Positions 1 through 64,000 are shown, counted from the stretch's first letter. The stretch is 64,000 nt of DNA from Candidatus Moraniibacteriota bacterium (GCA_016699385.1 CP064974.1:404466-468465); one strand, 5' to 3'. Numbers and translations: made by a program. The notes: generated by a model from the letters alone, not told the origin.

Positions 1-2
1 AA

Positions 3-506
3 TTGCGCGATGATATCGATCCCAACCGGACGCTCAAGGCTGGTGCTTTGGGAAGAATTGTCGTTTTTATGAAGAGTTTTTTGTTTGGCGAGAATCGTGT
101 TTCCCTCGTGGAGCAGCGCTGGGATATGCAGGTACGGGATTTTCACACGCTCTTTGGCAAGTACCCCGATGGATTGAACTCGCATGAACACACACATTTT
201 TTTCCATTGTATTTTGGAATGTTTCTGCGGATTGCAAAGAAGTATAATATTTCCTTCGTTCGATTTGGGAGGGAATCCTTTTCGGGAAATACGGCCGTAT
301 CTACTATTTTGAATGTGCTTCGTTTTGTGGAGAGGCGCGCCTTCTCTCAATCAGGACTTGCCTCATCGGACGCTCTAGTGAGTTTTGATTGGATAGGGTC
401 GTTCGATATGCTTGATACCTACCCGAAAGACAAAACTATTGAAATCTTGTTTCACCCGGAGCGAGACGAAGAGATGGAGTTTCTCGAGCAAAACTTTCTT
501 TTGTAA
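3..506 (+). CDS. YdjC/ChbG-family carbohydrate deacetylase, C-terminal fragment (5' end outside window)
   Basis: The motif LNSHEHTHFFPLYF resembles the LDSHHHVHMFPQIF metal-binding region of ChbG/YdjC. The ORF is open to the window edge. Confidence 0.45.
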   Translation: MRDDIDPNRTLKAGALGRIVVFMKSFLFGENRVSLVEQRWDMQVRDFHTLFGKYPDGLNSHEHTHFFPLYFGMFLRIAKKYNISFVRFGRESFSGNTAVSTILNVLRFVERRAFSQSGLASSDALVSFDWIGSFDMLDTYPKDKTIEILFHPERDEEMEFLEQNFLL

Positions 507-599
507 TCTACGTGGTAGAATTGCTCCTGATTTTTTGAAAAGAGAATTCTATTTGCTTAGTATTAAGTATCTGTTTACGTATACTCTTATATTTTTCAT

Positions 600-2216
600 A
601 TGCGCACGGTGACACTCTTTATTGAAAGAATTCGAAATGAAAAGCGACTGCAGTATATTCTCCTTGCCGGTATCGTTATTCTCGGGATATTTCTGCGGAC
701 ATTTCACTTTCAATCGTGGATGGAATTTTCTCCAGATCAGGCGCGTGACGCGACGCTCATTGGTGAGGTGATTTCCGGTCAGGAGCCACTCCCGCTTCTC
801 GGTGCAGAGTCTGGAAACACAAGATTCGATCTCGGTCCCATGCCCTATCACTGGCAGTATCTCTCCGGACTGCTTTTTGGTTCTGAGCCGTACAATTTGG
901 CATACCCAGATCTCATATTCTCAATTCTTGCAATTGTTCTCTTCTTCTTTTTGATGCAAAAATACTTTACTGCGGAGATTTCGCTTCTCTTGACGCTGCT
1001 TATGAGCGTCTCCTTCTTTATCGTGAAGTATTCTCGATTTGCTTGGAATCCCAATGCGGCGCCGTTCTTCTCACTTCTCTTTGTTTTCTCACTTCTTGCA
1101 GCGATCGATCCAAAAAACAAAGGGAAACTATTGTGGCCAGCACTCATCGGCACTTCAATGGGGGTTGCTATTCAGCTACATACGCTTTTTATCTTTATTC
1201 TTCCTGTGGTTGCTGGAGTAGGATTTCTTTTGTGGATACAGCGCGGACTGTTTTCTTGGCGAGGGATATTCCTTTTGCTCGCCTGTTTCCTTGCTATGAA
1301 CTGGGCGCAGATATATCGCGATGTGAATCATAACTATTCGAATTCGAATCGCTTCTTGAAGGCGCTCACGAATACTTCTTCTGGAAGTAGTGAAAGTGCT
1401 TTTTCGAGGAATATAGACGAGGCAACCGCATGTGAAGTACAGTCGGGTGTCTATATGCTCTCATCGTGGGGGAATCTCGGGAAATGTGAACCGTGGGAAG
1501 TGGTATTACGGCAACATGATGTTGAAATACGAGCAACCTTTGTTTTTGGAGTTCTCCTTATTTTCGGTGGGTACGTTTTGTTTGGTCGGTATTTGTGGCA
1601 AGAAATTGATGATCGACGGCGTGACTTTCTCCTCATCCTCGCCGTGTATGCAGTGGTATCTTTTGTGATAAGTATTCCAATTATCACTCAGGTCTCTACT
1701 CGATACTATATCACCTCGTTCTTTCTTCCGTTTGTGCTTGTCGGATTGTGGATGAAATTCTTGAGTGGCAGATTTGGGAAAACAAGCGTTATCTTCGCAA
1801 TTGCTATGGCATCATTTTTTCTCCTTCTACTTGCAGGAAATGTCCGATCGCTTTCTGTGTGGTCATGGAAACTTGCGCACGGATCAGCAAGTGATTCCAA
1901 AACGGTATTTTATACGGAGATGCGTGACATAATGAGTTATATGGAAGCAACTTTGCCACAGCGAGATATCGGACTTCTCGGGAGCCATGATTCCATGTCG
2001 AGATTTTTCAAGCCACTCAACTATCTTGCAGAGCATGATAAGGTTTCGCTTGTTGATCTCTCCAATAAGCATCGGGAACCTCAAGGGAAGTTTTTCTATA
2101 TAGGTGAATCTATACCCGAATCAGACTTGCAATCGATGACATCTTACAAAGGGTACCGATTGGAAGGGCATCGAATATTCGGACAGATTATGGTTCTCAC
2201 ACTATACGCTGATTGA
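600..2216 (+). CDS. Polytopic GT-C membrane glycosyltransferase (PMT_2 / ArnT / GT39-like, polyprenyl-phosphate-sugar dependent)
   Basis: 538 aa with many predicted TM helices. The N-terminal region (FHFQSWMEFSPDQARDA, aromatic-rich first loop) is typical of the PMT/ArnT family. A paralog follows in tandem. Confidence 0.55.
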   Translation: MRTVTLFIERIRNEKRLQYILLAGIVILGIFLRTFHFQSWMEFSPDQARDATLIGEVISGQEPLPLLGAESGNTRFDLGPMPYHWQYLSGLLFGSEPYNLAYPDLIFSILAIVLFFFLMQKYFTAEISLLLTLLMSVSFFIVKYSRFAWNPNAAPFFSLLFVFSLLAAIDPKNKGKLLWPALIGTSMGVAIQLHTLFIFILPVVAGVGFLLWIQRGLFSWRGIFLLLACFLAMNWAQIYRDVNHNYSNSNRFLKALTNTSSGSSESAFSRNIDEATACEVQSGVYMLSSWGNLGKCEPWEVVLRQHDVEIRATFVFGVLLIFGGYVLFGRYLWQEIDDRRRDFLLILAVYAVVSFVISIPIITQVSTRYYITSFFLPFVLVGLWMKFLSGRFGKTSVIFAIAMASFFLLLLAGNVRSLSVWSWKLAHGSASDSKTVFYTEMRDIMSYMEATLPQRDIGLLGSHDSMSRFFKPLNYLAEHDKVSLVDLSNKHREPQGKFFYIGESIPESDLQSMTSYKGYRLEGHRIFGQIMVLTLYAD

Positions 2217-2241
2217 ATGGAGTTTTTTTGGAAACTTTTCT

Positions 2242-4146
2242 ATGGTATTTCCGAAATTTCAGTGGAGTCCCCGGATTACTCTGGTATTCCTTCTCGGTGT
2301 TATCGTTATCATAAATCTTTCGTTTGGATTGCCTCGTATTGCGCGATTCTCTGCTGTTGATGAACATCTCTGGACCTATGATCGAGTGCCGAGATTTTGG
2401 CGAGCGGTTGAGAAGGGTGACTGGAGAAAGACTGATATTAACGACAAGCCAGGTATCACCATCGCGCTTGTCTCGGGTGTGGGACTTCTCTTCTCTGATC
2501 CTGTATCACATGAATCCGCTCGTACTGCAGAGAAAGATGCGGTCGCTTTGGACCAAGTATATCGTATTGATGCATCGTTTCGATTTCCGGTGTATATATT
2601 TTCGCTTTGCATGATTCCGGTTTTCTTTTTTCTGATCTGGCGGCTTTTTGAGGATAGGTGGATTGCATTTTTTGCGACAGCCTTCACGTTTCTCTCTCCA
2701 ATCCTTCTTGGCATATCGCTCATTGTGAATCCCGATTCTTTTCTGTGGCTATTTCTTCCATGTTCATTGATCAGCTTCCTCGTCTTTCTCAAGAGGGAGG
2801 TGTATGGCTATGCTCTCTTGAGCGGCTTTTTCCTTGGGCTTGCTTTGCTTACAAAGTATGTTGCCACGATTCTCTTTCCGTTCCTTTTCCTTTCAATATT
2901 TTTGGCTCGAATATTCCCGCTACAAAAGCAGACCGCGGTTTCTACCGATGGCGTATCTCACAGGAAGGCTTTGCGAATCGGGATTTTGGGATATTCTGTG
3001 ATGATTCTTGCTTCGATTGCTACGATTACAATATTCTATCCCGCTGTCTGGGTATCGTTTAATATGCTTCTCCAGACGACATTTCTGAGTCGCCCAATGG
3101 CATCAATATGGCCGTTTCTCCTCGCAGGTATCTTGGGTGTTTCAGTCGAAGTTTTTCCTCTGAAAGCATTCATCTCTAGAAGAGTAGTACATGCACTCTC
3201 TCGATATCGAAATTTATGTGGAGCAATGGTTGCTAGTCTTTTTTTGGTCGCCATGCTCTTTGTCTTTGCAAACGTTTATATGGGTATGCGATGGATAGAT
3301 TTCCCTTCTCTCCTTGCTGTACCGAAGGCGTCGGGGGTGTGGAACATTTCTGACCTTTTTGCAGGCGCCTTGACCGGACTTTATGGACTTGTATTTGGAA
3401 TAACTCCAGTAGTGCTTGCCTTTTTTATTTTAGCAGTGACGCTCCTTATCTCCATCAAACATACCTCATCTCAAAACCAACAGAATCAATTGACGACGCT
3501 CATCCTTCTTATATTTATCAGTATCTACTACCTTGCTTCGGCAGTAAATTTTGTCGATGCGACTGTACGGTATCAGATATCCCTCTACCCACTTGCATCA
3601 ATTATTGCCGCGATAGGTGTTGTGCAGTGGTATAAATGGACTCGCACGCGGTTCCGCGCCGATATTTCTGTAATTGCTATTGTGATTATTGCCTGCTCCT
3701 CTGGAAGTCTTCTCTTGATTCGTCCGTATTTTTTTTCCTATGCTTCCTCGTTCTTGCCGCGGCAGTATATCCTCAACATGAAGGATATGGGAAATGGAAG
3801 TTATGAGGCATCGCAGTACCTTAATGCATTGCCTGAAGCAGAGAGACTTTCTATTTGGACTGATAAGGTTGCGGTGTGCGAGCACTTCGTTGGTCGCTGT
3901 TCCTACAGTATCAAGCAGAAGAATTTGCAGGAGCAACACTTTGATTACTTCGTCCTGTCATTTGGAAGGCGTCAGAAATCGCTCGGTTTTACCAATCTTC
4001 GACAGGTGACCGATGCGGATTTTCTGCGAGCGATGACATTTTATGACTCAGACAACTTCGAAGGACAGAGCATCTTTATTGGCGGACGGACAGCGAATTT
4101 CGTAAAAATAATTCGAAATAATTCGACTGCTTCGGACTATTTGTAA
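2242..4146 (+). CDS. Second GT-C membrane glycosyltransferase (PMT_2 / ArnT-like), tandem paralog
   Basis: 634 aa polytopic protein. N-terminal DEHLWTYDRVPRFW plus multiple TM helices match the PMT/ArnT layout. It lies 26 bp downstream of the previous gene on the same strand. Confidence 0.55.
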   Translation: MVFPKFQWSPRITLVFLLGVIVIINLSFGLPRIARFSAVDEHLWTYDRVPRFWRAVEKGDWRKTDINDKPGITIALVSGVGLLFSDPVSHESARTAEKDAVALDQVYRIDASFRFPVYIFSLCMIPVFFFLIWRLFEDRWIAFFATAFTFLSPILLGISLIVNPDSFLWLFLPCSLISFLVFLKREVYGYALLSGFFLGLALLTKYVATILFPFLFLSIFLARIFPLQKQTAVSTDGVSHRKALRIGILGYSVMILASIATITIFYPAVWVSFNMLLQTTFLSRPMASIWPFLLAGILGVSVEVFPLKAFISRRVVHALSRYRNLCGAMVASLFLVAMLFVFANVYMGMRWIDFPSLLAVPKASGVWNISDLFAGALTGLYGLVFGITPVVLAFFILAVTLLISIKHTSSQNQQNQLTTLILLIFISIYYLASAVNFVDATVRYQISLYPLASIIAAIGVVQWYKWTRTRFRADISVIAIVIIACSSGSLLLIRPYFFSYASSFLPRQYILNMKDMGNGSYEASQYLNALPEAERLSIWTDKVAVCEHFVGRCSYSIKQKNLQEQHFDYFVLSFGRRQKSLGFTNLRQVTDADFLRAMTFYDSDNFEGQSIFIGGRTANFVKIIRNNSTASDYL

Positions 4147-4163
4147 TACCCATTGGAATTGGT

Positions 4164-5681
4164 ATGAAGAATACGAAAAACTTTTTGATTATCATTATCA
4201 TTTTCTGCGTGTTTTTTGCGACGAGCATGATGTTTTTTCGATACCATTCTCAAAAAGAGAAGGGTGGTGACAATAACAATTCTCCACAAGGAGAATTGTT
4301 GAGATCTCATGATGAGGACTTATTTCCACAGACACTCTCTCTCGCTGAGCCAGTATTTCAGGACAGGGTATGCAATATAGTTGACTATGGAGCGGTGGGT
4401 GGTGGAAAAATAATGAATACTCACGCCTTCGCTGCTGCAATAGCCGATTGTGCGAAACTCGGTGGCGGCGAAGTCCTTGTGCCATCCGGAGTATGGCTTA
4501 CAGGAGCAATTGCTTTGGAGAGCAATATACAATTGCACCTCGATAAGGGCGCAAAGATTCTTTTTAGCGGTAATATTGATGAATATCTCCCACTCGTTCG
4601 TTCGCGATTTGAAGGAGTTGAATACTACAATTATTCATCGCCTCTTTCGGCGAGAAATGCAAAGAATGTCGCCATAACCGGCGAAGGGACGATTGACGGA
4701 CAGGCTGAGAAATCTTGGTGGACATCTATTGATGAACCAATTGTCACAACGTCCATGTCGGAACTCTACCGCATGGGACAAGATGGTGTGCCACTTGAGA
4801 ACCGTATTTTTGGAAAGGACAAGGGTCTTCGTCCGGCATTTGTCGAATTTTTCGAATGCAATACAGTGTTAATTGATGGCGTTACTTTTGTGAACGGTCC
4901 CATGTGGACGATTCACCCGCTCTACAGCGACACGGTTTCCATTCGCAATATCACTATTCGGACACGCGACGGACGGAATACAGACGGCATCGTGGTTGAC
5001 TCCTCACGAAATGTCTCTATTGAAGATTCTCACTTCTCCACCGGTGATGATGCGATAGCTATCAAATCTGGTAGAGACAATGACGGCATGCGTGTCGGGA
5101 GACCTTCGGAGAATATTCTCATAAAAAATTGTACCGTTGAAGAGGCGCATGCTGCTCTCGCTCTCGGAAGTGAAGTGTCTGGCGGAGTACGAGACATCTT
5201 TGTTGATACGATTCACGTCAAGGACGCAGACTTTGGCATTCGCATGAAATCAAGCTTGGGTCGTGGCGCTTCAGTTCAGGCAATTCGAATTCGAAACATC
5301 ACCATTGATAATGCAAGGATTGCTGCTATCGAATTGGATCAAATGACGGGAGAAAATGTTTCCGTCGGAACCGCTCTCACGGATTTCGGTGACATTCATA
5401 TTGAAAATATTGCTTGTGGTTGGACGAGGAAACCAATCTTAATCAATGGTTCTCCGGAGAAACCCCCACATGATATATCGCTGACACACCTCTCAATTTC
5501 TGCAAGTGGCACCGCATTCATGGAGAATGTTCGCAATGTACGTATAGAGAATCTTACTCTAAATTCGTCACGCAAGGGAAAGGAATCAGGGATAGAAATC
5601 GCTGACAGCGAACAGGTTGTAATACGTCAAACGAATCTCCCAAAAGAAAAAATCATTTGTAGAAGTGGTTGCATGTATTGA
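4164..5681 (+). CDS. Glycoside hydrolase family 28 (polygalacturonase-like, right-handed beta-helix) with N-terminal membrane anchor
   Basis: Canonical GH28 motifs are present: NTDG (RNTDGIVVD), GDDAIAIKSG, and a conserved G-S-E-V-SGG segment. An N-terminal hydrophobic segment FLIIIIIFCVFFATSMMFF is present. Confidence 0.7.
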   Translation: MKNTKNFLIIIIIFCVFFATSMMFFRYHSQKEKGGDNNNSPQGELLRSHDEDLFPQTLSLAEPVFQDRVCNIVDYGAVGGGKIMNTHAFAAAIADCAKLGGGEVLVPSGVWLTGAIALESNIQLHLDKGAKILFSGNIDEYLPLVRSRFEGVEYYNYSSPLSARNAKNVAITGEGTIDGQAEKSWWTSIDEPIVTTSMSELYRMGQDGVPLENRIFGKDKGLRPAFVEFFECNTVLIDGVTFVNGPMWTIHPLYSDTVSIRNITIRTRDGRNTDGIVVDSSRNVSIEDSHFSTGDDAIAIKSGRDNDGMRVGRPSENILIKNCTVEEAHAALALGSEVSGGVRDIFVDTIHVKDADFGIRMKSSLGRGASVQAIRIRNITIDNARIAAIELDQMTGENVSVGTALTDFGDIHIENIACGWTRKPILINGSPEKPPHDISLTHLSISASGTAFMENVRNVRIENLTLNSSRKGKESGIEIADSEQVVIRQTNLPKEKIICRSGCMY

Positions 5682-5733
5682 GGAACATTTTCTCTGAAAG
5701 TGAACGTTCGGGAGTGTAGAAAAAAATGAATCG

Positions 5734-6672
5734 TCACTTGTTTTTCCGAACAATATAGAGCGGGCGACCAAGGACTTCTCGGTGGATGTTCTCGATATAG
5801 AGCGAGAGAAGCCCAATAGACATAAGGAGAATGCCGACGAGAAAGACGATGAAAATGGCGAGATTCTCTGCATCGGAGAATGTTGAGGCAAAATGCGCGT
5901 GAAAAAAATATTTCCCAATCATAATATAGAATCCGGCAATGCCTGAAATAGCTGTGATACAAATACCGAGATATCCGGCAAGTCGAAGCGGGAGGAGGCT
6001 GAGTGAAACGAAACTATTAAAAGCAAGCCGTGCAAGCTTCCAGAAGTTGTAGCTCGCTGTCCCATGGAGGCGTTCATTTGCATCAAAGAAAACATAGGTG
6101 CGTTTGAAACCAAGCCAATCGATGAGTCCGCGCGTCATGCGATTGACCTCGGTGAGGCGGTTGAATTCGTCGACAACCACTCGGTCGAGCAATCGGAAAT
6201 CGGTTGAATTTGGCACGATCTTTGTCTCGACAATTTTGTTGAGCACAGCGTAGAAGACCGTGGAACCGAGCTTCTTGACCCACGAGTCGCTCCGGCTTTT
6301 GTTTCGGACACCAACGACGACTTCAAAGCCCGCTTCCCATTGCTTGACGAATTCGGGGATGAGTTCGATTGGATGCTGCAAATCGGCATCCATGAGGATG
6401 CACGCATCGCCGGTCGCATGATTGAGTCCTGCTGTTGTCGCAATTTCTTTGCCGAAGTTTCGTGAGAAATCGAGATAGCGTATGTGATCATTATCAGTCG
6501 ATGCCTGCTTCATGGCATCAAGCGTTTCATCAGTGCTCCCATCGTTTACGAAAAGAATTTCGTAGGAATAGCCACTTCCGAGCGATTCAAGCACCGGCAC
6601 TACTTGCGCACAGAGGGCAGGAATATTCTCTGCTTCATTGTGCGCCGGAATGATGAGGGAAATCGTTTTCAT
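5734..6672 (-). CDS. GT2 polyprenyl-phosphate sugar synthase (dolichol-phosphate mannosyltransferase / GtrB-like) with C-terminal TM helices
   Basis: Shows the ISLIIPAHNEAENI...DGSTD...DADLQH motif set of GT2 DPM1/GtrB enzymes, plus two C-terminal TM helices. The ORF track extends to 6771, but the conserved fold begins at the internal Met (MKTISLII), so the start was placed there. Confidence 0.75.
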   Translation of the reverse strand: MKTISLIIPAHNEAENIPALCAQVVPVLESLGSGYSYEILFVNDGSTDETLDAMKQASTDNDHIRYLDFSRNFGKEIATTAGLNHATGDACILMDADLQHPIELIPEFVKQWEAGFEVVVGVRNKSRSDSWVKKLGSTVFYAVLNKIVETKIVPNSTDFRLLDRVVVDEFNRLTEVNRMTRGLIDWLGFKRTYVFFDANERLHGTASYNFWKLARLAFNSFVSLSLLPLRLAGYLGICITAISGIAGFYIMIGKYFFHAHFASTFSDAENLAIFIVFLVGILLMSIGLLSLYIENIHREVLGRPLYIVRKNK

Positions 6673-6874
6673 AGAGTAAAGTAGCCAATATTTTGCCACG
6701 CCTTGATTAATGAGGGAAGAATGTCTTTCTGCTCTCAAGTATAACGCGAGCTTTCGTGAGATGCAAAGCACGGTCTATTTTGGTTGGATTTTTCTTGCCA
6801 TTTCGGCAGTTCTTTGATAAGCTGGTCGAAGCGGTAAAAACGGTGTCGTTTTGTGTGTTAGATAGTGAGAGAGA

Positions 6875-6948
6875 GGACAATTAGCTCAGCTGGTTAGAGC
6901 GCTGCATTCACATTGCAGAGGTCGCTGGTTCGAGTCCAGCATTGTCCA
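6875..6948 (+). tRNA. tRNA-Val (anticodon CAC)
   Basis: Manual cloverleaf: 7-bp acceptor GGACAAT/ATTGTCC, D-arm GCTC/GAGC, anticodon stem CTGCA/TGCAG with loop TTCACAT, T-arm GCTGG-TTCGAGT-CCAGC. No encoded CCA. Confidence 0.8.
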
Positions 6949-6977
6949 CAAGTTCCATGATTTTTTAGAGAATTCTT

Positions 6978-7424
6978 ATGCAGACAAAGGTAGTGTTTAT
7001 GCAGACGGTGGAAGGGGTTGCGAAGGTGGGAGATGTCAGAGTTGTTCCGGCAGGGTATGCTCGCAACTTTCTCTTTCCTCGCGAGCTTGCCGAGCCAGGG
7101 ACAGAACAGGCTCTCAAGCGTGCCGAGATGCGTCAAGCGCAGGAGGCAAAGAAAGAGAATGACTTGCTTTCCAAGGTGAAGGAAGAGTCGCAAGCACTTC
7201 GCGAACGAGAGGTTCGTATCGGCGTCAAGGAGAAAGACGGCGTTATGTTTGGCTCGGTCACTGCCAAGGATATCGTCAAGGCGCTCGAGAAGGATGGTGT
7301 GATTATCTCAGAGAAACACATTATTCTGCCAAAGCCACTCAAGACACTTGGTGAACATGAGCTCACTGCCGACTTTGGTCATGGCATATCGGTACCATTT
7401 GTGGTACTCTTAAAGGGCGAGTAA
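6978..7424 (+). CDS. rplI: 50S ribosomal protein L9
   Basis: The N-terminal M-x-KVVF...GDVRVVPAGYARNFLFPRELA matches the L9 N-domain, and the C-terminal domain has a GE ending. An alternative in-frame start lies at 6999. Confidence 0.85.
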   Translation: MQTKVVFMQTVEGVAKVGDVRVVPAGYARNFLFPRELAEPGTEQALKRAEMRQAQEAKKENDLLSKVKEESQALREREVRIGVKEKDGVMFGSVTAKDIVKALEKDGVIISEKHIILPKPLKTLGEHELTADFGHGISVPFVVLLKGE

Positions 7425-7461
7425 GAAAAGAGAAAAAAGCACCTTTTAGACTTTTTCGGGG

Positions 7462-7483
7462 GAGCCGCTTCTAGAAGCGGCTC
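7462..7483 (+). terminator. Hairpin after rplI (GAGCCGCTTC-TA-GAAGCGGCTC) followed by a T-rich stretch
   Basis: A perfect 10-bp inverted repeat seen in the sequence. The T-tract is weak. Confidence 0.4.
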
Positions 7484-7660
7484 TCTGTCTTTATGAGAGA
7501 TGGTGAAGAATAGAGACAAACAAAAACTAATGTCACTTCGCATAAGATCCTACTAAGAAAATCTGTTTCTCTGAAAAATAGTGTGGAAAGTTTAATCGTA
7601 TCGATACTTTTTTAACAGGTTCTAAGGTGAGTTAAATAATTCGGTAATGAGTGAAATGCT

Positions 7661-9316
7661 ATGACAAAGCCAAAGAAAAAACACACACGTTTTATTTTCG
7701 TTGTTGGGGGAGTGATGAGTGGCGTGGGGAAGGGGATAGCGTCGTCATCAATTGGGAGAATACTCTCATCGCGTGGTTTCAATGTGACGGCACTCAAGAT
7801 CGATCCGTATATAAATGTCGACGCAGGCACCATGAATCCGACGGAACACGGCGAAGTATTCGTGCTCCAAGATGGATATGAAACTGATCAGGATATGGGA
7901 AATTACGAGCGGTTTCTTGGGAAGAGTCTCTCGCGAGAGAACTACATGACGACCGGAAGCGTATATCAGTCGGTCATAAATCGCGAGCGAAATCTGAAGT
8001 ACAACGGAGCATGTGTCGAAGTCGTGCCGCATATTCCGCTTGAAGTGATTGCTCGCATCAAACGTGCCGCTCAGAATGACGACGCGGATATTGCTATCAT
8101 AGAAATCGGCGGAACTATTGGTGAATACCAAAATATTCTTTTTCTCGAGGCGGCCCGAATGATGAAAATCAATCGACCAGAGGATGTGCTCTTTGTGCTT
8201 GTCAGCTATTTGCCAGTTCCCAACAAAATCGGTGAGATGAAAACAAAGCCGACGCAATATGCGGCACGAACATTAAATGGCGCCGGTATTCAGCCAGATA
8301 TCATCATTGCGCGAAGCGATCATTCGCTCGACGAGAAACGCAAAGAAAAAATTGCCGTCTTCTGCAATGTGAAGAAAGAGGATGTGGTGAGTGCGCCGGA
8401 TGTGGAAAGCATCTATGACGTTCCGGTCAATTTTGAAAAAGATAATCTCAGCACGCTTCTTCTCAAGAAACTCTCTCTTCGAGCGAAGACGAAGGATATG
8501 AAGCAGTGGAACAGTCTTGTCTCACGCATTCACGGACTCCAAGAAACCGTGAAAATTGGTATCGTGGGGAAATACTTCAAGACCGGGGATTTCGTACTCT
8601 CCGATGTATATATCAGCGTCATCGAAGCAATCAAACACGCTGCCTATTCGCTTCGTCGGAAGCCGATTATTGAGTGGCTCGACAGTGGCACATATGAAAG
8701 CGACCCGAGTTCTCTCAAAGAACTCTCGAACTACGACGGCATTCTGATTCCTGGAGGATTTGGATCGCGAGGTATCGAAGGGAAAATCGCCGCTATTGAG
8801 TATTGCCGTGAGAAGAAAATCCCGTATTTCGGACTTTGCTATGGCATGCAGCTTGCTGTGATCGAATATGCCCGCAACGTTGCCGGGCTCAAGGGTGCCA
8901 ATACCGTAGAAATCGATGAACATGCCGTGCACCCAATCATTGATATCATGCCAGAGCAAAAGGAGCGCCTCCGGAAGAAAGAGTACGGCGCAACTATGCG
9001 ACTGGGCGCCTATCCGGCAACGCTCAAGAAGGACACGCTTGCTCGGAGTGCCTATGGAAGAAAGGATATATCCGAACGTCATCGTCATCGATATGAGGTA
9101 AATCCCGAATACATCGAGCAATTGGAGAAGGCGGGCATCGTATTCTCCGGCACGTCGCCAGACGGCACGCTCATGGAAATCGCCGAGCTTCCACACGAGC
9201 AACACCCATTCTTTCTCGGTACACAATTTCACCCCGAGTTCCAATCTGCACCACTTAGCCCGCACCCGCTTTTCGTCGAATTTGTGAAAGCGTGTATACT
9301 AAAATCAGGGAAGTAA
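7661..9316 (+). CDS. pyrG: CTP synthase
   Basis: Full-length 551 aa protein. An N-terminal synthetase domain (FVVGGVMSGVGKGI) and a C-terminal glutamine amidotransferase domain (GLCYGMQ, HPEF) are both present. Confidence 0.95.
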   Translation: MTKPKKKHTRFIFVVGGVMSGVGKGIASSSIGRILSSRGFNVTALKIDPYINVDAGTMNPTEHGEVFVLQDGYETDQDMGNYERFLGKSLSRENYMTTGSVYQSVINRERNLKYNGACVEVVPHIPLEVIARIKRAAQNDDADIAIIEIGGTIGEYQNILFLEAARMMKINRPEDVLFVLVSYLPVPNKIGEMKTKPTQYAARTLNGAGIQPDIIIARSDHSLDEKRKEKIAVFCNVKKEDVVSAPDVESIYDVPVNFEKDNLSTLLLKKLSLRAKTKDMKQWNSLVSRIHGLQETVKIGIVGKYFKTGDFVLSDVYISVIEAIKHAAYSLRRKPIIEWLDSGTYESDPSSLKELSNYDGILIPGGFGSRGIEGKIAAIEYCREKKIPYFGLCYGMQLAVIEYARNVAGLKGANTVEIDEHAVHPIIDIMPEQKERLRKKEYGATMRLGAYPATLKKDTLARSAYGRKDISERHRHRYEVNPEYIEQLEKAGIVFSGTSPDGTLMEIAELPHEQHPFFLGTQFHPEFQSAPLSPHPLFVEFVKACILKSGK

Positions 9317-9330
9317 TGTGATTTCGGAGA

Positions 9331-9339
9331 TTGTATAAT
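9331..9339 (+). promoter_or_regulatory. Candidate extended -10 element (TGTATAAT)
   Basis: A perfect TGnTATAAT lies in the pyrG downstream spacer, upstream of the next ORF. No convincing -35 was found. Confidence 0.25.
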
Positions 9340-9395
9340 TGCATAAGAGACAAAATATATCACGTGTTTTCGTGAATAAACTATCATACAAAAGT

Positions 9396-9833
9396 ATGGA
9401 ACACGTTGAGACTGCTCGCTATCAGATAGTAGGAGGTGGAGCTGAAGAAAATCGAGAAGCAATATCAGAGTGGTTCGACAAGGAATTTCAGACGTGCCTT
9501 ATCGAGAAAATAGCGAGAATGTCATTGCCCGATGAGAAAGAATGGGATTCCCTTGGATTACTAGAGAAGAATCAATTGAGAATGGGGATCATTATGGGAG
9601 GTTTTTCTGAATGGTATAGACAGCAGGGCATCTCTCAACGTTTTACGAGGGATCTGGAAAAGTTTTCAGAAATTTCTAAACTTCACGAAAAACATGGGGT
9701 ATCGATGGCAATAAATGATGCTGAAAAAGAATCGCGCCGATTCGAAATGCAAAAAGATTTCTCTGCATTTACAGAAGGAATACCTGAGGAATGGGAAGCT
9801 TCTCATCTGTCAGAGGGTATTACTCAACATTGA
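9396..9833 (+). CDS. Hypothetical cytoplasmic protein
   Basis: An ORF of 145-164 aa with no recognised motif. The start is uncertain: the track gives 9339, but that Met overlaps the candidate -10 element. Confidence 0.35.
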   Translation: MEHVETARYQIVGGGAEENREAISEWFDKEFQTCLIEKIARMSLPDEKEWDSLGLLEKNQLRMGIIMGGFSEWYRQQGISQRFTRDLEKFSEISKLHEKHGVSMAINDAEKESRRFEMQKDFSAFTEGIPEEWEASHLSEGITQH

Positions 9834-9873
9834 GGGTTTGAGAATCTGCGTTGTAGAAAGAAACAAATCAATC

Positions 9874-9904
9874 AAAAAATCACCAGGAAAAACGGTGATT
9901 TTTT
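9874..9904. terminator. Bidirectional rho-independent terminator (AAAAAATCACC-loop-GGTGATTTTTT)
   Basis: A 6-bp GC-containing stem is flanked by an A-run and a T-run. It sits between convergent genes 9396-9833 (+) and rpmA (-). Confidence 0.55.
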
Positions 9905-9934
9905 GATTGAAAAAAGAGGAGAATGTACTTCTTC

Positions 9935-10216
9935 CTACGCAATCGGGTCAACGTGGACGAAGATGCGCTTGGCGAGTTTGCCAGTAAAGGCAAGCATTTT
10001 CTTGTGCTGAAAGGAAACTCTGCCGTCAGAAAGGGAGAAAAGGGTATCATCGCCACCCTGCTTCACGTTCTTGCCGGGGTGAAATTTGGTACCACGCTGG
10101 CGAATGATGATTTCGCCGGGATGTACGACCTGACCGCCAAAACGCTTTACACCAAGGCGTTTTGAGATAGAATCGCGCCCAAGTTCTGTGGAGCCGCCCG
10201 CTTTACGATGTGCCAT
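9935..10216 (-). CDS. rpmA: 50S ribosomal protein L27
   Basis: [28 protein letters not shown]...[10 protein letters not shown] is the canonical L27 sequence. The track ORF carries a spurious 19-aa N-terminal extension. No rplU (L21) was seen upstream. Confidence 0.9.
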
Positions 10217-10377
10217 AAACAGAAAGATAGGAGATAACAAAGGAATGGTATCGCTTTTCCAGAATACTGTCAATGGTCGAGGGGGAGTGGGGGGTACCCT
10301 TCATTTCAGGAATATCGCATTGGTAGAGAGGATATATTGCTTGCATTTTCTCGTATCTGGGGATACGATGGCACATT

Positions 10378-10875
10378 ATGGTGATACAAACCTTTCAGAA
10401 ATATCTGCGACACAGGGGGGAGACGGTTCGCGAGTGGCTTTATCTATATGGGCGGCGAGGACTCTTGTCTCTCGGCATGCTTGTGGCACTCGCACTTGCC
10501 TTTGAAGGAGGGCTCTTGGTTGGTCGTGACCGACAAGTTGCGCCGGTAGTCGTCGAGAAACCCGCTGAGTCCTGTGTTGTAGCAATACCTGAAACTGGAG
10601 CTGAAAATAAAAGTAATACTTCTCAAAAAGAGCCGTTCTCTACTGAGAGCGAGAATGCGACAAACAAGACTATTGCCGCTTCTCCTTCAAAAGAGGCCTC
10701 ATCGCAAGAGAGCAATCAGGTGTCCGTCTGTGCTTTTGTGGGAAGTCGGAATTCAGATAAGTATCACCTTCCGAAGTGCACGTGGGCGAAGCGTATCAAA
10801 GCAGAGAATCGCATATGCTTCGCTTCCGCCGCCGACGCCGAAGCGAAAGGCTACAAACCCGGATGCGTGAAATAA
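10378..10875 (+). CDS. Membrane-anchored protein with low-complexity linker and a small C-terminal Cys/His domain (Ada N-terminal-like signature)
   Basis: One N-terminal TM helix is followed by a Ser/Glu/Asn-rich linker. The C-terminus, CAFVGSRNSDKYHLPKCTWAKRIKAENRICFASAADAEAKGYKPGC, resembles the ENV-F-S-EA-AAGFRPC region of the Ada metal-binding domain. Confidence 0.4.
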   Translation: MVIQTFQKYLRHRGETVREWLYLYGRRGLLSLGMLVALALAFEGGLLVGRDRQVAPVVVEKPAESCVVAIPETGAENKSNTSQKEPFSTESENATNKTIAASPSKEASSQESNQVSVCAFVGSRNSDKYHLPKCTWAKRIKAENRICFASAADAEAKGYKPGCVK

Positions 10876-10958
10876 GGGAAGAAAATGTGGCAAATAATCC
10901 CGCTTGCTGTTTTTTCTTTTTTTTCGACAAACGTGAGATTTTCTGGGATAATGGAGGC

Positions 10959-12197
10959 ATGATAGAGGCGGAAGAAACAAACAGAATGCAACACAAAGAG
11001 CACTATGATCGGGTGCGGACGCGTCGACTGGGTGGCATCGCGTTTCTTTTTGGTTTCTCGGATTCATTTCTCGTCTATATTCTTTCGGCATATTTTTCGG
11101 AGGCGATTGGCAATGCCAATGTGAGCATGTTCTATTTCCTTGCTTTTGGCGTCATGCTCGCCCTTCTTTTCTTCTTGCATGCGCTTGTCCGATTGATTGG
11201 CGGGCACTTGCTTTTTCTATTGCTTTTCTTCGGTGTCGTTGTGATACAGGTGCCGCTTATTTTCCTCCCGACATCACTCTGGGGATCGGTGTTTATCATG
11301 CTCTATCTCATTGTGACGACGCTTGCCTGGGTTACCTTTGACATGGTGCTTGAGAATGTCTCTGAAGATCGTCGTTCCGGCAGAATACGCGGCATGAATC
11401 TCTCGGCGATGAACATGGGTTTCCTCTTTGCCCCATTCCTATCCGCGGTTATCCTCGGACACTTTGGATTTTCCGGCGTTTTTTTTGTGAGCCTCGTTTT
11501 CTATTCCGCGCTCTTCTTGGTGGCGCTGCTTCTCCTTGTGGGATCGAAGCGACCAGTTGAACATCGTATATCGCCGATTGAAATTCTGCGAAAAGTGCTT
11601 CGACGTGCTGATATTTTGAGAATTTATACCGTCTCGTTTGCGCTCAACTTTTTCTATGCCACGATGATTGTTTATACATCACTTCGCCTTCGTGAGCTTG
11701 GTATGAGCTGGGGGAATATCGGTATCGTTTTTACGGTGATGCTCATACCATTCGTCGTTATACAGTATCCGCTCGGGAGTCTTGCCGATCGGCGGTTAGG
11801 AGAGAAAGAACTCCTCATTGGTTCGCTCCTTCTTGCAGCACTCTCTACAGCATCTCTCGTATGGATTCAAAGCGCGAGTGTTTTAATATGGGCGGTGATG
11901 CTTTTTGTGACGCGTATTGGCATCGCGGGTGTCGAAGTGCTTGGCGATTCGTATTTCTACAAACGCATTGAGGGAAGTGACAGTGATCTCATCGCTTTTT
12001 TTCGCACGGCGCGCCCGGTTGGCAATATCATCGCAGCGCTTTTCTTGGGACTTTGGCTTTTGTTTTTCTCACTCTCGAGTGTTTTTGTGTTACCGGCAAT
12101 AGTACTTCTGTTTGCTGTTATTCCTGCCTTTCTCCTGGAAGATAATCCGAGCGAATATGAACAGGGAAGAATACTACAAAGAGAGTCTGGCATCTAA
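10959..12197 (+). CDS. MFS transporter
   Basis: About 12 predicted TM helices with a typical MFS layout. The start was placed at the internal Met (MIEAEE), after an upstream T-rich tract. Confidence 0.65.
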   Translation: MIEAEETNRMQHKEHYDRVRTRRLGGIAFLFGFSDSFLVYILSAYFSEAIGNANVSMFYFLAFGVMLALLFFLHALVRLIGGHLLFLLLFFGVVVIQVPLIFLPTSLWGSVFIMLYLIVTTLAWVTFDMVLENVSEDRRSGRIRGMNLSAMNMGFLFAPFLSAVILGHFGFSGVFFVSLVFYSALFLVALLLLVGSKRPVEHRISPIEILRKVLRRADILRIYTVSFALNFFYATMIVYTSLRLRELGMSWGNIGIVFTVMLIPFVVIQYPLGSLADRRLGEKELLIGSLLLAALSTASLVWIQSASVLIWAVMLFVTRIGIAGVEVLGDSYFYKRIEGSDSDLIAFFRTARPVGNIIAALFLGLWLLFFSLSSVFVLPAIVLLFAVIPAFLLEDNPSEYEQGRILQRESGI

Positions 12198-12246
12198 GGA
12201 GTTTGTCAGGAGAGTCTGTTTTCCAGAAAAATATAGACCACATTCT

Positions 12247-14622
12247 ATGTCCAATCATGCCTATCCGGGACTCTCGACACGTGAAGCCGAAGCAGCTCTC
12301 GAACGTTACGGTATTAATGATGTCTCGCAACAGCAAACCGGGTTTGTACGAAAGTTTCTTGTTCCACTCTATTCACCCATATCGCTCATGCTACTTGGAG
12401 CGGCGGTACTCTCTCGCTTAAATGGGCGGTATTTCGATTTCTATTTCATCCTTGCCTTGTACTTTGTAAATTACTCCATACAGAAGTGGCAGGAATTCAA
12501 GGCAGATCGCGCTATTCAAGAATTGCAAAATCGTTTGTCATTCGATGTCTGGACACTTCGGGAAGGGAAGTGGGTCTTTGTGAATGCGAAGTATCTCGTC
12601 CCTGGCGATCATATTCGGCTCGGACTCGGAAGTATTATCCCGGCAGACGCAACGGTACTCGATGCCAAGAATCTCTCTGTGAATGAGGCTGTCCTCACTG
12701 GTGAATCTCTTCCCAAAGAAAAGCATGCAGGGAGTACCATCCTCTCTGGATCCTTCATTGCAACGGGGAATTTTGAAGCAGAAATAACGGCGACTGGTCG
12801 GCATACTGCTTTTGGCAAAACGATTTTTTCTATTGAGCAACCAACAGAGAAAAGCATCTTAGAGAGAGACATTTTAAGTATCACTCGATTCCTCATGGCA
12901 ATCAGTATGATTGCCGTAGCGATACTTACGCTCGTGTTTCTCTTTCGTGGCGAGACACTCAATGATCTGATTCTCCTCGATCTGAGCCTTATTATTGCTG
13001 GTATTCCTATCGCGCTTCCTGCCGTCATGGCGATTATCTTGAGTATTGGCGCCTCCGGACTCGCCAAGAAACTCGTCATCGTGAGGCGACTTTCGGCACT
13101 TCAAGATCTTGCGAATGTAAACCTTCTCCTCACAGACAAAACAGGGACGCTCACAAAGAATGAAATCAGTGTTGCCAATGTCATTTCCTATCAAAGTGGC
13201 ATGAGCACCGATGATGTCATCGAGCTTGCGCATCTTGCAACATCAGCGGATACACCAGATGCTATCGACTTAGCAATCACGAGAAGGTTTCAGAAAACTG
13301 GTCGATCATCCGAAGGAAGTGAGCTTCTGAATTTTACACCCTATGATTCGGAACGAAAGCATTCGACAGCGCTTATTCAGCGGGGGACGGGAAAAATTCT
13401 CATCAGTCTTGGCGCACCGCAAGTTATACGTGCACTCGATGAATTCGCCCTTCCCGAAATGGCGAAACGCTTCGAAAGCGATATTCGTGAAGCGGCACAG
13501 AACGGATTCCGCGTCCTTGCTGTTGCCACGAAAAAAGAAAGTGTCGAAGAGTCTCACATGGAAATCGCCGGGGTACTTTTTTTGGCAGATCCTCTCGACG
13601 AACGCTCGAAAGAGACGATGCACTTTATGCGAGAGAATGGCATCGCCGTCAAAATGTTGACCGGAGACAATCGCGTCATTGCCGAACGAATCGCTCAAGA
13701 GCTCGACCTCGTTGGCGATGTTTTTCCGGCGGAAGAGGCGCGGAAACTTTTTGGCGATGCCGAGGAGATGCATCGACGATTCGATTCGATTGCTGCATTT
13801 GCCGAAATTCTTCCGAAGGATAAATACGAGATTGTGAAGGCGTTTCAATCGAAGTATGTTGTTGCATCAACCGGCGATGGTATCAATGATCTCCCAGCGC
13901 TCAAGGTTGCCAATGTGGGCATTGCGGTTTCCGGTGCCGTGAGTGCGCTCAAGAGCATGGCGGATATCGTCCTTCTCGGGCAAGGACTCTCTGTTATTCA
14001 GGACGCAATTCTCGAGTCGCGAAAAATATTTGTACGGCTCTACAACTATTCGGTCTATCGGATTTCCGAAAGTTTCCGTCTCGTCATTACCATCCTCATT
14101 CTCGGTGTGTGGTATGGATTCTATCCGCTCGTTCCGCTTCAGCTCATTTTACTCGCATTCTTAAATGATATCCCGATTATTTCGCTTGCTTTCGATCGCG
14201 TGCGAATTCTTGCGAAACCGTCGGAAGTGAATGTCAAAGAGCGTCTTGCCTTGAGTCTCCTCTTTGGCTCTGTTGGTGTGATGAATAGTATCCTCCTCTT
14301 TTTTCTTATGACGAACATATTTCATCTTTCTCTCCCAGTCATCCAGACGATATTTTTCCTCAAACTCACGGTTTCCGGACATGCCTTGGTCTTTGTGGCA
14401 CACACCAAAGAACGGTGGTATCGATTCCTCCCGAGTCGAGCCGTGATACTCTCGACCATTACAACACAGGTGCTCGCTACAGCACTCGCGGTGACGGGAT
14501 TCCTCATGCCAGCGAGTATCTCGCTCTCAACAGCGCTCCTTGTGTGGATATGGGCATTCATATGGATGCAAATCAGCGAACTCATGAAAGATATACAGAT
14601 GAAATTTTTTCAAAAAAAGTGA
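12247..14622 (+). CDS. Cation-transporting P-type ATPase (plasma-membrane H+/Mg2+ type, P3-like)
   Basis: Contains the DKTGTLT phosphorylation motif and the TGDGINDLPALK hinge motif. The N-terminus GLSTREAEAALERYGIN is typical of P3 ATPases. The start was moved to a Met downstream of the MFS gene stop. Confidence 0.85.
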   Translation: MSNHAYPGLSTREAEAALERYGINDVSQQQTGFVRKFLVPLYSPISLMLLGAAVLSRLNGRYFDFYFILALYFVNYSIQKWQEFKADRAIQELQNRLSFDVWTLREGKWVFVNAKYLVPGDHIRLGLGSIIPADATVLDAKNLSVNEAVLTGESLPKEKHAGSTILSGSFIATGNFEAEITATGRHTAFGKTIFSIEQPTEKSILERDILSITRFLMAISMIAVAILTLVFLFRGETLNDLILLDLSLIIAGIPIALPAVMAIILSIGASGLAKKLVIVRRLSALQDLANVNLLLTDKTGTLTKNEISVANVISYQSGMSTDDVIELAHLATSADTPDAIDLAITRRFQKTGRSSEGSELLNFTPYDSERKHSTALIQRGTGKILISLGAPQVIRALDEFALPEMAKRFESDIREAAQNGFRVLAVATKKESVEESHMEIAGVLFLADPLDERSKETMHFMRENGIAVKMLTGDNRVIAERIAQELDLVGDVFPAEEARKLFGDAEEMHRRFDSIAAFAEILPKDKYEIVKAFQSKYVVASTGDGINDLPALKVANVGIAVSGAVSALKSMADIVLLGQGLSVIQDAILESRKIFVRLYNYSVYRISESFRLVITILILGVWYGFYPLVPLQLILLAFLNDIPIISLAFDRVRILAKPSEVNVKERLALSLLFGSVGVMNSILLFFLMTNIFHLSLPVIQTIFFLKLTVSGHALVFVAHTKERWYRFLPSRAVILSTITTQVLATALAVTGFLMPASISLSTALLVWIWAFIWMQISELMKDIQMKFFQKK

Positions 14623-14705
14623 TACTCTCTGCAAAGTTTTTCAAGAATGTGTAAGAAAGTGTCTATTTTGAGACACTGTAAAGATATAATTTTTTTCTTT
14701 TCTCT

Positions 14706-14906
14706 ATGGAACCGGATGTTCTCAAAAAATTAGAAGAGATGGAACGGAAAATAGACAGCATGTTCGCGAGTGTCGAGAAACTTCGGCGATATTTTCTCTG
14801 GACACTCATTATTACACTCGTCACGGTGATTCTTCCGATTGTTGCTCTTGTCTTTGTTGCACCATGGGCGCTCGGCATTCTTTCAAACGCTTATACTATC
14901 CAATAA
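14706..14906 (+). CDS. Small membrane protein (hypothetical)
   Basis: 66 aa with one hydrophobic helix. Support is weak. Confidence 0.2.
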   Translation: MEPDVLKKLEEMERKIDSMFASVEKLRRYFLWTLIITLVTVILPIVALVFVAPWALGILSNAYTIQ

Positions 14907-14917
14907 TTATCTCTTCT

Positions 14918-16030
14918 ATGGCACGTTTTTTGAAGGGTGCGCTACTTTTCGTTGTTCTTGGTGTACTTTTTGGCATGCAGTTTTTTGTCTATTTCTCTAT
15001 TGGAGAATTTTTCTCAATTACCGATGCTGCAAATCGACTTTTGCTCTATATTGGTACGACAGCCATACCGCTGGGATTTATTTGTGCTTCCATATTGGGA
15101 AGGATGAGAGAAAACATCTTCACGAAGTATTTCTATGTGTTCACGGGGATTCTCCTCGGTATCGGAGCAAATATTGCACTTGCGTCCCTTGCCACTTGGG
15201 GAGCGCTTTGGATTTTTGGCAACTCAATAAACTTTTCGGCAGCAACTCTCGCGGGAGTGTTCTTTGCGCTGGCACTCATTCTATCTCTCTACGGTGTTTG
15301 GAATGCAGCACATCCGATTGTGAAGTCTATTGAAGTCACCATTCCGGGTCTTCCCGATACATGGAAGGGGAAGTGTATTGTCCAACTATCAGATATTCAT
15401 TTGGGGTATGTCTACCAGTTGAATTTCATGCGTCGAATTGTTGAACAGGTGAACGCGATTCGCCCGGAAGCAGTTGTTATTACGGGGGATCTTTTTGATG
15501 GCATGGATGGTGACCTCGAACATGCCGTTGACACGCTCAATGATATTCATGCGAATCACGGAACATTCTTTGTCAATGGAAATCACGAGACCTATTTCGG
15601 ACTTGAAAAGTCCTTCGCCTTACTCGAGAGAACATCCGTGAGAATTCTCAAGGATGAGGTCGTTGACATTGATGGCCTTAAAATACTCGGTATCGGTTAT
15701 CCGGAGCAAGGTGAGCACAAAGATGTGGTACGCATTGCAGAATCACTCGGGAATGATTGGAAGGGGCGACCGAATATTCTTCTCTATCACGCACCGGCAC
15801 ATGTCAAAGGTTTCCGAGAATCAGGTGTCCATCTCCAACTCTCAGGACATACACATAAGGGTCAAATTTTCCCTTTCAATTTCATTACAAAAATCGTGCA
15901 CCAAGGGCATGACTACGGACTGTACACGCATGACGACTACACGCTCTATACGACAAGCGGCATCGGCACCTGGGGACCATCTATGCGACTTGGCAATCGC
16001 CCAGAGATTGTCGCGATTACACTTCGATAA
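14918..16030 (+). CDS. Membrane-anchored calcineurin-like metallophosphoesterase
   Basis: An N-terminal multi-TM region is followed by MPP motifs: DIHLG, GDLFDG, GNHE, and GHTHKGQ. Confidence 0.75.
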   Translation: MARFLKGALLFVVLGVLFGMQFFVYFSIGEFFSITDAANRLLLYIGTTAIPLGFICASILGRMRENIFTKYFYVFTGILLGIGANIALASLATWGALWIFGNSINFSAATLAGVFFALALILSLYGVWNAAHPIVKSIEVTIPGLPDTWKGKCIVQLSDIHLGYVYQLNFMRRIVEQVNAIRPEAVVITGDLFDGMDGDLEHAVDTLNDIHANHGTFFVNGNHETYFGLEKSFALLERTSVRILKDEVVDIDGLKILGIGYPEQGEHKDVVRIAESLGNDWKGRPNILLYHAPAHVKGFRESGVHLQLSGHTHKGQIFPFNFITKIVHQGHDYGLYTHDDYTLYTTSGIGTWGPSMRLGNRPEIVAITLR

Positions 16031-16051
16031 TTCGCACACGCTCAGAGTATA

Positions 16052-16067
16052 CTGTCAACGTTGACAG
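16052..16067. promoter_or_regulatory. Perfect 16-bp palindrome CTGTCAACGTTGACAG upstream of the ABC operon (operator or terminator stem)
   Basis: Seen directly in the sequence. It lies between the metallophosphoesterase stop and the ABC ATPase start. Confidence 0.3.
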
Positions 16068-16140
16068 GGAAAAACGTTTTTCTCTACAATTGGAAGACAC
16101 TTGTGGCTTTTAGTCTGCTATTCTTCTTTCATTTTCCGGT

Positions 16141-17064
16141 ATGATTACACTCAAAAATGTTACGAAATATTTCGGGAATGTAAAGGCGGTCGACGATCTT
16201 TCATTTTCTGTGGACTCGGGCGAAGTGATTGGTTTTCTTGGACCAAATGGTGCCGGGAAAACAACAACGCTTCGCATGATGACCGGATTCCTCTCTCCCG
16301 ATCGAGGGTCCGTCACTATAGATGGTATCAATATTGAGCATGACCCGGTAGCCGTACAGAAAAAGATAGGCTATCTTCCCGAGAACAATCCGCTCTACAC
16401 AAATATGCTCGTGTCGGAGTTTCTCGATCTTGCCGCGCGCCTTCATCAGGTTTCGCCATCTGATCAATCGGAAGCAATGGGTCGCGTTGTGCATGCTGTC
16501 GGTATCGAGGAAATGTTCTACCGTTCGATACGAGAGCTTTCCAAGGGATTCCGCCAGCGAGTCGGTATCGCGGCGGCACTCATCCACCAGCCGGATATCA
16601 TTATTCTTGATGAGCCGACCGAGGGTCTTGATCCAAACCAGCGAGGCGATATTCGAACACTGATCAAAGATCTCGCAAAAAAGCACACTGTAATCATGAG
16701 TACACACGTGATGCAGGAAGCATCTGCTGTATGCAGCCGGCTCCTCATACTCAATAAAGGGAAACTCGCCGCAGATGGAACAGTGCAAGAACTTTCTGCT
16801 GGCGCAGAAGGGAAGCGAGTGCTCTCAATTGATATTGAAGGTGATGAGGTTATGGCGGAAATCAAGAAACTCGCTGGCAGTGACGCGGTATCCATAAAGG
16901 AGCAAAAGAAGAATCGATTCGCTGCTCTCGTGTCAGTCGAAAAAGGCATGGAAATCCGTCCGGATATTTCTAGACTTGTCGGGAAGTACCACTGGATTGT
17001 CTGGGATATGCACGAAGAAGAACGAAAGCTCGAAGATATTTTCCACGCACTCACCAAGGAATAG
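16141..17064 (+). CDS. ABC transporter ATP-binding protein (GldA/ABC-2 type)
   Basis: Walker A GPNGAGKTT, signature motif LSKGFRQRV, and Walker B IILDEPT are all present. Confidence 0.9.
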   Translation: MITLKNVTKYFGNVKAVDDLSFSVDSGEVIGFLGPNGAGKTTTLRMMTGFLSPDRGSVTIDGINIEHDPVAVQKKIGYLPENNPLYTNMLVSEFLDLAARLHQVSPSDQSEAMGRVVHAVGIEEMFYRSIRELSKGFRQRVGIAAALIHQPDIIILDEPTEGLDPNQRGDIRTLIKDLAKKHTVIMSTHVMQEASAVCSRLLILNKGKLAADGTVQELSAGAEGKRVLSIDIEGDEVMAEIKKLAGSDAVSIKEQKKNRFAALVSVEKGMEIRPDISRLVGKYHWIVWDMHEEERKLEDIFHALTKE

Positions 17065-17068
17065 ACTT

Positions 17069-19384
17069 ATGAAAAACATCCTTACTCTCATCCGAAAGGA
17101 GATGCAAAGCTCTTTCAATAATCCGACAGCCTATGTCGTCATTGCGGCATTTCTCTTACTCTGGGAATTTTTGTTCTTCCGGCAAGTATTCCTTATTGGG
17201 GAAGTATCCGTGCGAAGTCTCTTTGACTTCTTGCCTTGGCTCCTTCTCTTGGTCATACCAGCGCTCACTATGGGGTCAATTGCAGAAGAAAAGAGCGAGG
17301 GAACACTCGAAATTCTCCTCACGCGTCCGATACAACCAGCGGAACTTATTTTGGGGAAATTCTTCGGTATCCTCGCGTTTTTTTCGATAGCAACGGCATT
17401 TGTCTTCCCGATTGCGTGGAGCTTTCATTTCTTCGGAGTGGTCGATTGGAGGCAGACCTTTACGCAGTATCTCGGCGGGATATTCCTTGCCGCTGTTTTG
17501 GCAAGTCTTGGTATTGCAGTGTCGAGCCTTGTGAGAAGTCAGATAACTGCATTTATCGTGTCGGCAATTGCAAGCTTTTTCCTCATTATCGCGGGCATGG
17601 AAATTGTGACATCAAGACTCCCGCTTTCGATGGCGTCATTTTTTGAACAATTCTCCGTATTTAATCACTTCACTTCGCTTGCGCGCGGCGTTATCGATAC
17701 AAGAGACATATGGTATTTCTTCTCCTTTACCGCTGTATTTTTAAGCGTTGCTTTTCTTAATATTCTTCAGTCCAAACTCGGAAAACGCCGGAAAACCTAT
17801 AGACAGTATCGTCTCGCACTGGCGGTATTGTTTGGTATTGCACTCTTCTCAAATATAGTCGGCTCGAGGATTCCTGGGCGCATCGACTTGACGCGCAATA
17901 AAACCTATACGCTCTCTCCAGCAACCAGCACTCTTCTGACGTCGCTTCCCAATGATATCGTCAATATCTCGCTTTATGCCTCGGGACAGCTTCCAGCAGA
18001 ATTTCAGCCCGTACTGCGCGATACAAAAGACATGCTCTCGGATTATCAGCGCATCGCTGCCGGGAGAATTCAACTCACCACCAAAGATCCCTTGTCAGAC
18101 GAGGCAGTTACAAGCGAAGCGAAGTCTCTTGGCGTTCAATCGGTCCGCTTCAATGTCGTATCGCAAGAAGCCTATCAGGTAAAAGAGGGTTACCTCGGCA
18201 TCGTCATTTCATTTGGCGGGAAACATGAAACCATACCTTTCGTTCGAAGCACGGACACACTGGAATATCAGCTCTCAAGTCTCCTCACCAAACTCACTAC
18301 CGACAAAAAGCCTGCTGTCGGTATACTCTCCGGTCACGGTGAAAAGAGTCTTTTCCAAGACTACGCTCGTATTGCCAATGAGTGGGGAAAACAATTTGAT
18401 GTGCGAGAAATCGCTGCAGAGAGTGACACTTCATCGACAGATACCGGTACAAGCAAAGCCAGTGCAGTCAAAAAACCTACAGAAGAAAAGACCCCGAAGC
18501 ATTTCACGCTCTCGGATGATCTGAAAGTGCTCGTCGTCGCCGGACCAACTGAGGATTTCTCGGACGATGAAAAGAAGACAATTACTGATTTTCTCAATCG
18601 AGGAGGAAGCGCGCTCTTCTTAATCGACGGCGTCACAGCTTCTCCGGACACTATGAGCGCCTCAAAAAATACCAGCAACTTCGCCGATTTCCTCAAGACT
18701 GAAACAGGTGTCACTGTTCAGTCCAATATGCTCTACGATCTCCGCGCCAATGAATCCGTGAGTTTTGGCGGGAAACAACAAATGCAATATATCTTGCCCT
18801 ATCCTCTCTGGATTCGCGCGCAGAAAATAGCGAGCGAATCCCCGCTTGTTGCATCGGTGAATGAACTTTCACTTCCCTGGACAAGTAGCATCGAAACAGA
18901 CGATGCCATCCTCAAACAAAAAGGCTATGCATCGACACCACTCTTCTCCACGACGCCTTTTGCAGGTCAAGAAGAGACGAATCTTACCATAGCGCCAGAC
19001 CAAGACTTCCCAAAGACAAACCTTGCTCAGCGCACAGTCGCAGTCGCTCTCACACACGCTACCTCAGAAGGGGAGAAGGCGACATCACGAATTATCATCG
19101 TTGGTAATTCCGGGTTTCTAACTGATCAATTTGTCGGAAATAATCCGGCAAATCTTTCATTTGGTGTCGAGGCACTCGCATTCTTGGGACAAGAGTCTTC
19201 TCTCGGATCAATCGCTGCCAAAAATGCCTCGGTGGAGAAGTTTGCATTCACAAGTGCTTCCGAACCAAATATCTTGAAGTTTGGTAATATGGCATTTGCT
19301 CTGTCGCTCACGATTGGATATGGTATGTTCCGTCTCTTCCGAAGAAATCGCAAACGACGATTTAGCTATGGTGAAGAATTCTAA
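17069..19384 (+). CDS. ABC-2 permease fused to a GldG-like extracytoplasmic domain
   Basis: An N-terminal six-helix ABC-2 permease (GldF-like) is followed by a large domain of about 500 aa and a C-terminal TM helix. The start was moved to MKNILT after the ATPase stop. Confidence 0.65.
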   Translation: MKNILTLIRKEMQSSFNNPTAYVVIAAFLLLWEFLFFRQVFLIGEVSVRSLFDFLPWLLLLVIPALTMGSIAEEKSEGTLEILLTRPIQPAELILGKFFGILAFFSIATAFVFPIAWSFHFFGVVDWRQTFTQYLGGIFLAAVLASLGIAVSSLVRSQITAFIVSAIASFFLIIAGMEIVTSRLPLSMASFFEQFSVFNHFTSLARGVIDTRDIWYFFSFTAVFLSVAFLNILQSKLGKRRKTYRQYRLALAVLFGIALFSNIVGSRIPGRIDLTRNKTYTLSPATSTLLTSLPNDIVNISLYASGQLPAEFQPVLRDTKDMLSDYQRIAAGRIQLTTKDPLSDEAVTSEAKSLGVQSVRFNVVSQEAYQVKEGYLGIVISFGGKHETIPFVRSTDTLEYQLSSLLTKLTTDKKPAVGILSGHGEKSLFQDYARIANEWGKQFDVREIAAESDTSSTDTGTSKASAVKKPTEEKTPKHFTLSDDLKVLVVAGPTEDFSDDEKKTITDFLNRGGSALFLIDGVTASPDTMSASKNTSNFADFLKTETGVTVQSNMLYDLRANESVSFGGKQQMQYILPYPLWIRAQKIASESPLVASVNELSLPWTSSIETDDAILKQKGYASTPLFSTTPFAGQEETNLTIAPDQDFPKTNLAQRTVAVALTHATSEGEKATSRIIIVGNSGFLTDQFVGNNPANLSFGVEALAFLGQESSLGSIAAKNASVEKFAFTSASEPNILKFGNMAFALSLTIGYGMFRLFRRNRKRRFSYGEEF

Positions 19385-19393
19385 CAAACGCCT

Positions 19394-19993
19394 ATGAATA
19401 GCTCATTCCTCAAAATAACTTCCCTTATTCTCGCTGGGCTCTTCCTTCTTGCTGTCATCCCCTGGATGAGCGACGCTTTCGCTCCCAAGAAGGGAGGGAG
19501 CATAAGTGATGCCGCTATCAGTGTCAACCTTTCATCTTTTACGGAAAACTCCGTCATGTCTGTGAGTATGAAGCAGAAAGACAAAGATGCCGTTGCATTG
19601 GAAAAGAAAGGGGATGTCTGGAAAATAGGTACCGATGATGCCGACACAGGCAAGGTAACTTCGCTCTTTCAGTCATTTGCGACGCTTACTCCTCGCGAAA
19701 TGGTCTCAAAAAACGAGGATAATTTCAGTAAATTCGGTGTCACCAAAGATGATGGCATTCGACTCGAAATCCGCGACACGAGTGGTGGGTCTTCGGTCTT
19801 CTACATCGGTATCGCAAGCGATGTCCCACAGGAGTTTTTTATTCGTAAAGACGGTATCAAGAATGCCTACTCAGTAAGCGGCAATCTGCGAGACCTCCTT
19901 ACCAAAGATGCCTCGTATTGGAAGAAAGCTCCGGAAGAAAAGTCTGCCACAACAACTCCCTCGACGAGCTCCTCGAAGGAAATGGTAAAATAG
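19394..19993 (+). CDS. Secreted DUF4340-like accessory protein of the GldG-type ABC system
   Basis: Has a signal peptide or anchor. Its position immediately after a GldG-like gene is the usual DUF4340 context. Confidence 0.45.
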   Translation: MNSSFLKITSLILAGLFLLAVIPWMSDAFAPKKGGSISDAAISVNLSSFTENSVMSVSMKQKDKDAVALEKKGDVWKIGTDDADTGKVTSLFQSFATLTPREMVSKNEDNFSKFGVTKDDGIRLEIRDTSGGSSVFYIGIASDVPQEFFIRKDGIKNAYSVSGNLRDLLTKDASYWKKAPEEKSATTTPSTSSSKEMVK

Positions 19994-20048
19994 TGTATAC
20001 TCGGGAAATGCTGCTAGCAAAAAATAATCAAATGCGATAAAAAATACT

Positions 20049-20402
20049 ATGTCTGATATCCAAAGCATTTTCGATCACTTGAGCGAGATGAAGAAAGAGC
20101 AGAAAGAAATAAAGAAAGAGTATCGCGATGTGCTCGCACAGAATCTCGATTACGAAAAAGCGGTCGAAGAGCTCGAAAAAGCGCGTGAAAAAAAGACGAC
20201 ATTTGAGCAAAAAGCCAAAGACTCTCTCGGTAAGCGTTATGAACGCCATGAGGAGCTTGTCGATGAAATCAAGGCCAACCAAGAAATGCTTTCCGACATG
20301 GCGATGACAACCCTCATGGATGGCAAGACCGTCGAAGCGACCGATGAGTACGGCAACAAATACGAGCCCATCTTCGCCGTCCGCTTCAAGAAACAAGGAT
20401 AA
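20049..20402 (+). CDS. Hypothetical charged coiled-coil protein
   Basis: 117 aa, K/E-rich, with heptad-like periodicity. Confidence 0.4.
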   Translation: MSDIQSIFDHLSEMKKEQKEIKKEYRDVLAQNLDYEKAVEELEKAREKKTTFEQKAKDSLGKRYERHEELVDEIKANQEMLSDMAMTTLMDGKTVEATDEYGNKYEPIFAVRFKKQG

Positions 20403-20464
20403 GAGGAGGAAAAATGATAGCTTTCGCACTTTCACAACTCCAGAAATGAGAGGGGTACATAAAG

Positions 20465-20704
20465 ATGCAACACCAAATATACGGATTTAGAGTATGGAAC
20501 AATACAGCAAACCGTCGCTGTTACCAATGTGGAGCAATTCTCCCCGAAGGTTTGTATATTCGTTGCGGAAACCATTTCTTCTGTTTCTCGCAAATGCCAA
20601 ATTCCTGCTATTCGAGGTGGGTAGGGGAAGTATTTCCCCCAAGCATGGTAAAAAGCGCTATAGAAGAGGGGGCAGCCTTCGATATGACTCTTCAATCCTG
20701 CTAG
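20465..20704 (+). CDS. Small putative zinc-ribbon protein
   Basis: 79 aa with the pattern CYQCG...IRCGNHFFC. A GAGAGGGG Shine-Dalgarno-like sequence lies about 8 nt upstream of the ATG. A terminator follows at 20762. Confidence 0.35.
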   Translation: MQHQIYGFRVWNNTANRRCYQCGAILPEGLYIRCGNHFFCFSQMPNSCYSRWVGEVFPPSMVKSAIEEGAAFDMTLQSC

Positions 20705-20761
20705 ATCGGGATATAAAGTGTTACACTCATGTAAAATAAAATGAGGCTGTGCGGAACATAA

Positions 20762-20795
20762 AAGCCGATTCAAAATGGAATTCGGCTTTTTATTT
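20762..20795 (+). terminator. Rho-independent terminator (AGCCGATTC-loop-GAATTCGGCT followed by TTTTTATTTTT)
   Basis: Seen directly in the sequence. Confidence 0.45.
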
Positions 20796-20956
20796 TTCTC
20801 TCTCAATGAAAATTGAGTGTCCTTAAGAATTATAGAGTGAGTTATAAATAAGCTTGACTGTTTAGGAAGGGGTAATGATTCTATCGTAAGAGTAAGGGAG
20901 GAGGGGTAAGAAAGAAATAAAAACAGCATAGATGTGTGTTGGTTCTCAAAAATGAT

Positions 20957-20984
20957 ATGTCGCATAATGTAAGTTATGCGACAT
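20957..20984. promoter_or_regulatory. Perfect 11-bp inverted repeat ATGTCGCATAA-N6-TTATGCGACAT with an adjacent TTGACA
   Basis: Seen directly in a 400-bp ORF-poor spacer. Confidence 0.3.
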
Positions 20985-21025
20985 GTTGACAGTTTTTGAA
21001 GACAGAGACACTTGTTTTGCAACAT

Positions 21026-21060
21026 GAAAAAAGCCGATCCACAATCTATATGGGTCGGCT
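21026..21060. terminator. Bidirectional hairpin terminator (AAGCCGATCCA-loop-TGGGTCGGCTT) with U-runs on both strands
   Basis: An 11-bp stem with one G-U pair. On the minus strand it is followed by TTTTTT, just downstream of the gene ending at 21119. Confidence 0.5.
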
Positions 21061-21118
21061 TTCCTTTCATGGTGTCCCTCTTTCTTTTTATCTACGCACC
21101 TTTTAGAACTCTCATTTG

Positions 21119-21517
21119 TTATCTTTTTGACTCCAATGAGCCCAACCTCTCCTGAATTTTTCGGAAAAATTCAGGGCCGAGAAGTTCACCAAGATGATTC
21201 TCGTCTTTGCATTCATCTTCTTCCACTTCTTCTGCCTCGCTGTCAGTATCATCATACTTCAATTCCGAGAAAATATGAGGGACAATGAATGAGAGGCAGA
21301 AAATGATGCCCACAACCATCAAAATAGCTGCAAAAACACTTTCATCGACGCTTTTCCCGCGATAAAAATAATTAGCAGAAAAAGCACCGAAAGCTACTAT
21401 CAGTAGACTCAAAACAGCCAATGTTACCTTTTCTTGATCTACCACATCTATAAGCGTGTACTTCCAGCTTTTCTTAGCATTCTCATTCTTCTCATTCTTC
21501 TCATTCTTCTCTTTCAT
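21119..21517 (-). CDS. Small membrane protein with a KNEKNEKNE N-terminal repeat and an acidic C-terminus
   Basis: Two TM helices. A 3 x 9-bp tandem repeat encodes KNE repeats. The start was assumed at MKEKNEK. Confidence 0.4.
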   Translation of the reverse strand: MKEKNEKNEKNENAKKSWKYTLIDVVDQEKVTLAVLSLLIVAFGAFSANYFYRGKSVDESVFAAILMVVGIIFCLSFIVPHIFSELKYDDTDSEAEEVEEDECKDENHLGELLGPEFFRKIQERLGSLESKR

Positions 21518-21697
21518 AGCATATTCTCCTGATTGGAGTTGGAGGTTGTTTGGATTGTAAATGTACTGCGTCGGCAATGTATCATAGAAAAGATGATCTG
21601 TCTATGCTTGAAAAATTTCTGGATAGGGAAGTCGCGTGGAAATAACCTCCGCCTTTCTTCTTTCTTTGGAGGGATTCTTGGGATATAATGGGGCTAT

Positions 21698-23509
21698 ATG
21701 AATGAACAAAAACAGGGTACCACTCCCCTCTTGTTAGAATCGGATCAGGCAATATTTGATCGAGTTTCGGGTGCATGGATAGTGTTTCTTTTCAGTGCTT
21801 TTTTTCTTGCGATAGGCGGTATATTTACCGACAATGCCATCCTCGTGCTATCGCTTATAGTAATAGTTGGGACACTGATAGCGCTTTGGAAATTGCGTCC
21901 GTCACGAGAGCTTGGGATAGTTGGCATTGCCACACTTGCCTTTGTACTTCTCATTTCTTTCCCCTCCTCCCCTTCTGTGTTCTCGGGACGAGACCAGGGA
22001 TCGTATGCGGAGGCTGCCATTCGGCTTGCACATGATCATTCGCTTCAGTCGCATACACCCGCTGTCGAGCAAGAGCTTTTCCACCTCTATGGAGAAGGCA
22101 AGGCACTCAATGTGCCAGGATTCTTTTTTGCTTCGAATGGATCACTCGTCACACAATTTCCACTCGGAAACATCGCTTGGTTTGGAGCGAGTGTCTCACT
22201 CTTTGGCATTGTCGGACTCTCTCTCGCCAATGCATTCACGCTGTTTGTTTCACTCCTCACCCTCTTTATTTTCCTGAGACGATTTGTAGCATTTCCATTT
22301 GCTGCTTCCGGCGTTGCAGTTGCAGCACTTTCTTTTCCCTTCATCTGGATACAAGAGCGGACACTGAGTGAAAATGTAGCGCTTCCATTATTTTTGATAC
22401 TTTCCGTTCATCTCGTGTCATTTCTTACTGACCCAAAGCGACGGATATGGTGGCTTGCCATACTTTCGGCAACATTTTTGTATCTAACACGAATCGAAGG
22501 ATTTTTTCTTTTCGCTCTTTCGGTAGTAGTGGTATTTTCCCAACAGGAAGCGCGTCGATACCTGCTCTCGCATTTCTTCACGACACTCCTTCCGGCAGTT
22601 GTCATCGTTAGTGCCATACTCAGTATCGATATTGTTTCCAATCTTCCCTTCTACCGAACAATAGGGAAAGCTGTCATGGAATCATTTGTGACTCCCAGTT
22701 CCAATACATCCTCTGCACTCCTCCCTTCAACGATGCCGCTATTTCGGACACTTGAAATATTCTGGACATACGGCATGATTTCGATTCTTTCACTCGCACT
22801 TCTGGGTTTTATCATGCTTTTTAAGGGGCGGCAATTCATTCGACTTGTGCCGTTTTGGTTGGCACTTCCCACATTCATGTATCTCTTCAGCCCGCAAATA
22901 TCACCGGATCATCCGTGGATACTTCGACGATTTGTGTTTGCATTCTGGCCGACGGCTATCGTACTCGCAATATGTGCACTGGCTCGATTGCAGATATCTT
23001 TCGAAGGGCGCTACCCGGGAAAGATTCTCTTTCGTCCAGCTCTTTTCTCATCATTTTTCTCCGCACTCCTCATCCTCCCAGCGCTCCCGACAACGGCTCC
23101 AAGACTTTTCTTCTCCGAGAACAGGTACCTACTCTCGGATGTCGAGACACTTTCAACGTATTTTTCAGATCGCGACCTCATCCTTGTTGACCGCATGTCG
23201 TCTGGGGATCCCTTCTCCATTATAGCTGACCCTCTTAGTACCTTGTTTGGAAAAAATGCGATGTATTTCTTCAATCCAGATGATTTGTCGCGCCTCGATA
23301 TTGCTCAATATGAACATGTCTATCTCATTGTTCAAGATGGAGATGAACACATCTATCAATCGGCACTCAATTCTTACTTCGAATTTCGAAAGATGCGTCC
23401 GTACACGCTTCGTACTTCTACATTTAGTCGCGAAACCGATCCAGCTCGCATTCCTCTGCGAAATGACGAGGTCATATCAGGAACGGTGTTTCTTGTTGTT
23501 CCGAAGTAG
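21698..23509 (+). CDS. Large polytopic membrane protein (possible GT-C-like glycosyltransferase)
   Basis: 603 aa with more than 10 TM helices. There is no definitive motif. Confidence 0.45.
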   Translation: MNEQKQGTTPLLLESDQAIFDRVSGAWIVFLFSAFFLAIGGIFTDNAILVLSLIVIVGTLIALWKLRPSRELGIVGIATLAFVLLISFPSSPSVFSGRDQGSYAEAAIRLAHDHSLQSHTPAVEQELFHLYGEGKALNVPGFFFASNGSLVTQFPLGNIAWFGASVSLFGIVGLSLANAFTLFVSLLTLFIFLRRFVAFPFAASGVAVAALSFPFIWIQERTLSENVALPLFLILSVHLVSFLTDPKRRIWWLAILSATFLYLTRIEGFFLFALSVVVVFSQQEARRYLLSHFFTTLLPAVVIVSAILSIDIVSNLPFYRTIGKAVMESFVTPSSNTSSALLPSTMPLFRTLEIFWTYGMISILSLALLGFIMLFKGRQFIRLVPFWLALPTFMYLFSPQISPDHPWILRRFVFAFWPTAIVLAICALARLQISFEGRYPGKILFRPALFSSFFSALLILPALPTTAPRLFFSENRYLLSDVETLSTYFSDRDLILVDRMSSGDPFSIIADPLSTLFGKNAMYFFNPDDLSRLDIAQYEHVYLIVQDGDEHIYQSALNSYFEFRKMRPYTLRTSTFSRETDPARIPLRNDEVISGTVFLVVPK

Positions 23510-23534
23510 GAGATTGTGTATCATAGAAAAAATT

Positions 23535-24884
23535 ATGCCTCATTCTCATCATTTCAAAAAACCGTGGAATCGAGTGTACTGCACATTACGCATTACTCTC
23601 TGGGGGATTTTCCTTGTAAGTATGTCGATGTTTGCATTTTCAATACTCTTTCCCTCCCAAGATCTTTCCTACACCTTTTCTGATTCGAAAGTAGGAGGCA
23701 ATGAACTCGTACGTCCTCGCACCGAAGATGGAACCACTCGAGAAAACGGTCGCATCCACGAGGGTGAAACACTCATTGTCGACGCTTCCGTGCTTGGCGA
23801 TTTTTCCCATTCGCAAGTGAGTATTTCCATGAAAGATTCCCTTGATATCACGAAGCTGCGAAATATGAACATCGTCACCAGGCGATCTCAGCAGGCATTC
23901 TTTTATCCAAAAGGTTTACCGGCAACTTTCCCCAGCGGGACACTCCTTCGACATGGAAGCGAAGTCTTCCTTATCGATCCAGATGGCACACGCCATCGGT
24001 TTGCCTCCGAAGAAAGCGCGCGCTCATGGGGCTATGATACAGCTTCATTTCTGTCAGTTTCCGATGAAGAACTCCTCGCCAATCCCGAAGGCGCCATCCT
24101 TACCGAGACGAGTAATCATGAAACTCCTCCCGACGGTGCTTTTATCCATTCGGAAGACACCTTTTATCTCTGGAAGAACTCGACACTCTTCCCTTTTGTA
24201 AGCGCTGGCGCTTATTTTGAGCGATTTCCCAAAGAGTGGGCGCTCGAACGAGACGCAGCATTTATTCATGCTCACACCGTTTCCGACGAATGGATTGCCT
24301 ATCCAAGCGGCTCACTTCTTGCTTGGGGAGACGGCGTCTTCATTATGGACAATGCTTCACCGCGACCCGTACTCGGTGCCGATATCTTTCTTTCTCTCGG
24401 ATATTCTTGGGATGATGTCCGCCCCGTGAGTGATGAAGAAATCAGCCTTGAACAAAAGGGGAAATTTATTGATCTCCGCGTCCCACATCCAAATGGAACC
24501 GTCCTTCTTGATACGCGCGAGAATAGATACTTCCTTGTTCAAGACGAAACACTTCGAGAGATACAAGGTGTGTCAATGCTTCATATGTGGCTCGGCGAAA
24601 AACATCCGATACTCGTTTCTTCTGACGATCTTGAACAACGCGCTTCCTGCACACCGAACACTCCGTCGTTTTTCTCTACCGATAAAATAGTCTGCTCGGT
24701 ACCGCTAGAAAACCTCGCAAATCTTCATGGCGACACCTATGAGTTTTCTATTCCCTTTGCCAATAAGGCTGACATAGACTCCATGGACATTGTATTCAAA
24801 AGCTCTCTGCGAGAACAAACTTTTCTTACTACTCTTTCCAAACTCAAGTCCAGGATACTCTCGCGCTACCTTCCTTCCCCATAG
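23535..24884 (+). CDS. N-terminally anchored extracytoplasmic protein with four tandem repeats of about 60 aa
   Basis: The repeats follow the pattern P-[SDN]-G-[ST]-[LV]-L...[FY][LF][IV].D...G[YE]...VSDEE (R1 SGTLLRHGSEVFLID; R3 SGSLLAWGDGVFIMD; R4 NGTVLLDTRENRYFLV). The start was moved to the Met after the upstream gene stop. Confidence 0.45.
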   Translation: MPHSHHFKKPWNRVYCTLRITLWGIFLVSMSMFAFSILFPSQDLSYTFSDSKVGGNELVRPRTEDGTTRENGRIHEGETLIVDASVLGDFSHSQVSISMKDSLDITKLRNMNIVTRRSQQAFFYPKGLPATFPSGTLLRHGSEVFLIDPDGTRHRFASEESARSWGYDTASFLSVSDEELLANPEGAILTETSNHETPPDGAFIHSEDTFYLWKNSTLFPFVSAGAYFERFPKEWALERDAAFIHAHTVSDEWIAYPSGSLLAWGDGVFIMDNASPRPVLGADIFLSLGYSWDDVRPVSDEEISLEQKGKFIDLRVPHPNGTVLLDTRENRYFLVQDETLREIQGVSMLHMWLGEKHPILVSSDDLEQRASCTPNTPSFFSTDKIVCSVPLENLANLHGDTYEFSIPFANKADIDSMDIVFKSSLREQTFLTTLSKLKSRILSRYLPSP

Positions 24885-24951
24885 ACGAGAATTAGAGAAG
24901 AGCGGATGTAAAGACACATTGTAGAATATTCCTTTTGCTTTTTGTTACGGT

Positions 24952-25389
24952 ATGAAAAAATTCTCACTGTCACGAGCTTCAATGAAGGCATTTTTCGAAA
25001 AAGAAGAGCTTCGCATGATTGCAGTGCTTCTTTCTCGTGAAGCGATAGCACTCTCGCTTTTTTCACTCGCCATACTTCTCTCACTCGAGAGCCTCCTGCC
25101 GGGAACTGTATCGCTACGAGAAGGCATGCTCTTTTTTGTCCTCGGAATAGCCGGGGCGATTCTCATCGAGCGACGCCTCTCGAGCACCCTCCAAGCAACA
25201 TCATTACAAGAGGTATCAGTGCCTGCTTCTGGAAAAATGCGCATTTTGTTTTGGGGGTTTATTCTCTGGGCGGCATTCCTTTTTGGAAACGCTCTTTTTG
25301 GATTTCATCCTGCTATTATTTTCATTCTTCTCCTCATTACCACTCCCCTTCTTGCTCTCTTTTTCAACATGGCATTTGGGAGGGAATGA
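24952..25389 (+). CDS. Small membrane protein (hypothetical)
   Basis: 145 aa with 3-4 hydrophobic helices. Confidence 0.3.
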   Translation: MKKFSLSRASMKAFFEKEELRMIAVLLSREAIALSLFSLAILLSLESLLPGTVSLREGMLFFVLGIAGAILIERRLSSTLQATSLQEVSVPASGKMRILFWGFILWAAFLFGNALFGFHPAIIFILLLITTPLLALFFNMAFGRE

Positions 25390-25406
25390 GTACGACAATT
25401 GAGGTG

Positions 25407-26519
25407 CTATTCCAGAATCCACTCAGCTGTTTCTTGGGCGCATTTGTTCCAAGAAAATTTCTTAAGTTGTTCCCTTCCCGCTGTAATGAGGGTGGTACGT
25501 TGCGAAATGTCATTCCAAAGTTCGGAGAGAATATCTGCGAGAATACCGCTTCGATTGGCATCGAAGAATTGCGCGGCATCGCCAGCCACCTCAGGGAGAC
25601 TGGAATTATTGGCACAGACTACCGGCACACCAGAAGCAAATGCTTCGAGTATCGGGAGTCCAAACCCTTCGTAGAGTGACGGATAGACAAATATCCGCGC
25701 ATATTTGTAGAGTACAGAGCGCTCTTCAAAGGACACACGCTCCGTCATCACAATACGATCGCGGAAAATGTTTTTCTCTCGCGCTTCGAAAATCTTGGTA
25801 CTCATCCACGCTGCTTCACCAGCAAGCACGAGCTTTGCCGACGGATGAGACCTTCCAAATACCGCAAATGCCTCCATCAGGCGAATAAGGTTTTTCCTCG
25901 GTTGAAGTGCACCGACATACAAAATATATTCTCCATCGGTGAGATGAAATTTTTCCAGAATAGCCATCTTTTCATCTTGACTCACGGATCCTTCCTGAGG
26001 AATATCAAAGCCATGATAAATCACACGGATTTTGCTTTCGGAAATATGAGGGTACCATTTCAGGATATCTCGCTTGGTTGAGTCCGAAACAGCAATAAGT
26101 CGCGTCGCATGCCGGACAGCGAAATCCGTGAGCCAGTTCAATTTCCATACATCTTGTGATGGGAAATGCTCCGGAAACAATTTGAATGCGAGGTCATGAA
26201 TCGTCACGATAGACTGAGTACCCTTCGGAAGAAAGACGGGAAGCGCCTGCACTGGCATAAACAATCGCCCTGGATGCTGTCGAAAAAGTTCCCAGGCGAA
26301 ACGCGTCTGTGTCCACGAAAGAGGAAATGGCACGGTATGAATGTGATAGTTCGGGAAAGCAGGCGGCGTGAGATAGGGATTAAAATCTCTCCAGTGAAAG
26401 AGGTGCCACGATTCATCGGGGAACATTGCCCCAAAACGCTCGAGAAGACGAAGGAGATACACGCGCGTCCCATCAATACGCTCGGCATCAAGATCAGCTG
26501 CTTGAATAGCAATGGACAT
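25407..26519 (-). CDS. GT4 glycosyltransferase (Glycos_transf_1)
   Basis: The GT4 motif EGFGLPILEAFASGVPVV is present, with a Rossmann GT-B layout. Confidence 0.8.
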   Translation of the reverse strand: MSIAIQAADLDAERIDGTRVYLLRLLERFGAMFPDESWHLFHWRDFNPYLTPPAFPNYHIHTVPFPLSWTQTRFAWELFRQHPGRLFMPVQALPVFLPKGTQSIVTIHDLAFKLFPEHFPSQDVWKLNWLTDFAVRHATRLIAVSDSTKRDILKWYPHISESKIRVIYHGFDIPQEGSVSQDEKMAILEKFHLTDGEYILYVGALQPRKNLIRLMEAFAVFGRSHPSAKLVLAGEAAWMSTKIFEAREKNIFRDRIVMTERVSFEERSVLYKYARIFVYPSLYEGFGLPILEAFASGVPVVCANNSSLPEVAGDAAQFFDANRSGILADILSELWNDISQRTTLITAGREQLKKFSWNKCAQETAEWILE

Positions 26520-26524
26520 AGAGA

Positions 26525-27229
26525 CTACGCTATCATTGTGCCAACGAAATCCTCTCCGAGAAAGTAGCGCTCGAGGTTATCGATATCCGATCCATTCATC
26601 ACGACGACAGAGAAACCTTCTTCTTCGGCAAGTTTCGAGGCAACCGGATCAAATGGCGCACTCATGCCAGGGCTCCACGTATTTCCGACCAGTTTGCGAA
26701 ATTCCGACCACCCGAGTCGATCAAAACGCTTCGCATCAGCCCGCTTCCGAGGATCTGCTTCGTAGACGCCATCCGTATTTGAAAGATTGATAATGGTTTT
26801 GAAATCAAGATATTTTGCAAGCACGGTTGCAATATAGTCGGTTGAGAAGCCGGGTCGCCACCCGCCGGCAACAATAATCGGCTCTTTCGCTTGGTAGAAG
26901 TCCTCGAGATCATGCGGATTGGTATTGATTCGCGGATGCGCCCATTCGCGGAAAATCGTACGAAGAAAGTGGGCATTCATACGCGTTGCATGAATGCCTA
27001 GCCAGTCTTGGTCATCATTCTCAATCGAGTGGACTTTCGAGGCGGCATCGATGTAGTTGCGAGCTGTTTTTCCGCCGCCTACGACGAGGATAAACGAATA
27101 TCCATCCTGAATGCGCGACACAATGCAATCATGAAATCGCTTCACGAAGTCTGTATCGATGCCACCATTTGGTACCACAAGCGACCCACCGACAGAAATA
27201 AGGAATCGCTTTGATTGATCGTGTTTCAT
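26525..27229 (-). CDS. pyrH: Uridylate kinase
   Basis: LISVGGSLV...VVGGGKTAR...VAGG motifs of the amino-acid kinase fold (UMP kinase) are present. Confidence 0.85.
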   Translation of the reverse strand: MKHDQSKRFLISVGGSLVVPNGGIDTDFVKRFHDCIVSRIQDGYSFILVVGGGKTARNYIDAASKVHSIENDDQDWLGIHATRMNAHFLRTIFREWAHPRINTNPHDLEDFYQAKEPIIVAGGWRPGFSTDYIATVLAKYLDFKTIINLSNTDGVYEADPRKRADAKRFDRLGWSEFRKLVGNTWSPGMSAPFDPVASKLAEEEGFSVVVMNGSDIDNLERYFLGEDFVGTMIA

Positions 27230-27245
27230 TGTTTTTGTATATGAT

Positions 27246-28481
27246 CTAATCTATAAGAGAGGCCACCTCTTCGAAAGAGAGAATGTTCGATTCATTCTCG
27301 GTTCGTCGCTTCATCTCCGCGCCACCTTTCTCGAGTGATCGCTTGGAAATGACGAGGCGATACGGTATGCCGAGAAGATCGCTGTCGCCAAACTTCTCCC
27401 CTGCCCGTACATCTCGGTCATCAAAGAGCGTCTCGATTCCTGCACCCTGGAGTTTTTCGTACCACTCACCCGCTTCCTTGTCGGCGTCGAGTGAGAGAAG
27501 ATGCACTCGAAATGGCGCAACGCTTTCCGGCCATACTATTCCTTTCTCATCGGAAAGTATTTCAACTATCGTTCCCATGAGTCGCGTCGGACCAATGCCG
27601 TAGCTTCCCATGATTATTGGTTGTGCCGATCCGTCTTCATTTGTGTATGTCAACCCAAGTGCCTCCGAAAAACGCGTTCCGAGTTTGAAGATGTTTCCGA
27701 CCTCGATAGACTTCAATTTTTCAAGCTCGTTTTTCTTGAGATTGAGATCATTGAGCACTTCATCTGTGTAGACCTCTTCGTTTACAGCGATATCTTTTTC
27801 CCGCGAAAGATAAATGGTGTCTTCACCAGCATTGCTTACCGCCTGAAACTCATGGCTATATTTTGAAAATACTCCACCACTCGCAAATGTTTTGAATGTT
27901 TGTTTGCCAATGCCGACTCGGGAAAATATTCTCGCATACGCTTTGGCACACTGCTCATAAAAGTTATCCAAACCTTCCTCCGTTGCGTTGAACGAGTAGA
28001 GATCCTTCATGAGAAATTCCCGACCGCGCATAATGCCGCTTTTTGCACGCTCTTCGTTTCGGAATTTTGTCTGTATCTGATACACGTACACGGGTAGGTC
28101 ACGGTAGGAGGTAATATGTTGTTTCATGAGTGCTGTTACCGCCTCTTCATGAGTGAATCCAAGTCCAAGTTCCGTGCCGTTTTTGAGTGAGGTCTTGAAC
28201 CAATTATCCACCGTCTCATCAGACCAGCGATTTGTTTTTTGCCACAATTCCGGATTTTGGAGTGCTGTCATAAAAATCTCCTGTCCGCCTATACTGATCA
28301 TTTCTTCTCGAATGATAGCTTCAACTTTTCGAAGTACTCGCAATCCGAGTGGCAAAAAAGTATACACCCCTGCCATTTCTTTGTGTACAAATCCAGCGCG
28401 AATGAGAAGCTGCGCGTTTCGACTCACTTCGTCCGCAGGATTTTCTTTCCGAGTCTTCGTGAAAAGTTCTGATTGTTTCAT
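27246..28481 (-). CDS. proS: Proline--tRNA ligase (class II, short form without editing insertion)
   Basis: N-terminal MKQSELFTKTRKE. Class II motifs and the anticodon-binding domain are present. The start was moved to an internal Met. Confidence 0.85.
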   Translation of the reverse strand: MKQSELFTKTRKENPADEVSRNAQLLIRAGFVHKEMAGVYTFLPLGLRVLRKVEAIIREEMISIGGQEIFMTALQNPELWQKTNRWSDETVDNWFKTSLKNGTELGLGFTHEEAVTALMKQHITSYRDLPVYVYQIQTKFRNEERAKSGIMRGREFLMKDLYSFNATEEGLDNFYEQCAKAYARIFSRVGIGKQTFKTFASGGVFSKYSHEFQAVSNAGEDTIYLSREKDIAVNEEVYTDEVLNDLNLKKNELEKLKSIEVGNIFKLGTRFSEALGLTYTNEDGSAQPIIMGSYGIGPTRLMGTIVEILSDEKGIVWPESVAPFRVHLLSLDADKEAGEWYEKLQGAGIETLFDDRDVRAGEKFGDSDLLGIPYRLVISKRSLEKGGAEMKRRTENESNILSFEEVASLID

Positions 28482-28598
28482 AGGATGCATTCCATAACAG
28501 AAAAGACGGCTAATATGCTTTCTTTCCAAGAATACACCGTTTGTGCTACACTGACAATCCATTCATCCGAGTAATTTTGTTTCATCTATACGCCCATT

Positions 28599-29513
28599 AT
28601 GGCACTTATCTCCATCAAAAATCTCTCAAAAACATACGGGTCTGGACTCCATGCGCTTCGTGATGTATCGCTTGATATCCACGCCGGCGAAATATTCGCA
28701 CTCTTGGGACCCAATGGCGCCGGGAAGACGACGCTCATTGGCATCATCACTGGACTCGTGACGAAAACATCCGGCGATGTCCGCGTTGATGGCAAAGATA
28801 TCGAGAAGGACTATCGCTACACGCGGAGTCTTATCGGGTTTGTCCCACAAGAAATCTCGCTTGATATCTTTCTCTCTGTCGAGCAAATTCTCAAAAATCA
28901 GCGCGGATTTTATGGTAAGCCGGCAAATCCAGCACTTCTCGAGCGCATAATGCGCGACCTTTCCCTCTGGGACAAGCGTCACGCCGAAGTGCGTTCGCTC
29001 TCGGGTGGCATGAAGCGTCGTGTCCTTATAGCCAAAGCTCTAACCAATGAACCGAGGATTCTCTTCCTCGACGAGCCGACTGCTGGTGTCGATGTCGATC
29101 TCCGCAAAGACATGTGGGGGCAAGTGCAAAAACTCCGACAATCCGGCACGACGATTATTCTCACCACGCACTATATCGAAGAAGCTGAACTCCTCGCGGA
29201 TCGAATCGGCATCATCAACGAAGGCAAACTCATCCTGGTTGAAAACAAAGAAACTCTCATGAAAAAAATGGGCGAAAAAACCCTTGTTATCCAATTGAAA
29301 GAACCGATGGCTTCGATTCCGACGGCATTTTCTCAGTACCGACTCACGCTCTCCGAGGACAAACAATCGCTTTCCCTGCAATATTCCGTCGAAGACCATG
29401 TCGTTTTCCCATTTTTGCAAGCACTCAAAGAGCAGAGCATTCTCGCCTCCGATATCACTACCACCGAAACATCCCTCGAAGAAATATTCGTCACCCTCAT
29501 TGGAAAAAAATAG
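28599..29513 (+). CDS. ABC transporter ATP-binding protein (ABC-2 / DrrA-like)
   Basis: Walker A GPNGAGKTT, signature LSGGMKRRV, and Walker B LFLDEPT are present. Confidence 0.9.
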   Translation: MALISIKNLSKTYGSGLHALRDVSLDIHAGEIFALLGPNGAGKTTLIGIITGLVTKTSGDVRVDGKDIEKDYRYTRSLIGFVPQEISLDIFLSVEQILKNQRGFYGKPANPALLERIMRDLSLWDKRHAEVRSLSGGMKRRVLIAKALTNEPRILFLDEPTAGVDVDLRKDMWGQVQKLRQSGTTIILTTHYIEEAELLADRIGIINEGKLILVENKETLMKKMGEKTLVIQLKEPMASIPTAFSQYRLTLSEDKQSLSLQYSVEDHVVFPFLQALKEQSILASDITTTETSLEEIFVTLIGKK

Positions 29514-29541
29514 CGCTTATTTCATCAACTCTCCCTACACT

Positions 29542-30303
29542 ATGAACTGGATCGGATTCAAAACTATCTTCATGAAAGAAGTCGGGCGTTCGAAAGACGT
29601 TATCATACAAGCGTTCCTCTCGCCTGTCATTACAACACTCCTCTATTTCCTCGTTTTTGGAAGCGCAATCGGCGGAAATATACCGCCAATTCACGGTGTA
29701 CCCTACGACCACTTCATCGTGCCCGGACTCATCATGATGGCGCTCCTCATGAATTCCCTCATGGCAGCATCAAGCGGTATCTATTTCCCACGCTTCATCG
29801 GTACGATGAGCGACCTCCTCACGTCCCCACTCTCCTACCTCGAAATCGTCATGGGTTTTGCTCTTTCTGCCGCCGCTCGCGCTCTCGCGATTGGCATCAC
29901 GATATTTATCATCTCGTGGATTATTACGGGCATCACCGTTGCACATATCATCTTTGCGCTTCTTTTCGGACTCCTTACTGCCCTTACCTTTGCCATGCTC
30001 GGGCTCGTCCTTGGTATTTGGGCAAAGGACTTCGAACAGCTCAGCATGGTGCCAACACTCCTCCTCACCCCACTCACCTTCTTGGGCGGCATATTCTACT
30101 CAGCAAGCATGCTCCCACCACTTTGGCAAAGTGTCACCCGAGCAAACCCCGTATTCTACATGATAGACGGCCTCCGCTGGGGATTCTTCGGCGTTTCGGA
30201 TACCAACCCCTGGATAAGTGTCATCATAACCAGCGCCATTTTCATGCTCTCCGTCCTCATCCTCCGTCGCATGTTCCAGACAGGATACCGATTGAAGAAT
30301 TAA
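29542..30303 (+). CDS. ABC-2 family permease
   Basis: Six TM helices. The start was moved to MNWIGF after the ATPase stop. Confidence 0.75.
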   Translation: MNWIGFKTIFMKEVGRSKDVIIQAFLSPVITTLLYFLVFGSAIGGNIPPIHGVPYDHFIVPGLIMMALLMNSLMAASSGIYFPRFIGTMSDLLTSPLSYLEIVMGFALSAAARALAIGITIFIISWIITGITVAHIIFALLFGLLTALTFAMLGLVLGIWAKDFEQLSMVPTLLLTPLTFLGGIFYSASMLPPLWQSVTRANPVFYMIDGLRWGFFGVSDTNPWISVIITSAIFMLSVLILRRMFQTGYRLKN

Positions 30304-30304
30304 G

Positions 30305-31123
30305 CTACTTCACCAGTTCGTGTTCGCGGGTTGCGAAGACGCGATTGGTGATAGGCGTGTCGCCGACGAGCGTGCCATCGACAAGAGAGAGCATGCGCTT
30401 GCCGTGGCGAGCGGTCGTCGACTCGTGTGTGACGAGGACAATGGTTTTCCCTTCATCGTTCAGTCTCTGCAAAATCGCCATGACGGCAAGTCCTGATTTG
30501 GAATCGAGATTGCCCGTCGGTTCATCGGCAAAGATAATATCCGGATTATTGACAAGGGCGCGCGCAATAGCGACTCGCTGCATTTCTCCACCTGAGAGCT
30601 GATTGGTAAAATAGTCAGCGCGGTGCTCCATGCCGACTGAGCGAAGTGCTTCCATGACACGGTTGCGATGTGCCACTTTCCCCATACCAGCCCAGGCAGC
30701 ACCAAGCGAATCGAGAATACTTCTAAACCCACCTGCCTTGAATGCTCCACGGAAAGTTCTTTGATGAATTCCGTACATGTCGTAGAGAAGCGGGAGCTCG
30801 ACATTTTCAAAGACACTTGTTCGCGGAAGAAGATTGAATGATTGAAAGACAAAGCCGAGACTTTTGTTGCGTATTTCGGCAAGTCGGTCAGATGGAAGCG
30901 TACTCGCGTCTTCCCCAGAGAGAAAATATACTCCTGTTGTCGGACGATCAAGAAGTCCCAAGAGATGCATGAGGGTGGACTTCCCCGACCCGGACGGTCC
31001 CATGAGTGCGACAAATTCGCCTCGCTCTATCGAAAACGTCGCACCTCGAAGTGCGATAGTTTGTACTTTTTCTTCTGATACATAGGTTTTGGCAAGATCC
31101 CGACAGGCAATAAGTGATGGCAT
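30305..31123 (-). CDS. MacB/LolD-type ABC ATP-binding protein with an insertion of roughly 30-35 aa between the Q-loop and signature motif
   Basis: GPSGSGKSTL, LSGGEMQRVAIARAL and IFADEPTGNLD are present. The extra segment FRGAFKAGGFRSILDSLGAAWAGMGKVAHRN lies before the signature motif. Confidence 0.85.
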   Translation of the reverse strand: MPSLIACRDLAKTYVSEEKVQTIALRGATFSIERGEFVALMGPSGSGKSTLMHLLGLLDRPTTGVYFLSGEDASTLPSDRLAEIRNKSLGFVFQSFNLLPRTSVFENVELPLLYDMYGIHQRTFRGAFKAGGFRSILDSLGAAWAGMGKVAHRNRVMEALRSVGMEHRADYFTNQLSGGEMQRVAIARALVNNPDIIFADEPTGNLDSKSGLAVMAILQRLNDEGKTIVLVTHESTTARHGKRMLSLVDGTLVGDTPITNRVFATREHELVK

Positions 31124-31135
31124 AACTCACGGAAT

Positions 31136-32446
31136 TCATGGTGTACTTGATACCACTTTCTCTCCTTCGGAAAGCCCTGAACGAATTTCGATCTGACCAT
31201 CATCGCCCCGAAGACCAGTTGTCACCTCGCGATCCTCAGCAGTACCATTTGAAGTCAATACTTTTGCAAATTGCTTCCCGTTTTCTTCGCGCAAGAGTCG
31301 TGAGGGAATCTCGATCACATCGCGTCGTTCATCTATGTGAATATCCGAATCGCCACTCATGCCCGGCTTGAGGCGCGCATCAACCGAGGTAAGGCGGAGT
31401 TTTACGACATAATATACGACATCCTGAATAATCGTTGCATCGGGTTTAATTTCGATTACTTCCGCCGGGAGCACATTTTTCGAATCAAATGCATCAAAAG
31501 AAATATTCGCCGATTGTCCCAATTTCACTTTGGTGATATCGGATTCCGGAACCTTTGCCTCAAGCAAAAGGTCGTGGGAGAGGAGCTTTCCAAATGCACC
31601 CGAAACCGCCGAGCCTACCACTTCGCCCTTTGAAAAGTTCACCTTGGTCACCAGCCCATTGACTGGCGCGGTAATATCCGCCTTCTTTGCACTGGCAATG
31701 GCAATGGCATATGTTGCCTCCGCTGATTGAATGGCGCTCGTTTCAATAGTTGTTTGCGCGGCAGACTCGAGTGTCTGCGTTTTTTCTTGCGCAGCATCCC
31801 AAGAATTCTTGGCATAGCGAATCGAACTCTCTCGATTTTTTTGCGCCGTATCGCGCGCCTCATCCGCTGCTTTCCGAGCATTTGTTGCCGCCGTCAGCGT
31901 GAGTTTTGCACTCTTGGCAGTCGAGCTCGAAGCGCCACTATCAGACACGACCTGATTGTAGTATGATTCCGCATCATCTTCGTAGTCCTTCGCATTCTCA
32001 TAGGCAGCATCGGACGCGCTTACTTTCTGATCCTCCGCTTCTTTCACGGTCTCATAATAAGATTTCAGATTCTTCTCACTTTCTCGCGCTTCACGGAGCG
32101 TATTGTCATTCATACTCGCACCCGCTTTTGCTTGTTCGAGTGCCGCTCTCGCACGAGCCACTTCCCCCTCAAGCGTTGCCGATTCGAGCGTTGCCAGCGT
32201 CTCGCCCGCCGCTACTTTTTGTCCCTCCTCGACCGCGATTGATTTTATGCGCCCGGGTATTTCAAAATTTAAATCGATTTCTTCGGAAGCAACAAGTGAC
32301 ACGCTCGCCGATACGGTTTCCGTGACGTCTCCTCGTATAACTGGTATGGTTTCGTAGTTCGGTGTTACCGACGATTTCTTCCAATACCAAAAACCTCCGC
32401 CAAGAACGAGCACACCGAGAAAAATGAACCATCTTTTGAATTTCAT
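31136..32446 (-). CDS. HlyD-family periplasmic adaptor (membrane fusion protein, MacA-like)
   Basis: An N-terminal TM helix is followed by a long coiled-coil, with lipoyl and beta-barrel regions flanking it. It is directly upstream of the MacB-type ATPase. Confidence 0.75.
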   Translation of the reverse strand: MKFKRWFIFLGVLVLGGGFWYWKKSSVTPNYETIPVIRGDVTETVSASVSLVASEEIDLNFEIPGRIKSIAVEEGQKVAAGETLATLESATLEGEVARARAALEQAKAGASMNDNTLREARESEKNLKSYYETVKEAEDQKVSASDAAYENAKDYEDDAESYYNQVVSDSGASSSTAKSAKLTLTAATNARKAADEARDTAQKNRESSIRYAKNSWDAAQEKTQTLESAAQTTIETSAIQSAEATYAIAIASAKKADITAPVNGLVTKVNFSKGEVVGSAVSGAFGKLLSHDLLLEAKVPESDITKVKLGQSANISFDAFDSKNVLPAEVIEIKPDATIIQDVVYYVVKLRLTSVDARLKPGMSGDSDIHIDERRDVIEIPSRLLREENGKQFAKVLTSNGTAEDREVTTGLRGDDGQIEIRSGLSEGEKVVSSTP

Positions 32447-32460
32447 AGGAGAAATCGTTG

Positions 32461-32880
32461 TCATCGTTTCATTACCGCTTTGTCCAACGCTTCATTGACC
32501 ATGCGATCCGCTTCTTTGTTTTCTTCGCGCGGAACATGATGAAAACTCACCTTCGCAAATTTCGGGATTTCTTCTTGTATAAGTGCAAACCAGTGTTTCA
32601 TATGTGGATGCTTCACGCGATAGCGCCCGGTGAGTTGTCGCATTGCGAGTTCACTGTCCATTCGACACTCCAGATGAGTCTCTTTTGCACGTGCTGTTCC
32701 AATCGTCTCAATCGCTCGCTTCATCCCCGAGAGAATCGCTGCATACTCTGCCTCATTGTTTGTGCCAGTACCCAAGAACTCTCCATATCGAATATCAAGC
32801 GTCTCAAGAAACACACCCAGTGCCGCCGGTCCCGGATTCCCCCGCGACCCCCCATCCGTATACATAATAATTGTTTCCAT
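32461..32880 (-). CDS. rnhA: Ribonuclease HI
   Basis: MYTDGGSRGNPGPAALGV...NNEAEY...EENKEAD are the RNase H catalytic motifs. Confidence 0.85.
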   Translation of the reverse strand: METIIMYTDGGSRGNPGPAALGVFLETLDIRYGEFLGTGTNNEAEYAAILSGMKRAIETIGTARAKETHLECRMDSELAMRQLTGRYRVKHPHMKHWFALIQEEIPKFAKVSFHHVPREENKEADRMVNEALDKAVMKR

Positions 32881-32984
32881 ATATTCAAGTATACCATCTC
32901 TCAGGCTTTACGAAAATAAAAAGACCGCCAAGAAAATGACGGTCGAGATTCCAAAAGTACATGTGTGCAACCCTCCAGTCTACT

Positions 32985-33503
32985 TTAGGTGGGCAGCATT
33001 TTTGCTATTTCCCTAGCGATATTTTTACGATAGGTACGTTCGTCGTAGATAGCGAGCAACAAACGGAACGACCACCGAACTTTAAGCGATTCATCACCGG
33101 AGAGTTCCAAATCTGTCGGTGGATGCCCACGGGCAATACCAACAAGAAAACAGTTGGTGTCATCATGAAAAAGAATACATTGGGCAAATATTCTTGCCTG
33201 CAATAATTCTTCTTCTGAGAATCGCCGGCGAATTGCGGAGATAAGATGCTCATGCTTCTTCATGAAGGCGAAGGCGCCTTCCTCTGAAATCAGCCATAAC
33301 GCCTCATTTTCCGCAAGAGATTTGTCACCGAGGTTCATCGAGCGAATAAAACGCCCAATAGAAATATTCTCCCGAAAAAAGAAGGTGAGGAGCATAATGA
33401 CCGCTCCAAGATAGGGCTGTATATCCTGAAGAAACCACTGAGTTTCCGCTCTTTCTAGAAACCCGTGAACTTTTTTTTCAAACACTTGAAAATGCCTATC
33501 CAT
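32985..33503 (-). CDS. Hypothetical protein
   Basis: 172 aa with no firm motif. A possible H...HDD metal-binding signature is present. Confidence 0.3.
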   Translation of the reverse strand: MDRHFQVFEKKVHGFLERAETQWFLQDIQPYLGAVIMLLTFFFRENISIGRFIRSMNLGDKSLAENEALWLISEEGAFAFMKKHEHLISAIRRRFSEEELLQARIFAQCILFHDDTNCFLVGIARGHPPTDLELSGDESLKVRWSFRLLLAIYDERTYRKNIAREIAKMLPT

Positions 33504-33657
33504 CTTTCGTCTCCTTGAGCTTTTTATGAGCTCTTCACAACGGGATTTTTATAACAAAAAACCACCTATACGGAGGCATGTAATTTGAGCATGTCGGTCG
33601 TTTTGGTAGTTTCCGTAAATTGTGAAGGAACGAAACCCCTTCACTACTACCTTTGTT

Positions 33658-35364
33658 CTAGTCTCCTTCTTGATGAATGTCAAGAAGGCGCCATTCAAGC
33701 CGTGTTGAGCCATTCCATCGATTCTCCTCGAGGTGAAAAACCACATCTACTCGTTCGCCTTTCTGCAGGTTTCCCCATGCCGCTCCCATGCCAAATCCGA
33801 TCCCGCCAAAAACGCCCTTCTCTGTCCGAAAGGAAAACTTGAGATGCTTCCCTTCTTTCCCTACCAGGCGCACCTCATCGACGATGACATCGCGGATGAG
33901 GAATGTCGGCTCCGGATTTCCCATGCCAAAAGGTCCGAGTTTTTTGAGACGAGTCGCGAAATCTGGTGTAATGCAAGCAGAAGAAAGCTCGAGATCAATA
34001 TCGAGCCGAACAGTCATATCTGTTTCGGCAAGCTTCCGATTTACAATCGACTCAAGCTTCTCGGCAAAAGCATCGATGTTTTCGTTGAGAATCGTCGCCC
34101 CCGCCGCCTGACTGTGCCCGCCAAACCGAACCAAAAGCTCGGAACATTCCCCAATCGCTTCAATCATACTGAGCGCCGGAATGCTTCGAAATGACCCGGT
34201 ACTTTCTGCCTCTCCTCGATGAAAAACAGCCGTCGGCTTCCCAAGCTCATGAGCGATTTTCCCAGCAACCAGCCCGGCAACACCAAGCGGAAATTGCTCG
34301 CCTACAGCAAAAATGAGTTTGCGATCATGATACATTGTCTCGGCGAGTGTCCGAACCTCCTTCGCCGATGCCTCACTCACTTTTTGTCGAGATCGATTCT
34401 GTTCTTCGAGGTCAAGCGCCAGGAGCCTCCCCTCGTCGCGCCTCTCGGTCATGAGGAGTTCGTGCGCGGTCTTGGCATGTGCCATACGACTCGCCGCATT
34501 GATACGCGGAGCAATCTGAAACGCAATCGTTTGCCCTGTCGGCAGATGATCCTCATCAATAGGAATTTTCCCCACAGCAAACATCTCCTGCAAACCCACA
34601 TGTCGCGTCTTCGAAAGCACAATGAGTCCATATTTCACAATGACGCGATTCTCTCCGATAAGCGGCATACAGTCCGCGACAGTTCCAATAGCGGCAATAT
34701 CGAGCAGCCATTTCAGTTCATCTATTTTCTCTGGAAGAAAGATTTGATAGAGCGCTCGAGCAACCATAAACGTCGTCCCGGCACCACAGAGTTCGTCGAA
34801 GGGATACTTCGACCCGGGCAGTTTCGGATTGACGATAGCATATGCTGCCGGGAGCTCTTCCGGCACATGATGGTGATCGATTACGATTGTCTCCATCCCG
34901 CGCGAAATCGCATCGCCTATCTCAGCATGATTCATCATGCCGCAGTCGACCGTAAACACGAGTTTCGCTCCGGCTCGCTCAAAGGCGTCGAGCGCATTGC
35001 GGTGTAGTCCATGCCCCTCCGTCAGTTTGTCGGGAATATAAGGAATCACCGAAATGCCGAGACGTTCCAAGACGCGTCGCAAAATAACCGATGATGTAAT
35101 GCCGTCAGCATCATAATCGCCAAAGACGCCAACCTTTTCATGTCGCTCGCGAGCAATACCAATCCGATCGACGATTTTTTGCATATCGTCAAAAAGGAAG
35201 GGGTTGCCGAGATCCGTATCATAATTCGGCGTCAGGAATTTCTTCCGATCTTCTTCGGTCGTCACGCCACGAAGCGCGAGCAATATCTCAATCGGATCAT
35301 TGGTCGACGAAACCCCGCCCGCTCCGCTCGGGAGCGAACATCGTATATTCCACGTATGATTCAT
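33658..35364 (-). CDS. recJ: Single-stranded-DNA-specific exonuclease RecJ
   Basis: DHH motifs (DHHHVPEE, GDYDADGIT) and DHHA1 (GGHSQAAG) are present, with a C-terminal OB region. Confidence 0.9.
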   Translation of the reverse strand: MNHTWNIRCSLPSGAGGVSSTNDPIEILLALRGVTTEEDRKKFLTPNYDTDLGNPFLFDDMQKIVDRIGIARERHEKVGVFGDYDADGITSSVILRRVLERLGISVIPYIPDKLTEGHGLHRNALDAFERAGAKLVFTVDCGMMNHAEIGDAISRGMETIVIDHHHVPEELPAAYAIVNPKLPGSKYPFDELCGAGTTFMVARALYQIFLPEKIDELKWLLDIAAIGTVADCMPLIGENRVIVKYGLIVLSKTRHVGLQEMFAVGKIPIDEDHLPTGQTIAFQIAPRINAASRMAHAKTAHELLMTERRDEGRLLALDLEEQNRSRQKVSEASAKEVRTLAETMYHDRKLIFAVGEQFPLGVAGLVAGKIAHELGKPTAVFHRGEAESTGSFRSIPALSMIEAIGECSELLVRFGGHSQAAGATILNENIDAFAEKLESIVNRKLAETDMTVRLDIDLELSSACITPDFATRLKKLGPFGMGNPEPTFLIRDVIVDEVRLVGKEGKHLKFSFRTEKGVFGGIGFGMGAAWGNLQKGERVDVVFHLEENRWNGSTRLEWRLLDIHQEGD

Positions 35365-35516
35365 AGAAAATGATATTTTTCACTCTTCCATTACCCACCC
35401 TCCACTTTGCAAGGGAAGGTACCTCGTATTCGAGGCGAAGGGGTCTTCCAGATCAGAGCCTCAAACCGAAAACGCCCTCAATCTCCCCATTTTTTTTCAA
35501 GAGGAGGCGGTAAATA

Positions 35517-35870
35517 TCAAAATCGAGCTTTTTCATCCAATGTGAGCTTTTTCTTGATACTACGTGCGCCGCGTCGGGTAAGTGAATCTGCTCGATCTTT
35601 CGTCTCGATAATCTGCCGCGCAATATCATCAATCACCGTATCAGTCGACGCTTCAACACTCTCACTCGTTTCTTCTGCACGAAAGAGTTTCTGTTTCGGC
35701 ACATCCACCATGACTTCGACACGAAACTTCCCCTGCTTATTTCGGTCTACCTCTACTTCCAGTTTCGACGAAGCAAGCACAAGCTTCTCAATACGAAGCA
35801 GTCGCTTTGCTACATATTGCATCGTCTTCCCATCCAATTCCACCCCCTGAAACAGAAATCGCGTCTTCAT
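35517..35870 (-). CDS. hpf: Ribosome hibernation promoting factor (RaiA/HPF family)
   Basis: Family size of about 117 aa, with a conserved N-terminal beta-alpha-beta-beta-beta-alpha pattern. Confidence 0.75.
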   Translation of the reverse strand: MKTRFLFQGVELDGKTMQYVAKRLLRIEKLVLASSKLEVEVDRNKQGKFRVEVMVDVPKQKLFRAEETSESVEASTDTVIDDIARQIIETKDRADSLTRRGARSIKKKLTLDEKARF

Positions 35871-35939
35871 AGGTCAGATATTACGGGATTATTTTCCTCC
35901 TTGAGGATACAGTATAGCATACAATCGAGGGCGAGACTC

Positions 35940-36875
35940 TCAAAATCCGACCATCTGCACTTCTTCTTGGAGGCGGACATTCGCCTCGGTACGAACGCGC
36001 TGCTTGATGAGACTCGTAAGGATGAGGATACTCTCAGCCGTCGCCGTGCCCGTATTGATGATATAGTTTGGATGGATATCACTCACTTTGGCGCCACCCA
36101 CTTCCTTACCACGCAGTCCCACATGATCAATTACCCATCCGGCAGGAAGTTTGTCATCCTTGACAGGCATACCTGTATCGAGTTCGAATTCTTTGCGAAG
36201 CGCTGCATTCGAAACAACAGGATTCATAAAGAATGACCCGGCACACAAGAGACGCTGTGGATGTTTTGTCTCACGCGTTGCAATAGTTTCGCGGATAATT
36301 TTCTCCAAATCATCCGGACGCTGTCCGGGAGTAAACGAAAATGTTGCCGACAAGACAATGAGCTCCGGATGCTTCTTGAAGGTACTCATCCGATAAGAAA
36401 ATTCGCAGGCATCTTTCGAATATTCCCGTATGTCCAATGTGTTGCGGTCGAGTGCTCGAACGGATACCACAGCCGAGGCGGTCTCTGCGCCAAAGGCACC
36501 GGCATTGCCACGAATGGCACCGCCGATTGTCCCGGGTATGCCTGCGAGTCGCTCGATACCACCATAGCCATGATCTTTGGCAGATTCCACCACCGTATGC
36601 AGCGTCACACCTGCACCAATACGAAGTCGTCCCGCGCCATCATCAGCCAATTCACCGATCTCAATCTTTATCACGAGCCCCTCCCATCCACTATCCGAAA
36701 AGAGCACATTGCTCCCACCTCCCAAAACAAAAACGGGCGTTTGTTTCTCCTTCGCCCAGCGAAGCGACTCAGTCACCTCTTCCTCGGTCTTTGCTTCAAC
36801 GAAATATCGCGCCTTTCCCCCAACACGAAAGGTCGTAAGTGGGTGCAAATCGATGTATTCTTGTACGGTAATCAT
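35940..36875 (-). CDS. murB: UDP-N-acetylenolpyruvoylglucosamine reductase
   Basis: FAD-binding N-terminus (TTFRVGGKARYFVE...VLGGGSNVL) and a MurB C-terminal domain are present. The start was moved to MITVQEY. Confidence 0.85.
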   Translation of the reverse strand: MITVQEYIDLHPLTTFRVGGKARYFVEAKTEEEVTESLRWAKEKQTPVFVLGGGSNVLFSDSGWEGLVIKIEIGELADDGAGRLRIGAGVTLHTVVESAKDHGYGGIERLAGIPGTIGGAIRGNAGAFGAETASAVVSVRALDRNTLDIREYSKDACEFSYRMSTFKKHPELIVLSATFSFTPGQRPDDLEKIIRETIATRETKHPQRLLCAGSFFMNPVVSNAALRKEFELDTGMPVKDDKLPAGWVIDHVGLRGKEVGGAKVSDIHPNYIINTGTATAESILILTSLIKQRVRTEANVRLQEEVQMVGF

Positions 36876-36957
36876 AGGAGTAAAATTGTAAAACTCAGAA
36901 TATATTAAGGGGGAAGGTTGCCATTTTAAATCATGCGCCATCCCCCAAAGGGAATAT

Positions 36958-38361
36958 TTACGAAAGAATACCCTTGCCGACTCGCCACACATCCCCCGCA
37001 CCAAGGGTGACCACGAGATCATCTTTTCCGAGAGAATCTCGAAGCGCCTCTATTGCTTCCTCGATGGTTGGGATATTCACTGCCTGATTGTGGCGATATC
37101 GATTCATTAGGGCGACGAGTTCCGCCGACGACACGCCACCTGCCACTTCACGGGCGCTCCCATAAATATCGAGCACGATCACGCGATCTGCTGCGTCAAA
37201 GCTCTGTGCAAAATCTTCAAGCAACGCTTTGGTTCTCGAGAAGGTATGCGGATGAAAAACTGCGACAATATTTCGCTCGGGAAAAAGCTCACGAAATGCG
37301 GAAAGTGTCGCGCGAATTTCTTCGGGATGATGCGCGTAGTCATCATATACCAAAGCACCCTGATATTCCCCCACGTGCTCAAATCGTCGCGCCGTTCCAA
37401 AGAAATGCTCCATGCCTCGACGAATTTCTTCGATATCGAATTTGAGCGCAAGAAGCAGTGTCACAACTGCAGCGGCATTTTGTGCGTTGTGTTTCCCTGC
37501 GAGACGAAGTCGAAAACATCCAAGGTCGCGCTCTCCTTCGAAGAGACGGAATTGCTGGTGAAAGGGTCCTTCGCGAAGCGGTTCGTAGTCAACAATACGA
37601 ATATCATTTTCCGGAAGGAAGCCATACGAACGTTTCTGCGCACGCGAAGATTTCGCGACATCGAGGACAGCTGCGCTGTCCCCCCAAAACACAAGAAAAC
37701 CATGCGACGGAATACGACGAAGCAGGGCGCGGAACGTCTCAACATAAGACGCCACATCTGGGAAAAAATCAGGATGATCCCAGTCGAGACTCGTCAAAAT
37801 CACGCTCCAAGGCTCGTAGTGTCGGAACTTATTCTGATATTCATCTGCCTCGAGCACGAAGTACTCTCCTCCCCCGAGAAGCGCATTGCCACCCCAGCTC
37901 GCGATAGCGCTCCCGACAAGCGAGAGCGGATCGGCGTGCACCGCCTTGAGTGTCTCGGCAAGCAGCGCGCTCGTGGTCGTCTTCCCATGCGTGCCAGAAA
38001 CGAGTATCGAGAGACGCTCTCGTGTAAGTTCACCAACTGCTTCCGGATAACTCATCACGTGCATACCCGATGCCTTACTGCGGGCCACAGCAGCTGCAAG
38101 TTCCGCATTGCCCTCTGGCGTATACGCCGTCGAATAGATAATGAAATCGGCATCATGAGGGATATTGTCCGGAGAAAACCCCTCGGAAAAACGAATACCA
38201 CGCCGACGAAGCACTTCATCGGTAAAGAAATGCTCGCTTGTATCAGAGCCACCGACGAGTAAACCGCGCCCAACGAGAATTTCTGCAAGCGCCGCCATAC
38301 CAGCACCCTTTATGCCAATCATGTGCACTCGTTTCGCATCAGCAAAAGATTTCGGTGTCAT
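36958..38361 (-). CDS. murC: UDP-N-acetylmuramate--L-alanine ligase
   Basis: VHMIGIKGAGMAALAEIL and SGTHGKTTTS (Mur ligase P-loop) are present. Confidence 0.9.
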   Translation of the reverse strand: MTPKSFADAKRVHMIGIKGAGMAALAEILVGRGLLVGGSDTSEHFFTDEVLRRRGIRFSEGFSPDNIPHDADFIIYSTAYTPEGNAELAAAVARSKASGMHVMSYPEAVGELTRERLSILVSGTHGKTTTSALLAETLKAVHADPLSLVGSAIASWGGNALLGGGEYFVLEADEYQNKFRHYEPWSVILTSLDWDHPDFFPDVASYVETFRALLRRIPSHGFLVFWGDSAAVLDVAKSSRAQKRSYGFLPENDIRIVDYEPLREGPFHQQFRLFEGERDLGCFRLRLAGKHNAQNAAAVVTLLLALKFDIEEIRRGMEHFFGTARRFEHVGEYQGALVYDDYAHHPEEIRATLSAFRELFPERNIVAVFHPHTFSRTKALLEDFAQSFDAADRVIVLDIYGSAREVAGGVSSAELVALMNRYRHNQAVNIPTIEEAIEALRDSLGKDDLVVTLGAGDVWRVGKGILS

Positions 38362-38382
38362 AGTAGAGAAGGCAAGAATCAG

Positions 38383-39570
38383 CTAGGCGCGAGTCATCCA
38401 CCGTTGAAATATCGCTCGTATCCGATCAAAAATAGTTTGCTGTGTTTCCTTATCGCGGATAAGTGTCACCAGAGACTCGACAATTCTCACTGAAGCGTCT
38501 GCGTGATAAAACACTCGAAACGAGGACGCCATTTTTTCTCGAAGTGTGGCATCATCCATAAGCTCCTCTATTTTCCCAGCAAGGAGATTCTCTCCGAGAT
38601 TATTTTCCTCAAGAACGAGTGCTCCACCCACTCGTGCAATCTCATAAGCATTCATGCGCTGTTCGTCATTGGCAGCCGACGGAAGTGGAATGAGTATTGC
38701 CGGCTTCCCGACCGCCGCAATTTCCGAAATCGTGTTGGCGCCTGCTCGCGAGACAACCAGATCGGCAAGAGCGAATGCATCGGAGAGTTCGCCAGTATCA
38801 AAGAAAGGCGCCATGTGCAACTTCCCTGCCATATCTCCAAGTGCATGCTCTTCAAGACGCTCGCGCGTTTCGTCGTGATTTGATTGTCCTGTTTGATGAA
38901 TCACAAAGAATCGCTCAAGGAGACGCGGAAGTATGCGCACTATTGCTCGATTCATCGCCTGTGATCCCAGGCTCCCTCCGAGGATGAGGATCGTTTGTTT
39001 CCCTTGCGGACAACCGAAGCGCTCGCGAGCCCGGTCAACATTTCCCAAGAGCAACCCTTCTCGTATCGGATTCCCCGTAATTGCAACTCGTGCCGGTTCG
39101 AAGAACTTCGTCGCCGACGGATACGCAACCGCGATGCGATCGGCAAATTTCCCCATGATGCGATTGGCAACGCCGGGCATCGCATCGGAATCCTGTGTGA
39201 GAATCGGAATCCGATACACCCATGCCGCAAAGACAACCGGTACAGCCGCATAGGCACCCTTGGAGAAGACGGCATCCGGCATATGCACATACAGATAGTA
39301 GAGCGACTGAAAAAAGCCGGCAATATTTCTGAATACATCGCTCGCATTGCGAAGATCGAAATAGCGTCGCCACTTACCGCTCAATATACGAATCGAGGCA
39401 ATGCCCGCCTCACTGATAATCTTTTTCTCAAGCTCGCCTGCCGGACCAAAATAGAGGAGTTCTGTATTCTCGCCGAGCTGTGCACGAAGTTCTTTGGCGA
39501 CTGGAATAAGAGGGAAAATATGACCCCCTGTTCCTCCGCCCGCGAGTACGATGCGATATTTTTTGTTCAT
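38383..39570 (-). CDS. murG: Undecaprenyldiphospho-muramoylpentapeptide beta-N-acetylglucosaminyltransferase
   Basis: LAGGGTGGHIFP is the MurG G-loop, with a GT28 C-terminal domain. Confidence 0.9.
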   Translation of the reverse strand: MNKKYRIVLAGGGTGGHIFPLIPVAKELRAQLGENTELLYFGPAGELEKKIISEAGIASIRILSGKWRRYFDLRNASDVFRNIAGFFQSLYYLYVHMPDAVFSKGAYAAVPVVFAAWVYRIPILTQDSDAMPGVANRIMGKFADRIAVAYPSATKFFEPARVAITGNPIREGLLLGNVDRARERFGCPQGKQTILILGGSLGSQAMNRAIVRILPRLLERFFVIHQTGQSNHDETRERLEEHALGDMAGKLHMAPFFDTGELSDAFALADLVVSRAGANTISEIAAVGKPAILIPLPSAANDEQRMNAYEIARVGGALVLEENNLGENLLAGKIEELMDDATLREKMASSFRVFYHADASVRIVESLVTLIRDKETQQTIFDRIRAIFQRWMTRA

Positions 39571-39579
39571 AGATTGGGA

Positions 39580-40707
39580 CTAGTGTCCTTTTAGTGTAGA
39601 ATCTTTCCCAATTCGTATCAAGATACCCATCGCTGCCATGAGGAATACTACCGAGGTACCACCATAGCTCACAAAAGGAAGCGGAATGCCCGTAAGCGGA
39701 ATAAGTGCGGTTGCCGCCGCAATATTGATAAATGCCTGGAAGGTCACCCACGACACAATCCCCGCTGCTGCATAGCGCCCGAAATCATCTGGCGAGTGAC
39801 GCGCAATGCGCAGCCCCTGCCACGCGATAAACACAAAGAGCGCGATCAAAAGAACTGAAACAAAAAACCCCCATTCTTCAGAGAAAATAGCAAAGATAGA
39901 GTCCGTCACCGGCTCAGGAAGATAATTGAATTTTTGTTGGCTATAGCCAAGTCCAAGCCCGAAGAGTCCGCCACTTCCAATAGCGATAAGTGCCTGACTC
40001 ACCTGGTACCCCGCTCCCTTGGGATCGAAGTCGGGATTCATAAAGACCAAGAAACGCTGAAGCCGATAGGGTGCCACCTTGATGAGTATGGCAAGCATCG
40101 CCATGCCAGCAAGAAAAAGCCCGAGGAGATGAGATATTTTTGCCCCCGCAACAAAGTAAACCGAAACCGCAATGAGGAAAATGAGTCCAAATGTCCCCGT
40201 GTCCGGTTGTTTCATAATCAGAAAGCCGAGTATCCCCAAAACGACGAGAAACGGTACCAAATCCTCGATAAAGTCTCCCACCATCTTGCGATTTTTGCGT
40301 GAAAACCACGCTGCGAGATAAAGCACAAATGAAAATTTCGCCATCTCCGACGGCTGAAAAGAAAATGGCCCGATAGAAAGCCACCGACTCGCGCCATAGA
40401 CACGATCTCCGATACCGGGAATAAGAACGGCGACGAGCGCAAGAATCGTCACAACAAAAAGCGGAAAGGCGAGCTTGCGCCACAGATGATAGTCGACATA
40501 CTGAAAGACAAAAAGCGCCAAAAGCCCGACGCTAACGCCAATGAGTTGTCGCTTCAAAAAGAAATAGTCATCACCAAAGCGTGTCTCGCCATAGAAGACG
40601 CCTGCACTCGCGATAGTCACCAGCCCAATCACAACGAGTGCGAGCACCGAAAAGAGCAGGCTTCGATTGTGAAACGATAATGATGAAGAAGATGAGGTCG
40701 ATCGCAC
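39580..40707 (-). CDS. ftsW: SEDS-family peptidoglycan glycosyltransferase FtsW
   Basis: Ten-TM SEDS layout with conserved GASRW and QPSE regions. It sits in the ftsW-murG-murC-murB order. Confidence 0.85.
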   Translation of the reverse strand: MRSTSSSSSLSFHNRSLLFSVLALVVIGLVTIASAGVFYGETRFGDDYFFLKRQLIGVSVGLLALFVFQYVDYHLWRKLAFPLFVVTILALVAVLIPGIGDRVYGASRWLSIGPFSFQPSEMAKFSFVLYLAAWFSRKNRKMVGDFIEDLVPFLVVLGILGFLIMKQPDTGTFGLIFLIAVSVYFVAGAKISHLLGLFLAGMAMLAILIKVAPYRLQRFLVFMNPDFDPKGAGYQVSQALIAIGSGGLFGLGLGYSQQKFNYLPEPVTDSIFAIFSEEWGFFVSVLLIALFVFIAWQGLRIARHSPDDFGRYAAAGIVSWVTFQAFINIAAATALIPLTGIPLPFVSYGGTSVVFLMAAMGILIRIGKDSTLKGH

Positions 40708-40822
40708 AGTATTTGTATATTTGAAAGCAAAGAATAGTCGGTCTTAGAGTCTGTCAAAGAAGTATCAAAAAATCGTACTTCTCGAACTATCTTTCAGAAA
40801 AACAGACTTTCTTAACAGGCTC

Positions 40823-41485
40823 TTATGTTTTCAGTGGACGGATAGCATGTTCCTCACGCCACCGCTCGATGTCGGCATGATTGCCAGAAAGCAATGCTTC
40901 CGGCACGCTCCACTCATTGAAACGCTCTGGCTTGGTATACTGCGGATGCTCGATATAGCCTGGTTCGCGATGCGACTCCGTATCAGCACTCGTCTCATTG
41001 CCGAGAACACCCGGCACGAGTCGCGCTATCGCATCAATGACGACGAGCGCCGGTAGTTCGCCACCTGTAAGCACAAAGTCGCCGATTGAAAGCTCCTCAT
41101 CCGCCACATGCTCTGCAACGCGCTCATCGACACCCTCATAGCGCCCGCAGATAAAAACGAGTTGGTCGTAGGTCGACAGTCGCCGCGCATCTTCTTGTCG
41201 AAAGGTCTTCCCTTTCGCTGAGAGAAGTATGATGCGACGCGAAGCCGTAGGATTCTCTACTTTCAAAGACTCAACCGCTTTCCAAATTGGCTCCACCTTC
41301 ATCACCATACCCGCTCCGCCACCATAGGGCGTATCGTCGGTTTTGTGATGCTTATCGGTCGCAAAGTCGCGAATATTGTGCGCCACAATCGAGATATGCC
41401 CCGCCGTTTGCGCGCGCTTCAAAATAGACTCGCCCAAATAGGAGTCAAATATCTTCGGAAAAATAGTCAGAATATCGAAACGCAT
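40823..41485 (-). CDS. trmD: tRNA (guanine37-N1)-methyltransferase
   Basis: MRFDILTIFP...GGGAGMV... are SPOUT TrmD motifs. The start was moved to an internal Met. Confidence 0.9.
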   Translation of the reverse strand: MRFDILTIFPKIFDSYLGESILKRAQTAGHISIVAHNIRDFATDKHHKTDDTPYGGGAGMVMKVEPIWKAVESLKVENPTASRRIILLSAKGKTFRQEDARRLSTYDQLVFICGRYEGVDERVAEHVADEELSIGDFVLTGGELPALVVIDAIARLVPGVLGNETSADTESHREPGYIEHPQYTKPERFNEWSVPEALLSGNHADIERWREEHAIRPLKT

Positions 41486-41600
41486 AGTATTCATCATATC
41501 ACGCCACCCAAACAGAAAAAAGAGCTCGTCTGTGAGTACAAAAAAAGAGAGCACACATGGAATGTGCTCTCAGTGAGTTTTATTTAGTTTTATTGAAGTA

Positions 41601-41900
41601 CTAGTAGCGGCGGCGACACGGATACGGATTGCCGTACCGATCGTATCCGCAGTGGTCATTACGGCGATACCTCCCATATCCATCACGGTATCGATTGTGG
41701 TGATACCGCTGGTAGTGAGGAGGAGGCGGACGGCGATAGTGGTAATCCCGATGATTATCATTCGCGCTATCCATTATGACTGCACCGGCAATTGCCCCAA
41801 CAGCTGCACCGCCGAGTACGCGGTCTCGGTCATCGCAGCCGGCAATGATGAGAATGGAGGCTATCGCGAGAACAGACAATGAGAACTTTGAGAGCTTCAT
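41601..41900 (-). CDS. Lipoprotein with a glycine-zipper segment and a His/Tyr/Arg-rich C-terminal tail
   Basis: Has a signal peptide with lipobox LIIAGC, a GGAAVGAIAGAV glycine zipper, and a low-complexity tail. Confidence 0.45.
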   Translation of the reverse strand: MKLSKFSLSVLAIASILIIAGCDDRDRVLGGAAVGAIAGAVIMDSANDNHRDYHYRRPPPPHYQRYHHNRYRDGYGRYRRNDHCGYDRYGNPYPCRRRY

Positions 41901-42108
41901 GAAAAACTCCTTCCCTCTTGTGAGGGGATTGGTGGAAAAGGTACTGCAACCTGCCCATACTTTGTATCATAGAAATAAAATTTTGTCTAGAGCCTGACTT
42001 TCATGTATTGCCGGCTATTTCTCTCCCCTCGTCGACACTACTCAGGTTTGCACGTTCCAATTTTTCGGATATACCCAAAACAAATATCTCCATGCATAGG
42101 CGCACTTC

Positions 42109-42849
42109 CTACGAGCAGTGCCGTTCGACTCGTTTGAGTTGGAGAGGGTCGTTGATACCGAGGGCTTCGCGAGGGTCTTGTACGGCGAGGGCGACGACGC
42201 GCTCACCACCTTCACAAGCAATGCGAACAAGGTCGGTCAGATAGTATTCCCGAGCGACATTGTTACGGGAAAGCTCCCCGATATGCGAGCGGAGCCAGTG
42301 TGCGTCGAAGGAATAGTAGCTGGTATTGAGCTCGCGCAAACTACGCTCTTCTTCAGAGGCATCTTTCCATTCAACGATGCTTGCCACATCACCCGCCTCA
42401 TCTCGTCGTATCCGACCATAGTGCAAAAAGGTCGCATTCTCCCCATCGAAGTCAGGCACCATGACTGTTGCGAGAGCGACGCATGCCTTTTCCCTCATCT
42501 GAAACGCCATAAGACGCTCAATAGTCTCGCGGCTAATAAGCGGGTGATCCCCAGGAACAACGACGATGCTCTCACAGTCCTCATCCGAAATCGCCTCCAT
42601 CGCAGCATGCACGGCATCCCCTGTTCCAAGTGGCTCAACCTGCCTCGCATAGCGATATCCCTCGCCAAGCGCGCGCCGGACATCATCACCTCGGTAGCCA
42701 ACAACCACCACGGGTCTCGGGAAAATCGGCAGAAGCGCATCGAGGAGCCGTTGAATAATCGACACACCGTTTACTGGGTGTAGCACCTTCGGCATCTCCG
42801 ACTGCATCCGCGTCCCCTTCCCACCAGCAAGAATAATGAGTTGATTCAT
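42109..42849 (-). CDS. Sugar-phosphate nucleotidyltransferase (GlmU N-terminal-domain-like, no acetyltransferase domain)
   Basis: LAGGKGTRM is the NTP_transferase G-loop. The protein is 246 aa, and the left-handed beta-helix part is absent. Confidence 0.7.
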   Translation of the reverse strand: MNQLIILAGGKGTRMQSEMPKVLHPVNGVSIIQRLLDALLPIFPRPVVVVGYRGDDVRRALGEGYRYARQVEPLGTGDAVHAAMEAISDEDCESIVVVPGDHPLISRETIERLMAFQMREKACVALATVMVPDFDGENATFLHYGRIRRDEAGDVASIVEWKDASEEERSLRELNTSYYSFDAHWLRSHIGELSRNNVAREYYLTDLVRIACEGGERVVALAVQDPREALGINDPLQLKRVERHCS

Positions 42850-42962
42850 GCTCCCATCCTACCCCGATTCTTTGGTTTTATTCAAGAGAGAGCTCATCAT
42901 AAAAAAATCCCCCAAGAACCGAAGTTCGTGGGGATAGAGATACTAAGCCAGATGTTCGCGAG

Positions 42963-43175
42963 TCAGTTCCAGCAACCATTTCGATTGCAGCGCTGAATGA
43001 CACACGCATCGTGTATATAGGGGTCATACTGAAACGATTGGCAGGACTCGAGAACTCGCTCAAGGACCTCGTACTCCCGAGCATCCTTGTCCAAAGGAGT
43101 AACGCAACCACTCAGAAACAATGCGATAACCAGTACCGAAAAAAGAGCAACAATGAATATTGGACGGACAGACAT
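42963..43175 (-). CDS. Small Cys-rich lipoprotein
   Basis: Signal peptide plus LSGC lipobox, followed by four Cys in about 45 aa. The start was assumed at MSVRP. Confidence 0.3.
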   Translation of the reverse strand: MSVRPIFIVALFSVLVIALFLSGCVTPLDKDAREYEVLERVLESCQSFQYDPYIHDACVIQRCNRNGCWN

Positions 43176-43301
43176 GCTATATCTCCTCGGATTTGAGAAA
43201 CTGCAGCGTAAGGTACTCAACTGACCCTTATAGTATATGCACAATTTTGAATATTTGTCAAGATATACCAAGGAACGTTTGTATTGACATAAATATAATA
43301 G

Positions 43302-43871
43302 ATGTGTTTCAATAGGAAATGCACATTAACAACTACTCAAAACACACAAGGTGAAGCCGTGAAGAGGATACGAGGAGTCATTCTGGTAGCAGTTGCCATT
43401 CTTGTCCTTTTTTCTGAAACATTTCCCGCTATTGCCTCCGCAAGAGAGGCTCGCCTCGTCTTCGATCCAAATAGGCACACGCTCACATATTTCTCCGCAA
43501 CGGGAGCTCGCAAAGTCTATCGGGCAACCGGTGGCGCAGACTGGTGCCCAGATATCAAGCGCCCCTGCAAGACACCTGCCGGCACCTATCGCATCGGCAT
43601 AAAATACGGCCCCAAGTACCGCTCGAAGACCTATCCCCTCGCCTGCTATCAACCCTGCAAAAATGGCGCATGCAAACCGAAGCCGGCTTGCGGAGCAGCA
43701 ATGCCTCATTTCATGAAATTCGCCGGAAAACGTTTCGGTATTCATGCGGGAACTGTCTCACGAAACAATTCTCACGGGTGCATTCACGTCCCATCCTCGG
43801 TCGCTCGTTTTCTCTCAGACACCCTTCCTATCGGGACACTGGTCACCGTGCTCCCCTATATTCACCGATAG
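43302..43871 (+). CDS. L,D-transpeptidase (YkuD domain) with Cys-rich N-terminal region
   Basis: The catalytic motif HAGTVSRNNSHGCIHV is present. An N-terminal hydrophobic anchor is present. A GTG start at about 43359 is possible. Confidence 0.7.
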   Translation: MCFNRKCTLTTTQNTQGEAVKRIRGVILVAVAILVLFSETFPAIASAREARLVFDPNRHTLTYFSATGARKVYRATGGADWCPDIKRPCKTPAGTYRIGIKYGPKYRSKTYPLACYQPCKNGACKPKPACGAAMPHFMKFAGKRFGIHAGTVSRNNSHGCIHVPSSVARFLSDTLPIGTLVTVLPYIHR

Positions 43872-43898
43872 GAAAAGATACTATCCATCCTCAACAAC

Positions 43899-43937
43899 AA
43901 ACGACCCTCCAAACATGGATTCGGGTCGTTTTTTTGC
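43899..43937. terminator. Bidirectional terminator (AAACGACCC-loop-GGGTCGTTTTTTT)
   Basis: A 9-bp stem with a T7 run. It lies between the convergent L,D-transpeptidase gene and the SipW operon end. Confidence 0.45.
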
Positions 43938-43956
43938 GAGAATATTTAACCAAGAT

Positions 43957-44823
43957 TTAATGACTCTCCAGAACAGTGTGTTCATCAGAATGAGAAGGGG
44001 GAGATTGCGCAGAGGGCGATTTCGCACTATTAGCGTCGTTATCTTTCACAGAGGAATCTTCTTTGGAAAAATGCTCTTGAGATTTCCCTTCTTGAGTATC
44101 GTCGTCCAGATGTGACGCCGTATCATGACTCGAAAGAGGAGTCTTCTCGTCTGATAGAGATATTTCTTCTGAAGCAGACTCGTCATCACAGACTTCGCCC
44201 GGAGAAGATTCTCCTTGATCACCCGCCTTCTCGAGAGAATCTCCACTATCATGAGATTCATTATGTTCCTTGTCTTTCTCTTTATCTCCTCCCTCTTTTT
44301 CTGATTCCTCTCGAGACTTTTTCTTTTCTGATATATGAGAAAACGTCTTTCGAAGGACATCACTTCGCCACGTATCATTATTCGGATGAAATGCTCTTGC
44401 CTCGAAATCGACTTGCTTCCCCTCTGGAATTTTTATGCACTTTCCATCAAAAAGAGAACCATTTGTGCGCGGATCACCGTCATCCGAAAATTTATAGTAA
44501 ATATTCGCCGAGGTAAGTGACGAAGAGAGACGAATGCAATTGCGCTTCTCCTCTATGTGAATATCCGGCATCCACTCGCCCGTCCCGATGTTATTAGACC
44601 GGAGCTGATCATTATCGCTAAAAGCCGCATTGGTAGAAAATGAAAATGCCAAAGCCGGACTCAAAAATACCGCAACCAGAAACCCAAGCCGTTTCGTCCA
44701 GGGAGAGAAAATCGTCGCTGACGGCGCGACATAGACCAATTTGAAATCGGGTACCCGCTTGCGAAACCGCCACACCCGAGGGCGTTGCTTCTGTGCGATG
44801 ACGCTGTCAATAGTTCGTTTCAT
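43957..44823 (-). CDS. SipW-cognate-signal-peptide protein with a globular domain and a C-terminal acidic/Ser-rich tail of about 150 aa
   Basis: The N-terminal hydrophobic segment ends in AFSFSTNAAFSDND, resembling the A-x-F-S/N-D motif of TasA-type signal peptides. The tail is rich in E, D, S and K. Confidence 0.5.
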   Translation of the reverse strand: MKRTIDSVIAQKQRPRVWRFRKRVPDFKLVYVAPSATIFSPWTKRLGFLVAVFLSPALAFSFSTNAAFSDNDQLRSNNIGTGEWMPDIHIEEKRNCIRLSSSLTSANIYYKFSDDGDPRTNGSLFDGKCIKIPEGKQVDFEARAFHPNNDTWRSDVLRKTFSHISEKKKSREESEKEGGDKEKDKEHNESHDSGDSLEKAGDQGESSPGEVCDDESASEEISLSDEKTPLSSHDTASHLDDDTQEGKSQEHFSKEDSSVKDNDANSAKSPSAQSPPSHSDEHTVLESH

Positions 44824-44842
44824 AGTCGACGCTTTCTTTTAT

Positions 44843-45478
44843 TTAGATAATGCGACGAGCTTTGCTGGAAGATACTGGAGCAACTTGAACAATTGGCTCT
44901 GAAGTTGATTTTGCATGAGGAGATGTCGAGGGAGACTGCAATACGGGAGTCAATTTCTTTTCACGCTTCCGATAGATATACGCCGCGAACTCTCGTCGCA
45001 AATTGAGAATCTCATCGAAGACAATAAGAAGCGAGGGCAGGAGAATGAGAAGCACAAATCCAACTGGACGCTTCGCAAATGAAACCGGGTAGCCGAGATA
45101 CGGCACATGAAAAACAACTTTTCCAAGCACCTGAGACTCTGCAATCACTGAATCCTCAGATTCATTGGCATCACCCTTGGTCTGATAATGAGCCTCCCCC
45201 AAATCAACAGTCTCCTTGACAATACGATGCGTAATCGGCGTCCCTCCACCAATTGGCTGCCACGTCACAATATCACCGATGCGGTAGGCCGGCTTCGGAT
45301 GAATCAAGATAACACTCCCTGTAAGAATCGCCGGTTCCATCGAGCCGGACTGCACAACAAATACCCGATGCGCCCCAAATATCGGCAGAAGCGAACCAAC
45401 CACCAATATCCCCACACCGACCAAGGCAAAGAGCGTCGTATTGAGCACAATAGAAGCGAGAGACTCGAGAAATTTCAT
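44843..45478 (-). CDS. sipW: Signal peptidase I, SipW (archaeal/eukaryal) type
   Basis: An N-terminal TM helix, an SGSMEP catalytic Ser box, an H residue, a GDAN box and a C-terminal TM anchor are present. Confidence 0.75.
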   Translation of the reverse strand: MKFLESLASIVLNTTLFALVGVGILVVGSLLPIFGAHRVFVVQSGSMEPAILTGSVILIHPKPAYRIGDIVTWQPIGGGTPITHRIVKETVDLGEAHYQTKGDANESEDSVIAESQVLGKVVFHVPYLGYPVSFAKRPVGFVLLILLPSLLIVFDEILNLRREFAAYIYRKREKKLTPVLQSPSTSPHAKSTSEPIVQVAPVSSSKARRII

Positions 45479-45547
45479 AAGGCGCGTTCAAGTATTTCTC
45501 TCGATCACCCCTCGCAAAAGAGAGTGGTGATTCGAGAAATACTCGAG

Positions 45548-46129
45548 TTAGAAACCTGTATTCAAGTCAGCTGGCCAAGCCGTCGCACCATCTTGCCGAG
45601 CCTGCACCTTCACGCTCGCATTGTAGGTCTTGCCCTGATACTTATCCCCCGTAGAAGAATCGAGTTTCACCGTCAGCTGAAATTGTGCCTTTCCACCAGC
45701 GGGAACAGTATAATTACTGGCATCAGAAGCATTACCACTATCATAAAAATAGCCCGTAAAGCCTACGCCGTCATAAATCGTCTGCCACCCTCCATTGTAG
45801 CGTTCGATCTTTACTACCTTCATAAGAGTATTATCTGGAGCAGAGACACTCCCATCCCATTCGCCAAAAGCAGCTCCTCTCAACTGAACACCAGTTGCGG
45901 AATTATTTTGCACATCAAAATTTACCAAAGCCGTTCCATTTGGCAAGATATTCGTCACCGAAAATGTAAACGGGTCAGTCGTATTCTGATTTCTCAAATC
46001 AATACTCAGTGTTCCTGTTGCTAAAGTGCCAGGCGCCGAATCCGTCGTACTAAAATACGAATACGTTCCACCTCCAATGATAGCGATTGCTGCTATTAAT
46101 ATGAAAGCACTGCGAAGTATACCAATCAT
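45548..46129 (-). CDS. TasA/camelysin-family (SipW-cognate) secreted protein
   Basis: The signal peptide ends GGGTYSYFSTTDS, matching the GGGT-x-A-x-F-S-D SipW-cognate class. A beta-rich mature domain of about 160 aa follows. Confidence 0.6.
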   Translation of the reverse strand: MIGILRSAFILIAAIAIIGGGTYSYFSTTDSAPGTLATGTLSIDLRNQNTTDPFTFSVTNILPNGTALVNFDVQNNSATGVQLRGAAFGEWDGSVSAPDNTLMKVVKIERYNGGWQTIYDGVGFTGYFYDSGNASDASNYTVPAGGKAQFQLTVKLDSSTGDKYQGKTYNASVKVQARQDGATAWPADLNTGF

Positions 46130-46190
46130 AAATATTTTTGTTATTTTTTAAAACTTCATTTCCCCTCTCTCTGATTTTCCAAAAACACAC

Positions 46191-46760
46191 CTAGTTATCC
46201 GTAGGAGCAACCGACTCCGCAACGAAGATTTCATCCCAGGTGCATTCCTGATTTTGTGCACCATTGTCAGCCTCATCATCAAGCTGTGCTCGCTGTTGGA
46301 CGACTTGTGTCCAGTTGGCTGGCACAGTGGCGAAGGGAGGATTCCCCGTCAATTCCACGCGCTCCACCGATCCAGCAATGTCTGTCAATTTCCCCTCATA
46401 CACCGTCCGCTCTCGCTCATTGCCGCCAGCATATCCGGTCGTCATGGTGAGATTGGTAAGCGGACATGCCGATCCTTGCAAATTATCAGCGTACATATAC
46501 AAGCGAACTGGCACGGTGCTCTTATTCCACACAGCACCACGAGCCCATTCGGTGTATTGCCCTGGCACGAGATTGCTCGTCGCAATCGGCTTTGCCATAA
46601 CGCCCTGACCAGCCTCACCTTTCGCATCGATTTCCACAGTAGCGGTGCTAATCGTGTTTCCATCAATGGAATCAGTTGCTGAAAAGAAAGAGTAGGTCGC
46701 GCCACCCGACACCGAAACTGCTGCCAGAATAATCACCAGACTCTTCATGATATTTTTCAT
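46191..46760 (-). CDS. TasA/camelysin-family (SipW-cognate) secreted protein, paralog
   Basis: The signal peptide ends SGGATYSFFSATDS. It has a similar size and composition to the previous gene. Confidence 0.6.
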   Translation of the reverse strand: MKNIMKSLVIILAAVSVSGGATYSFFSATDSIDGNTISTATVEIDAKGEAGQGVMAKPIATSNLVPGQYTEWARGAVWNKSTVPVRLYMYADNLQGSACPLTNLTMTTGYAGGNERERTVYEGKLTDIAGSVERVELTGNPPFATVPANWTQVVQQRAQLDDEADNGAQNQECTWDEIFVAESVAPTDN

Positions 46761-46894
46761 AGATCACCACATTCCATTATTCCGATTTAGTATTCAGTCA
46801 TCCCTCGACCACTCCCCCTTTGAAATGACTTCTTTCCCACATTTGCATGGGAAGGAAGAATGAAGATATCTTCCTCACTCTCACCTTCTCGCAC

Positions 46895-46925
46895 AAAAAG
46901 AAAAGCACTGCGCAAACACAGTGCT
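46895..46925 (-). terminator. Hairpin AGCACTG-loop-CAGTGCT with a minus-strand T-rich tail
   Basis: Seen directly in the sequence. It lies upstream of the SipW operon promoter region. Confidence 0.35.
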
Positions 46926-47290
46926 CTTGTCTCTATGTTGAGAATACATCAACCAAACAGAAGCGACACCGTCGATCCAAGATCGACATGTCCCATAACC
47001 CGTTAACAACAACCCTCGCACATCAAGCAACATCATACCGTTTCTTTTCTTTTTCTTTGAAGTCTTCCGATATTCAGTCCGCAGCAATTCTGCAAAACGC
47101 TCTCATCTGAAGTCGATTTTACTCTATTGTACCGCGAGCCATCGTCATGTCAAGAAGCGACAAAATCCACACGCTCTTCTGCATCAAAAACAAACCAGCT
47201 ACAATTATCTCGGTTGGAGATACAAATCACCACAGCAAAAAAATTTACTGTAAATTCACCCCACGAGTAAAATCCAAAACACTCAAAAAA

Positions 47291-47325
47291 ACAGCCCTTC
47301 TGCTCAATGAAAAGCAGAAGGGCAA
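47291..47325 (-). terminator. Rho-independent terminator for the minus-strand block (GCCCTTCTGC-loop-GCAGAAGGGC followed by TGTTTTTTT on the minus strand)
   Basis: A perfect 10-bp GC-rich stem plus a U-run about 40 bp after the stop of the last ORF (47364). Confidence 0.55.
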
Positions 47326-47363
47326 CGAAATTCCACGCGCTAGTGGAACACAGAGAACATTTT

Positions 47364-47855
47364 TTACTCGGCAAACGTATCTTCCAAAGATTCTCGAGGG
47401 AAAATTTTCACATACTGACCATCCGAAAGTATCTGAAACACCTTGGTAGGGATGACAACATCGAGATCCAATGGGAATTCCGGAAGCCCTGGTCTGGTAA
47501 AGAGGAGGAATGCTCGCGAATATCTCCACATAATATCGCTGTTTGCAAGGATATTCGTCAGGCGACACGGAGACGAGATAAACCGGTCAAGAGTGCTCGC
47601 AGCAACACCGTTCAGATTTGCTACCAGTCCCATATCACGAAAGAACCGCGCAAGCACCCTGTCATGGCAAGACAGACTCTGATCATCGATAAAAACAAAT
47701 ACCGATTTTTCATCCCGACTGACACGACGAGAAGGCGACAATGCCGCCGAAACGTACTGAAGGGAAGAATTAACATGCGCACACATTTGATAGTATCCTT
47801 TGCCACGGAATTTTCCGTGGCGGTTGTGATTTGCAAAGAACAGACTTGTAGTCAT
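47364..47855 (-). CDS. Hypothetical protein (last gene of the uncharacterised minus-strand block)
   Basis: 163 aa. The segment VFVFIDDQSLSCHDRVLARFFRDMGLV weakly resembles the start of a receiver-like fold. No firm motif was found. Confidence 0.3.
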   Translation of the reverse strand: MTTSLFFANHNRHGKFRGKGYYQMCAHVNSSLQYVSAALSPSRRVSRDEKSVFVFIDDQSLSCHDRVLARFFRDMGLVANLNGVAASTLDRFISSPCRLTNILANSDIMWRYSRAFLLFTRPGLPEFPLDLDVVIPTKVFQILSDGQYVKIFPRESLEDTFAE

Positions 47856-47863
47856 TCGTCAAC

Positions 47864-48574
47864 TCACGAAGAAGTCGCGAAAGTGTATGAGATGACCCTT
47901 CTCCCCTCTTGCCTCACGGGGTGATCTGGCGTCAATCCCGTTTTCCCCTGCCTCATCTCGGAGGAGTCGATGAGCATGAAGTCTTCGTCTGAGTTGCCGG
48001 TGATTTCTCCGGCAAGCACAAACATTTTCCAGGGGATCGTGATGATGGCTGGATTCCCGAGCACTTCCATGTCAATATCTAGCTTGTCTCGAGGGAGAAA
48101 AACCGCCGCCACCTGACAAGACGAGAGGCACTCTCGAGACTGAAGAAACCTCAGGAACATGCCCATGCTCGCCGTATTATTCGTACAGAGATGGAGTCCG
48201 CCATCGTCCGGCGAGTCTACTCCCAAGAATCTGGCGATTCGAGGCAAAATATTCGGCTGCAACAAGATACCTTCTTCGATGTAGAGAGCAGCTCGACGGC
48301 GTCTCCTACAGCTTCGCACTGACGCTGGTCGCTTCGTTTCAGCTTCGAGTGTCATGGTTTCTTCCCTCCAGCTTCTCATTGGGGAAATTCCCACCGTAGA
48401 ATACTGTTTTACTATCATATTGTCAAGACCATCTACTGTTCTTTCTCTGACAATAAAAATCTGCCCCACCAAAATGAAATGGCAAGGCAGAAAACGAATC
48501 CGCACGCTGGCGGAAAAAAGAAGTGCTACGGTACGCGGTTGTCCTTTTGGGTTATATCGCGGCACCCCACCCAT
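47864..48574 (-). CDS. Hypothetical protein
   Basis: An ORF tiled head-to-tail with its neighbours. The N-terminus is Arg-rich. The start is uncertain. Confidence 0.3.
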   Translation of the reverse strand: MGGVPRYNPKGQPRTVALLFSASVRIRFLPCHFILVGQIFIVRERTVDGLDNMIVKQYSTVGISPMRSWREETMTLEAETKRPASVRSCRRRRRAALYIEEGILLQPNILPRIARFLGVDSPDDGGLHLCTNNTASMGMFLRFLQSRECLSSCQVAAVFLPRDKLDIDMEVLGNPAIITIPWKMFVLAGEITGNSDEDFMLIDSSEMRQGKTGLTPDHPVRQEGRRVISYTFATSS

Positions 48575-49109
48575 CTGGCTTTGCTAGGCTTTCCCAATCG
48601 ACGAGATGCGAGTGTTTATCCGTCCTCTTGGCATGATTCGAAGGCAAAGAAGTCGGCTTGGGGTCACTCTCTGCCACTAACCCCGTAGAGGACTCGCAAT
48701 GAACGAATGCTCTGAAAGAAGAGAGAAATCCGAAAACATCCCATCGAAATGAAGCTCTTCGAAGCGCGTCTCTTTCAGCGGGAAGGAAAAGCATTTTCTC
48801 CTTCGAGAAGAAAACAACCGAATACTGCCTCTCCGCATCCTGAGATGCTTGCCCTTCAGCGAAGGCGAGCAGAGCGCTCATGCCAAAATACGACATATCG
48901 GCAAGTGTGTCATCATCGGTAAGACAAAGCTCTTTCCTGAGAAATACCTGAGCACGACGAACGGCGGAATCCAGATGCGCGCCACGCCAACCTTCAAAGT
49001 ACATGTATACCGTCCTTTTGGTCGGCTTGCTTTCCACTACCGCATTCATAGTCAACCTCCTTTCGGTTGATATTTGGGGAAATTCCCATTCACAGGCTAT
49101 TCCCCACAA
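48552..49109 (-). CDS. Hypothetical protein
   Basis: 185 aa. It overlaps the next ORF by 23 bp in operon style. Confidence 0.3.
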   Translation of the reverse strand: MWGIACEWEFPQISTERRLTMNAVVESKPTKRTVYMYFEGWRGAHLDSAVRRAQVFLRKELCLTDDDTLADMSYFGMSALLAFAEGQASQDAERQYSVVFFSKEKMLFLPAERDALRRASFRWDVFGFLSSFRAFVHCESSTGLVAESDPKPTSLPSNHAKRTDKHSHLVDWESLAKPDGWGAAI

Positions 49110-49242
49110 AGCATGTTGTCAAGAATATTTGGCAGAAACACCTCACCAAACAAAAAACGCTCGACAAAAAACCACCTGCGAAAAGTGTGCTGGTGGCTAA
49201 ATTTGAATTCACATTTTGTTGAGTGTAGCTTCGTTCTCTCAG

Positions 49243-49836
49243 CTACATAAAGAACGCTCTTCTCATTACATCTTGAACACAAATACCTTGTGACGCAACA
49301 GGATGACTAGGCTGCCGATACGCGGCAACCGGAAACACCTGCTGATAATTCCGCTTCGAATACAAATGAAACGCCTTAATCGGAATAGTCGGGTGGAGCA
49401 CGGGGAACGGATTTGGTGGAGGGTTGGGAAAGAACAGACAGAAAACAAGGGAATAATCTCCGGCACATTCTCGCAAATGCCTTTTCAGAGATTCAATACC
49501 TCTCCCAGAGGCAAAGTCAAAATAAACAACATCGCGAGTATATGGAATACCATCTTTCAGTACCACCAACCCTTCTCGCACAAGGAACGGGCGAAGCCAA
49601 AGATTCTCCCACGGTACCGGGGAGTACACTACGCCTCCGAAATCGCATAGCAATATCGGCTTCGCATCAATAGACAGATACGAGAGATCCCTATATGACA
49701 AATTGTTCATGCAACACCTCCACTTTGCACAGAAGAACTCATCGTACCGATACCGGTACGGACGATACCGCCCAACTCTATGCCTGAAGCCGCTGAGAGT
49801 CAATACCGAAAAAGAAAACAGGAGCAACTTCAACAA
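49243..49836 (-). CDS. Hypothetical protein with a proline-rich patch (NPPPNPFP)
   Basis: The likely start is the internal MNNLSYRD. No motif was found. Confidence 0.3.
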   Translation of the reverse strand: MLKLLLFSFSVLTLSGFRHRVGRYRPYRYRYDEFFCAKWRCCMNNLSYRDLSYLSIDAKPILLCDFGGVVYSPVPWENLWLRPFLVREGLVVLKDGIPYTRDVVYFDFASGRGIESLKRHLRECAGDYSLVFCLFFPNPPPNPFPVLHPTIPIKAFHLYSKRNYQQVFPVAAYRQPSHPVASQGICVQDVMRRAFFM

Positions 49837-49886
49837 TGATGAAAGTTGCTCCTACTTATTTGTGTTATCGAAATCTGCCCATCCGA

Positions 49887-50636
49887 TCAAGCATGTCGAT
49901 GCATGTTCAATCGAATCCGAATCGGTTCCCAGCACCAATAATTCCCGCCTTCTCGTCGAGTCCACGAGGCGGAAACCACGGAAAACCTCCATCGCCCATT
50001 TAGAAGTCGCTCATTCGTCATGACAGCCCAGGGGAGATTCGAATTTCCCAGCATTCCAAACTTCTCGTGACTATAGACTGGCCGAGGAACAAGGACAATA
50101 ATGCAGCATGGCTCCGCACCAAACCTTCTTAGGAAAGCCTCCCGCTCAAAAATGCCTGTCAAGTCATTGGCCTCTAGAGGATAGAAACTCAGTGATGAAG
50201 ATAAATCCACTCCTGTAGACAGAGTGGCATCGCCACACACTTCCCCGATATTCGCTCTGGCAAACCGTGTCAATGCAATGGCAATACGCCAAGAAACCGG
50301 GCGACTCTCCCACTTCCAAAGGGCAACCAGCACTCGCATAATCCTATGATTAGGACTGCCTAACGACGACAACATAATCATCCCCTCAAGAAATTTCTGG
50401 AGCGAAGGGACTGAAACAACTTCGTACGAATGTCCTCCGCGTACCACGAAAACAATTTTAACACCCCAAGAGACATTGACCAGAGATTTCCATATCGACA
50501 TCCTCGAATCGTATTCAGGCACTTTCCTTGTGAAATGAAATTCAGGAGATTCTCCAGCAAAAGCGCATGATGCGCCTGAGCGACAATGTAGACCATCGTC
50601 TTTTCGACACATTCGTATCGTTGCATATATCTCCAA
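49887..50636 (-). CDS. Hypothetical protein (N-terminal roughly 85 codons overlap the next gene in another frame and are probably not translated)
   Basis: The ORF track entry is shown. The true start is probably near 50340-50375. Confidence 0.25.
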   Translation of the reverse strand: MEIYATIRMCRKDDGLHCRSGASCAFAGESPEFHFTRKVPEYDSRMSIWKSLVNVSWGVKIVFVVRGGHSYEVVSVPSLQKFLEGMIMLSSLGSPNHRIMRVLVALWKWESRPVSWRIAIALTRFARANIGEVCGDATLSTGVDLSSSLSFYPLEANDLTGIFEREAFLRRFGAEPCCIIVLVPRPVYSHEKFGMLGNSNLPWAVMTNERLLNGRWRFSVVSASWTRREGGNYWCWEPIRIRLNMHRHA

Positions 50637-50977
50637 AGCGCGCGAACACTTGCCGCGTCACAAGTTAAGAAGGAATTATCAATGTGGATACAGCTCTCGG
50701 GCACCTGTTCATGCAGAAGCCATTGCTTCATAAGATCGCAGACCAATACGGATTCCCCTTGACCATTACGACGCCCACCTCCAGACAGAAAAACAGAAAA
50801 CCCCTTCAAATCCCGTATGCACTGAGGACGAGTACATTCCCAATAGACTGCAACCACCTCCTCAAGCCGCTTCAGCAAATCCTTACAGAGTGTACCGTCA
50901 TCAAGAACTTCTGGATTGCCACATAGGGATCCATTGCTCCCGGACACAAAAACGACAACTCGATTGACATAAGACAT
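50378..50977 (-). CDS. DUF218 / YdcF-ElyC-SanA-like protein
   Basis: VVVFVSGSNGS...FLSGGGRRNGQGESV...DNSFLTCDAASV...VAQAHH follows the DUF218 pattern LGxG...SGG...E(A)...S.nT.eNA...vTs.yH. Confidence 0.35.
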   Translation of the reverse strand: MSYVNRVVVFVSGSNGSLCGNPEVLDDGTLCKDLLKRLEEVVAVYWECTRPQCIRDLKGFSVFLSGGGRRNGQGESVLVCDLMKQWLLHEQVPESCIHIDNSFLTCDAASVRALWRYMQRYECVEKTMVYIVAQAHHALLLENLLNFISQGKCLNTIRGCRYGNLWSMSLGVLKLFSWYAEDIRTKLFQSLRSRNFLRG

Positions 50978-51197
50978 GTTTAAATCTCCCAAAGTTTTGC
51001 ATTTTTAAGAAAACTCCCCTCCTCACAACTTCTCGTCAGAGAGTACTGTCAAATCAAGGAAGGTGCCACTATAAAACTACATCATTTCATACATTTTGTC
51101 AATAGTGACAAACAAAAAGCTTGGATACACGCTGATTATCCAAGCTTTACTAAAAGAGCACAATGGGAACTCTCCACACTCTTCCATGCCCAGTTAA

Positions 51198-51779
51198 TTA
51201 GAAGGCGACAGGAAGATGATTCTTATCACGCAGCATCTCGCCTCTTCTGGAAATATGAAATTTCAACTCTCGCGCTGGCATCAAAGAGTGGTAATGAGGA
51301 GCAGGGCATGTCACCGATTCAGGATGATTGACATCCTGAGTGCATCTCCGTTGCAGAGAGCATCCCGAGCAAAGACCAATCTGCGCGATATATTGAGGAA
51401 CGCACACTGCCCACGCTGAGGAAATTTCCATATCGCGCAAGCTAGATGCTATGGCCGACGATGTCTCCCTCGACGTATCTTTCGGAAGGATGAGGAGAAG
51501 AATTCCGTTTGGCGATTGTCCTTTGACAATCTGGTAGAATATACTGCCTGCCACGTAGTCCTTATAGTAGTCTATACGAAAATCTACGGTATCTGTCTCC
51601 ACTCCAGATATGGCAAGCCTTGATGTGTGAATGTACTGAGACAAACGCCTTATTTCATTATCACTCACAGATTCCCCAACTCTCTTATTTCCTTCTTTAA
51701 GCAAGTACACTGTCACCAGCACTTGTTCCCGATGATACCTTGCATTTCCCGCACTTTGTTCTGCACGAATAGGAGTCAT
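51198..51779 (-). CDS. Hypothetical protein with an Hsp20-like C-terminal signature (NGILLLILPKD) and a Cys-rich tail
   Basis: A strong AGGTGA Shine-Dalgarno-like sequence lies 5 nt before the internal ATG (MTPIRAEQ). NGILLLILPK resembles the Hsp20 NGVLTI-LPK strand. The tail carries CSGC...C...C. Confidence 0.3.
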   Translation of the reverse strand: MTPIRAEQSAGNARYHREQVLVTVYLLKEGNKRVGESVSDNEIRRLSQYIHTSRLAISGVETDTVDFRIDYYKDYVAGSIFYQIVKGQSPNGILLLILPKDTSRETSSAIASSLRDMEISSAWAVCVPQYIAQIGLCSGCSLQRRCTQDVNHPESVTCPAPHYHSLMPARELKFHISRRGEMLRDKNHLPVAF

Positions 51780-52059
51780 TATGTCACCTCTGTGATGTGA
51801 AGTTTCAATGTAGCAAAAAAGCAAATGGGCACTATATAGACCACATTGATTATTGTTAAAGAAGATTTCCTTGCGTTTCATTTCAATACTAATTCATTAG
51901 TAGTTGAATGCGCGCAAATGACACTCGCATAGTACACTGTCGTGTATAATTTGTCAATATTTATAAACTTTTTCTAGAAGAATACGATATTTTGAAAAAA
52001 ATCATTAAAGTATCCGCAAGAGTACGCTATACTGGAGATGCATTTCTTCCTCTTCTTTC

Positions 52060-55000
52060 ATGCATCACTCGTCTCACGCTATGAAACCATGCTTCCCAGA
52101 AAGCGACTACACGCTCTCAAATGATTCTTTTGAATCGCACCTCAATGCAATCGGCAATGGGTACCTCAAGGCACGGGGATGTTTCCTGACAAGTTACCGC
52201 CCTTCTTCGGATGACGGGCTCTTCTTCTTTATTCGCGACACAGATTCGGAACAGCGCTGGTCAGCAACGCCAGCGCCCGTCTTCACTCGCCCTGAGGCAT
52301 TTCGGATGGATATCAGCAAACGATCGGCACATATCGAGCGAAGCGACAACTCAATAGACACAGCACTTGACATCCTCGTGCCCGAAACCGGCGACTTCGA
52401 GCTTCGGCGACTCACCCTGACCAATCGTAGCGATACTGTTCGTCGACTCGAAGTGACCAGCTCAGTCGATATCATTCTCCTCTTCGACCGTTTACGCGAC
52501 TCTCTGCATCAAACATTTAGCAATATGTTTATCGGTGCAGAATTTTCTCGAGAGTGGACTGCCCTCCTTTATCACCGCCGATTCTTCGATGACCCCCAGC
52601 ACTTTCCCTTCTTCATGCACCGGATATTTCTCGACAGACCAGGCGAATTTCTCGGCTTCGAAACAGATCGAGAAGCCTTCATCGGGCGCGGACAACCTTT
52701 CGGACGCCCACTTGCACTCGATCGCCCACTCAAAAACACTGCTGGCTATATCCTCGACCCACTTGCCAATCTCCGCGCCGCAATTACCCTCGAACCAGGA
52801 AAAAGCTCCTCGATTTTCTTTTCAAACTCCGCTCATTTCTCTCCCGAACAACCAGCGAGCTTGGCAAATAGATTTCCAGATATCGACTCAGTTCAAGCAT
52901 TTTTCCTCTCTGAGTTCGAACAAGACAATGTTTCTCGAAAAGAAATCCCCTGCAATAGCGATATCGTAGCCCCAGTCACGAAAATCATTACACCTCCAGC
53001 ACCTCTTTCCCCCTTTGATACGAATGCGCTCCTCTTTTGGAATGGATTTGGCGGATTTGATCCAGAAACACACGACTACCGAATGCGTATCTGCCCAGAA
53101 AAGCTCCCGCCACAGCCCTGGGCAAATTTCCTTGCCAATCCCGACTTCGGCATGATGACCACCGAAAACGCCCTCGGCACAACGTGGTTCAAGGACAGTA
53201 AACACGGACGACTCACTCCTTGGAACAATAATCCAGTAAGTGATCCGCCGGCGGAAATTCTCTTCGTTCGCCAGACAGACTCTCGCGAAACATGGTCACT
53301 CACACCCGCTCCACTTCCTGCTTCATCCGAATATCATGTGACACACGGGAGAGGGTTCACCAAATATGAAGGCGGGCGTGGCAAGCTTCGACACACACTC
53401 ACCGCTTCGGTACACCCCACACTCGCCCTCAAGTATCTTGCTGTTGAGTTTGAAAATCGCGAAGCGAAGCCGACTGATTTTGACCTCATATTCTTCATGG
53501 ATACTCCGACAGAAGCATTTTCCGAAACCGTACCCCGCCAATACTCGCCACGTTTTCTTTCGGAAGAAAATGCCTTCCTTCTTGATCCATCCACATTTGT
53601 CCCATTTCCAGACAAAGAATCCATCCCCTTCTTTGCTGCTATCACTGCCGACAGGCCTCTTCAACTCATTACATGCAGCAAAGAGCAATTCTTTGGCATT
53701 TCCGGATCACTCTCCGCACCAAAAAACATTTCCGAAATAGATGAGAAAATTAACCCGAAATCCGCAGCTGATACCTGCATCGTCGTGCAAGTGCACTTCT
53801 CACTCGGTCCCCATGAAAAGCAGTGCACTACCATTGCCGTCTGTGCCGGAACAACTGAACAAGACGTGCGAGAACTCCTCCTAGTAGCAAGGAAGGAAAT
53901 AGAACACCAGCAACCATTTTCACTCGAGAGCGTTCGCCATTACTGGAAACGCGACGATACACTCCCAACACTTTCGACACCGGATGACTCACTCAATATA
54001 CTTTTTAATACCTGGCTCCCCTATCAGGCACTCGTGTCGCGCCTCTGGGCAAAAATGGGTTTTTACCAACCCGGAGGCGCCTTTGGGTTTCGCGACCAAC
54101 TGCAAGATGCGCTCGCTCTCTGGTATATCGATCCAGCATTAACCAAGCAACACATCCTCAAATCAGCCGCTCAACAATTCGAAGACGGCAATGTCCGCGC
54201 GTGGTGGTCTCCAAACTCGGGCTATGGTGTCAAGAACGCTACATCGGATCATCCACTCTGGCTCGCCTGGGTGACCGCAGAATACATCCGCCTCTCTGGA
54301 GAAACAGATTTCCTCAATGAGGAAACTTGCTTTCTCTCAGATGACCACGATGCAGAAACACAATTTGACGTCAAACGACACAAACCATCTCTCGTCTCCG
54401 CATCACTCCTCGAACACTGTCTGAAATCTATCGAATATGTCTCTGTGTTTGGCGTGCACGGACTTCCTCTTATACGAGGTGGCGACTGGAATGATGGCTT
54501 CAACCGCATCGGAAACGAAGGGGAAGGCGAAAGCGTCTGGCTCGGTTTCTTCCTCTTCTCTGTACTCGAGATGTTCATTGCAATACTCTCCGCACGAGGT
54601 GACAGCGATCGAGTCGCCATCTACCACAAACGAGCAATCACGCTCAAGAAAAATCTCAACACTCACGGCTGGGGTGGACACTGGTTCCTTCGCGCCTTTT
54701 ACGATGATGGGACTCCACTGGGTGCGGAGAGCAATCACGAGTGTCGCATTGATGCTATCGCACAGAGTTGGTCTGTCATCTCTGATGCCGGAGAACACGA
54801 GAAATCAAAAGAAGCCATGGAAAATCTCTTGCACTTCCTCTACGATCCGGAATCAAAAATCCTCAGACTCCTTGATCCCCCGTTCAACGATCTCTCCAAG
54901 AAAAATCCCGGCTATATCAAAGACTACCCGCCTGGTATTCGCGAAAACGGCTCGCAGTACAATCATGCGGTATTTTGGGCAGCAGAAGCATTCGCCAAAC

Positions 55001-55452
55001 TCGGCAACGCCGATCGTGTATACAATCTCCTTGAATGCGCCAATCCGATTCACCGATCAGACTCAGAAAATGCTGCGCGCCTCTATGAAGTGGAGCCCTA
55101 TGTCGTCGCCGCGGATATCTATTCCGCTGAGCATCGCGGTAAGGGCGGTTGGACATGGTATACTGCCTCTGCAGGACTAATGTATCGGACAATTATCGAG
55201 GCGCTCCTCGGCATTCATTTCAATGGAAATACTGTTTCCATGCGTCCCTGCCTACCCAAAACATGGACGCAGTGTTCAATCACGATTCCACGAGCATCCG
55301 GTTGCTACACTTTCACATTCACTGCCCGAGAGAATCACGCCAATGTTGTGCGAAGTATCACGCAAGACGGCGTGCCCCTCGATCATTCCCAATCGCACCA
55401 CGCACTTCCAACTGACGGACAAGACCACCGATTCGACCTCTTCCTCGAATAA
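52060..55452 (+). CDS. GH94-family glycoside phosphorylase (size class of 1,2-beta-oligoglucan phosphorylase / NdvB glycosyl-hydrolase domain)
   Basis: The catalytic-region motifs RDQLQD, GGDWNDG, NGSQYNH and EVEPYV are typical of GH94 (alpha/alpha)6 phosphorylases. The protein is 1130 aa. Confidence 0.75.
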   Translation: MHHSSHAMKPCFPESDYTLSNDSFESHLNAIGNGYLKARGCFLTSYRPSSDDGLFFFIRDTDSEQRWSATPAPVFTRPEAFRMDISKRSAHIERSDNSIDTALDILVPETGDFELRRLTLTNRSDTVRRLEVTSSVDIILLFDRLRDSLHQTFSNMFIGAEFSREWTALLYHRRFFDDPQHFPFFMHRIFLDRPGEFLGFETDREAFIGRGQPFGRPLALDRPLKNTAGYILDPLANLRAAITLEPGKSSSIFFSNSAHFSPEQPASLANRFPDIDSVQAFFLSEFEQDNVSRKEIPCNSDIVAPVTKIITPPAPLSPFDTNALLFWNGFGGFDPETHDYRMRICPEKLPPQPWANFLANPDFGMMTTENALGTTWFKDSKHGRLTPWNNNPVSDPPAEILFVRQTDSRETWSLTPAPLPASSEYHVTHGRGFTKYEGGRGKLRHTLTASVHPTLALKYLAVEFENREAKPTDFDLIFFMDTPTEAFSETVPRQYSPRFLSEENAFLLDPSTFVPFPDKESIPFFAAITADRPLQLITCSKEQFFGISGSLSAPKNISEIDEKINPKSAADTCIVVQVHFSLGPHEKQCTTIAVCAGTTEQDVRELLLVARKEIEHQQPFSLESVRHYWKRDDTLPTLSTPDDSLNILFNTWLPYQALVSRLWAKMGFYQPGGAFGFRDQLQDALALWYIDPALTKQHILKSAAQQFEDGNVRAWWSPNSGYGVKNATSDHPLWLAWVTAEYIRLSGETDFLNEETCFLSDDHDAETQFDVKRHKPSLVSASLLEHCLKSIEYVSVFGVHGLPLIRGGDWNDGFNRIGNEGEGESVWLGFFLFSVLEMFIAILSARGDSDRVAIYHKRAITLKKNLNTHGWGGHWFLRAFYDDGTPLGAESNHECRIDAIAQSWSVISDAGEHEKSKEAMENLLHFLYDPESKILRLLDPPFNDLSKKNPGYIKDYPPGIRENGSQYNHAVFWAAEAFAKLGNADRVYNLLECANPIHRSDSENAARLYEVEPYVVAADIYSAEHRGKGGWTWYTASAGLMYRTIIEALLGIHFNGNTVSMRPCLPKTWTQCSITIPRASGCYTFTFTARENHANVVRSITQDGVPLDHSQSHHALPTDGQDHRFDLFLE

Positions 55453-55458
55453 GACGCT

Positions 55459-56190
55459 ATGTCTGAAATAAGCCCCCAGCTTCAACAAGAGAAAAACAGA
55501 AATCCAATCGATACTGACGCTGTCTGGATTGTCATTCCTGCGTACAATGAAGCGACTGTCATTGCGTCTGTTATCAAAGAAATCCGCCAAGCCGGATATG
55601 AAAATATCCTCGTCGTAGATGATGGAAGTACCGACCATACCTTCGATGTCGCCCGAAGTACCGGCATCGTCACTCTCCAGCACCGACTCAATCGCGGAAA
55701 AGGTGCCGCAACGAAAACCGGTATTGAAGCAGCAAAGTTGCTCGGTGCACATATCGTCGTCACTATGGATGGCGACGGCCAACACAATCCAGGAGACATC
55801 CACACCCTCATCGAACCCATCCGCAAGAGAAAAGCCGATGTCGTACTCGGTACTCGACTCAAACACCCCGAAGGCATGCCCTGGTATAAGCAAGTGCACA
55901 ACACTATCGGCAATGCAATTGTCTGGTATCTCTACGGTCTCTGGGTATCCGACAGCCAATCCGGCTTCCGAGCCTATTCACGCCGCGCCATAGACCGAAT
56001 CGACACACGGACGGATCGCTACGAATACGACAGCGAAGTCATCCGAGAAATAAAACGCCACAAACTTTCCTACAAAGAGGTCTCTATCGAAGTTCGCTAC
56101 ACCGAATACTCCATGGGGAAATTCCACAAACAAAGCCTTGCAAACGGCATAAAGACCGTCTTCCGTATGCTCTTTCATATGATAAAATAG
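55459..56190 (+). CDS. GT2 polyprenyl-phosphate sugar synthase (DPM1/GtrB-like), soluble form
   Basis: The motif set IVIPAYNEA...DDGSTD...DGDGQH is present. Confidence 0.8.
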   Translation: MSEISPQLQQEKNRNPIDTDAVWIVIPAYNEATVIASVIKEIRQAGYENILVVDDGSTDHTFDVARSTGIVTLQHRLNRGKGAATKTGIEAAKLLGAHIVVTMDGDGQHNPGDIHTLIEPIRKRKADVVLGTRLKHPEGMPWYKQVHNTIGNAIVWYLYGLWVSDSQSGFRAYSRRAIDRIDTRTDRYEYDSEVIREIKRHKLSYKEVSIEVRYTEYSMGKFHKQSLANGIKTVFRMLFHMIK

Positions 56191-56195
56191 TCTCT

Positions 56196-56555
56196 ATGAC
56201 AGTATTCTCCCTCCACTTCTATCAAGCTGCTATCTTTGCGCTTTCAGCCTTCATGGTTTGGCAAGGTGGCAAACAATATTTTCGTCGTGAAGGAGGACAA
56301 ACACTCTTCAAATTCTCTGTGCGCGTCATCGTTTGGGGCGGTATGTCTGCCATTGCTGTCTTCCCAAAACTCAGCAATGACCTCGCACAGTTCATTGGCA
56401 TCGAGGGCAATATAAATGCCGTTATCATGGTCGGCTTTGTCCTTGTCTTCCTTATGATCTTCAAACTCCTCTCCGCAATAGAAACCCTCGAACGACAAAT
56501 AACCATTCTGACACGAAAAGATGCCCTTACCGAAATTAACCTTGAGAAGGACTAG
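56196..56555 (+). CDS. Small multi-TM protein (DUF2304-like) commonly paired with GT2 DPM1-like genes
   Basis: 119 aa with three or four helices. Its position immediately after the GT2 gene fits the usual pairing. Confidence 0.45.
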   Translation: MTVFSLHFYQAAIFALSAFMVWQGGKQYFRREGGQTLFKFSVRVIVWGGMSAIAVFPKLSNDLAQFIGIEGNINAVIMVGFVLVFLMIFKLLSAIETLERQITILTRKDALTEINLEKD

Positions 56556-56567
56556 CAACAATATTTT

Positions 56568-58661
56568 ATGCGATGGTTACTAAGAGTAAATATCATTATC
56601 TTCATTCTTGTTGCCGGAGTAGCCATGCTTCCAGTAATAATGGAAGGAATGCTCATAGAACGAATTATTCGATCCGCTGTCGAACTAAGTGCTATCATTG
56701 TTCTTCCTGGGCTCAATCTTGTCGCTTGTCTTTCAATTCTTATCAGAAGAAATTTTTCCCTTCGAGAAACATTTGCCCTTGCAGCAACTTTCAATCTCTT
56801 TTTTGTGCCCTTACTCCTATTCATTGAATTCAATATTTTCGGCAACGTTTTCCCTACGCTACCCCTTCTCAATGCAATCATTATTTTTATCATATTTCTT
56901 GGGACATACTTCACATCAATAGTAAGACACTCAAGAAGGCGATTCTTACTAAACTCATTGAACACCGCCTCGATAAAAGCATTACTTTTTTCTAGGGATT
57001 TCTTATTCCCCTTCGGATTCTACTTGCTAGTTGTCATTAGCATTGTCACTGCCTTTTACCCTCTTCCTGATCTTGATCCCTACTATTGGTATTCAGAATT
57101 TCAAAACCTATTCTCCAAAGGGAATCTCTCTGGATATCGCCCATTGTTCTCCGCACTCGTCTATATTTTTACACTCGGGTCACATATCGACTTCTATGCA
57201 TCCTTTAAGTACGTGCTCCCATTTCTCCTTCTTTCCCTCCTCTTTCCACTCATTCTACTATCATCTCTTTTTTCTCAACCACTTCACCGAACTATCATTC
57301 TTCTCTTTCCATTCGTAAGCAGTATAAATATTGTCTACCTCACTCTTCCGATTCCGCAAGAGATAGCAGGTATAGCCACCTTTTTTTTAGTTATCTTTGC
57401 ACTCTACTCCTGGATGCAAAAAGACTCCTTCTTTCTCTTTATTGGTGGAAGCGTCATCAGTCTTGGGTATTGGTACCACGAGGTAGTAGTACTACCGATG
57501 GCAGCGTGGGCAATTACAATCACGTACCATTTTCGCCGAGAAATTTTCGCATACGCAAAGAATAATCGAGTAGCCACTATCCTCATCATCGTATTGCTTC
57601 TACAGTATTCCTTCTCCCCTATTCAGTTCCTTATCTCAGAGATACACACTCAGTTCAGCACGCTTGCCAACTTCCACACAAACTTCCTTTTTCCGCAGCA
57701 ATACATAAATATTGATGGAAATGAAATGGGCTGGGGAGACCTTACTGGAGTCGCCAAATACTACGCTTTCTACGTTGGTCCCGTATTATTCACTCTCCTC
57801 ATTGCACTCCTCTTTTCACGAAAGAAACTATTCCAACGTAATCTCTTCTTTTCAAAATATTCTGCACCCCTAACGCTGTCCTTTTTTTTATTCTTCTGTA
57901 TTGCAGAAGTACTTCCTCGACTCTCTAACGTCGCCCTTCTTCCTGATCGCGCTTGGGTATTTGCCGGAATATTTTCACTCGTACTAATCCCTCCTCTTTT
58001 CAAGACAGCTCTTGGAAACAAGAAGGTATTCCTCTGTGTGCTAGTTGCAGGATTTTCCATCAATATCGGTGCAGCAGTCTTTATCAATACATTAAAAAAA
58101 TACACCGTCACAGAACCGCAGCTCACATCCGCTTTCTGGATCAATGAACACCTCCCGAAACACCGCTTGATATTCGCCATCTCTGATTACAAACCCCTCC
58201 TTCGCCTTTACGGTGGGTCCGAAGTTATACCAATTGCCGATCCAAATTTCTTCTACGACAAGATTATCTTCAAGAAAGAACTGGAAGCACACGATCGTCT
58301 AACGAAATATATGCCGCCCGTTTACACAGCAAGACTCAATCAGCTCAGAAAAGCAATTGCTGGGATCGAGCAGAGAGACCCGCTAAAGAATCATTCAGAA
58401 GTAGACTCCCTTTTGCAGGAAGGAATTGATTCCCTATCAGATGCACAATCAATTCTTCGAGAATCCAAATCACCCCCGTATTCAGAGAATCAATATGTCT
58501 ACTATGCTACGCCTGATTTGAGAAATCCATATCTTAGTCGTCCATACATGAAGAAGTTCATCAATAAGGAGGATTGGATATTTTTCAATCATGATTCCTC
58601 GCACTTCGAAACTGTCTACGCAGATACAGAACATCACATCTTTCTATGGAAAATCCTTTGA
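56568..58661 (+). CDS. Large polytopic membrane protein with a C-terminal soluble domain (candidate GT-C glycosyltransferase)
   Basis: 697 aa with more than 12 TM helices and a soluble C-terminal domain of about 200 aa. Local composition is AT-rich and Ile/Phe/Leu-rich. Confidence 0.45.
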   Translation: MRWLLRVNIIIFILVAGVAMLPVIMEGMLIERIIRSAVELSAIIVLPGLNLVACLSILIRRNFSLRETFALAATFNLFFVPLLLFIEFNIFGNVFPTLPLLNAIIIFIIFLGTYFTSIVRHSRRRFLLNSLNTASIKALLFSRDFLFPFGFYLLVVISIVTAFYPLPDLDPYYWYSEFQNLFSKGNLSGYRPLFSALVYIFTLGSHIDFYASFKYVLPFLLLSLLFPLILLSSLFSQPLHRTIILLFPFVSSINIVYLTLPIPQEIAGIATFFLVIFALYSWMQKDSFFLFIGGSVISLGYWYHEVVVLPMAAWAITITYHFRREIFAYAKNNRVATILIIVLLLQYSFSPIQFLISEIHTQFSTLANFHTNFLFPQQYINIDGNEMGWGDLTGVAKYYAFYVGPVLFTLLIALLFSRKKLFQRNLFFSKYSAPLTLSFFLFFCIAEVLPRLSNVALLPDRAWVFAGIFSLVLIPPLFKTALGNKKVFLCVLVAGFSINIGAAVFINTLKKYTVTEPQLTSAFWINEHLPKHRLIFAISDYKPLLRLYGGSEVIPIADPNFFYDKIIFKKELEAHDRLTKYMPPVYTARLNQLRKAIAGIEQRDPLKNHSEVDSLLQEGIDSLSDAQSILRESKSPPYSENQYVYYATPDLRNPYLSRPYMKKFINKEDWIFFNHDSSHFETVYADTEHHIFLWKIL

Positions 58662-59809
58662 ACATTCTTGTATTTTCGCCATTTTATCCGCCACATATTG
58701 GTGGGCTCGAATCGCATGCCTATGAATTTAATCAGCACATTGCAAAACACAACATACATATTTCCGTCTTCACTCCAAAATTACCTCTCAACACCATGGA
58801 GGAAGAACATCAGTCCGAAAATATCTCTATTTATCGATTTCCTGCTTTCGAAATAATACACAACTACCCCGTCCCAAAACTCTGGTCTCCAACGCTGTGG
58901 AAGCTTCTTAAGAAATCAATAACTTCTCAGCCGAATATCGTCATTTCCCGTACAAGATTTTTTAGTACATCGATTTTTGCATACTTCTTCGCAAAGATAC
59001 AGAAAATTCCACTCATTCATATAGAACACGGTTCTGACTATGTACACTTCAATAGCCAACTTAAAACACTTCTCGGAGCTTGTTATGATCGCATATTTGG
59101 ACGATTTATACTTCGCCATGCAAACACCGTTATTGCAAATTCGAAAGCCTCTGCGGCATTTGTAAGGAAACTCTCTGGACGAACTGCTGCAATAATATAC
59201 CGCGGAGTCGAAATTAGTGCTATCCTATCTTGCGAGACTGCCAATCATAGCCCTCTTCCAAAAAGCAATGCATGTACTATTGGATTTGTTGGCAGACTCA
59301 TCGATGGAAAAGGCGTCAACCTTCTCCTAGAAGCTATCTCAAACATTAAAGGGAGAAATTTCTGTTGTCTTATCATTGGAGATGGTCCAGAACGACATCG
59401 TCTTGAATCATTCGCGCAAAAGAATCTCCTTTCTCAATGTATTCGCTTTCTTGGTCATAAGGACCACAGCGAGGCGATTGCCATTATTAAATCGTGCGAC
59501 ATCATTGTCAATCCAAGTTTCACTGAAGGGCTCCCAACCTCCATAATTGAAGCAGCTCTCTGTAAGAAGGCTATAGTTGCCACTAATGTTGGCGGAACAT
59601 CAGAAATTATTACCGGGAATGACGATGGATTTCTTGTACCGCCAGGAAGCGTTGAAGCCATTCAAGAAAAGTTGGAGTACCTCATTGATCATCCAAATGT
59701 CCGGACACGCTTTGGTAATCACGCATTTCTCTCCACGCAGAGCGTGTTTGATTGGGAAACTTCAGTAAAAAAATACCAAAAGATATTTCAAATGGTTCTC
59801 AAAAAGTAG
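58646..59809 (+). CDS. GT4 glycosyltransferase
   Basis: The N-terminus VFSPFYPPHIGGLESH and the motif EGLPTSIIEAALCKKAIV are GT4-like. Confidence 0.8.
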   Translation: MENPLNILVFSPFYPPHIGGLESHAYEFNQHIAKHNIHISVFTPKLPLNTMEEEHQSENISIYRFPAFEIIHNYPVPKLWSPTLWKLLKKSITSQPNIVISRTRFFSTSIFAYFFAKIQKIPLIHIEHGSDYVHFNSQLKTLLGACYDRIFGRFILRHANTVIANSKASAAFVRKLSGRTAAIIYRGVEISAILSCETANHSPLPKSNACTIGFVGRLIDGKGVNLLLEAISNIKGRNFCCLIIGDGPERHRLESFAQKNLLSQCIRFLGHKDHSEAIAIIKSCDIIVNPSFTEGLPTSIIEAALCKKAIVATNVGGTSEIITGNDDGFLVPPGSVEAIQEKLEYLIDHPNVRTRFGNHAFLSTQSVFDWETSVKKYQKIFQMVLKK

Positions 59810-59843
59810 TATTTTTATTCTCATTCCCGAATCAACCTTACCT

Positions 59844-61733
59844 ATGTGCGGAATCGCTGGAAAAATCTCCCTAATAGGTCACCGTATTTCTCACAAAGAA
59901 ATCGACTGCATGACCAATGCCATAAAACACCGCGGTCCAGATGACGGAGGTGCTTATATCTCACCGGATAAGTATGTCGGACTTGGACATCGCCGTCTCT
60001 CAATTATCGATCTCTCCCTACTTGGCCACCAGCCCATGCGATATCTCAATCGTTATGAAATTGTCTTCAATGGAGAAATATACAACTTCCAAGAAAAACG
60101 AAAAGCTCTTGAACGAGATGGGTACACATTTATATCACAATCTGATACTGAAGTTATTCTTGCGCTCTACGATAAATATCGGGAAAGATGTGTAGATCAT
60201 CTTCGTGGAATGTTTGCTTTTGTCATATACGATGAAAAGGAACAGACACTTTTTGCAACGCGTGATCGCATCGGGAAGAAGCCGTTTAAATATTTCTTTG
60301 ATGGAAATACTTTTCTCTTCGCCTCTGAACTCAAAGCTATCTTAAGTCAGTCAGAATATACTCGGGAACCTGATTACGAAGCAATCCATCACTATCTTAC
60401 CCTTCAGTACGTTCCCGCACCAATGACCGGATTCAAGGGCATCAAAAAACTCGAGCCGGCACACTTTCTTCTTTTGAATCTCAAGACCAAAGAACTCACA
60501 ATAGAACGCTACTGGAAACTCAACTACTCGGAAAAGCTTGACCTTTCGGAAAACGAGTGGAAACGGCGCATCATTAAAACACTCGATGAAGCAACGCATC
60601 TTCGCATGATTGCCGATGTGCCAATCGGCGCATTCCTCTCTGGCGGCATCGACTCGAGCGCCATTGTCGCTATGATGGCAAGGCATTCACTGCAACCAAT
60701 CAAGACTTTCTCCATCGGCTTCAAGGAAGAAAAATACAATGAACTCCCCTACGCTAGGATGATTGCAAAAAGGTTCAAGACTGACCATACAGAATTCATT
60801 GTCGAGCCAAATGCAATCGAAGTTCTCCCAATGCTCGTCAGACAGTACGAAGAGCCCTACGCCGATTCAAGTGCACTCCCAACCTATTATGTGTCAAAAC
60901 TTACCCGCGAGCACGTAACTGTAGCATTGAACGGCGATGGCGGTGATGAAAATTTCGCCGGGTATACCCGCTATGCCGCCTTTCAAATTTCAAATTTCCT
61001 CAATCATTTTGACTTTCTAAACCGAATCGCCGGAAAGTCAATCACAAAATTCCTCGCTCGAAATATTCAAAACACATTTTTCGACCGACTCCATCGATTT
61101 TCCAAAAGCTTGTCTGAAGACTACCGCCGCCGATATCTCTCTTACACCGCCTATTTCACCAATGAACAAAAGGCGGCTCTCTACACAGACGAATTCAAAC
61201 AACAAGTCTGGAGCGAAGATACCTACAATATCATAGCTTCCCACTTCCTCGGATCCGGCTCAAAAAATAAAACGGAACAAGCTATATACGCCGATATCGC
61301 AACATATCTCCCCGAAGATCTTCTTGCAAAAGTAGACGTCGCCACCATGACAGTCGCCCTTGAGGGACGATCCCCATTCCTTGACCACCAGCTTCTCGAG
61401 CTCACAGCAAAAATCCCCTTTCACTTCAAGCTAAAAAGCTTGAATAATAAAAAGTATATTCTGAAAGAGGCGCTTCGTGGTATCATTCCGGACGAAATCC
61501 TGTTTCGTCCAAAAATGGGCTTTGGTGTTCCAATCGACACATGGTTTCGCGGCGAACTCCGCGACTATGCTTCCGCTAAACTCCTCAGTGGGAATCTCGT
61601 GAAACGAAACCTCTTCAAAAAATCAGCCATCGAAAAGATTCTCCATACACACACCACGACAACTATTAATTTCTCCCCTCATATCTGGGCACTCCTCACA
61701 CTAGAACTCTGGTTTGAAGAATATTTTTATTGA
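59844..61733 (+). CDS. asnB: Asparagine synthase (glutamine-hydrolysing)-family amidotransferase
   Basis: MCGIAG is the Ntn nucleophile Cys2, and SGGIDSS is the PP-loop. Confidence 0.9.
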   Translation: MCGIAGKISLIGHRISHKEIDCMTNAIKHRGPDDGGAYISPDKYVGLGHRRLSIIDLSLLGHQPMRYLNRYEIVFNGEIYNFQEKRKALERDGYTFISQSDTEVILALYDKYRERCVDHLRGMFAFVIYDEKEQTLFATRDRIGKKPFKYFFDGNTFLFASELKAILSQSEYTREPDYEAIHHYLTLQYVPAPMTGFKGIKKLEPAHFLLLNLKTKELTIERYWKLNYSEKLDLSENEWKRRIIKTLDEATHLRMIADVPIGAFLSGGIDSSAIVAMMARHSLQPIKTFSIGFKEEKYNELPYARMIAKRFKTDHTEFIVEPNAIEVLPMLVRQYEEPYADSSALPTYYVSKLTREHVTVALNGDGGDENFAGYTRYAAFQISNFLNHFDFLNRIAGKSITKFLARNIQNTFFDRLHRFSKSLSEDYRRRYLSYTAYFTNEQKAALYTDEFKQQVWSEDTYNIIASHFLGSGSKNKTEQAIYADIATYLPEDLLAKVDVATMTVALEGRSPFLDHQLLELTAKIPFHFKLKSLNNKKYILKEALRGIIPDEILFRPKMGFGVPIDTWFRGELRDYASAKLLSGNLVKRNLFKKSAIEKILHTHTTTTINFSPHIWALLTLELWFEEYFY

Positions 61734-61766
61734 TCTTATACTAAAGTTGCACTTATCATTCCCCTT

Positions 61767-62858
61767 ATGAGAGCATTCCACGCCACTTTTCTCCGAGATC
61801 CGAAAGCACTTGATTCGCCTTTACTCACGGAAACATTTGAAACATCTGGCGAACACATTGTATCTGGCATTCTCTCAAATGGAAAGAATTGGTATCCTAT
61901 AATTGGTGGCATTCCAAGGCTACTTATTGGAAAACTAAAAATAAATCTCTTGCAGATTCACCAAGAATTTCTCAGGAAATATCAAGAACAACTTCCCAAG
62001 AATGTGAAAAAAGAATGGCAGAGTGCCATAGATGCTATCCCCGATCTCAATCGGTTTTTGAAACACCAAAAGAAAACCGCTGAAAGTTTCTCCTACGAAT
62101 GGAAATATATTTACAAAGAGAATGATTACGAAAAACAGAATTTCTTCCATTTTCTCTCCCCATTTGTGGAAGAAAAAAATCTGAAAGGAAAGCAGACACT
62201 CGACATCGGATGTGGATCGGGGCGCTTTACAAAATGGGCAGCTCTTTCAGGAGCAAAGGTTGCTTTCGGAAGTGACCTAGGTGAAACAGTTGAGGTCGCC
62301 TACAAAATGACCAGGAATATTCCGAATGCTTGCATCATTCAAGCAGATATTTACCATATGCCATTTCAAGACATTTTTGACATCGCCTATTCAATTGGCG
62401 TACTTCACCATCTTCCCAAGCCACAAGAAGGATTCTCTCGACTGCCACAAGTTTTGAAGTCAGGAGGACGTATGCTTATTTGGGTGTATAATCGCCGCGG
62501 AAATGCTCGTGCACTCTATTTCTATGAGCCACTGCGTTCCCTGCTTAAAAAACTCCCAAAACCATTTCTCTTCAAGCTCTGCTATATCCCCGGATTTGCC
62601 GTGCAGAGTATTAACATCTTTGGAAAACTCATCGAAAAAATCGGGTTTGAAAGACTTTCGAAAAAGCTCCCATTCTCATACTACACAAACTTTCCCTTCA
62701 ATATGAAGCTGAACGATGCCTTCGATGTTCTCGCGACACCAAAGAGTAATTACTACTATCGTGAAGAAGTTGAAGAATGGTTTCGAAATGCAGGCCTGAA
62801 GGATACGAAAGTATACGAACACCAAGAAGCTGGCATTACTTGCACTGGCACAAAATGA
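61767..62858 (+). CDS. Class I SAM-dependent methyltransferase
   Basis: LDIGCGSGRFT is the SAM-binding motif I. Motif II/III spacing is consistent. Confidence 0.7.
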   Translation: MRAFHATFLRDPKALDSPLLTETFETSGEHIVSGILSNGKNWYPIIGGIPRLLIGKLKINLLQIHQEFLRKYQEQLPKNVKKEWQSAIDAIPDLNRFLKHQKKTAESFSYEWKYIYKENDYEKQNFFHFLSPFVEEKNLKGKQTLDIGCGSGRFTKWAALSGAKVAFGSDLGETVEVAYKMTRNIPNACIIQADIYHMPFQDIFDIAYSIGVLHHLPKPQEGFSRLPQVLKSGGRMLIWVYNRRGNARALYFYEPLRSLLKKLPKPFLFKLCYIPGFAVQSINIFGKLIEKIGFERLSKKLPFSYYTNFPFNMKLNDAFDVLATPKSNYYYREEVEEWFRNAGLKDTKVYEHQEAGITCTGTK

Positions 62859-62870
62859 TGTTTTCTTTAT

Positions 62871-64000
62871 ATGCAAAAGAAAAAGATTCTCCATATCATA
62901 CAATCACTCGGAAATGGGGGCTGTGAAAACATGCTCTTACGAACACTCCCGCTTCTCACAAGAGATTTTGAACACCACATCATTACACTTCGAGAGCTCG
63001 GCGAGCTCGGCGAGAAATTCAAAGGAAAAAACATTTCGATTGAAACAGTAGACTGGTATGGATTTTTTCACATATCCGGTTATCGCAGACTACTTAAGAA
63101 AACAAAACAATTTAGTCCTGACATCATAATCACCTACTTGTTTCACGCCGACATGATCGGTCGCATCTTTTTACAAAGAAAAGTGCCTGCATCAATCATC
63201 CCCTTTCTTCGCACTACCTACAACCATCCGAAATACCTCGTTGCGCGTATCCTCGAATGGATCACCAAACCGCTCGTCAAAAAATATCTCGCCAACTCCG
63301 AAGCCGTCAAAGATTTTTATATCAAACACATCGGCGTTCAACCAAAAAAAATCACCGTCATTCCCAATGGTCTCGATATCGAATATTTTGACTCCATTCT
63401 CCCTGATCCGGAACTTAAAAAATCTCTCGGCATCTCTCCCGACGATTTCACCATCATCTGCGTCGCCAACTTCCACGTAAACAAGGGTCACCGATACCTC
63501 CTAGAAGCTTTCGAAACGGTGTCATTGCGAAGGAGTGAATCGACCGCGACAATCCAACACCATTCCCTGAAACTTCTCCTCGTCGGCAATGGTGAAGAAC
63601 GCAAAAATCTCGAGCAACAGATTGAAACCTATCGATCAAAAAACAACATACTCTTCCTTGGTCGTCGCACCGATGTTCCGCAACTTCTCAAAATTTCCAA
63701 CTGCTTCATTCTTCCGACACTCTTCGAAGGAATGTCGAACGCCCTCATGGAAGCAATGGCAGCAGGACTTCCCATTATCACCACCGATATTCCGGAGAAC
63801 CGCCAACTCATAAAGGATGGGGAAAGTGGTATCCTTGTGTCACTAATGAACACTAGCAATCTCGTTCAAACGATGGAAAAACTGATAAACAATGCCCGGC
63901 AGAGAGAAGTCTTAGGTAAAAATGCTAAGAATCGAATATTTAAACAACTTAATATGAATATTGTCATATCAAAATTCGAGCGACTTTTGCATTCCCTCTA
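62871..64000 (+). CDS. GT4 glycosyltransferase (3' end outside window)
   Basis: This ORF is not in the supplied track; it was found by manual translation from the ATG at 62871 with no stop before the window end. N-terminal ILHIIQSLGNGGCENM and the motif EGMSNALMEAMAAGLPII are GT4-like. Confidence 0.7.
   Translation, partial: MQKKKILHIIQSLGNGGCENMLLRTLPLLTRDFEHHIITLRELGELGEKFKGKNISIETVDWYGFFHISGYRRLLKKTKQFSPDIIITYLFHADMIGRIFLQRKVPASIIPFLRTTYNHPKYLVARILEWITKPLVKKYLANSEAVKDFYIKHIGVQPKKITVIPNGLDIEYFDSILPDPELKKSLGISPDDFTIICVANFHVNKGHRYLLEAFETVSLRRSESTATIQHHSLKLLLVGNGEERKNLEQQIETYRSKNNILFLGRRTDVPQLLKISNCFILPTLFEGMSNALMEAMAAGLPIITTDIPENRQLIKDGESGILVSLMNTSNLVQTMEKLINNARQREVLGKNAKNRIFKQLNMNIVISKFERLLHSL

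Follow-up and report, generated by a model that had tools for sequence, protein, structure and literature searches.

Repressor operators that overlap the transcription start of sigma-70 promoters are a known arrangement in bacteria, and so are arrays of small genes for immunity or defence that evolve fast, e.g., the orphan immunity-gene clusters of polymorphic toxin systems. Members of the CPR, the Moraniibacteriota among them, are uncultivated bacteria, and much of their gene content lacks an assigned function. Two groups of proteins are also close to those considered here: the Rossmann-like ligand-binding domains (Argonaute MID, CARF, the LacI/PBP lobes, and MoaB/MogA) and the DUF218 (PF02698) proteins, known members of which are Escherichia coli YdcF (PDB 3CA8), SanA, and ElyC. 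The latter have been linked to the peptidoglycan/ECA glycopolymer balance (PMC12176290, PMC3879167), with Thr/His/Glu as a conserved putative catalytic triad (PMC12176290).

The locus analyzed in this study is a block of seven genes, O1 to O7, on the minus strand of a window of 64,000 nucleotides (the whole stretch of DNA analyzed) from a Candidatus Moraniibacteriota MAG, in which they bear the NCBI locus tags IPJ67_02140 to IPJ67_02170 and are all labelled "hypothetical protein". Like immunity-gene arrays, the block consists of tandem, co-oriented genes for small, predicted cytoplasmic proteins, some of which are paralogous; it diverges rapidly, recombines at the strain level, and varies in membership. 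Unlike such arrays, it has no recognized toxin, secretion, or mobility genes and no defence-model matches, and its position beside a glycan cluster is conserved across lineages. We tentatively regard the block as a conserved lineage-specific cluster of seven genes for small soluble proteins, divided into five units and accessory to the neighboring envelope-glycan genes.

Coding status and predicted transcription units

Seven minus-strand ORFs are found at 47,364–51,881, as claimed in a preliminary description of this DNA. The head-to-tail tiling with overlaps of 23 bp or less, which was part of the same claim, does not describe the genes, whose extent is overstated by the maximal ORFs: the models supported by a ribosome-binding site (RBS) are shorter (140–199 aa) and mostly lie 100–220 bp apart, the exceptions being O2/O3 (4-nt ATGA overlap) and O6/O7 (Table 1). 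Six RBS-supported models are exactly those of NCBI, with a different NCBI start at O3 and at O7. An RBS lies upstream of all seven starts, including the AGGTGA previously noted before the first ORF (ATG at 51,779), and in 7/7 genes the minus ORF frame outscores the other five frames in codon usage, though the block (−0.13 to +0.03) scores lower than housekeeping genes (+0.10 to +0.30). Each of the seven proteins has homologues, with 28 matches among 1.84 billion representatives (identity tiers of about 95–100, 70–88, 44–50, and 28–39%) and none outside one clade. The weak codon scores, together with a plus-strand ORF of 205 aa overlapping O7, would fit a region of non-coding or decayed DNA with chance ORFs, or true genes on the plus strand. 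Such a reading is nevertheless extremely improbable, given that 7/7 minus ORFs have protein homologues down to about 30% identity with the order kept, that the frame and RBS evidence holds for every gene, that dN/dS is below 1, and that the same gene models were called by NCBI. Since other genomes carry the homologues together and in the same order, the decayed-DNA alternative raised in the preliminary description is rejected; all seven minus-strand ORFs are true protein-coding genes.

The block had also been taken for one unit with its own terminator. The terminal GC hairpin and U-run are indeed present, with 12 pairs, but they form only one of five hairpin-plus-U-run terminators in the block (z −3.9 to −6.3), and promoter-like sites are found before O1, O2, O4, O5, and O6. 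Since these elements split the block, a single operon is ruled out at the level of prediction, and the genes fall into five co-oriented predicted transcription units, namely, O1, O2–O3, O4, O5, and O6–O7. Within the second unit, O3 is predicted to be translationally coupled to O2 via the ATGA overlap.

Table 1 Genes and predicted regulatory features of the block, in the direction of transcription.
Feature	Position	Strand	Maximal ORF (minus strand)	Remarks
O1 promoter-like site	51929–51957	minus		TTGACA, 17 nt, TACTAT; in AT-rich spacer common to GH94
Second O1 promoter candidate	51831–51859			
O1 (IPJ67_02170, QQR77927.1)	51198–51779	minus	51198–51881	193 aa; Cys4 protein; AGGTGA RBS; exact sequence in NCBI
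Terminator-like hairpin and U-run 3' of O1	51116–51148	minus		−14.5 kcal/mol, z −4.0
O2–O3 promoter-like −35 region	51090–51113	minus		Resembles O1 promoter; TTGACA in sequence
O2 (IPJ67_02165)	50378–50977	minus	50378–50992	199 aa; divergent cytoplasmic DUF218/YdcF-like protein
O3	49887–50381	minus	49887–50636	164 aa; start with ATGA overlap; NCBI gene here with different start
Terminator-like hairpin and U-run 3' of O3	49819–49854	minus		−18.5 kcal/mol, z −5.6
O4 promoter-like site	49775–49803	minus		TTGACT, 17 nt, TAGAGT
O4 (IPJ67_02155)	49243–49710	minus	49243–49836	155 aa; O7 paralogue; GGAGG RBS; exact NCBI model
Terminator-like hairpin and U-run 3' of O4	49170–49198	minus		−11.6 kcal/mol, z −3.9
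O5 promoter and palindrome	49074–49122	minus		TTGACA, 17 nt, TAGCCT; 5 nt on, palindrome TGGGAATTTCCCC at predicted transcription start
O5 (IPJ67_02150)	48552–49049	minus	48552–49109	165 aa; orphan family; AGGAGG RBS; NCBI model confirmed
Double hairpin terminator 3' of O5	48460–48514	minus		−26.7 kcal/mol, z −4.8
O6 promoter and palindrome	48379–48426	minus		TTGACA, 17 nt, TATTCT, then palindrome as at O5
O6 (IPJ67_02145)	47864–48355	minus	47864–48574	163 aa; orphan family; GGAGGG RBS; NCBI model confirmed
O7 hairpin/palindrome	47802–47821	minus		CCACGGAAAATTCCGTGG; directly 5' of O7 RBS; −15.5 kcal/mol, z −5.5
O7 (IPJ67_02140)	47364–47786	minus	47364–47855	140 aa; small Rossmann-like alpha/beta fold; in NCBI, start 47855, 163 aa
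Terminator closing O6–O7 unit	47294–47323	minus		12 pairs, then U-run; −23.1 kcal/mol, z −6.3

The DUF218 protein and the orphan families

The seven genes belong to six families, one of divergent DUF218 type and five without a Pfam, NCBIfam, PHROGs, or PADLOC match. This agrees with the earlier statement that almost no domains are recognizable: in the Pfam search 0/7 proteins gave a match, and the sole NCBIfam match, that of O7, is far below threshold (E 0.053, 13 bits vs a cut-off of 250). No transmembrane segments are present in the block proteins, which are predicted to be soluble. Their description as Arg/Trp-rich is correct for Arg (8.5 vs 5.6% in reference genes), whereas the Trp excess (1.9 vs 1.4%) is essentially confined to O3 (4.9%); a stronger anomaly is the four-fold excess of Cys (2.7 vs 0.68%).

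O2 is a distant cytoplasmic YdcF-type DUF218 protein, so that the DUF218/YdcF-like core proposed before was right for this ORF. O2 itself gives no match in Pfam and NCBIfam even at E up to 1 and does not reach the PF02698 threshold; its assignment follows from the homologue P0020 (E 8.4e-13; phmmer, whole library), which scores 40.5 bits against PF02698, above the 27.6-bit cut-off, and from a fold match to a solved DUF218 structure. In comparison with the known DUF218 proteins, O2 does not match YdcF in the PDB at the level of sequence, and its family carries a conserved C-terminal extension, ISQGKC...C.YG.W. The invariant residues of the family (L38, S65, V79, L87, C96, V132, Q134, A138, S149, C160, and Y162) comprise Ser, Gln, two Cys, and Tyr among others but 0 Thr, His, or Glu, the residues of the triad proposed for SanA; no sequence alignment that would place the triad in O2 was obtained with YdcF or SanA.

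The Cys4 tail described for O1 is real, its residues (C137, C140, C146, and C158) being invariant in 4/4 divergent members compared. An Hsp20-like strand had been described in addition, but Hsp20/alpha-crystallin was rejected for O1, with no HSP20 profile match in Pfam or NCBIfam. Homologues of O1 in the fetched loci L001, L092, and L095 are 43–45% identical, and the family consists of six clusters, 0/6 with a Pfam domain and 4/4 of those with a source name from Moraniibacteriota. O3, a Trp- and Arg-rich orphan, has homologues of 43% identity in L001 and L092 and is missing from the L093 and L095 lineages. O4, with homologues of 46–52% identity in L092, L093, and L095, is a paralogue of O7, the two families being aligned by hhalign with 93% probability (E 3e-7); both proteins have a Rossmann-like alpha/beta fold. 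The receiver-like N-terminus ascribed to O7 did not stand, a CheY-like response-regulator receiver being rejected on the combined test of a Response_reg profile, a CheY-like best fold, and a conserved phospho-acceptor Asp. Homologues of O5 include P0005 (80%) and P0024 (31%), the fifth gene of L092 (hhalign, 86% probability, E 4.6e-6), and members in L093, L094, and L095 retrieved by HMM; those of O6 (P0018, L083, L093, and L095) are 40–44% identical. In profile–profile comparison, O5 and O6 match at E 0.0056, the remaining pairs among O3–O7 at E 0.04–0.36, with most alignments co-linear and near full length, and pairs with O1 or O2 at E 0.02–0.97; none of the other block families is retrieved by an O4/O7-family HMM.

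A promoter and palindrome common to O5, O6, and O7-type genes

In all lineages examined, O5, O6, and O7-type genes have a promoter upstream, with the palindrome TGGGAATTTYCCC after it. TTGACA, TAnnCT, and T.GGAATT..CC are invariant in 12 instances from three protein families and several lineages, with only the base after T varying within the last of these, in 1/12 instances. The exact palindrome 12-mer occurs twice in the 64 kb, both times in this block, and the O6 15-mer is identical to that at 49,074–49,088. The O5-type promoter and palindrome also precede O5 homologues in L084, L087, L092, L093, L094, L095, and L096, and the O6 element is kept upstream of O6 homologues in L083, L087, L093, and L095; the O7 palindrome has the same GGAA..TTCC core, without a U-run, and its hairpin is conserved in L085 and L086 with an altered loop. 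In the initial set of 92 fetched loci (at least 1.5 Mb, for the most part from unrelated bacteria), the composite pattern is confined to the upstream regions of these genes, and it recurs in 4/5 of the later-fetched loci (L093–L096). The element has no Rfam match. As to the other promoters, that of O4 is conserved with its leader in L095, and the −35 region of O2–O3 is a 24-nt repeat, 79% identical to 51,945–51,968 (repeat family D2).

That promoter and palindrome are common to these genes suggests a small shared regulon of O5, O6, and O7-type genes. Like the repressor operators mentioned above, the palindrome (11–13 bp, GGGAA-T(T)-TTCCC) starts 5–6 nt after the −10 hexamer and is as conserved as the promoter hexamers across 12 promoters; it differs from them in being also transcribed, so that this candidate operator might act within the 5' leader RNA as well. 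A single dimeric repressor would bind the palindrome as its operator, and a signal would then switch on O5 and O6–O7 together. It is conceivable, though rather unlikely, that O1 and O3–O7 are six far-diverged paralogues of one undescribed Rossmann-like domain, forming with the DUF218 protein a repressor-controlled, signal-sensing, CPR-clade-specific system that has TGGGAATTTYCCC as operator and remodels or protects the surface glycan or fibre layer; both the family and the regulon would then be new, unlike any bacterial system described so far.

Genomic position, divergence, and possible function

The AT-rich region of about 180 bp reported to be divergent from the GH94 gene is confirmed as the spacer between O1 and GH94 (51,882–52,059; GC 0.38–0.40), and the block does lie between a surface-fibre locus (TasA/SipW) and a glycan cluster, the divergent GH94/GT2/DUF2304/GT4/AsnB genes. 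The gene set recurs in several other lineages, with a GH94 of 72–75% identity, in the order O1, O2, (O3), O4, O5, O6, (O7), divergent from GH94, synteny with which is seen in L092, L093/L094 (CP064989.1), L095/L096/L097, and L087; in L089, O2 (represented by P0020) still adjoins GH94. On its far side the block is always bordered by a further locus of surface or glycan type, such as GH81 with a cellulose-synthase-like GT2 in L093, or a chitin-synthase-like GT2, PMT_2, and deacetylase in L095. Conservation of the gene cluster is limited to a single lineage of the ultra-small CPR bacteria, a subclade of Candidatus Moraniibacteriota. A mobile accessory island is rejected: the block has no flanking repeats, the sole tRNA in the window is at 6,875–6,949, scans of the seven block proteins and ten flanking proteins gave no match to an integrase or phage family, the GC content (0.45–0.52) is similar to that of the surroundings, and the position beside GH94 is kept in every lineage with a readable flank. 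Of the multi-gene system suspected in the preliminary description, a set of real uncharacterized genes with conserved order is supported, and not a single unit or mobile island.

A functional link of the block to the glycan genes is our best guess, held with low confidence on the sole basis of conserved adjacency; counting against it, the palindrome motif is not seen at GH94 genes, the block has its own promoters, the orphan families show no recognizable catalytic or binding motif, the invariant O2 residues include no Thr, His, or Glu, and constraint seems weak and membership variable (see below). In such an accessory role, the substrate of O2 would be a nucleotide- or lipid-linked precursor, in line with proposals for SanA and ElyC, and the orphan proteins, which lack conserved catalytic residues, may be binding or adaptor subunits tuning the neighboring envelope-glycan machinery, evolving fast because the surface they service would be under biotic pressure. 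The conserved order, the fixed place between surface-glycan loci, and the common element of promoter and candidate operator make the block a defined and testable locus in which to study the regulation or servicing of the envelope in episymbiont-type cells, and a rare case of a recognizable cis-regulatory motif in a CPR lineage.

The block proteins are only 28–52% identical among the syntenic lineages in which GH94 holds 67–75%. Their dN/dS values of 0.37–0.91 (vs L087, 0.37 for O3 and 0.91 for O6), together with variants from other assemblies (P0003, P0015, and P0010) that seem frameshifted against O2, O4, and O5 of the window, suggest weak constraint. Block membership differs among lineages, O3 and O7 being missing in some and additional genes occurring elsewhere; one near-identical strain has a collagen/CBM96 gene inserted between O4 and O5. 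These observations, the near-zero codon scores, the atypical Arg and Cys contents, and the confinement of homologues to one clade would all be accommodated by a gene-turnover hotspot, in which young, fast-evolving orphans of marginal or redundant function stand beside GH94 by history only. We nonetheless think this not likely: ORFs, RBSs, order, promoters, and palindrome persist across lineages at 30–50% protein identity, as would not happen without purifying selection over a long time; no gene reaches a dN/dS of 1; two AF2 models are reasonably confident (pLDDT 71–78); and the frameshifted variants, which derive from short-read assemblies of low coverage, may be erroneous. Even if only fast-turnover orphans were present, the locus would cleanly illustrate the birth of gene families, their paralogy, and recombination among strains in a reduced genome.

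The same divergence might also reflect an arms race, the block being a conflict array (immunity, anti-toxin, or anti-phage) of small cytoplasmic paralogues induced jointly from a repressor-controlled promoter. The fixed chromosomal position without mobility signatures, the lack of any PADLOC match at E up to 1, the mere two non-significant PHROGs matches (E 0.1–0.25), and the fact that no nuclease, ATPase, toxin, or secretion component is recognized in the block by Pfam/NCBIfam make this distinctly unlikely. It is consistent with the O4/O7 paralogy and the weak co-linear similarity among O3–O7, with the repressor-style candidate operator at the predicted transcription start, and with low-Z fold matches that include Argonaute MID, CARF, and SAVED domains. 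Near-identical strains, moreover, form a recombination mosaic, with dS of 0 in GH94, O1, and O2 and then of 0.04–0.15, and an O7-type gene of 37% identity adjoins a TasA gene of 90% identity.

Gene models and coding status

The seven minus-strand genes of the block, numbered O1 to O7 from the side of the divergent GH94 gene that opens the glycan cluster, lie where the preliminary description had placed them, and their starts were chosen by ribosome-binding-site (RBS) support; the AGGTGA site attributed to the first ORF is found 5′ of the O1 ATG at 51779. By exact-sequence look-up, which gave no match for the GH94 protein, the window is part of a Candidatus Moraniibacteriota MAG at NCBI (1.11-Mb contig), whose proteins in the range QQR77927 to QQR77921 include O1, O2, O4, O5, O6 and O7; the block genes thus already carry an annotation, though as "hypothetical protein" throughout. 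The NCBI models of O1, O2, O4, O5 and O6 agree exactly with ours, whereas that of O7 starts at 47855 and is 163 aa long. The 140-aa form is preferred because relatives are called at this length from the equivalent of 47786, and because a 1-nt indel in the related locus L085 throws the upstream ATG out of frame; the extension contains a conserved palindrome, not conserved coding sequence, and the NCBI model is probably 23 codons too long.

Positions of the features discussed (window coordinates unless a related locus is named)
Feature	Position	Strand	Length	Locus tag	Remark
O1	51198-51779	minus	193 aa	IPJ67_02170	RBS-supported start
O2	50378-50977	minus	199 aa	IPJ67_02165	RBS-supported start
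O3	49887-50381	minus	164 aa		RBS-supported start; ATGA overlap with O2 stop
O4	49243-49710	minus	155 aa	IPJ67_02155	RBS-supported start
O5	48552-49049	minus	165 aa	IPJ67_02150	RBS-supported start
O6	47864-48355	minus	163 aa	IPJ67_02145	RBS-supported start
O7	47364-47786	minus	140 aa	IPJ67_02140	RBS-supported start
NCBI O7 extension	47787-47855
Terminal hairpin	47294-47323
Palindrome copies	48379-48393; 49074-49088				TTGGGGAAATTCCCA on plus strand
O4-O5 spacer	49050-49242				Terminator and promoter only
O2, O1 promoter regions	51090-51113; 51945-51968
Window/L087 mosaic	47364-52410
TasA-like gene	46191-46760
GT2-internal palindrome	56115-56126				TGGAATTTCCCC, one mismatch
DUF2304-like gene	56196-56555
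Low-scoring ORF	43957-44823	minus			Codon score 0.01; no Pfam match
Low-scoring ORF	43302-43871	plus			Codon score -0.01
Low-scoring ORF	20432-21070	minus			Codon score -0.14
L082 features	83-517; 1048-1617				TasA-like gene directly downstream of O7-family gene
L087 insert	3397-4269	minus	290 aa		Opposite strand to block
L002 gene	4491-8975		1494 aa		Upstream of, and co-oriented with, GH94
L002 GH94	9992-13369				60% identical
L089 O2 region	10748-14032

The possibility raised earlier, that the block is decayed DNA with chance ORFs, is rejected. When 1.84 billion representatives were searched exhaustively by phmmer, the seven proteins joined end to end (O7 in the 140-aa form) recovered 28 homologous proteins in identity tiers of about 95–100, 70–88, 44–50 and 28–39%; that they cover all seven ORFs is decisive and excludes chance ORFs in non-coding DNA. 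In the comparison of minus and plus frames, made by codon log-likelihood trained on 27 long window genes, the minus ORF frame ranks best of six for every gene, with scores (−0.13 to +0.03) below those of housekeeping genes (+0.10 to +0.30). The dN/dS values against the near-identical strain L087 are 0.37 (O3), 0.66 (O4), 0.53 (O5), 0.91 (O6) and 0.68 (O7), and 0.59 for O7 against a 70%-identical relative. Judged from these homologues and ratios, O1–O7 are real genes that appear weakly constrained or partly diversifying. Three other window ORFs score as low on codon usage and could be additional genes of the orphan or rapidly evolving kind.

Protein families and composition

As had been described, recognisable domains are almost absent: none of the seven proteins has a Pfam match, and the sole NCBIfam match, to O7, is far below threshold (E 0.053; score 13 bits, cut-off 250). 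Pfam likewise gave no match for ten further divergent members and neighbours, and the profiles of O1, O2 and O3, as well as P0020, an O2 relative passing the PF02698 threshold, retrieved repeat-protein artefacts or noise only when searched against PDB sequences. O2 represents a novel and highly divergent branch of DUF218, an established family whose members have been implicated in the balance of peptidoglycan versus enterobacterial common antigen synthesis and for which a Thr/His/Glu triad has been proposed (PMC12176290, PMC3879167); this triad could not be placed on O2, and the residues invariant in the O2 family differ from it. Of the Hsp20-like strand and Cys4 tail described previously, the former has no signature in O1, whereas its four cysteines (C137, C140, C146 and C158) are kept without change in four divergent members and would fit a metal site.

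For O3, O5 and O6, no relatives were detected beyond the family of each. Visual comparison shows O1 and O3–O7 to share a pattern of a hydrophobic strand ending acidic/Gly, an L.R.F...G-L helix, an hhhF.P strand and IPW..F. Profile comparison gave E 0.0056 for O5 versus O6, 0.04–0.36 for the other O3–O7 pairs, with mostly co-linear alignments, and 0.02–0.97 for pairs with O1 or O2. Since these values are suggestive at best and an HMM of the paralogous O4/O7 family retrieves none of the remaining block families, we only hypothesize that O1 and O3–O7 may constitute a single superfamily. A helix-turn-helix considered for O6 (ILPRIARFLGVD) was dropped, as by eye this segment occupies the same relative position as RVLARFFRDMGL of O7, which is helix 1 of the O7 model. 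The reported richness in Arg and Trp holds for Arg (8.5% versus 5.6% in long window genes), but for Trp in O3 alone; the enrichment of Cys (2.7% versus 0.68%) is especially marked.

Predicted transcription units and the promoter-palindrome element

The GC hairpin and U-run closing the block proved to be a strong intrinsic terminator (12 pairs, −23.1 kcal/mol, z −6.3). A single block with its own terminator is not what emerges, however: hairpins with U-runs stand at the ends of O1, O3, O4, O5 and O7 (z −3.9 to −6.3) and promoter-like sites 5′ of O1, O2, O4, O5 and O6 (the O4 promoter and leader being kept in L095), from which we infer not one operon but five predicted units, O1, O2–O3, O4, O5 and O6–O7. 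The spacer between O1 and GH94 is AT-rich, as stated before. The O1 and O2 promoter regions are alike over 24 nt (79%) around the −35 TTGACA, which suggests that they are duplicated or co-evolving.

The 15-mer TTGGGGAAATTCCCA has two window copies, and its exact 12-mer GGGAATTTCCCC no other copy within the 64 kb. Both copies coincide with the predicted transcription start, 5–6 nt past a TTGACA-N17-TAnnCT promoter, and lie 25–35 nt upstream of the start codon of O5 or O6. The composite element, which may be written TTGACA-N17/18-TAnnCT-N5/6-TGGGAATTYYCCC, recurs 5′ of O5 homologues (L084, L087, L092, L093, L094, L095 and L096), O6 homologues (L083, L087, L093 and L095), O7-type genes (L082 and L084) and two small genes of L089. 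In the 92 loci fetched first, most of which come from unrelated bacteria, it is restricted to these genes, and it is present again in four of the five later loci (L093–L096); a scan of viral contigs gave no match. When 12 instances are aligned, no variation is seen in the −35 hexamer, TA..CT and T.GGAATT..CC, with the sole exception of the base after T in one instance, and the remaining leader is variable. The palindromic core, GGGAA-T(T)-TTCCC, is read as a putative operator that overlaps the start site and would bind a dimeric regulator. Alternatively, it may act within the 5′ leader RNA; a permissive Rfam scan yielded no relevant match in the block and none for the element. A related palindrome, CCACGGAAAATTCCGTGG, with a folding energy of −15.5 kcal/mol, immediately precedes the O7 ribosome-binding site and is kept, with its loop altered, in L085 and L086. 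Another, TGGAATTTCCCC, in the 3′ end of GT2 and some 70 nt ahead of the DUF2304-like gene, was rejected as a regulatory site and is probably a chance occurrence, because no promoter hexamers precede it.

Synteny, strain variation and possible role

GH94 relatives place the source organism in Moraniibacteriota, and contigs recovered via the homologues repeat the block layout beside a divergent GH94. GH94 is followed by O1–O5 in L092 (O5 by hhalign, 86%, E 4.6e-6); by two extra genes, O1, O2, O4, O5, O6 and an O7-like gene in L095 and L096; by O1, O2 and O4 up to the contig end in L097; and by a weak O1 relative, O2, O4, O5 and O6 in L093 and L094 (complete genome CP064989.1). O6 and O7 remain neighbours in L083, L085 and L086. 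The small proteins are 28–52% identical where GH94 keeps 67–75%. The far flank varies by lineage, yet is a surface or glycan locus each time: TasA/SipW in the window, GH81 and a cellulose-synthase-like GT2 in L093, and a chitin-synthase-like GT2, PMT_2 and a deacetylase in L095. Window neighbours were assigned as camelysin/TasA-like, S24/SipW-like peptidase, GH94, GT2, GT4, AsnB and methyltransferase. The block is missing from L002–L004, and a metagenome scan with the O1 alignment found one contig only, of the species of L001.

On the indirect grounds of this conserved adjacency and the known DUF218 biology, the best-supported reading, and a quite possible one, is that the block serves the neighbouring envelope-glycan machinery as an accessory module particular to the lineage, in which a YdcF-type DUF218 enzyme (O2) and a Cys4 protein (O1) would be joined by several small non-catalytic, predicted Rossmann-like proteins, and O5 and O6–O7 would form a small regulon under a common putative operator. 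The earlier likening to an accessory island did not hold in the sense of a mobile element, as the window scan found no flanking repeats, nearby tRNA or compositional break around the block, and the seven block and ten flanking proteins scanned gave no integrase or phage-family match. PADLOC and PHROGs also yielded nothing for the seven proteins, and a conflict or immunity-type array is improbable. Somewhat less improbable, though still unlikely, is a hotspot of fast-turnover orphan genes. Nothing in the libraries searched matched the five non-DUF218 families, the promoter-palindrome motif or the cluster. As orphan clusters are to be expected in CPR genomes, the block is not very surprising, but conserved synteny together with a cis-regulatory element makes it a concrete, testable unit.

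Between L087 and the window, DNA identity is 100% for O1 and for the N-terminal part of GH94, and O2 is without synonymous change (dS 0), whereas from O3 onward dS is 0.04–0.15 and amino-acid identity falls to 82–95%, which indicates a recombination breakpoint within the block. L087 also carries, between O4 and O5, an extra gene encoding CBM96 and collagen-triple-helix repeats. In L082, a TasA-like gene 90% identical to that of the window adjoins an O7-type gene that shares only 37% identity with O7; either divergence is very rapid in the O7 family, or this place has been taken by another paralogue. Apparently frameshifted versions of O2, O5 and O4 in several near-identical assemblies (P0003, P0010 and P0015, respectively; 95–98% identical over part, then a frame change) may be errors of low-coverage assemblies or real pseudogenes in some strains.

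In L002, from a more distant member of Moraniibacteriota, the 1494-aa protein ends in a C-terminal Glycoamylase domain (PF10091), and its gene is separated from GH94 by a small minus-strand ORF that has no assignment. In L089, O2 stands alone beside GH94; next come the genes of a membrane-anchored protein of 220 aa and of an 819-aa protein that matches CARDB faintly and has a hydrophobic N-terminus resembling a signal peptide. Beyond these sit the two small genes with the conserved promoter-palindrome.
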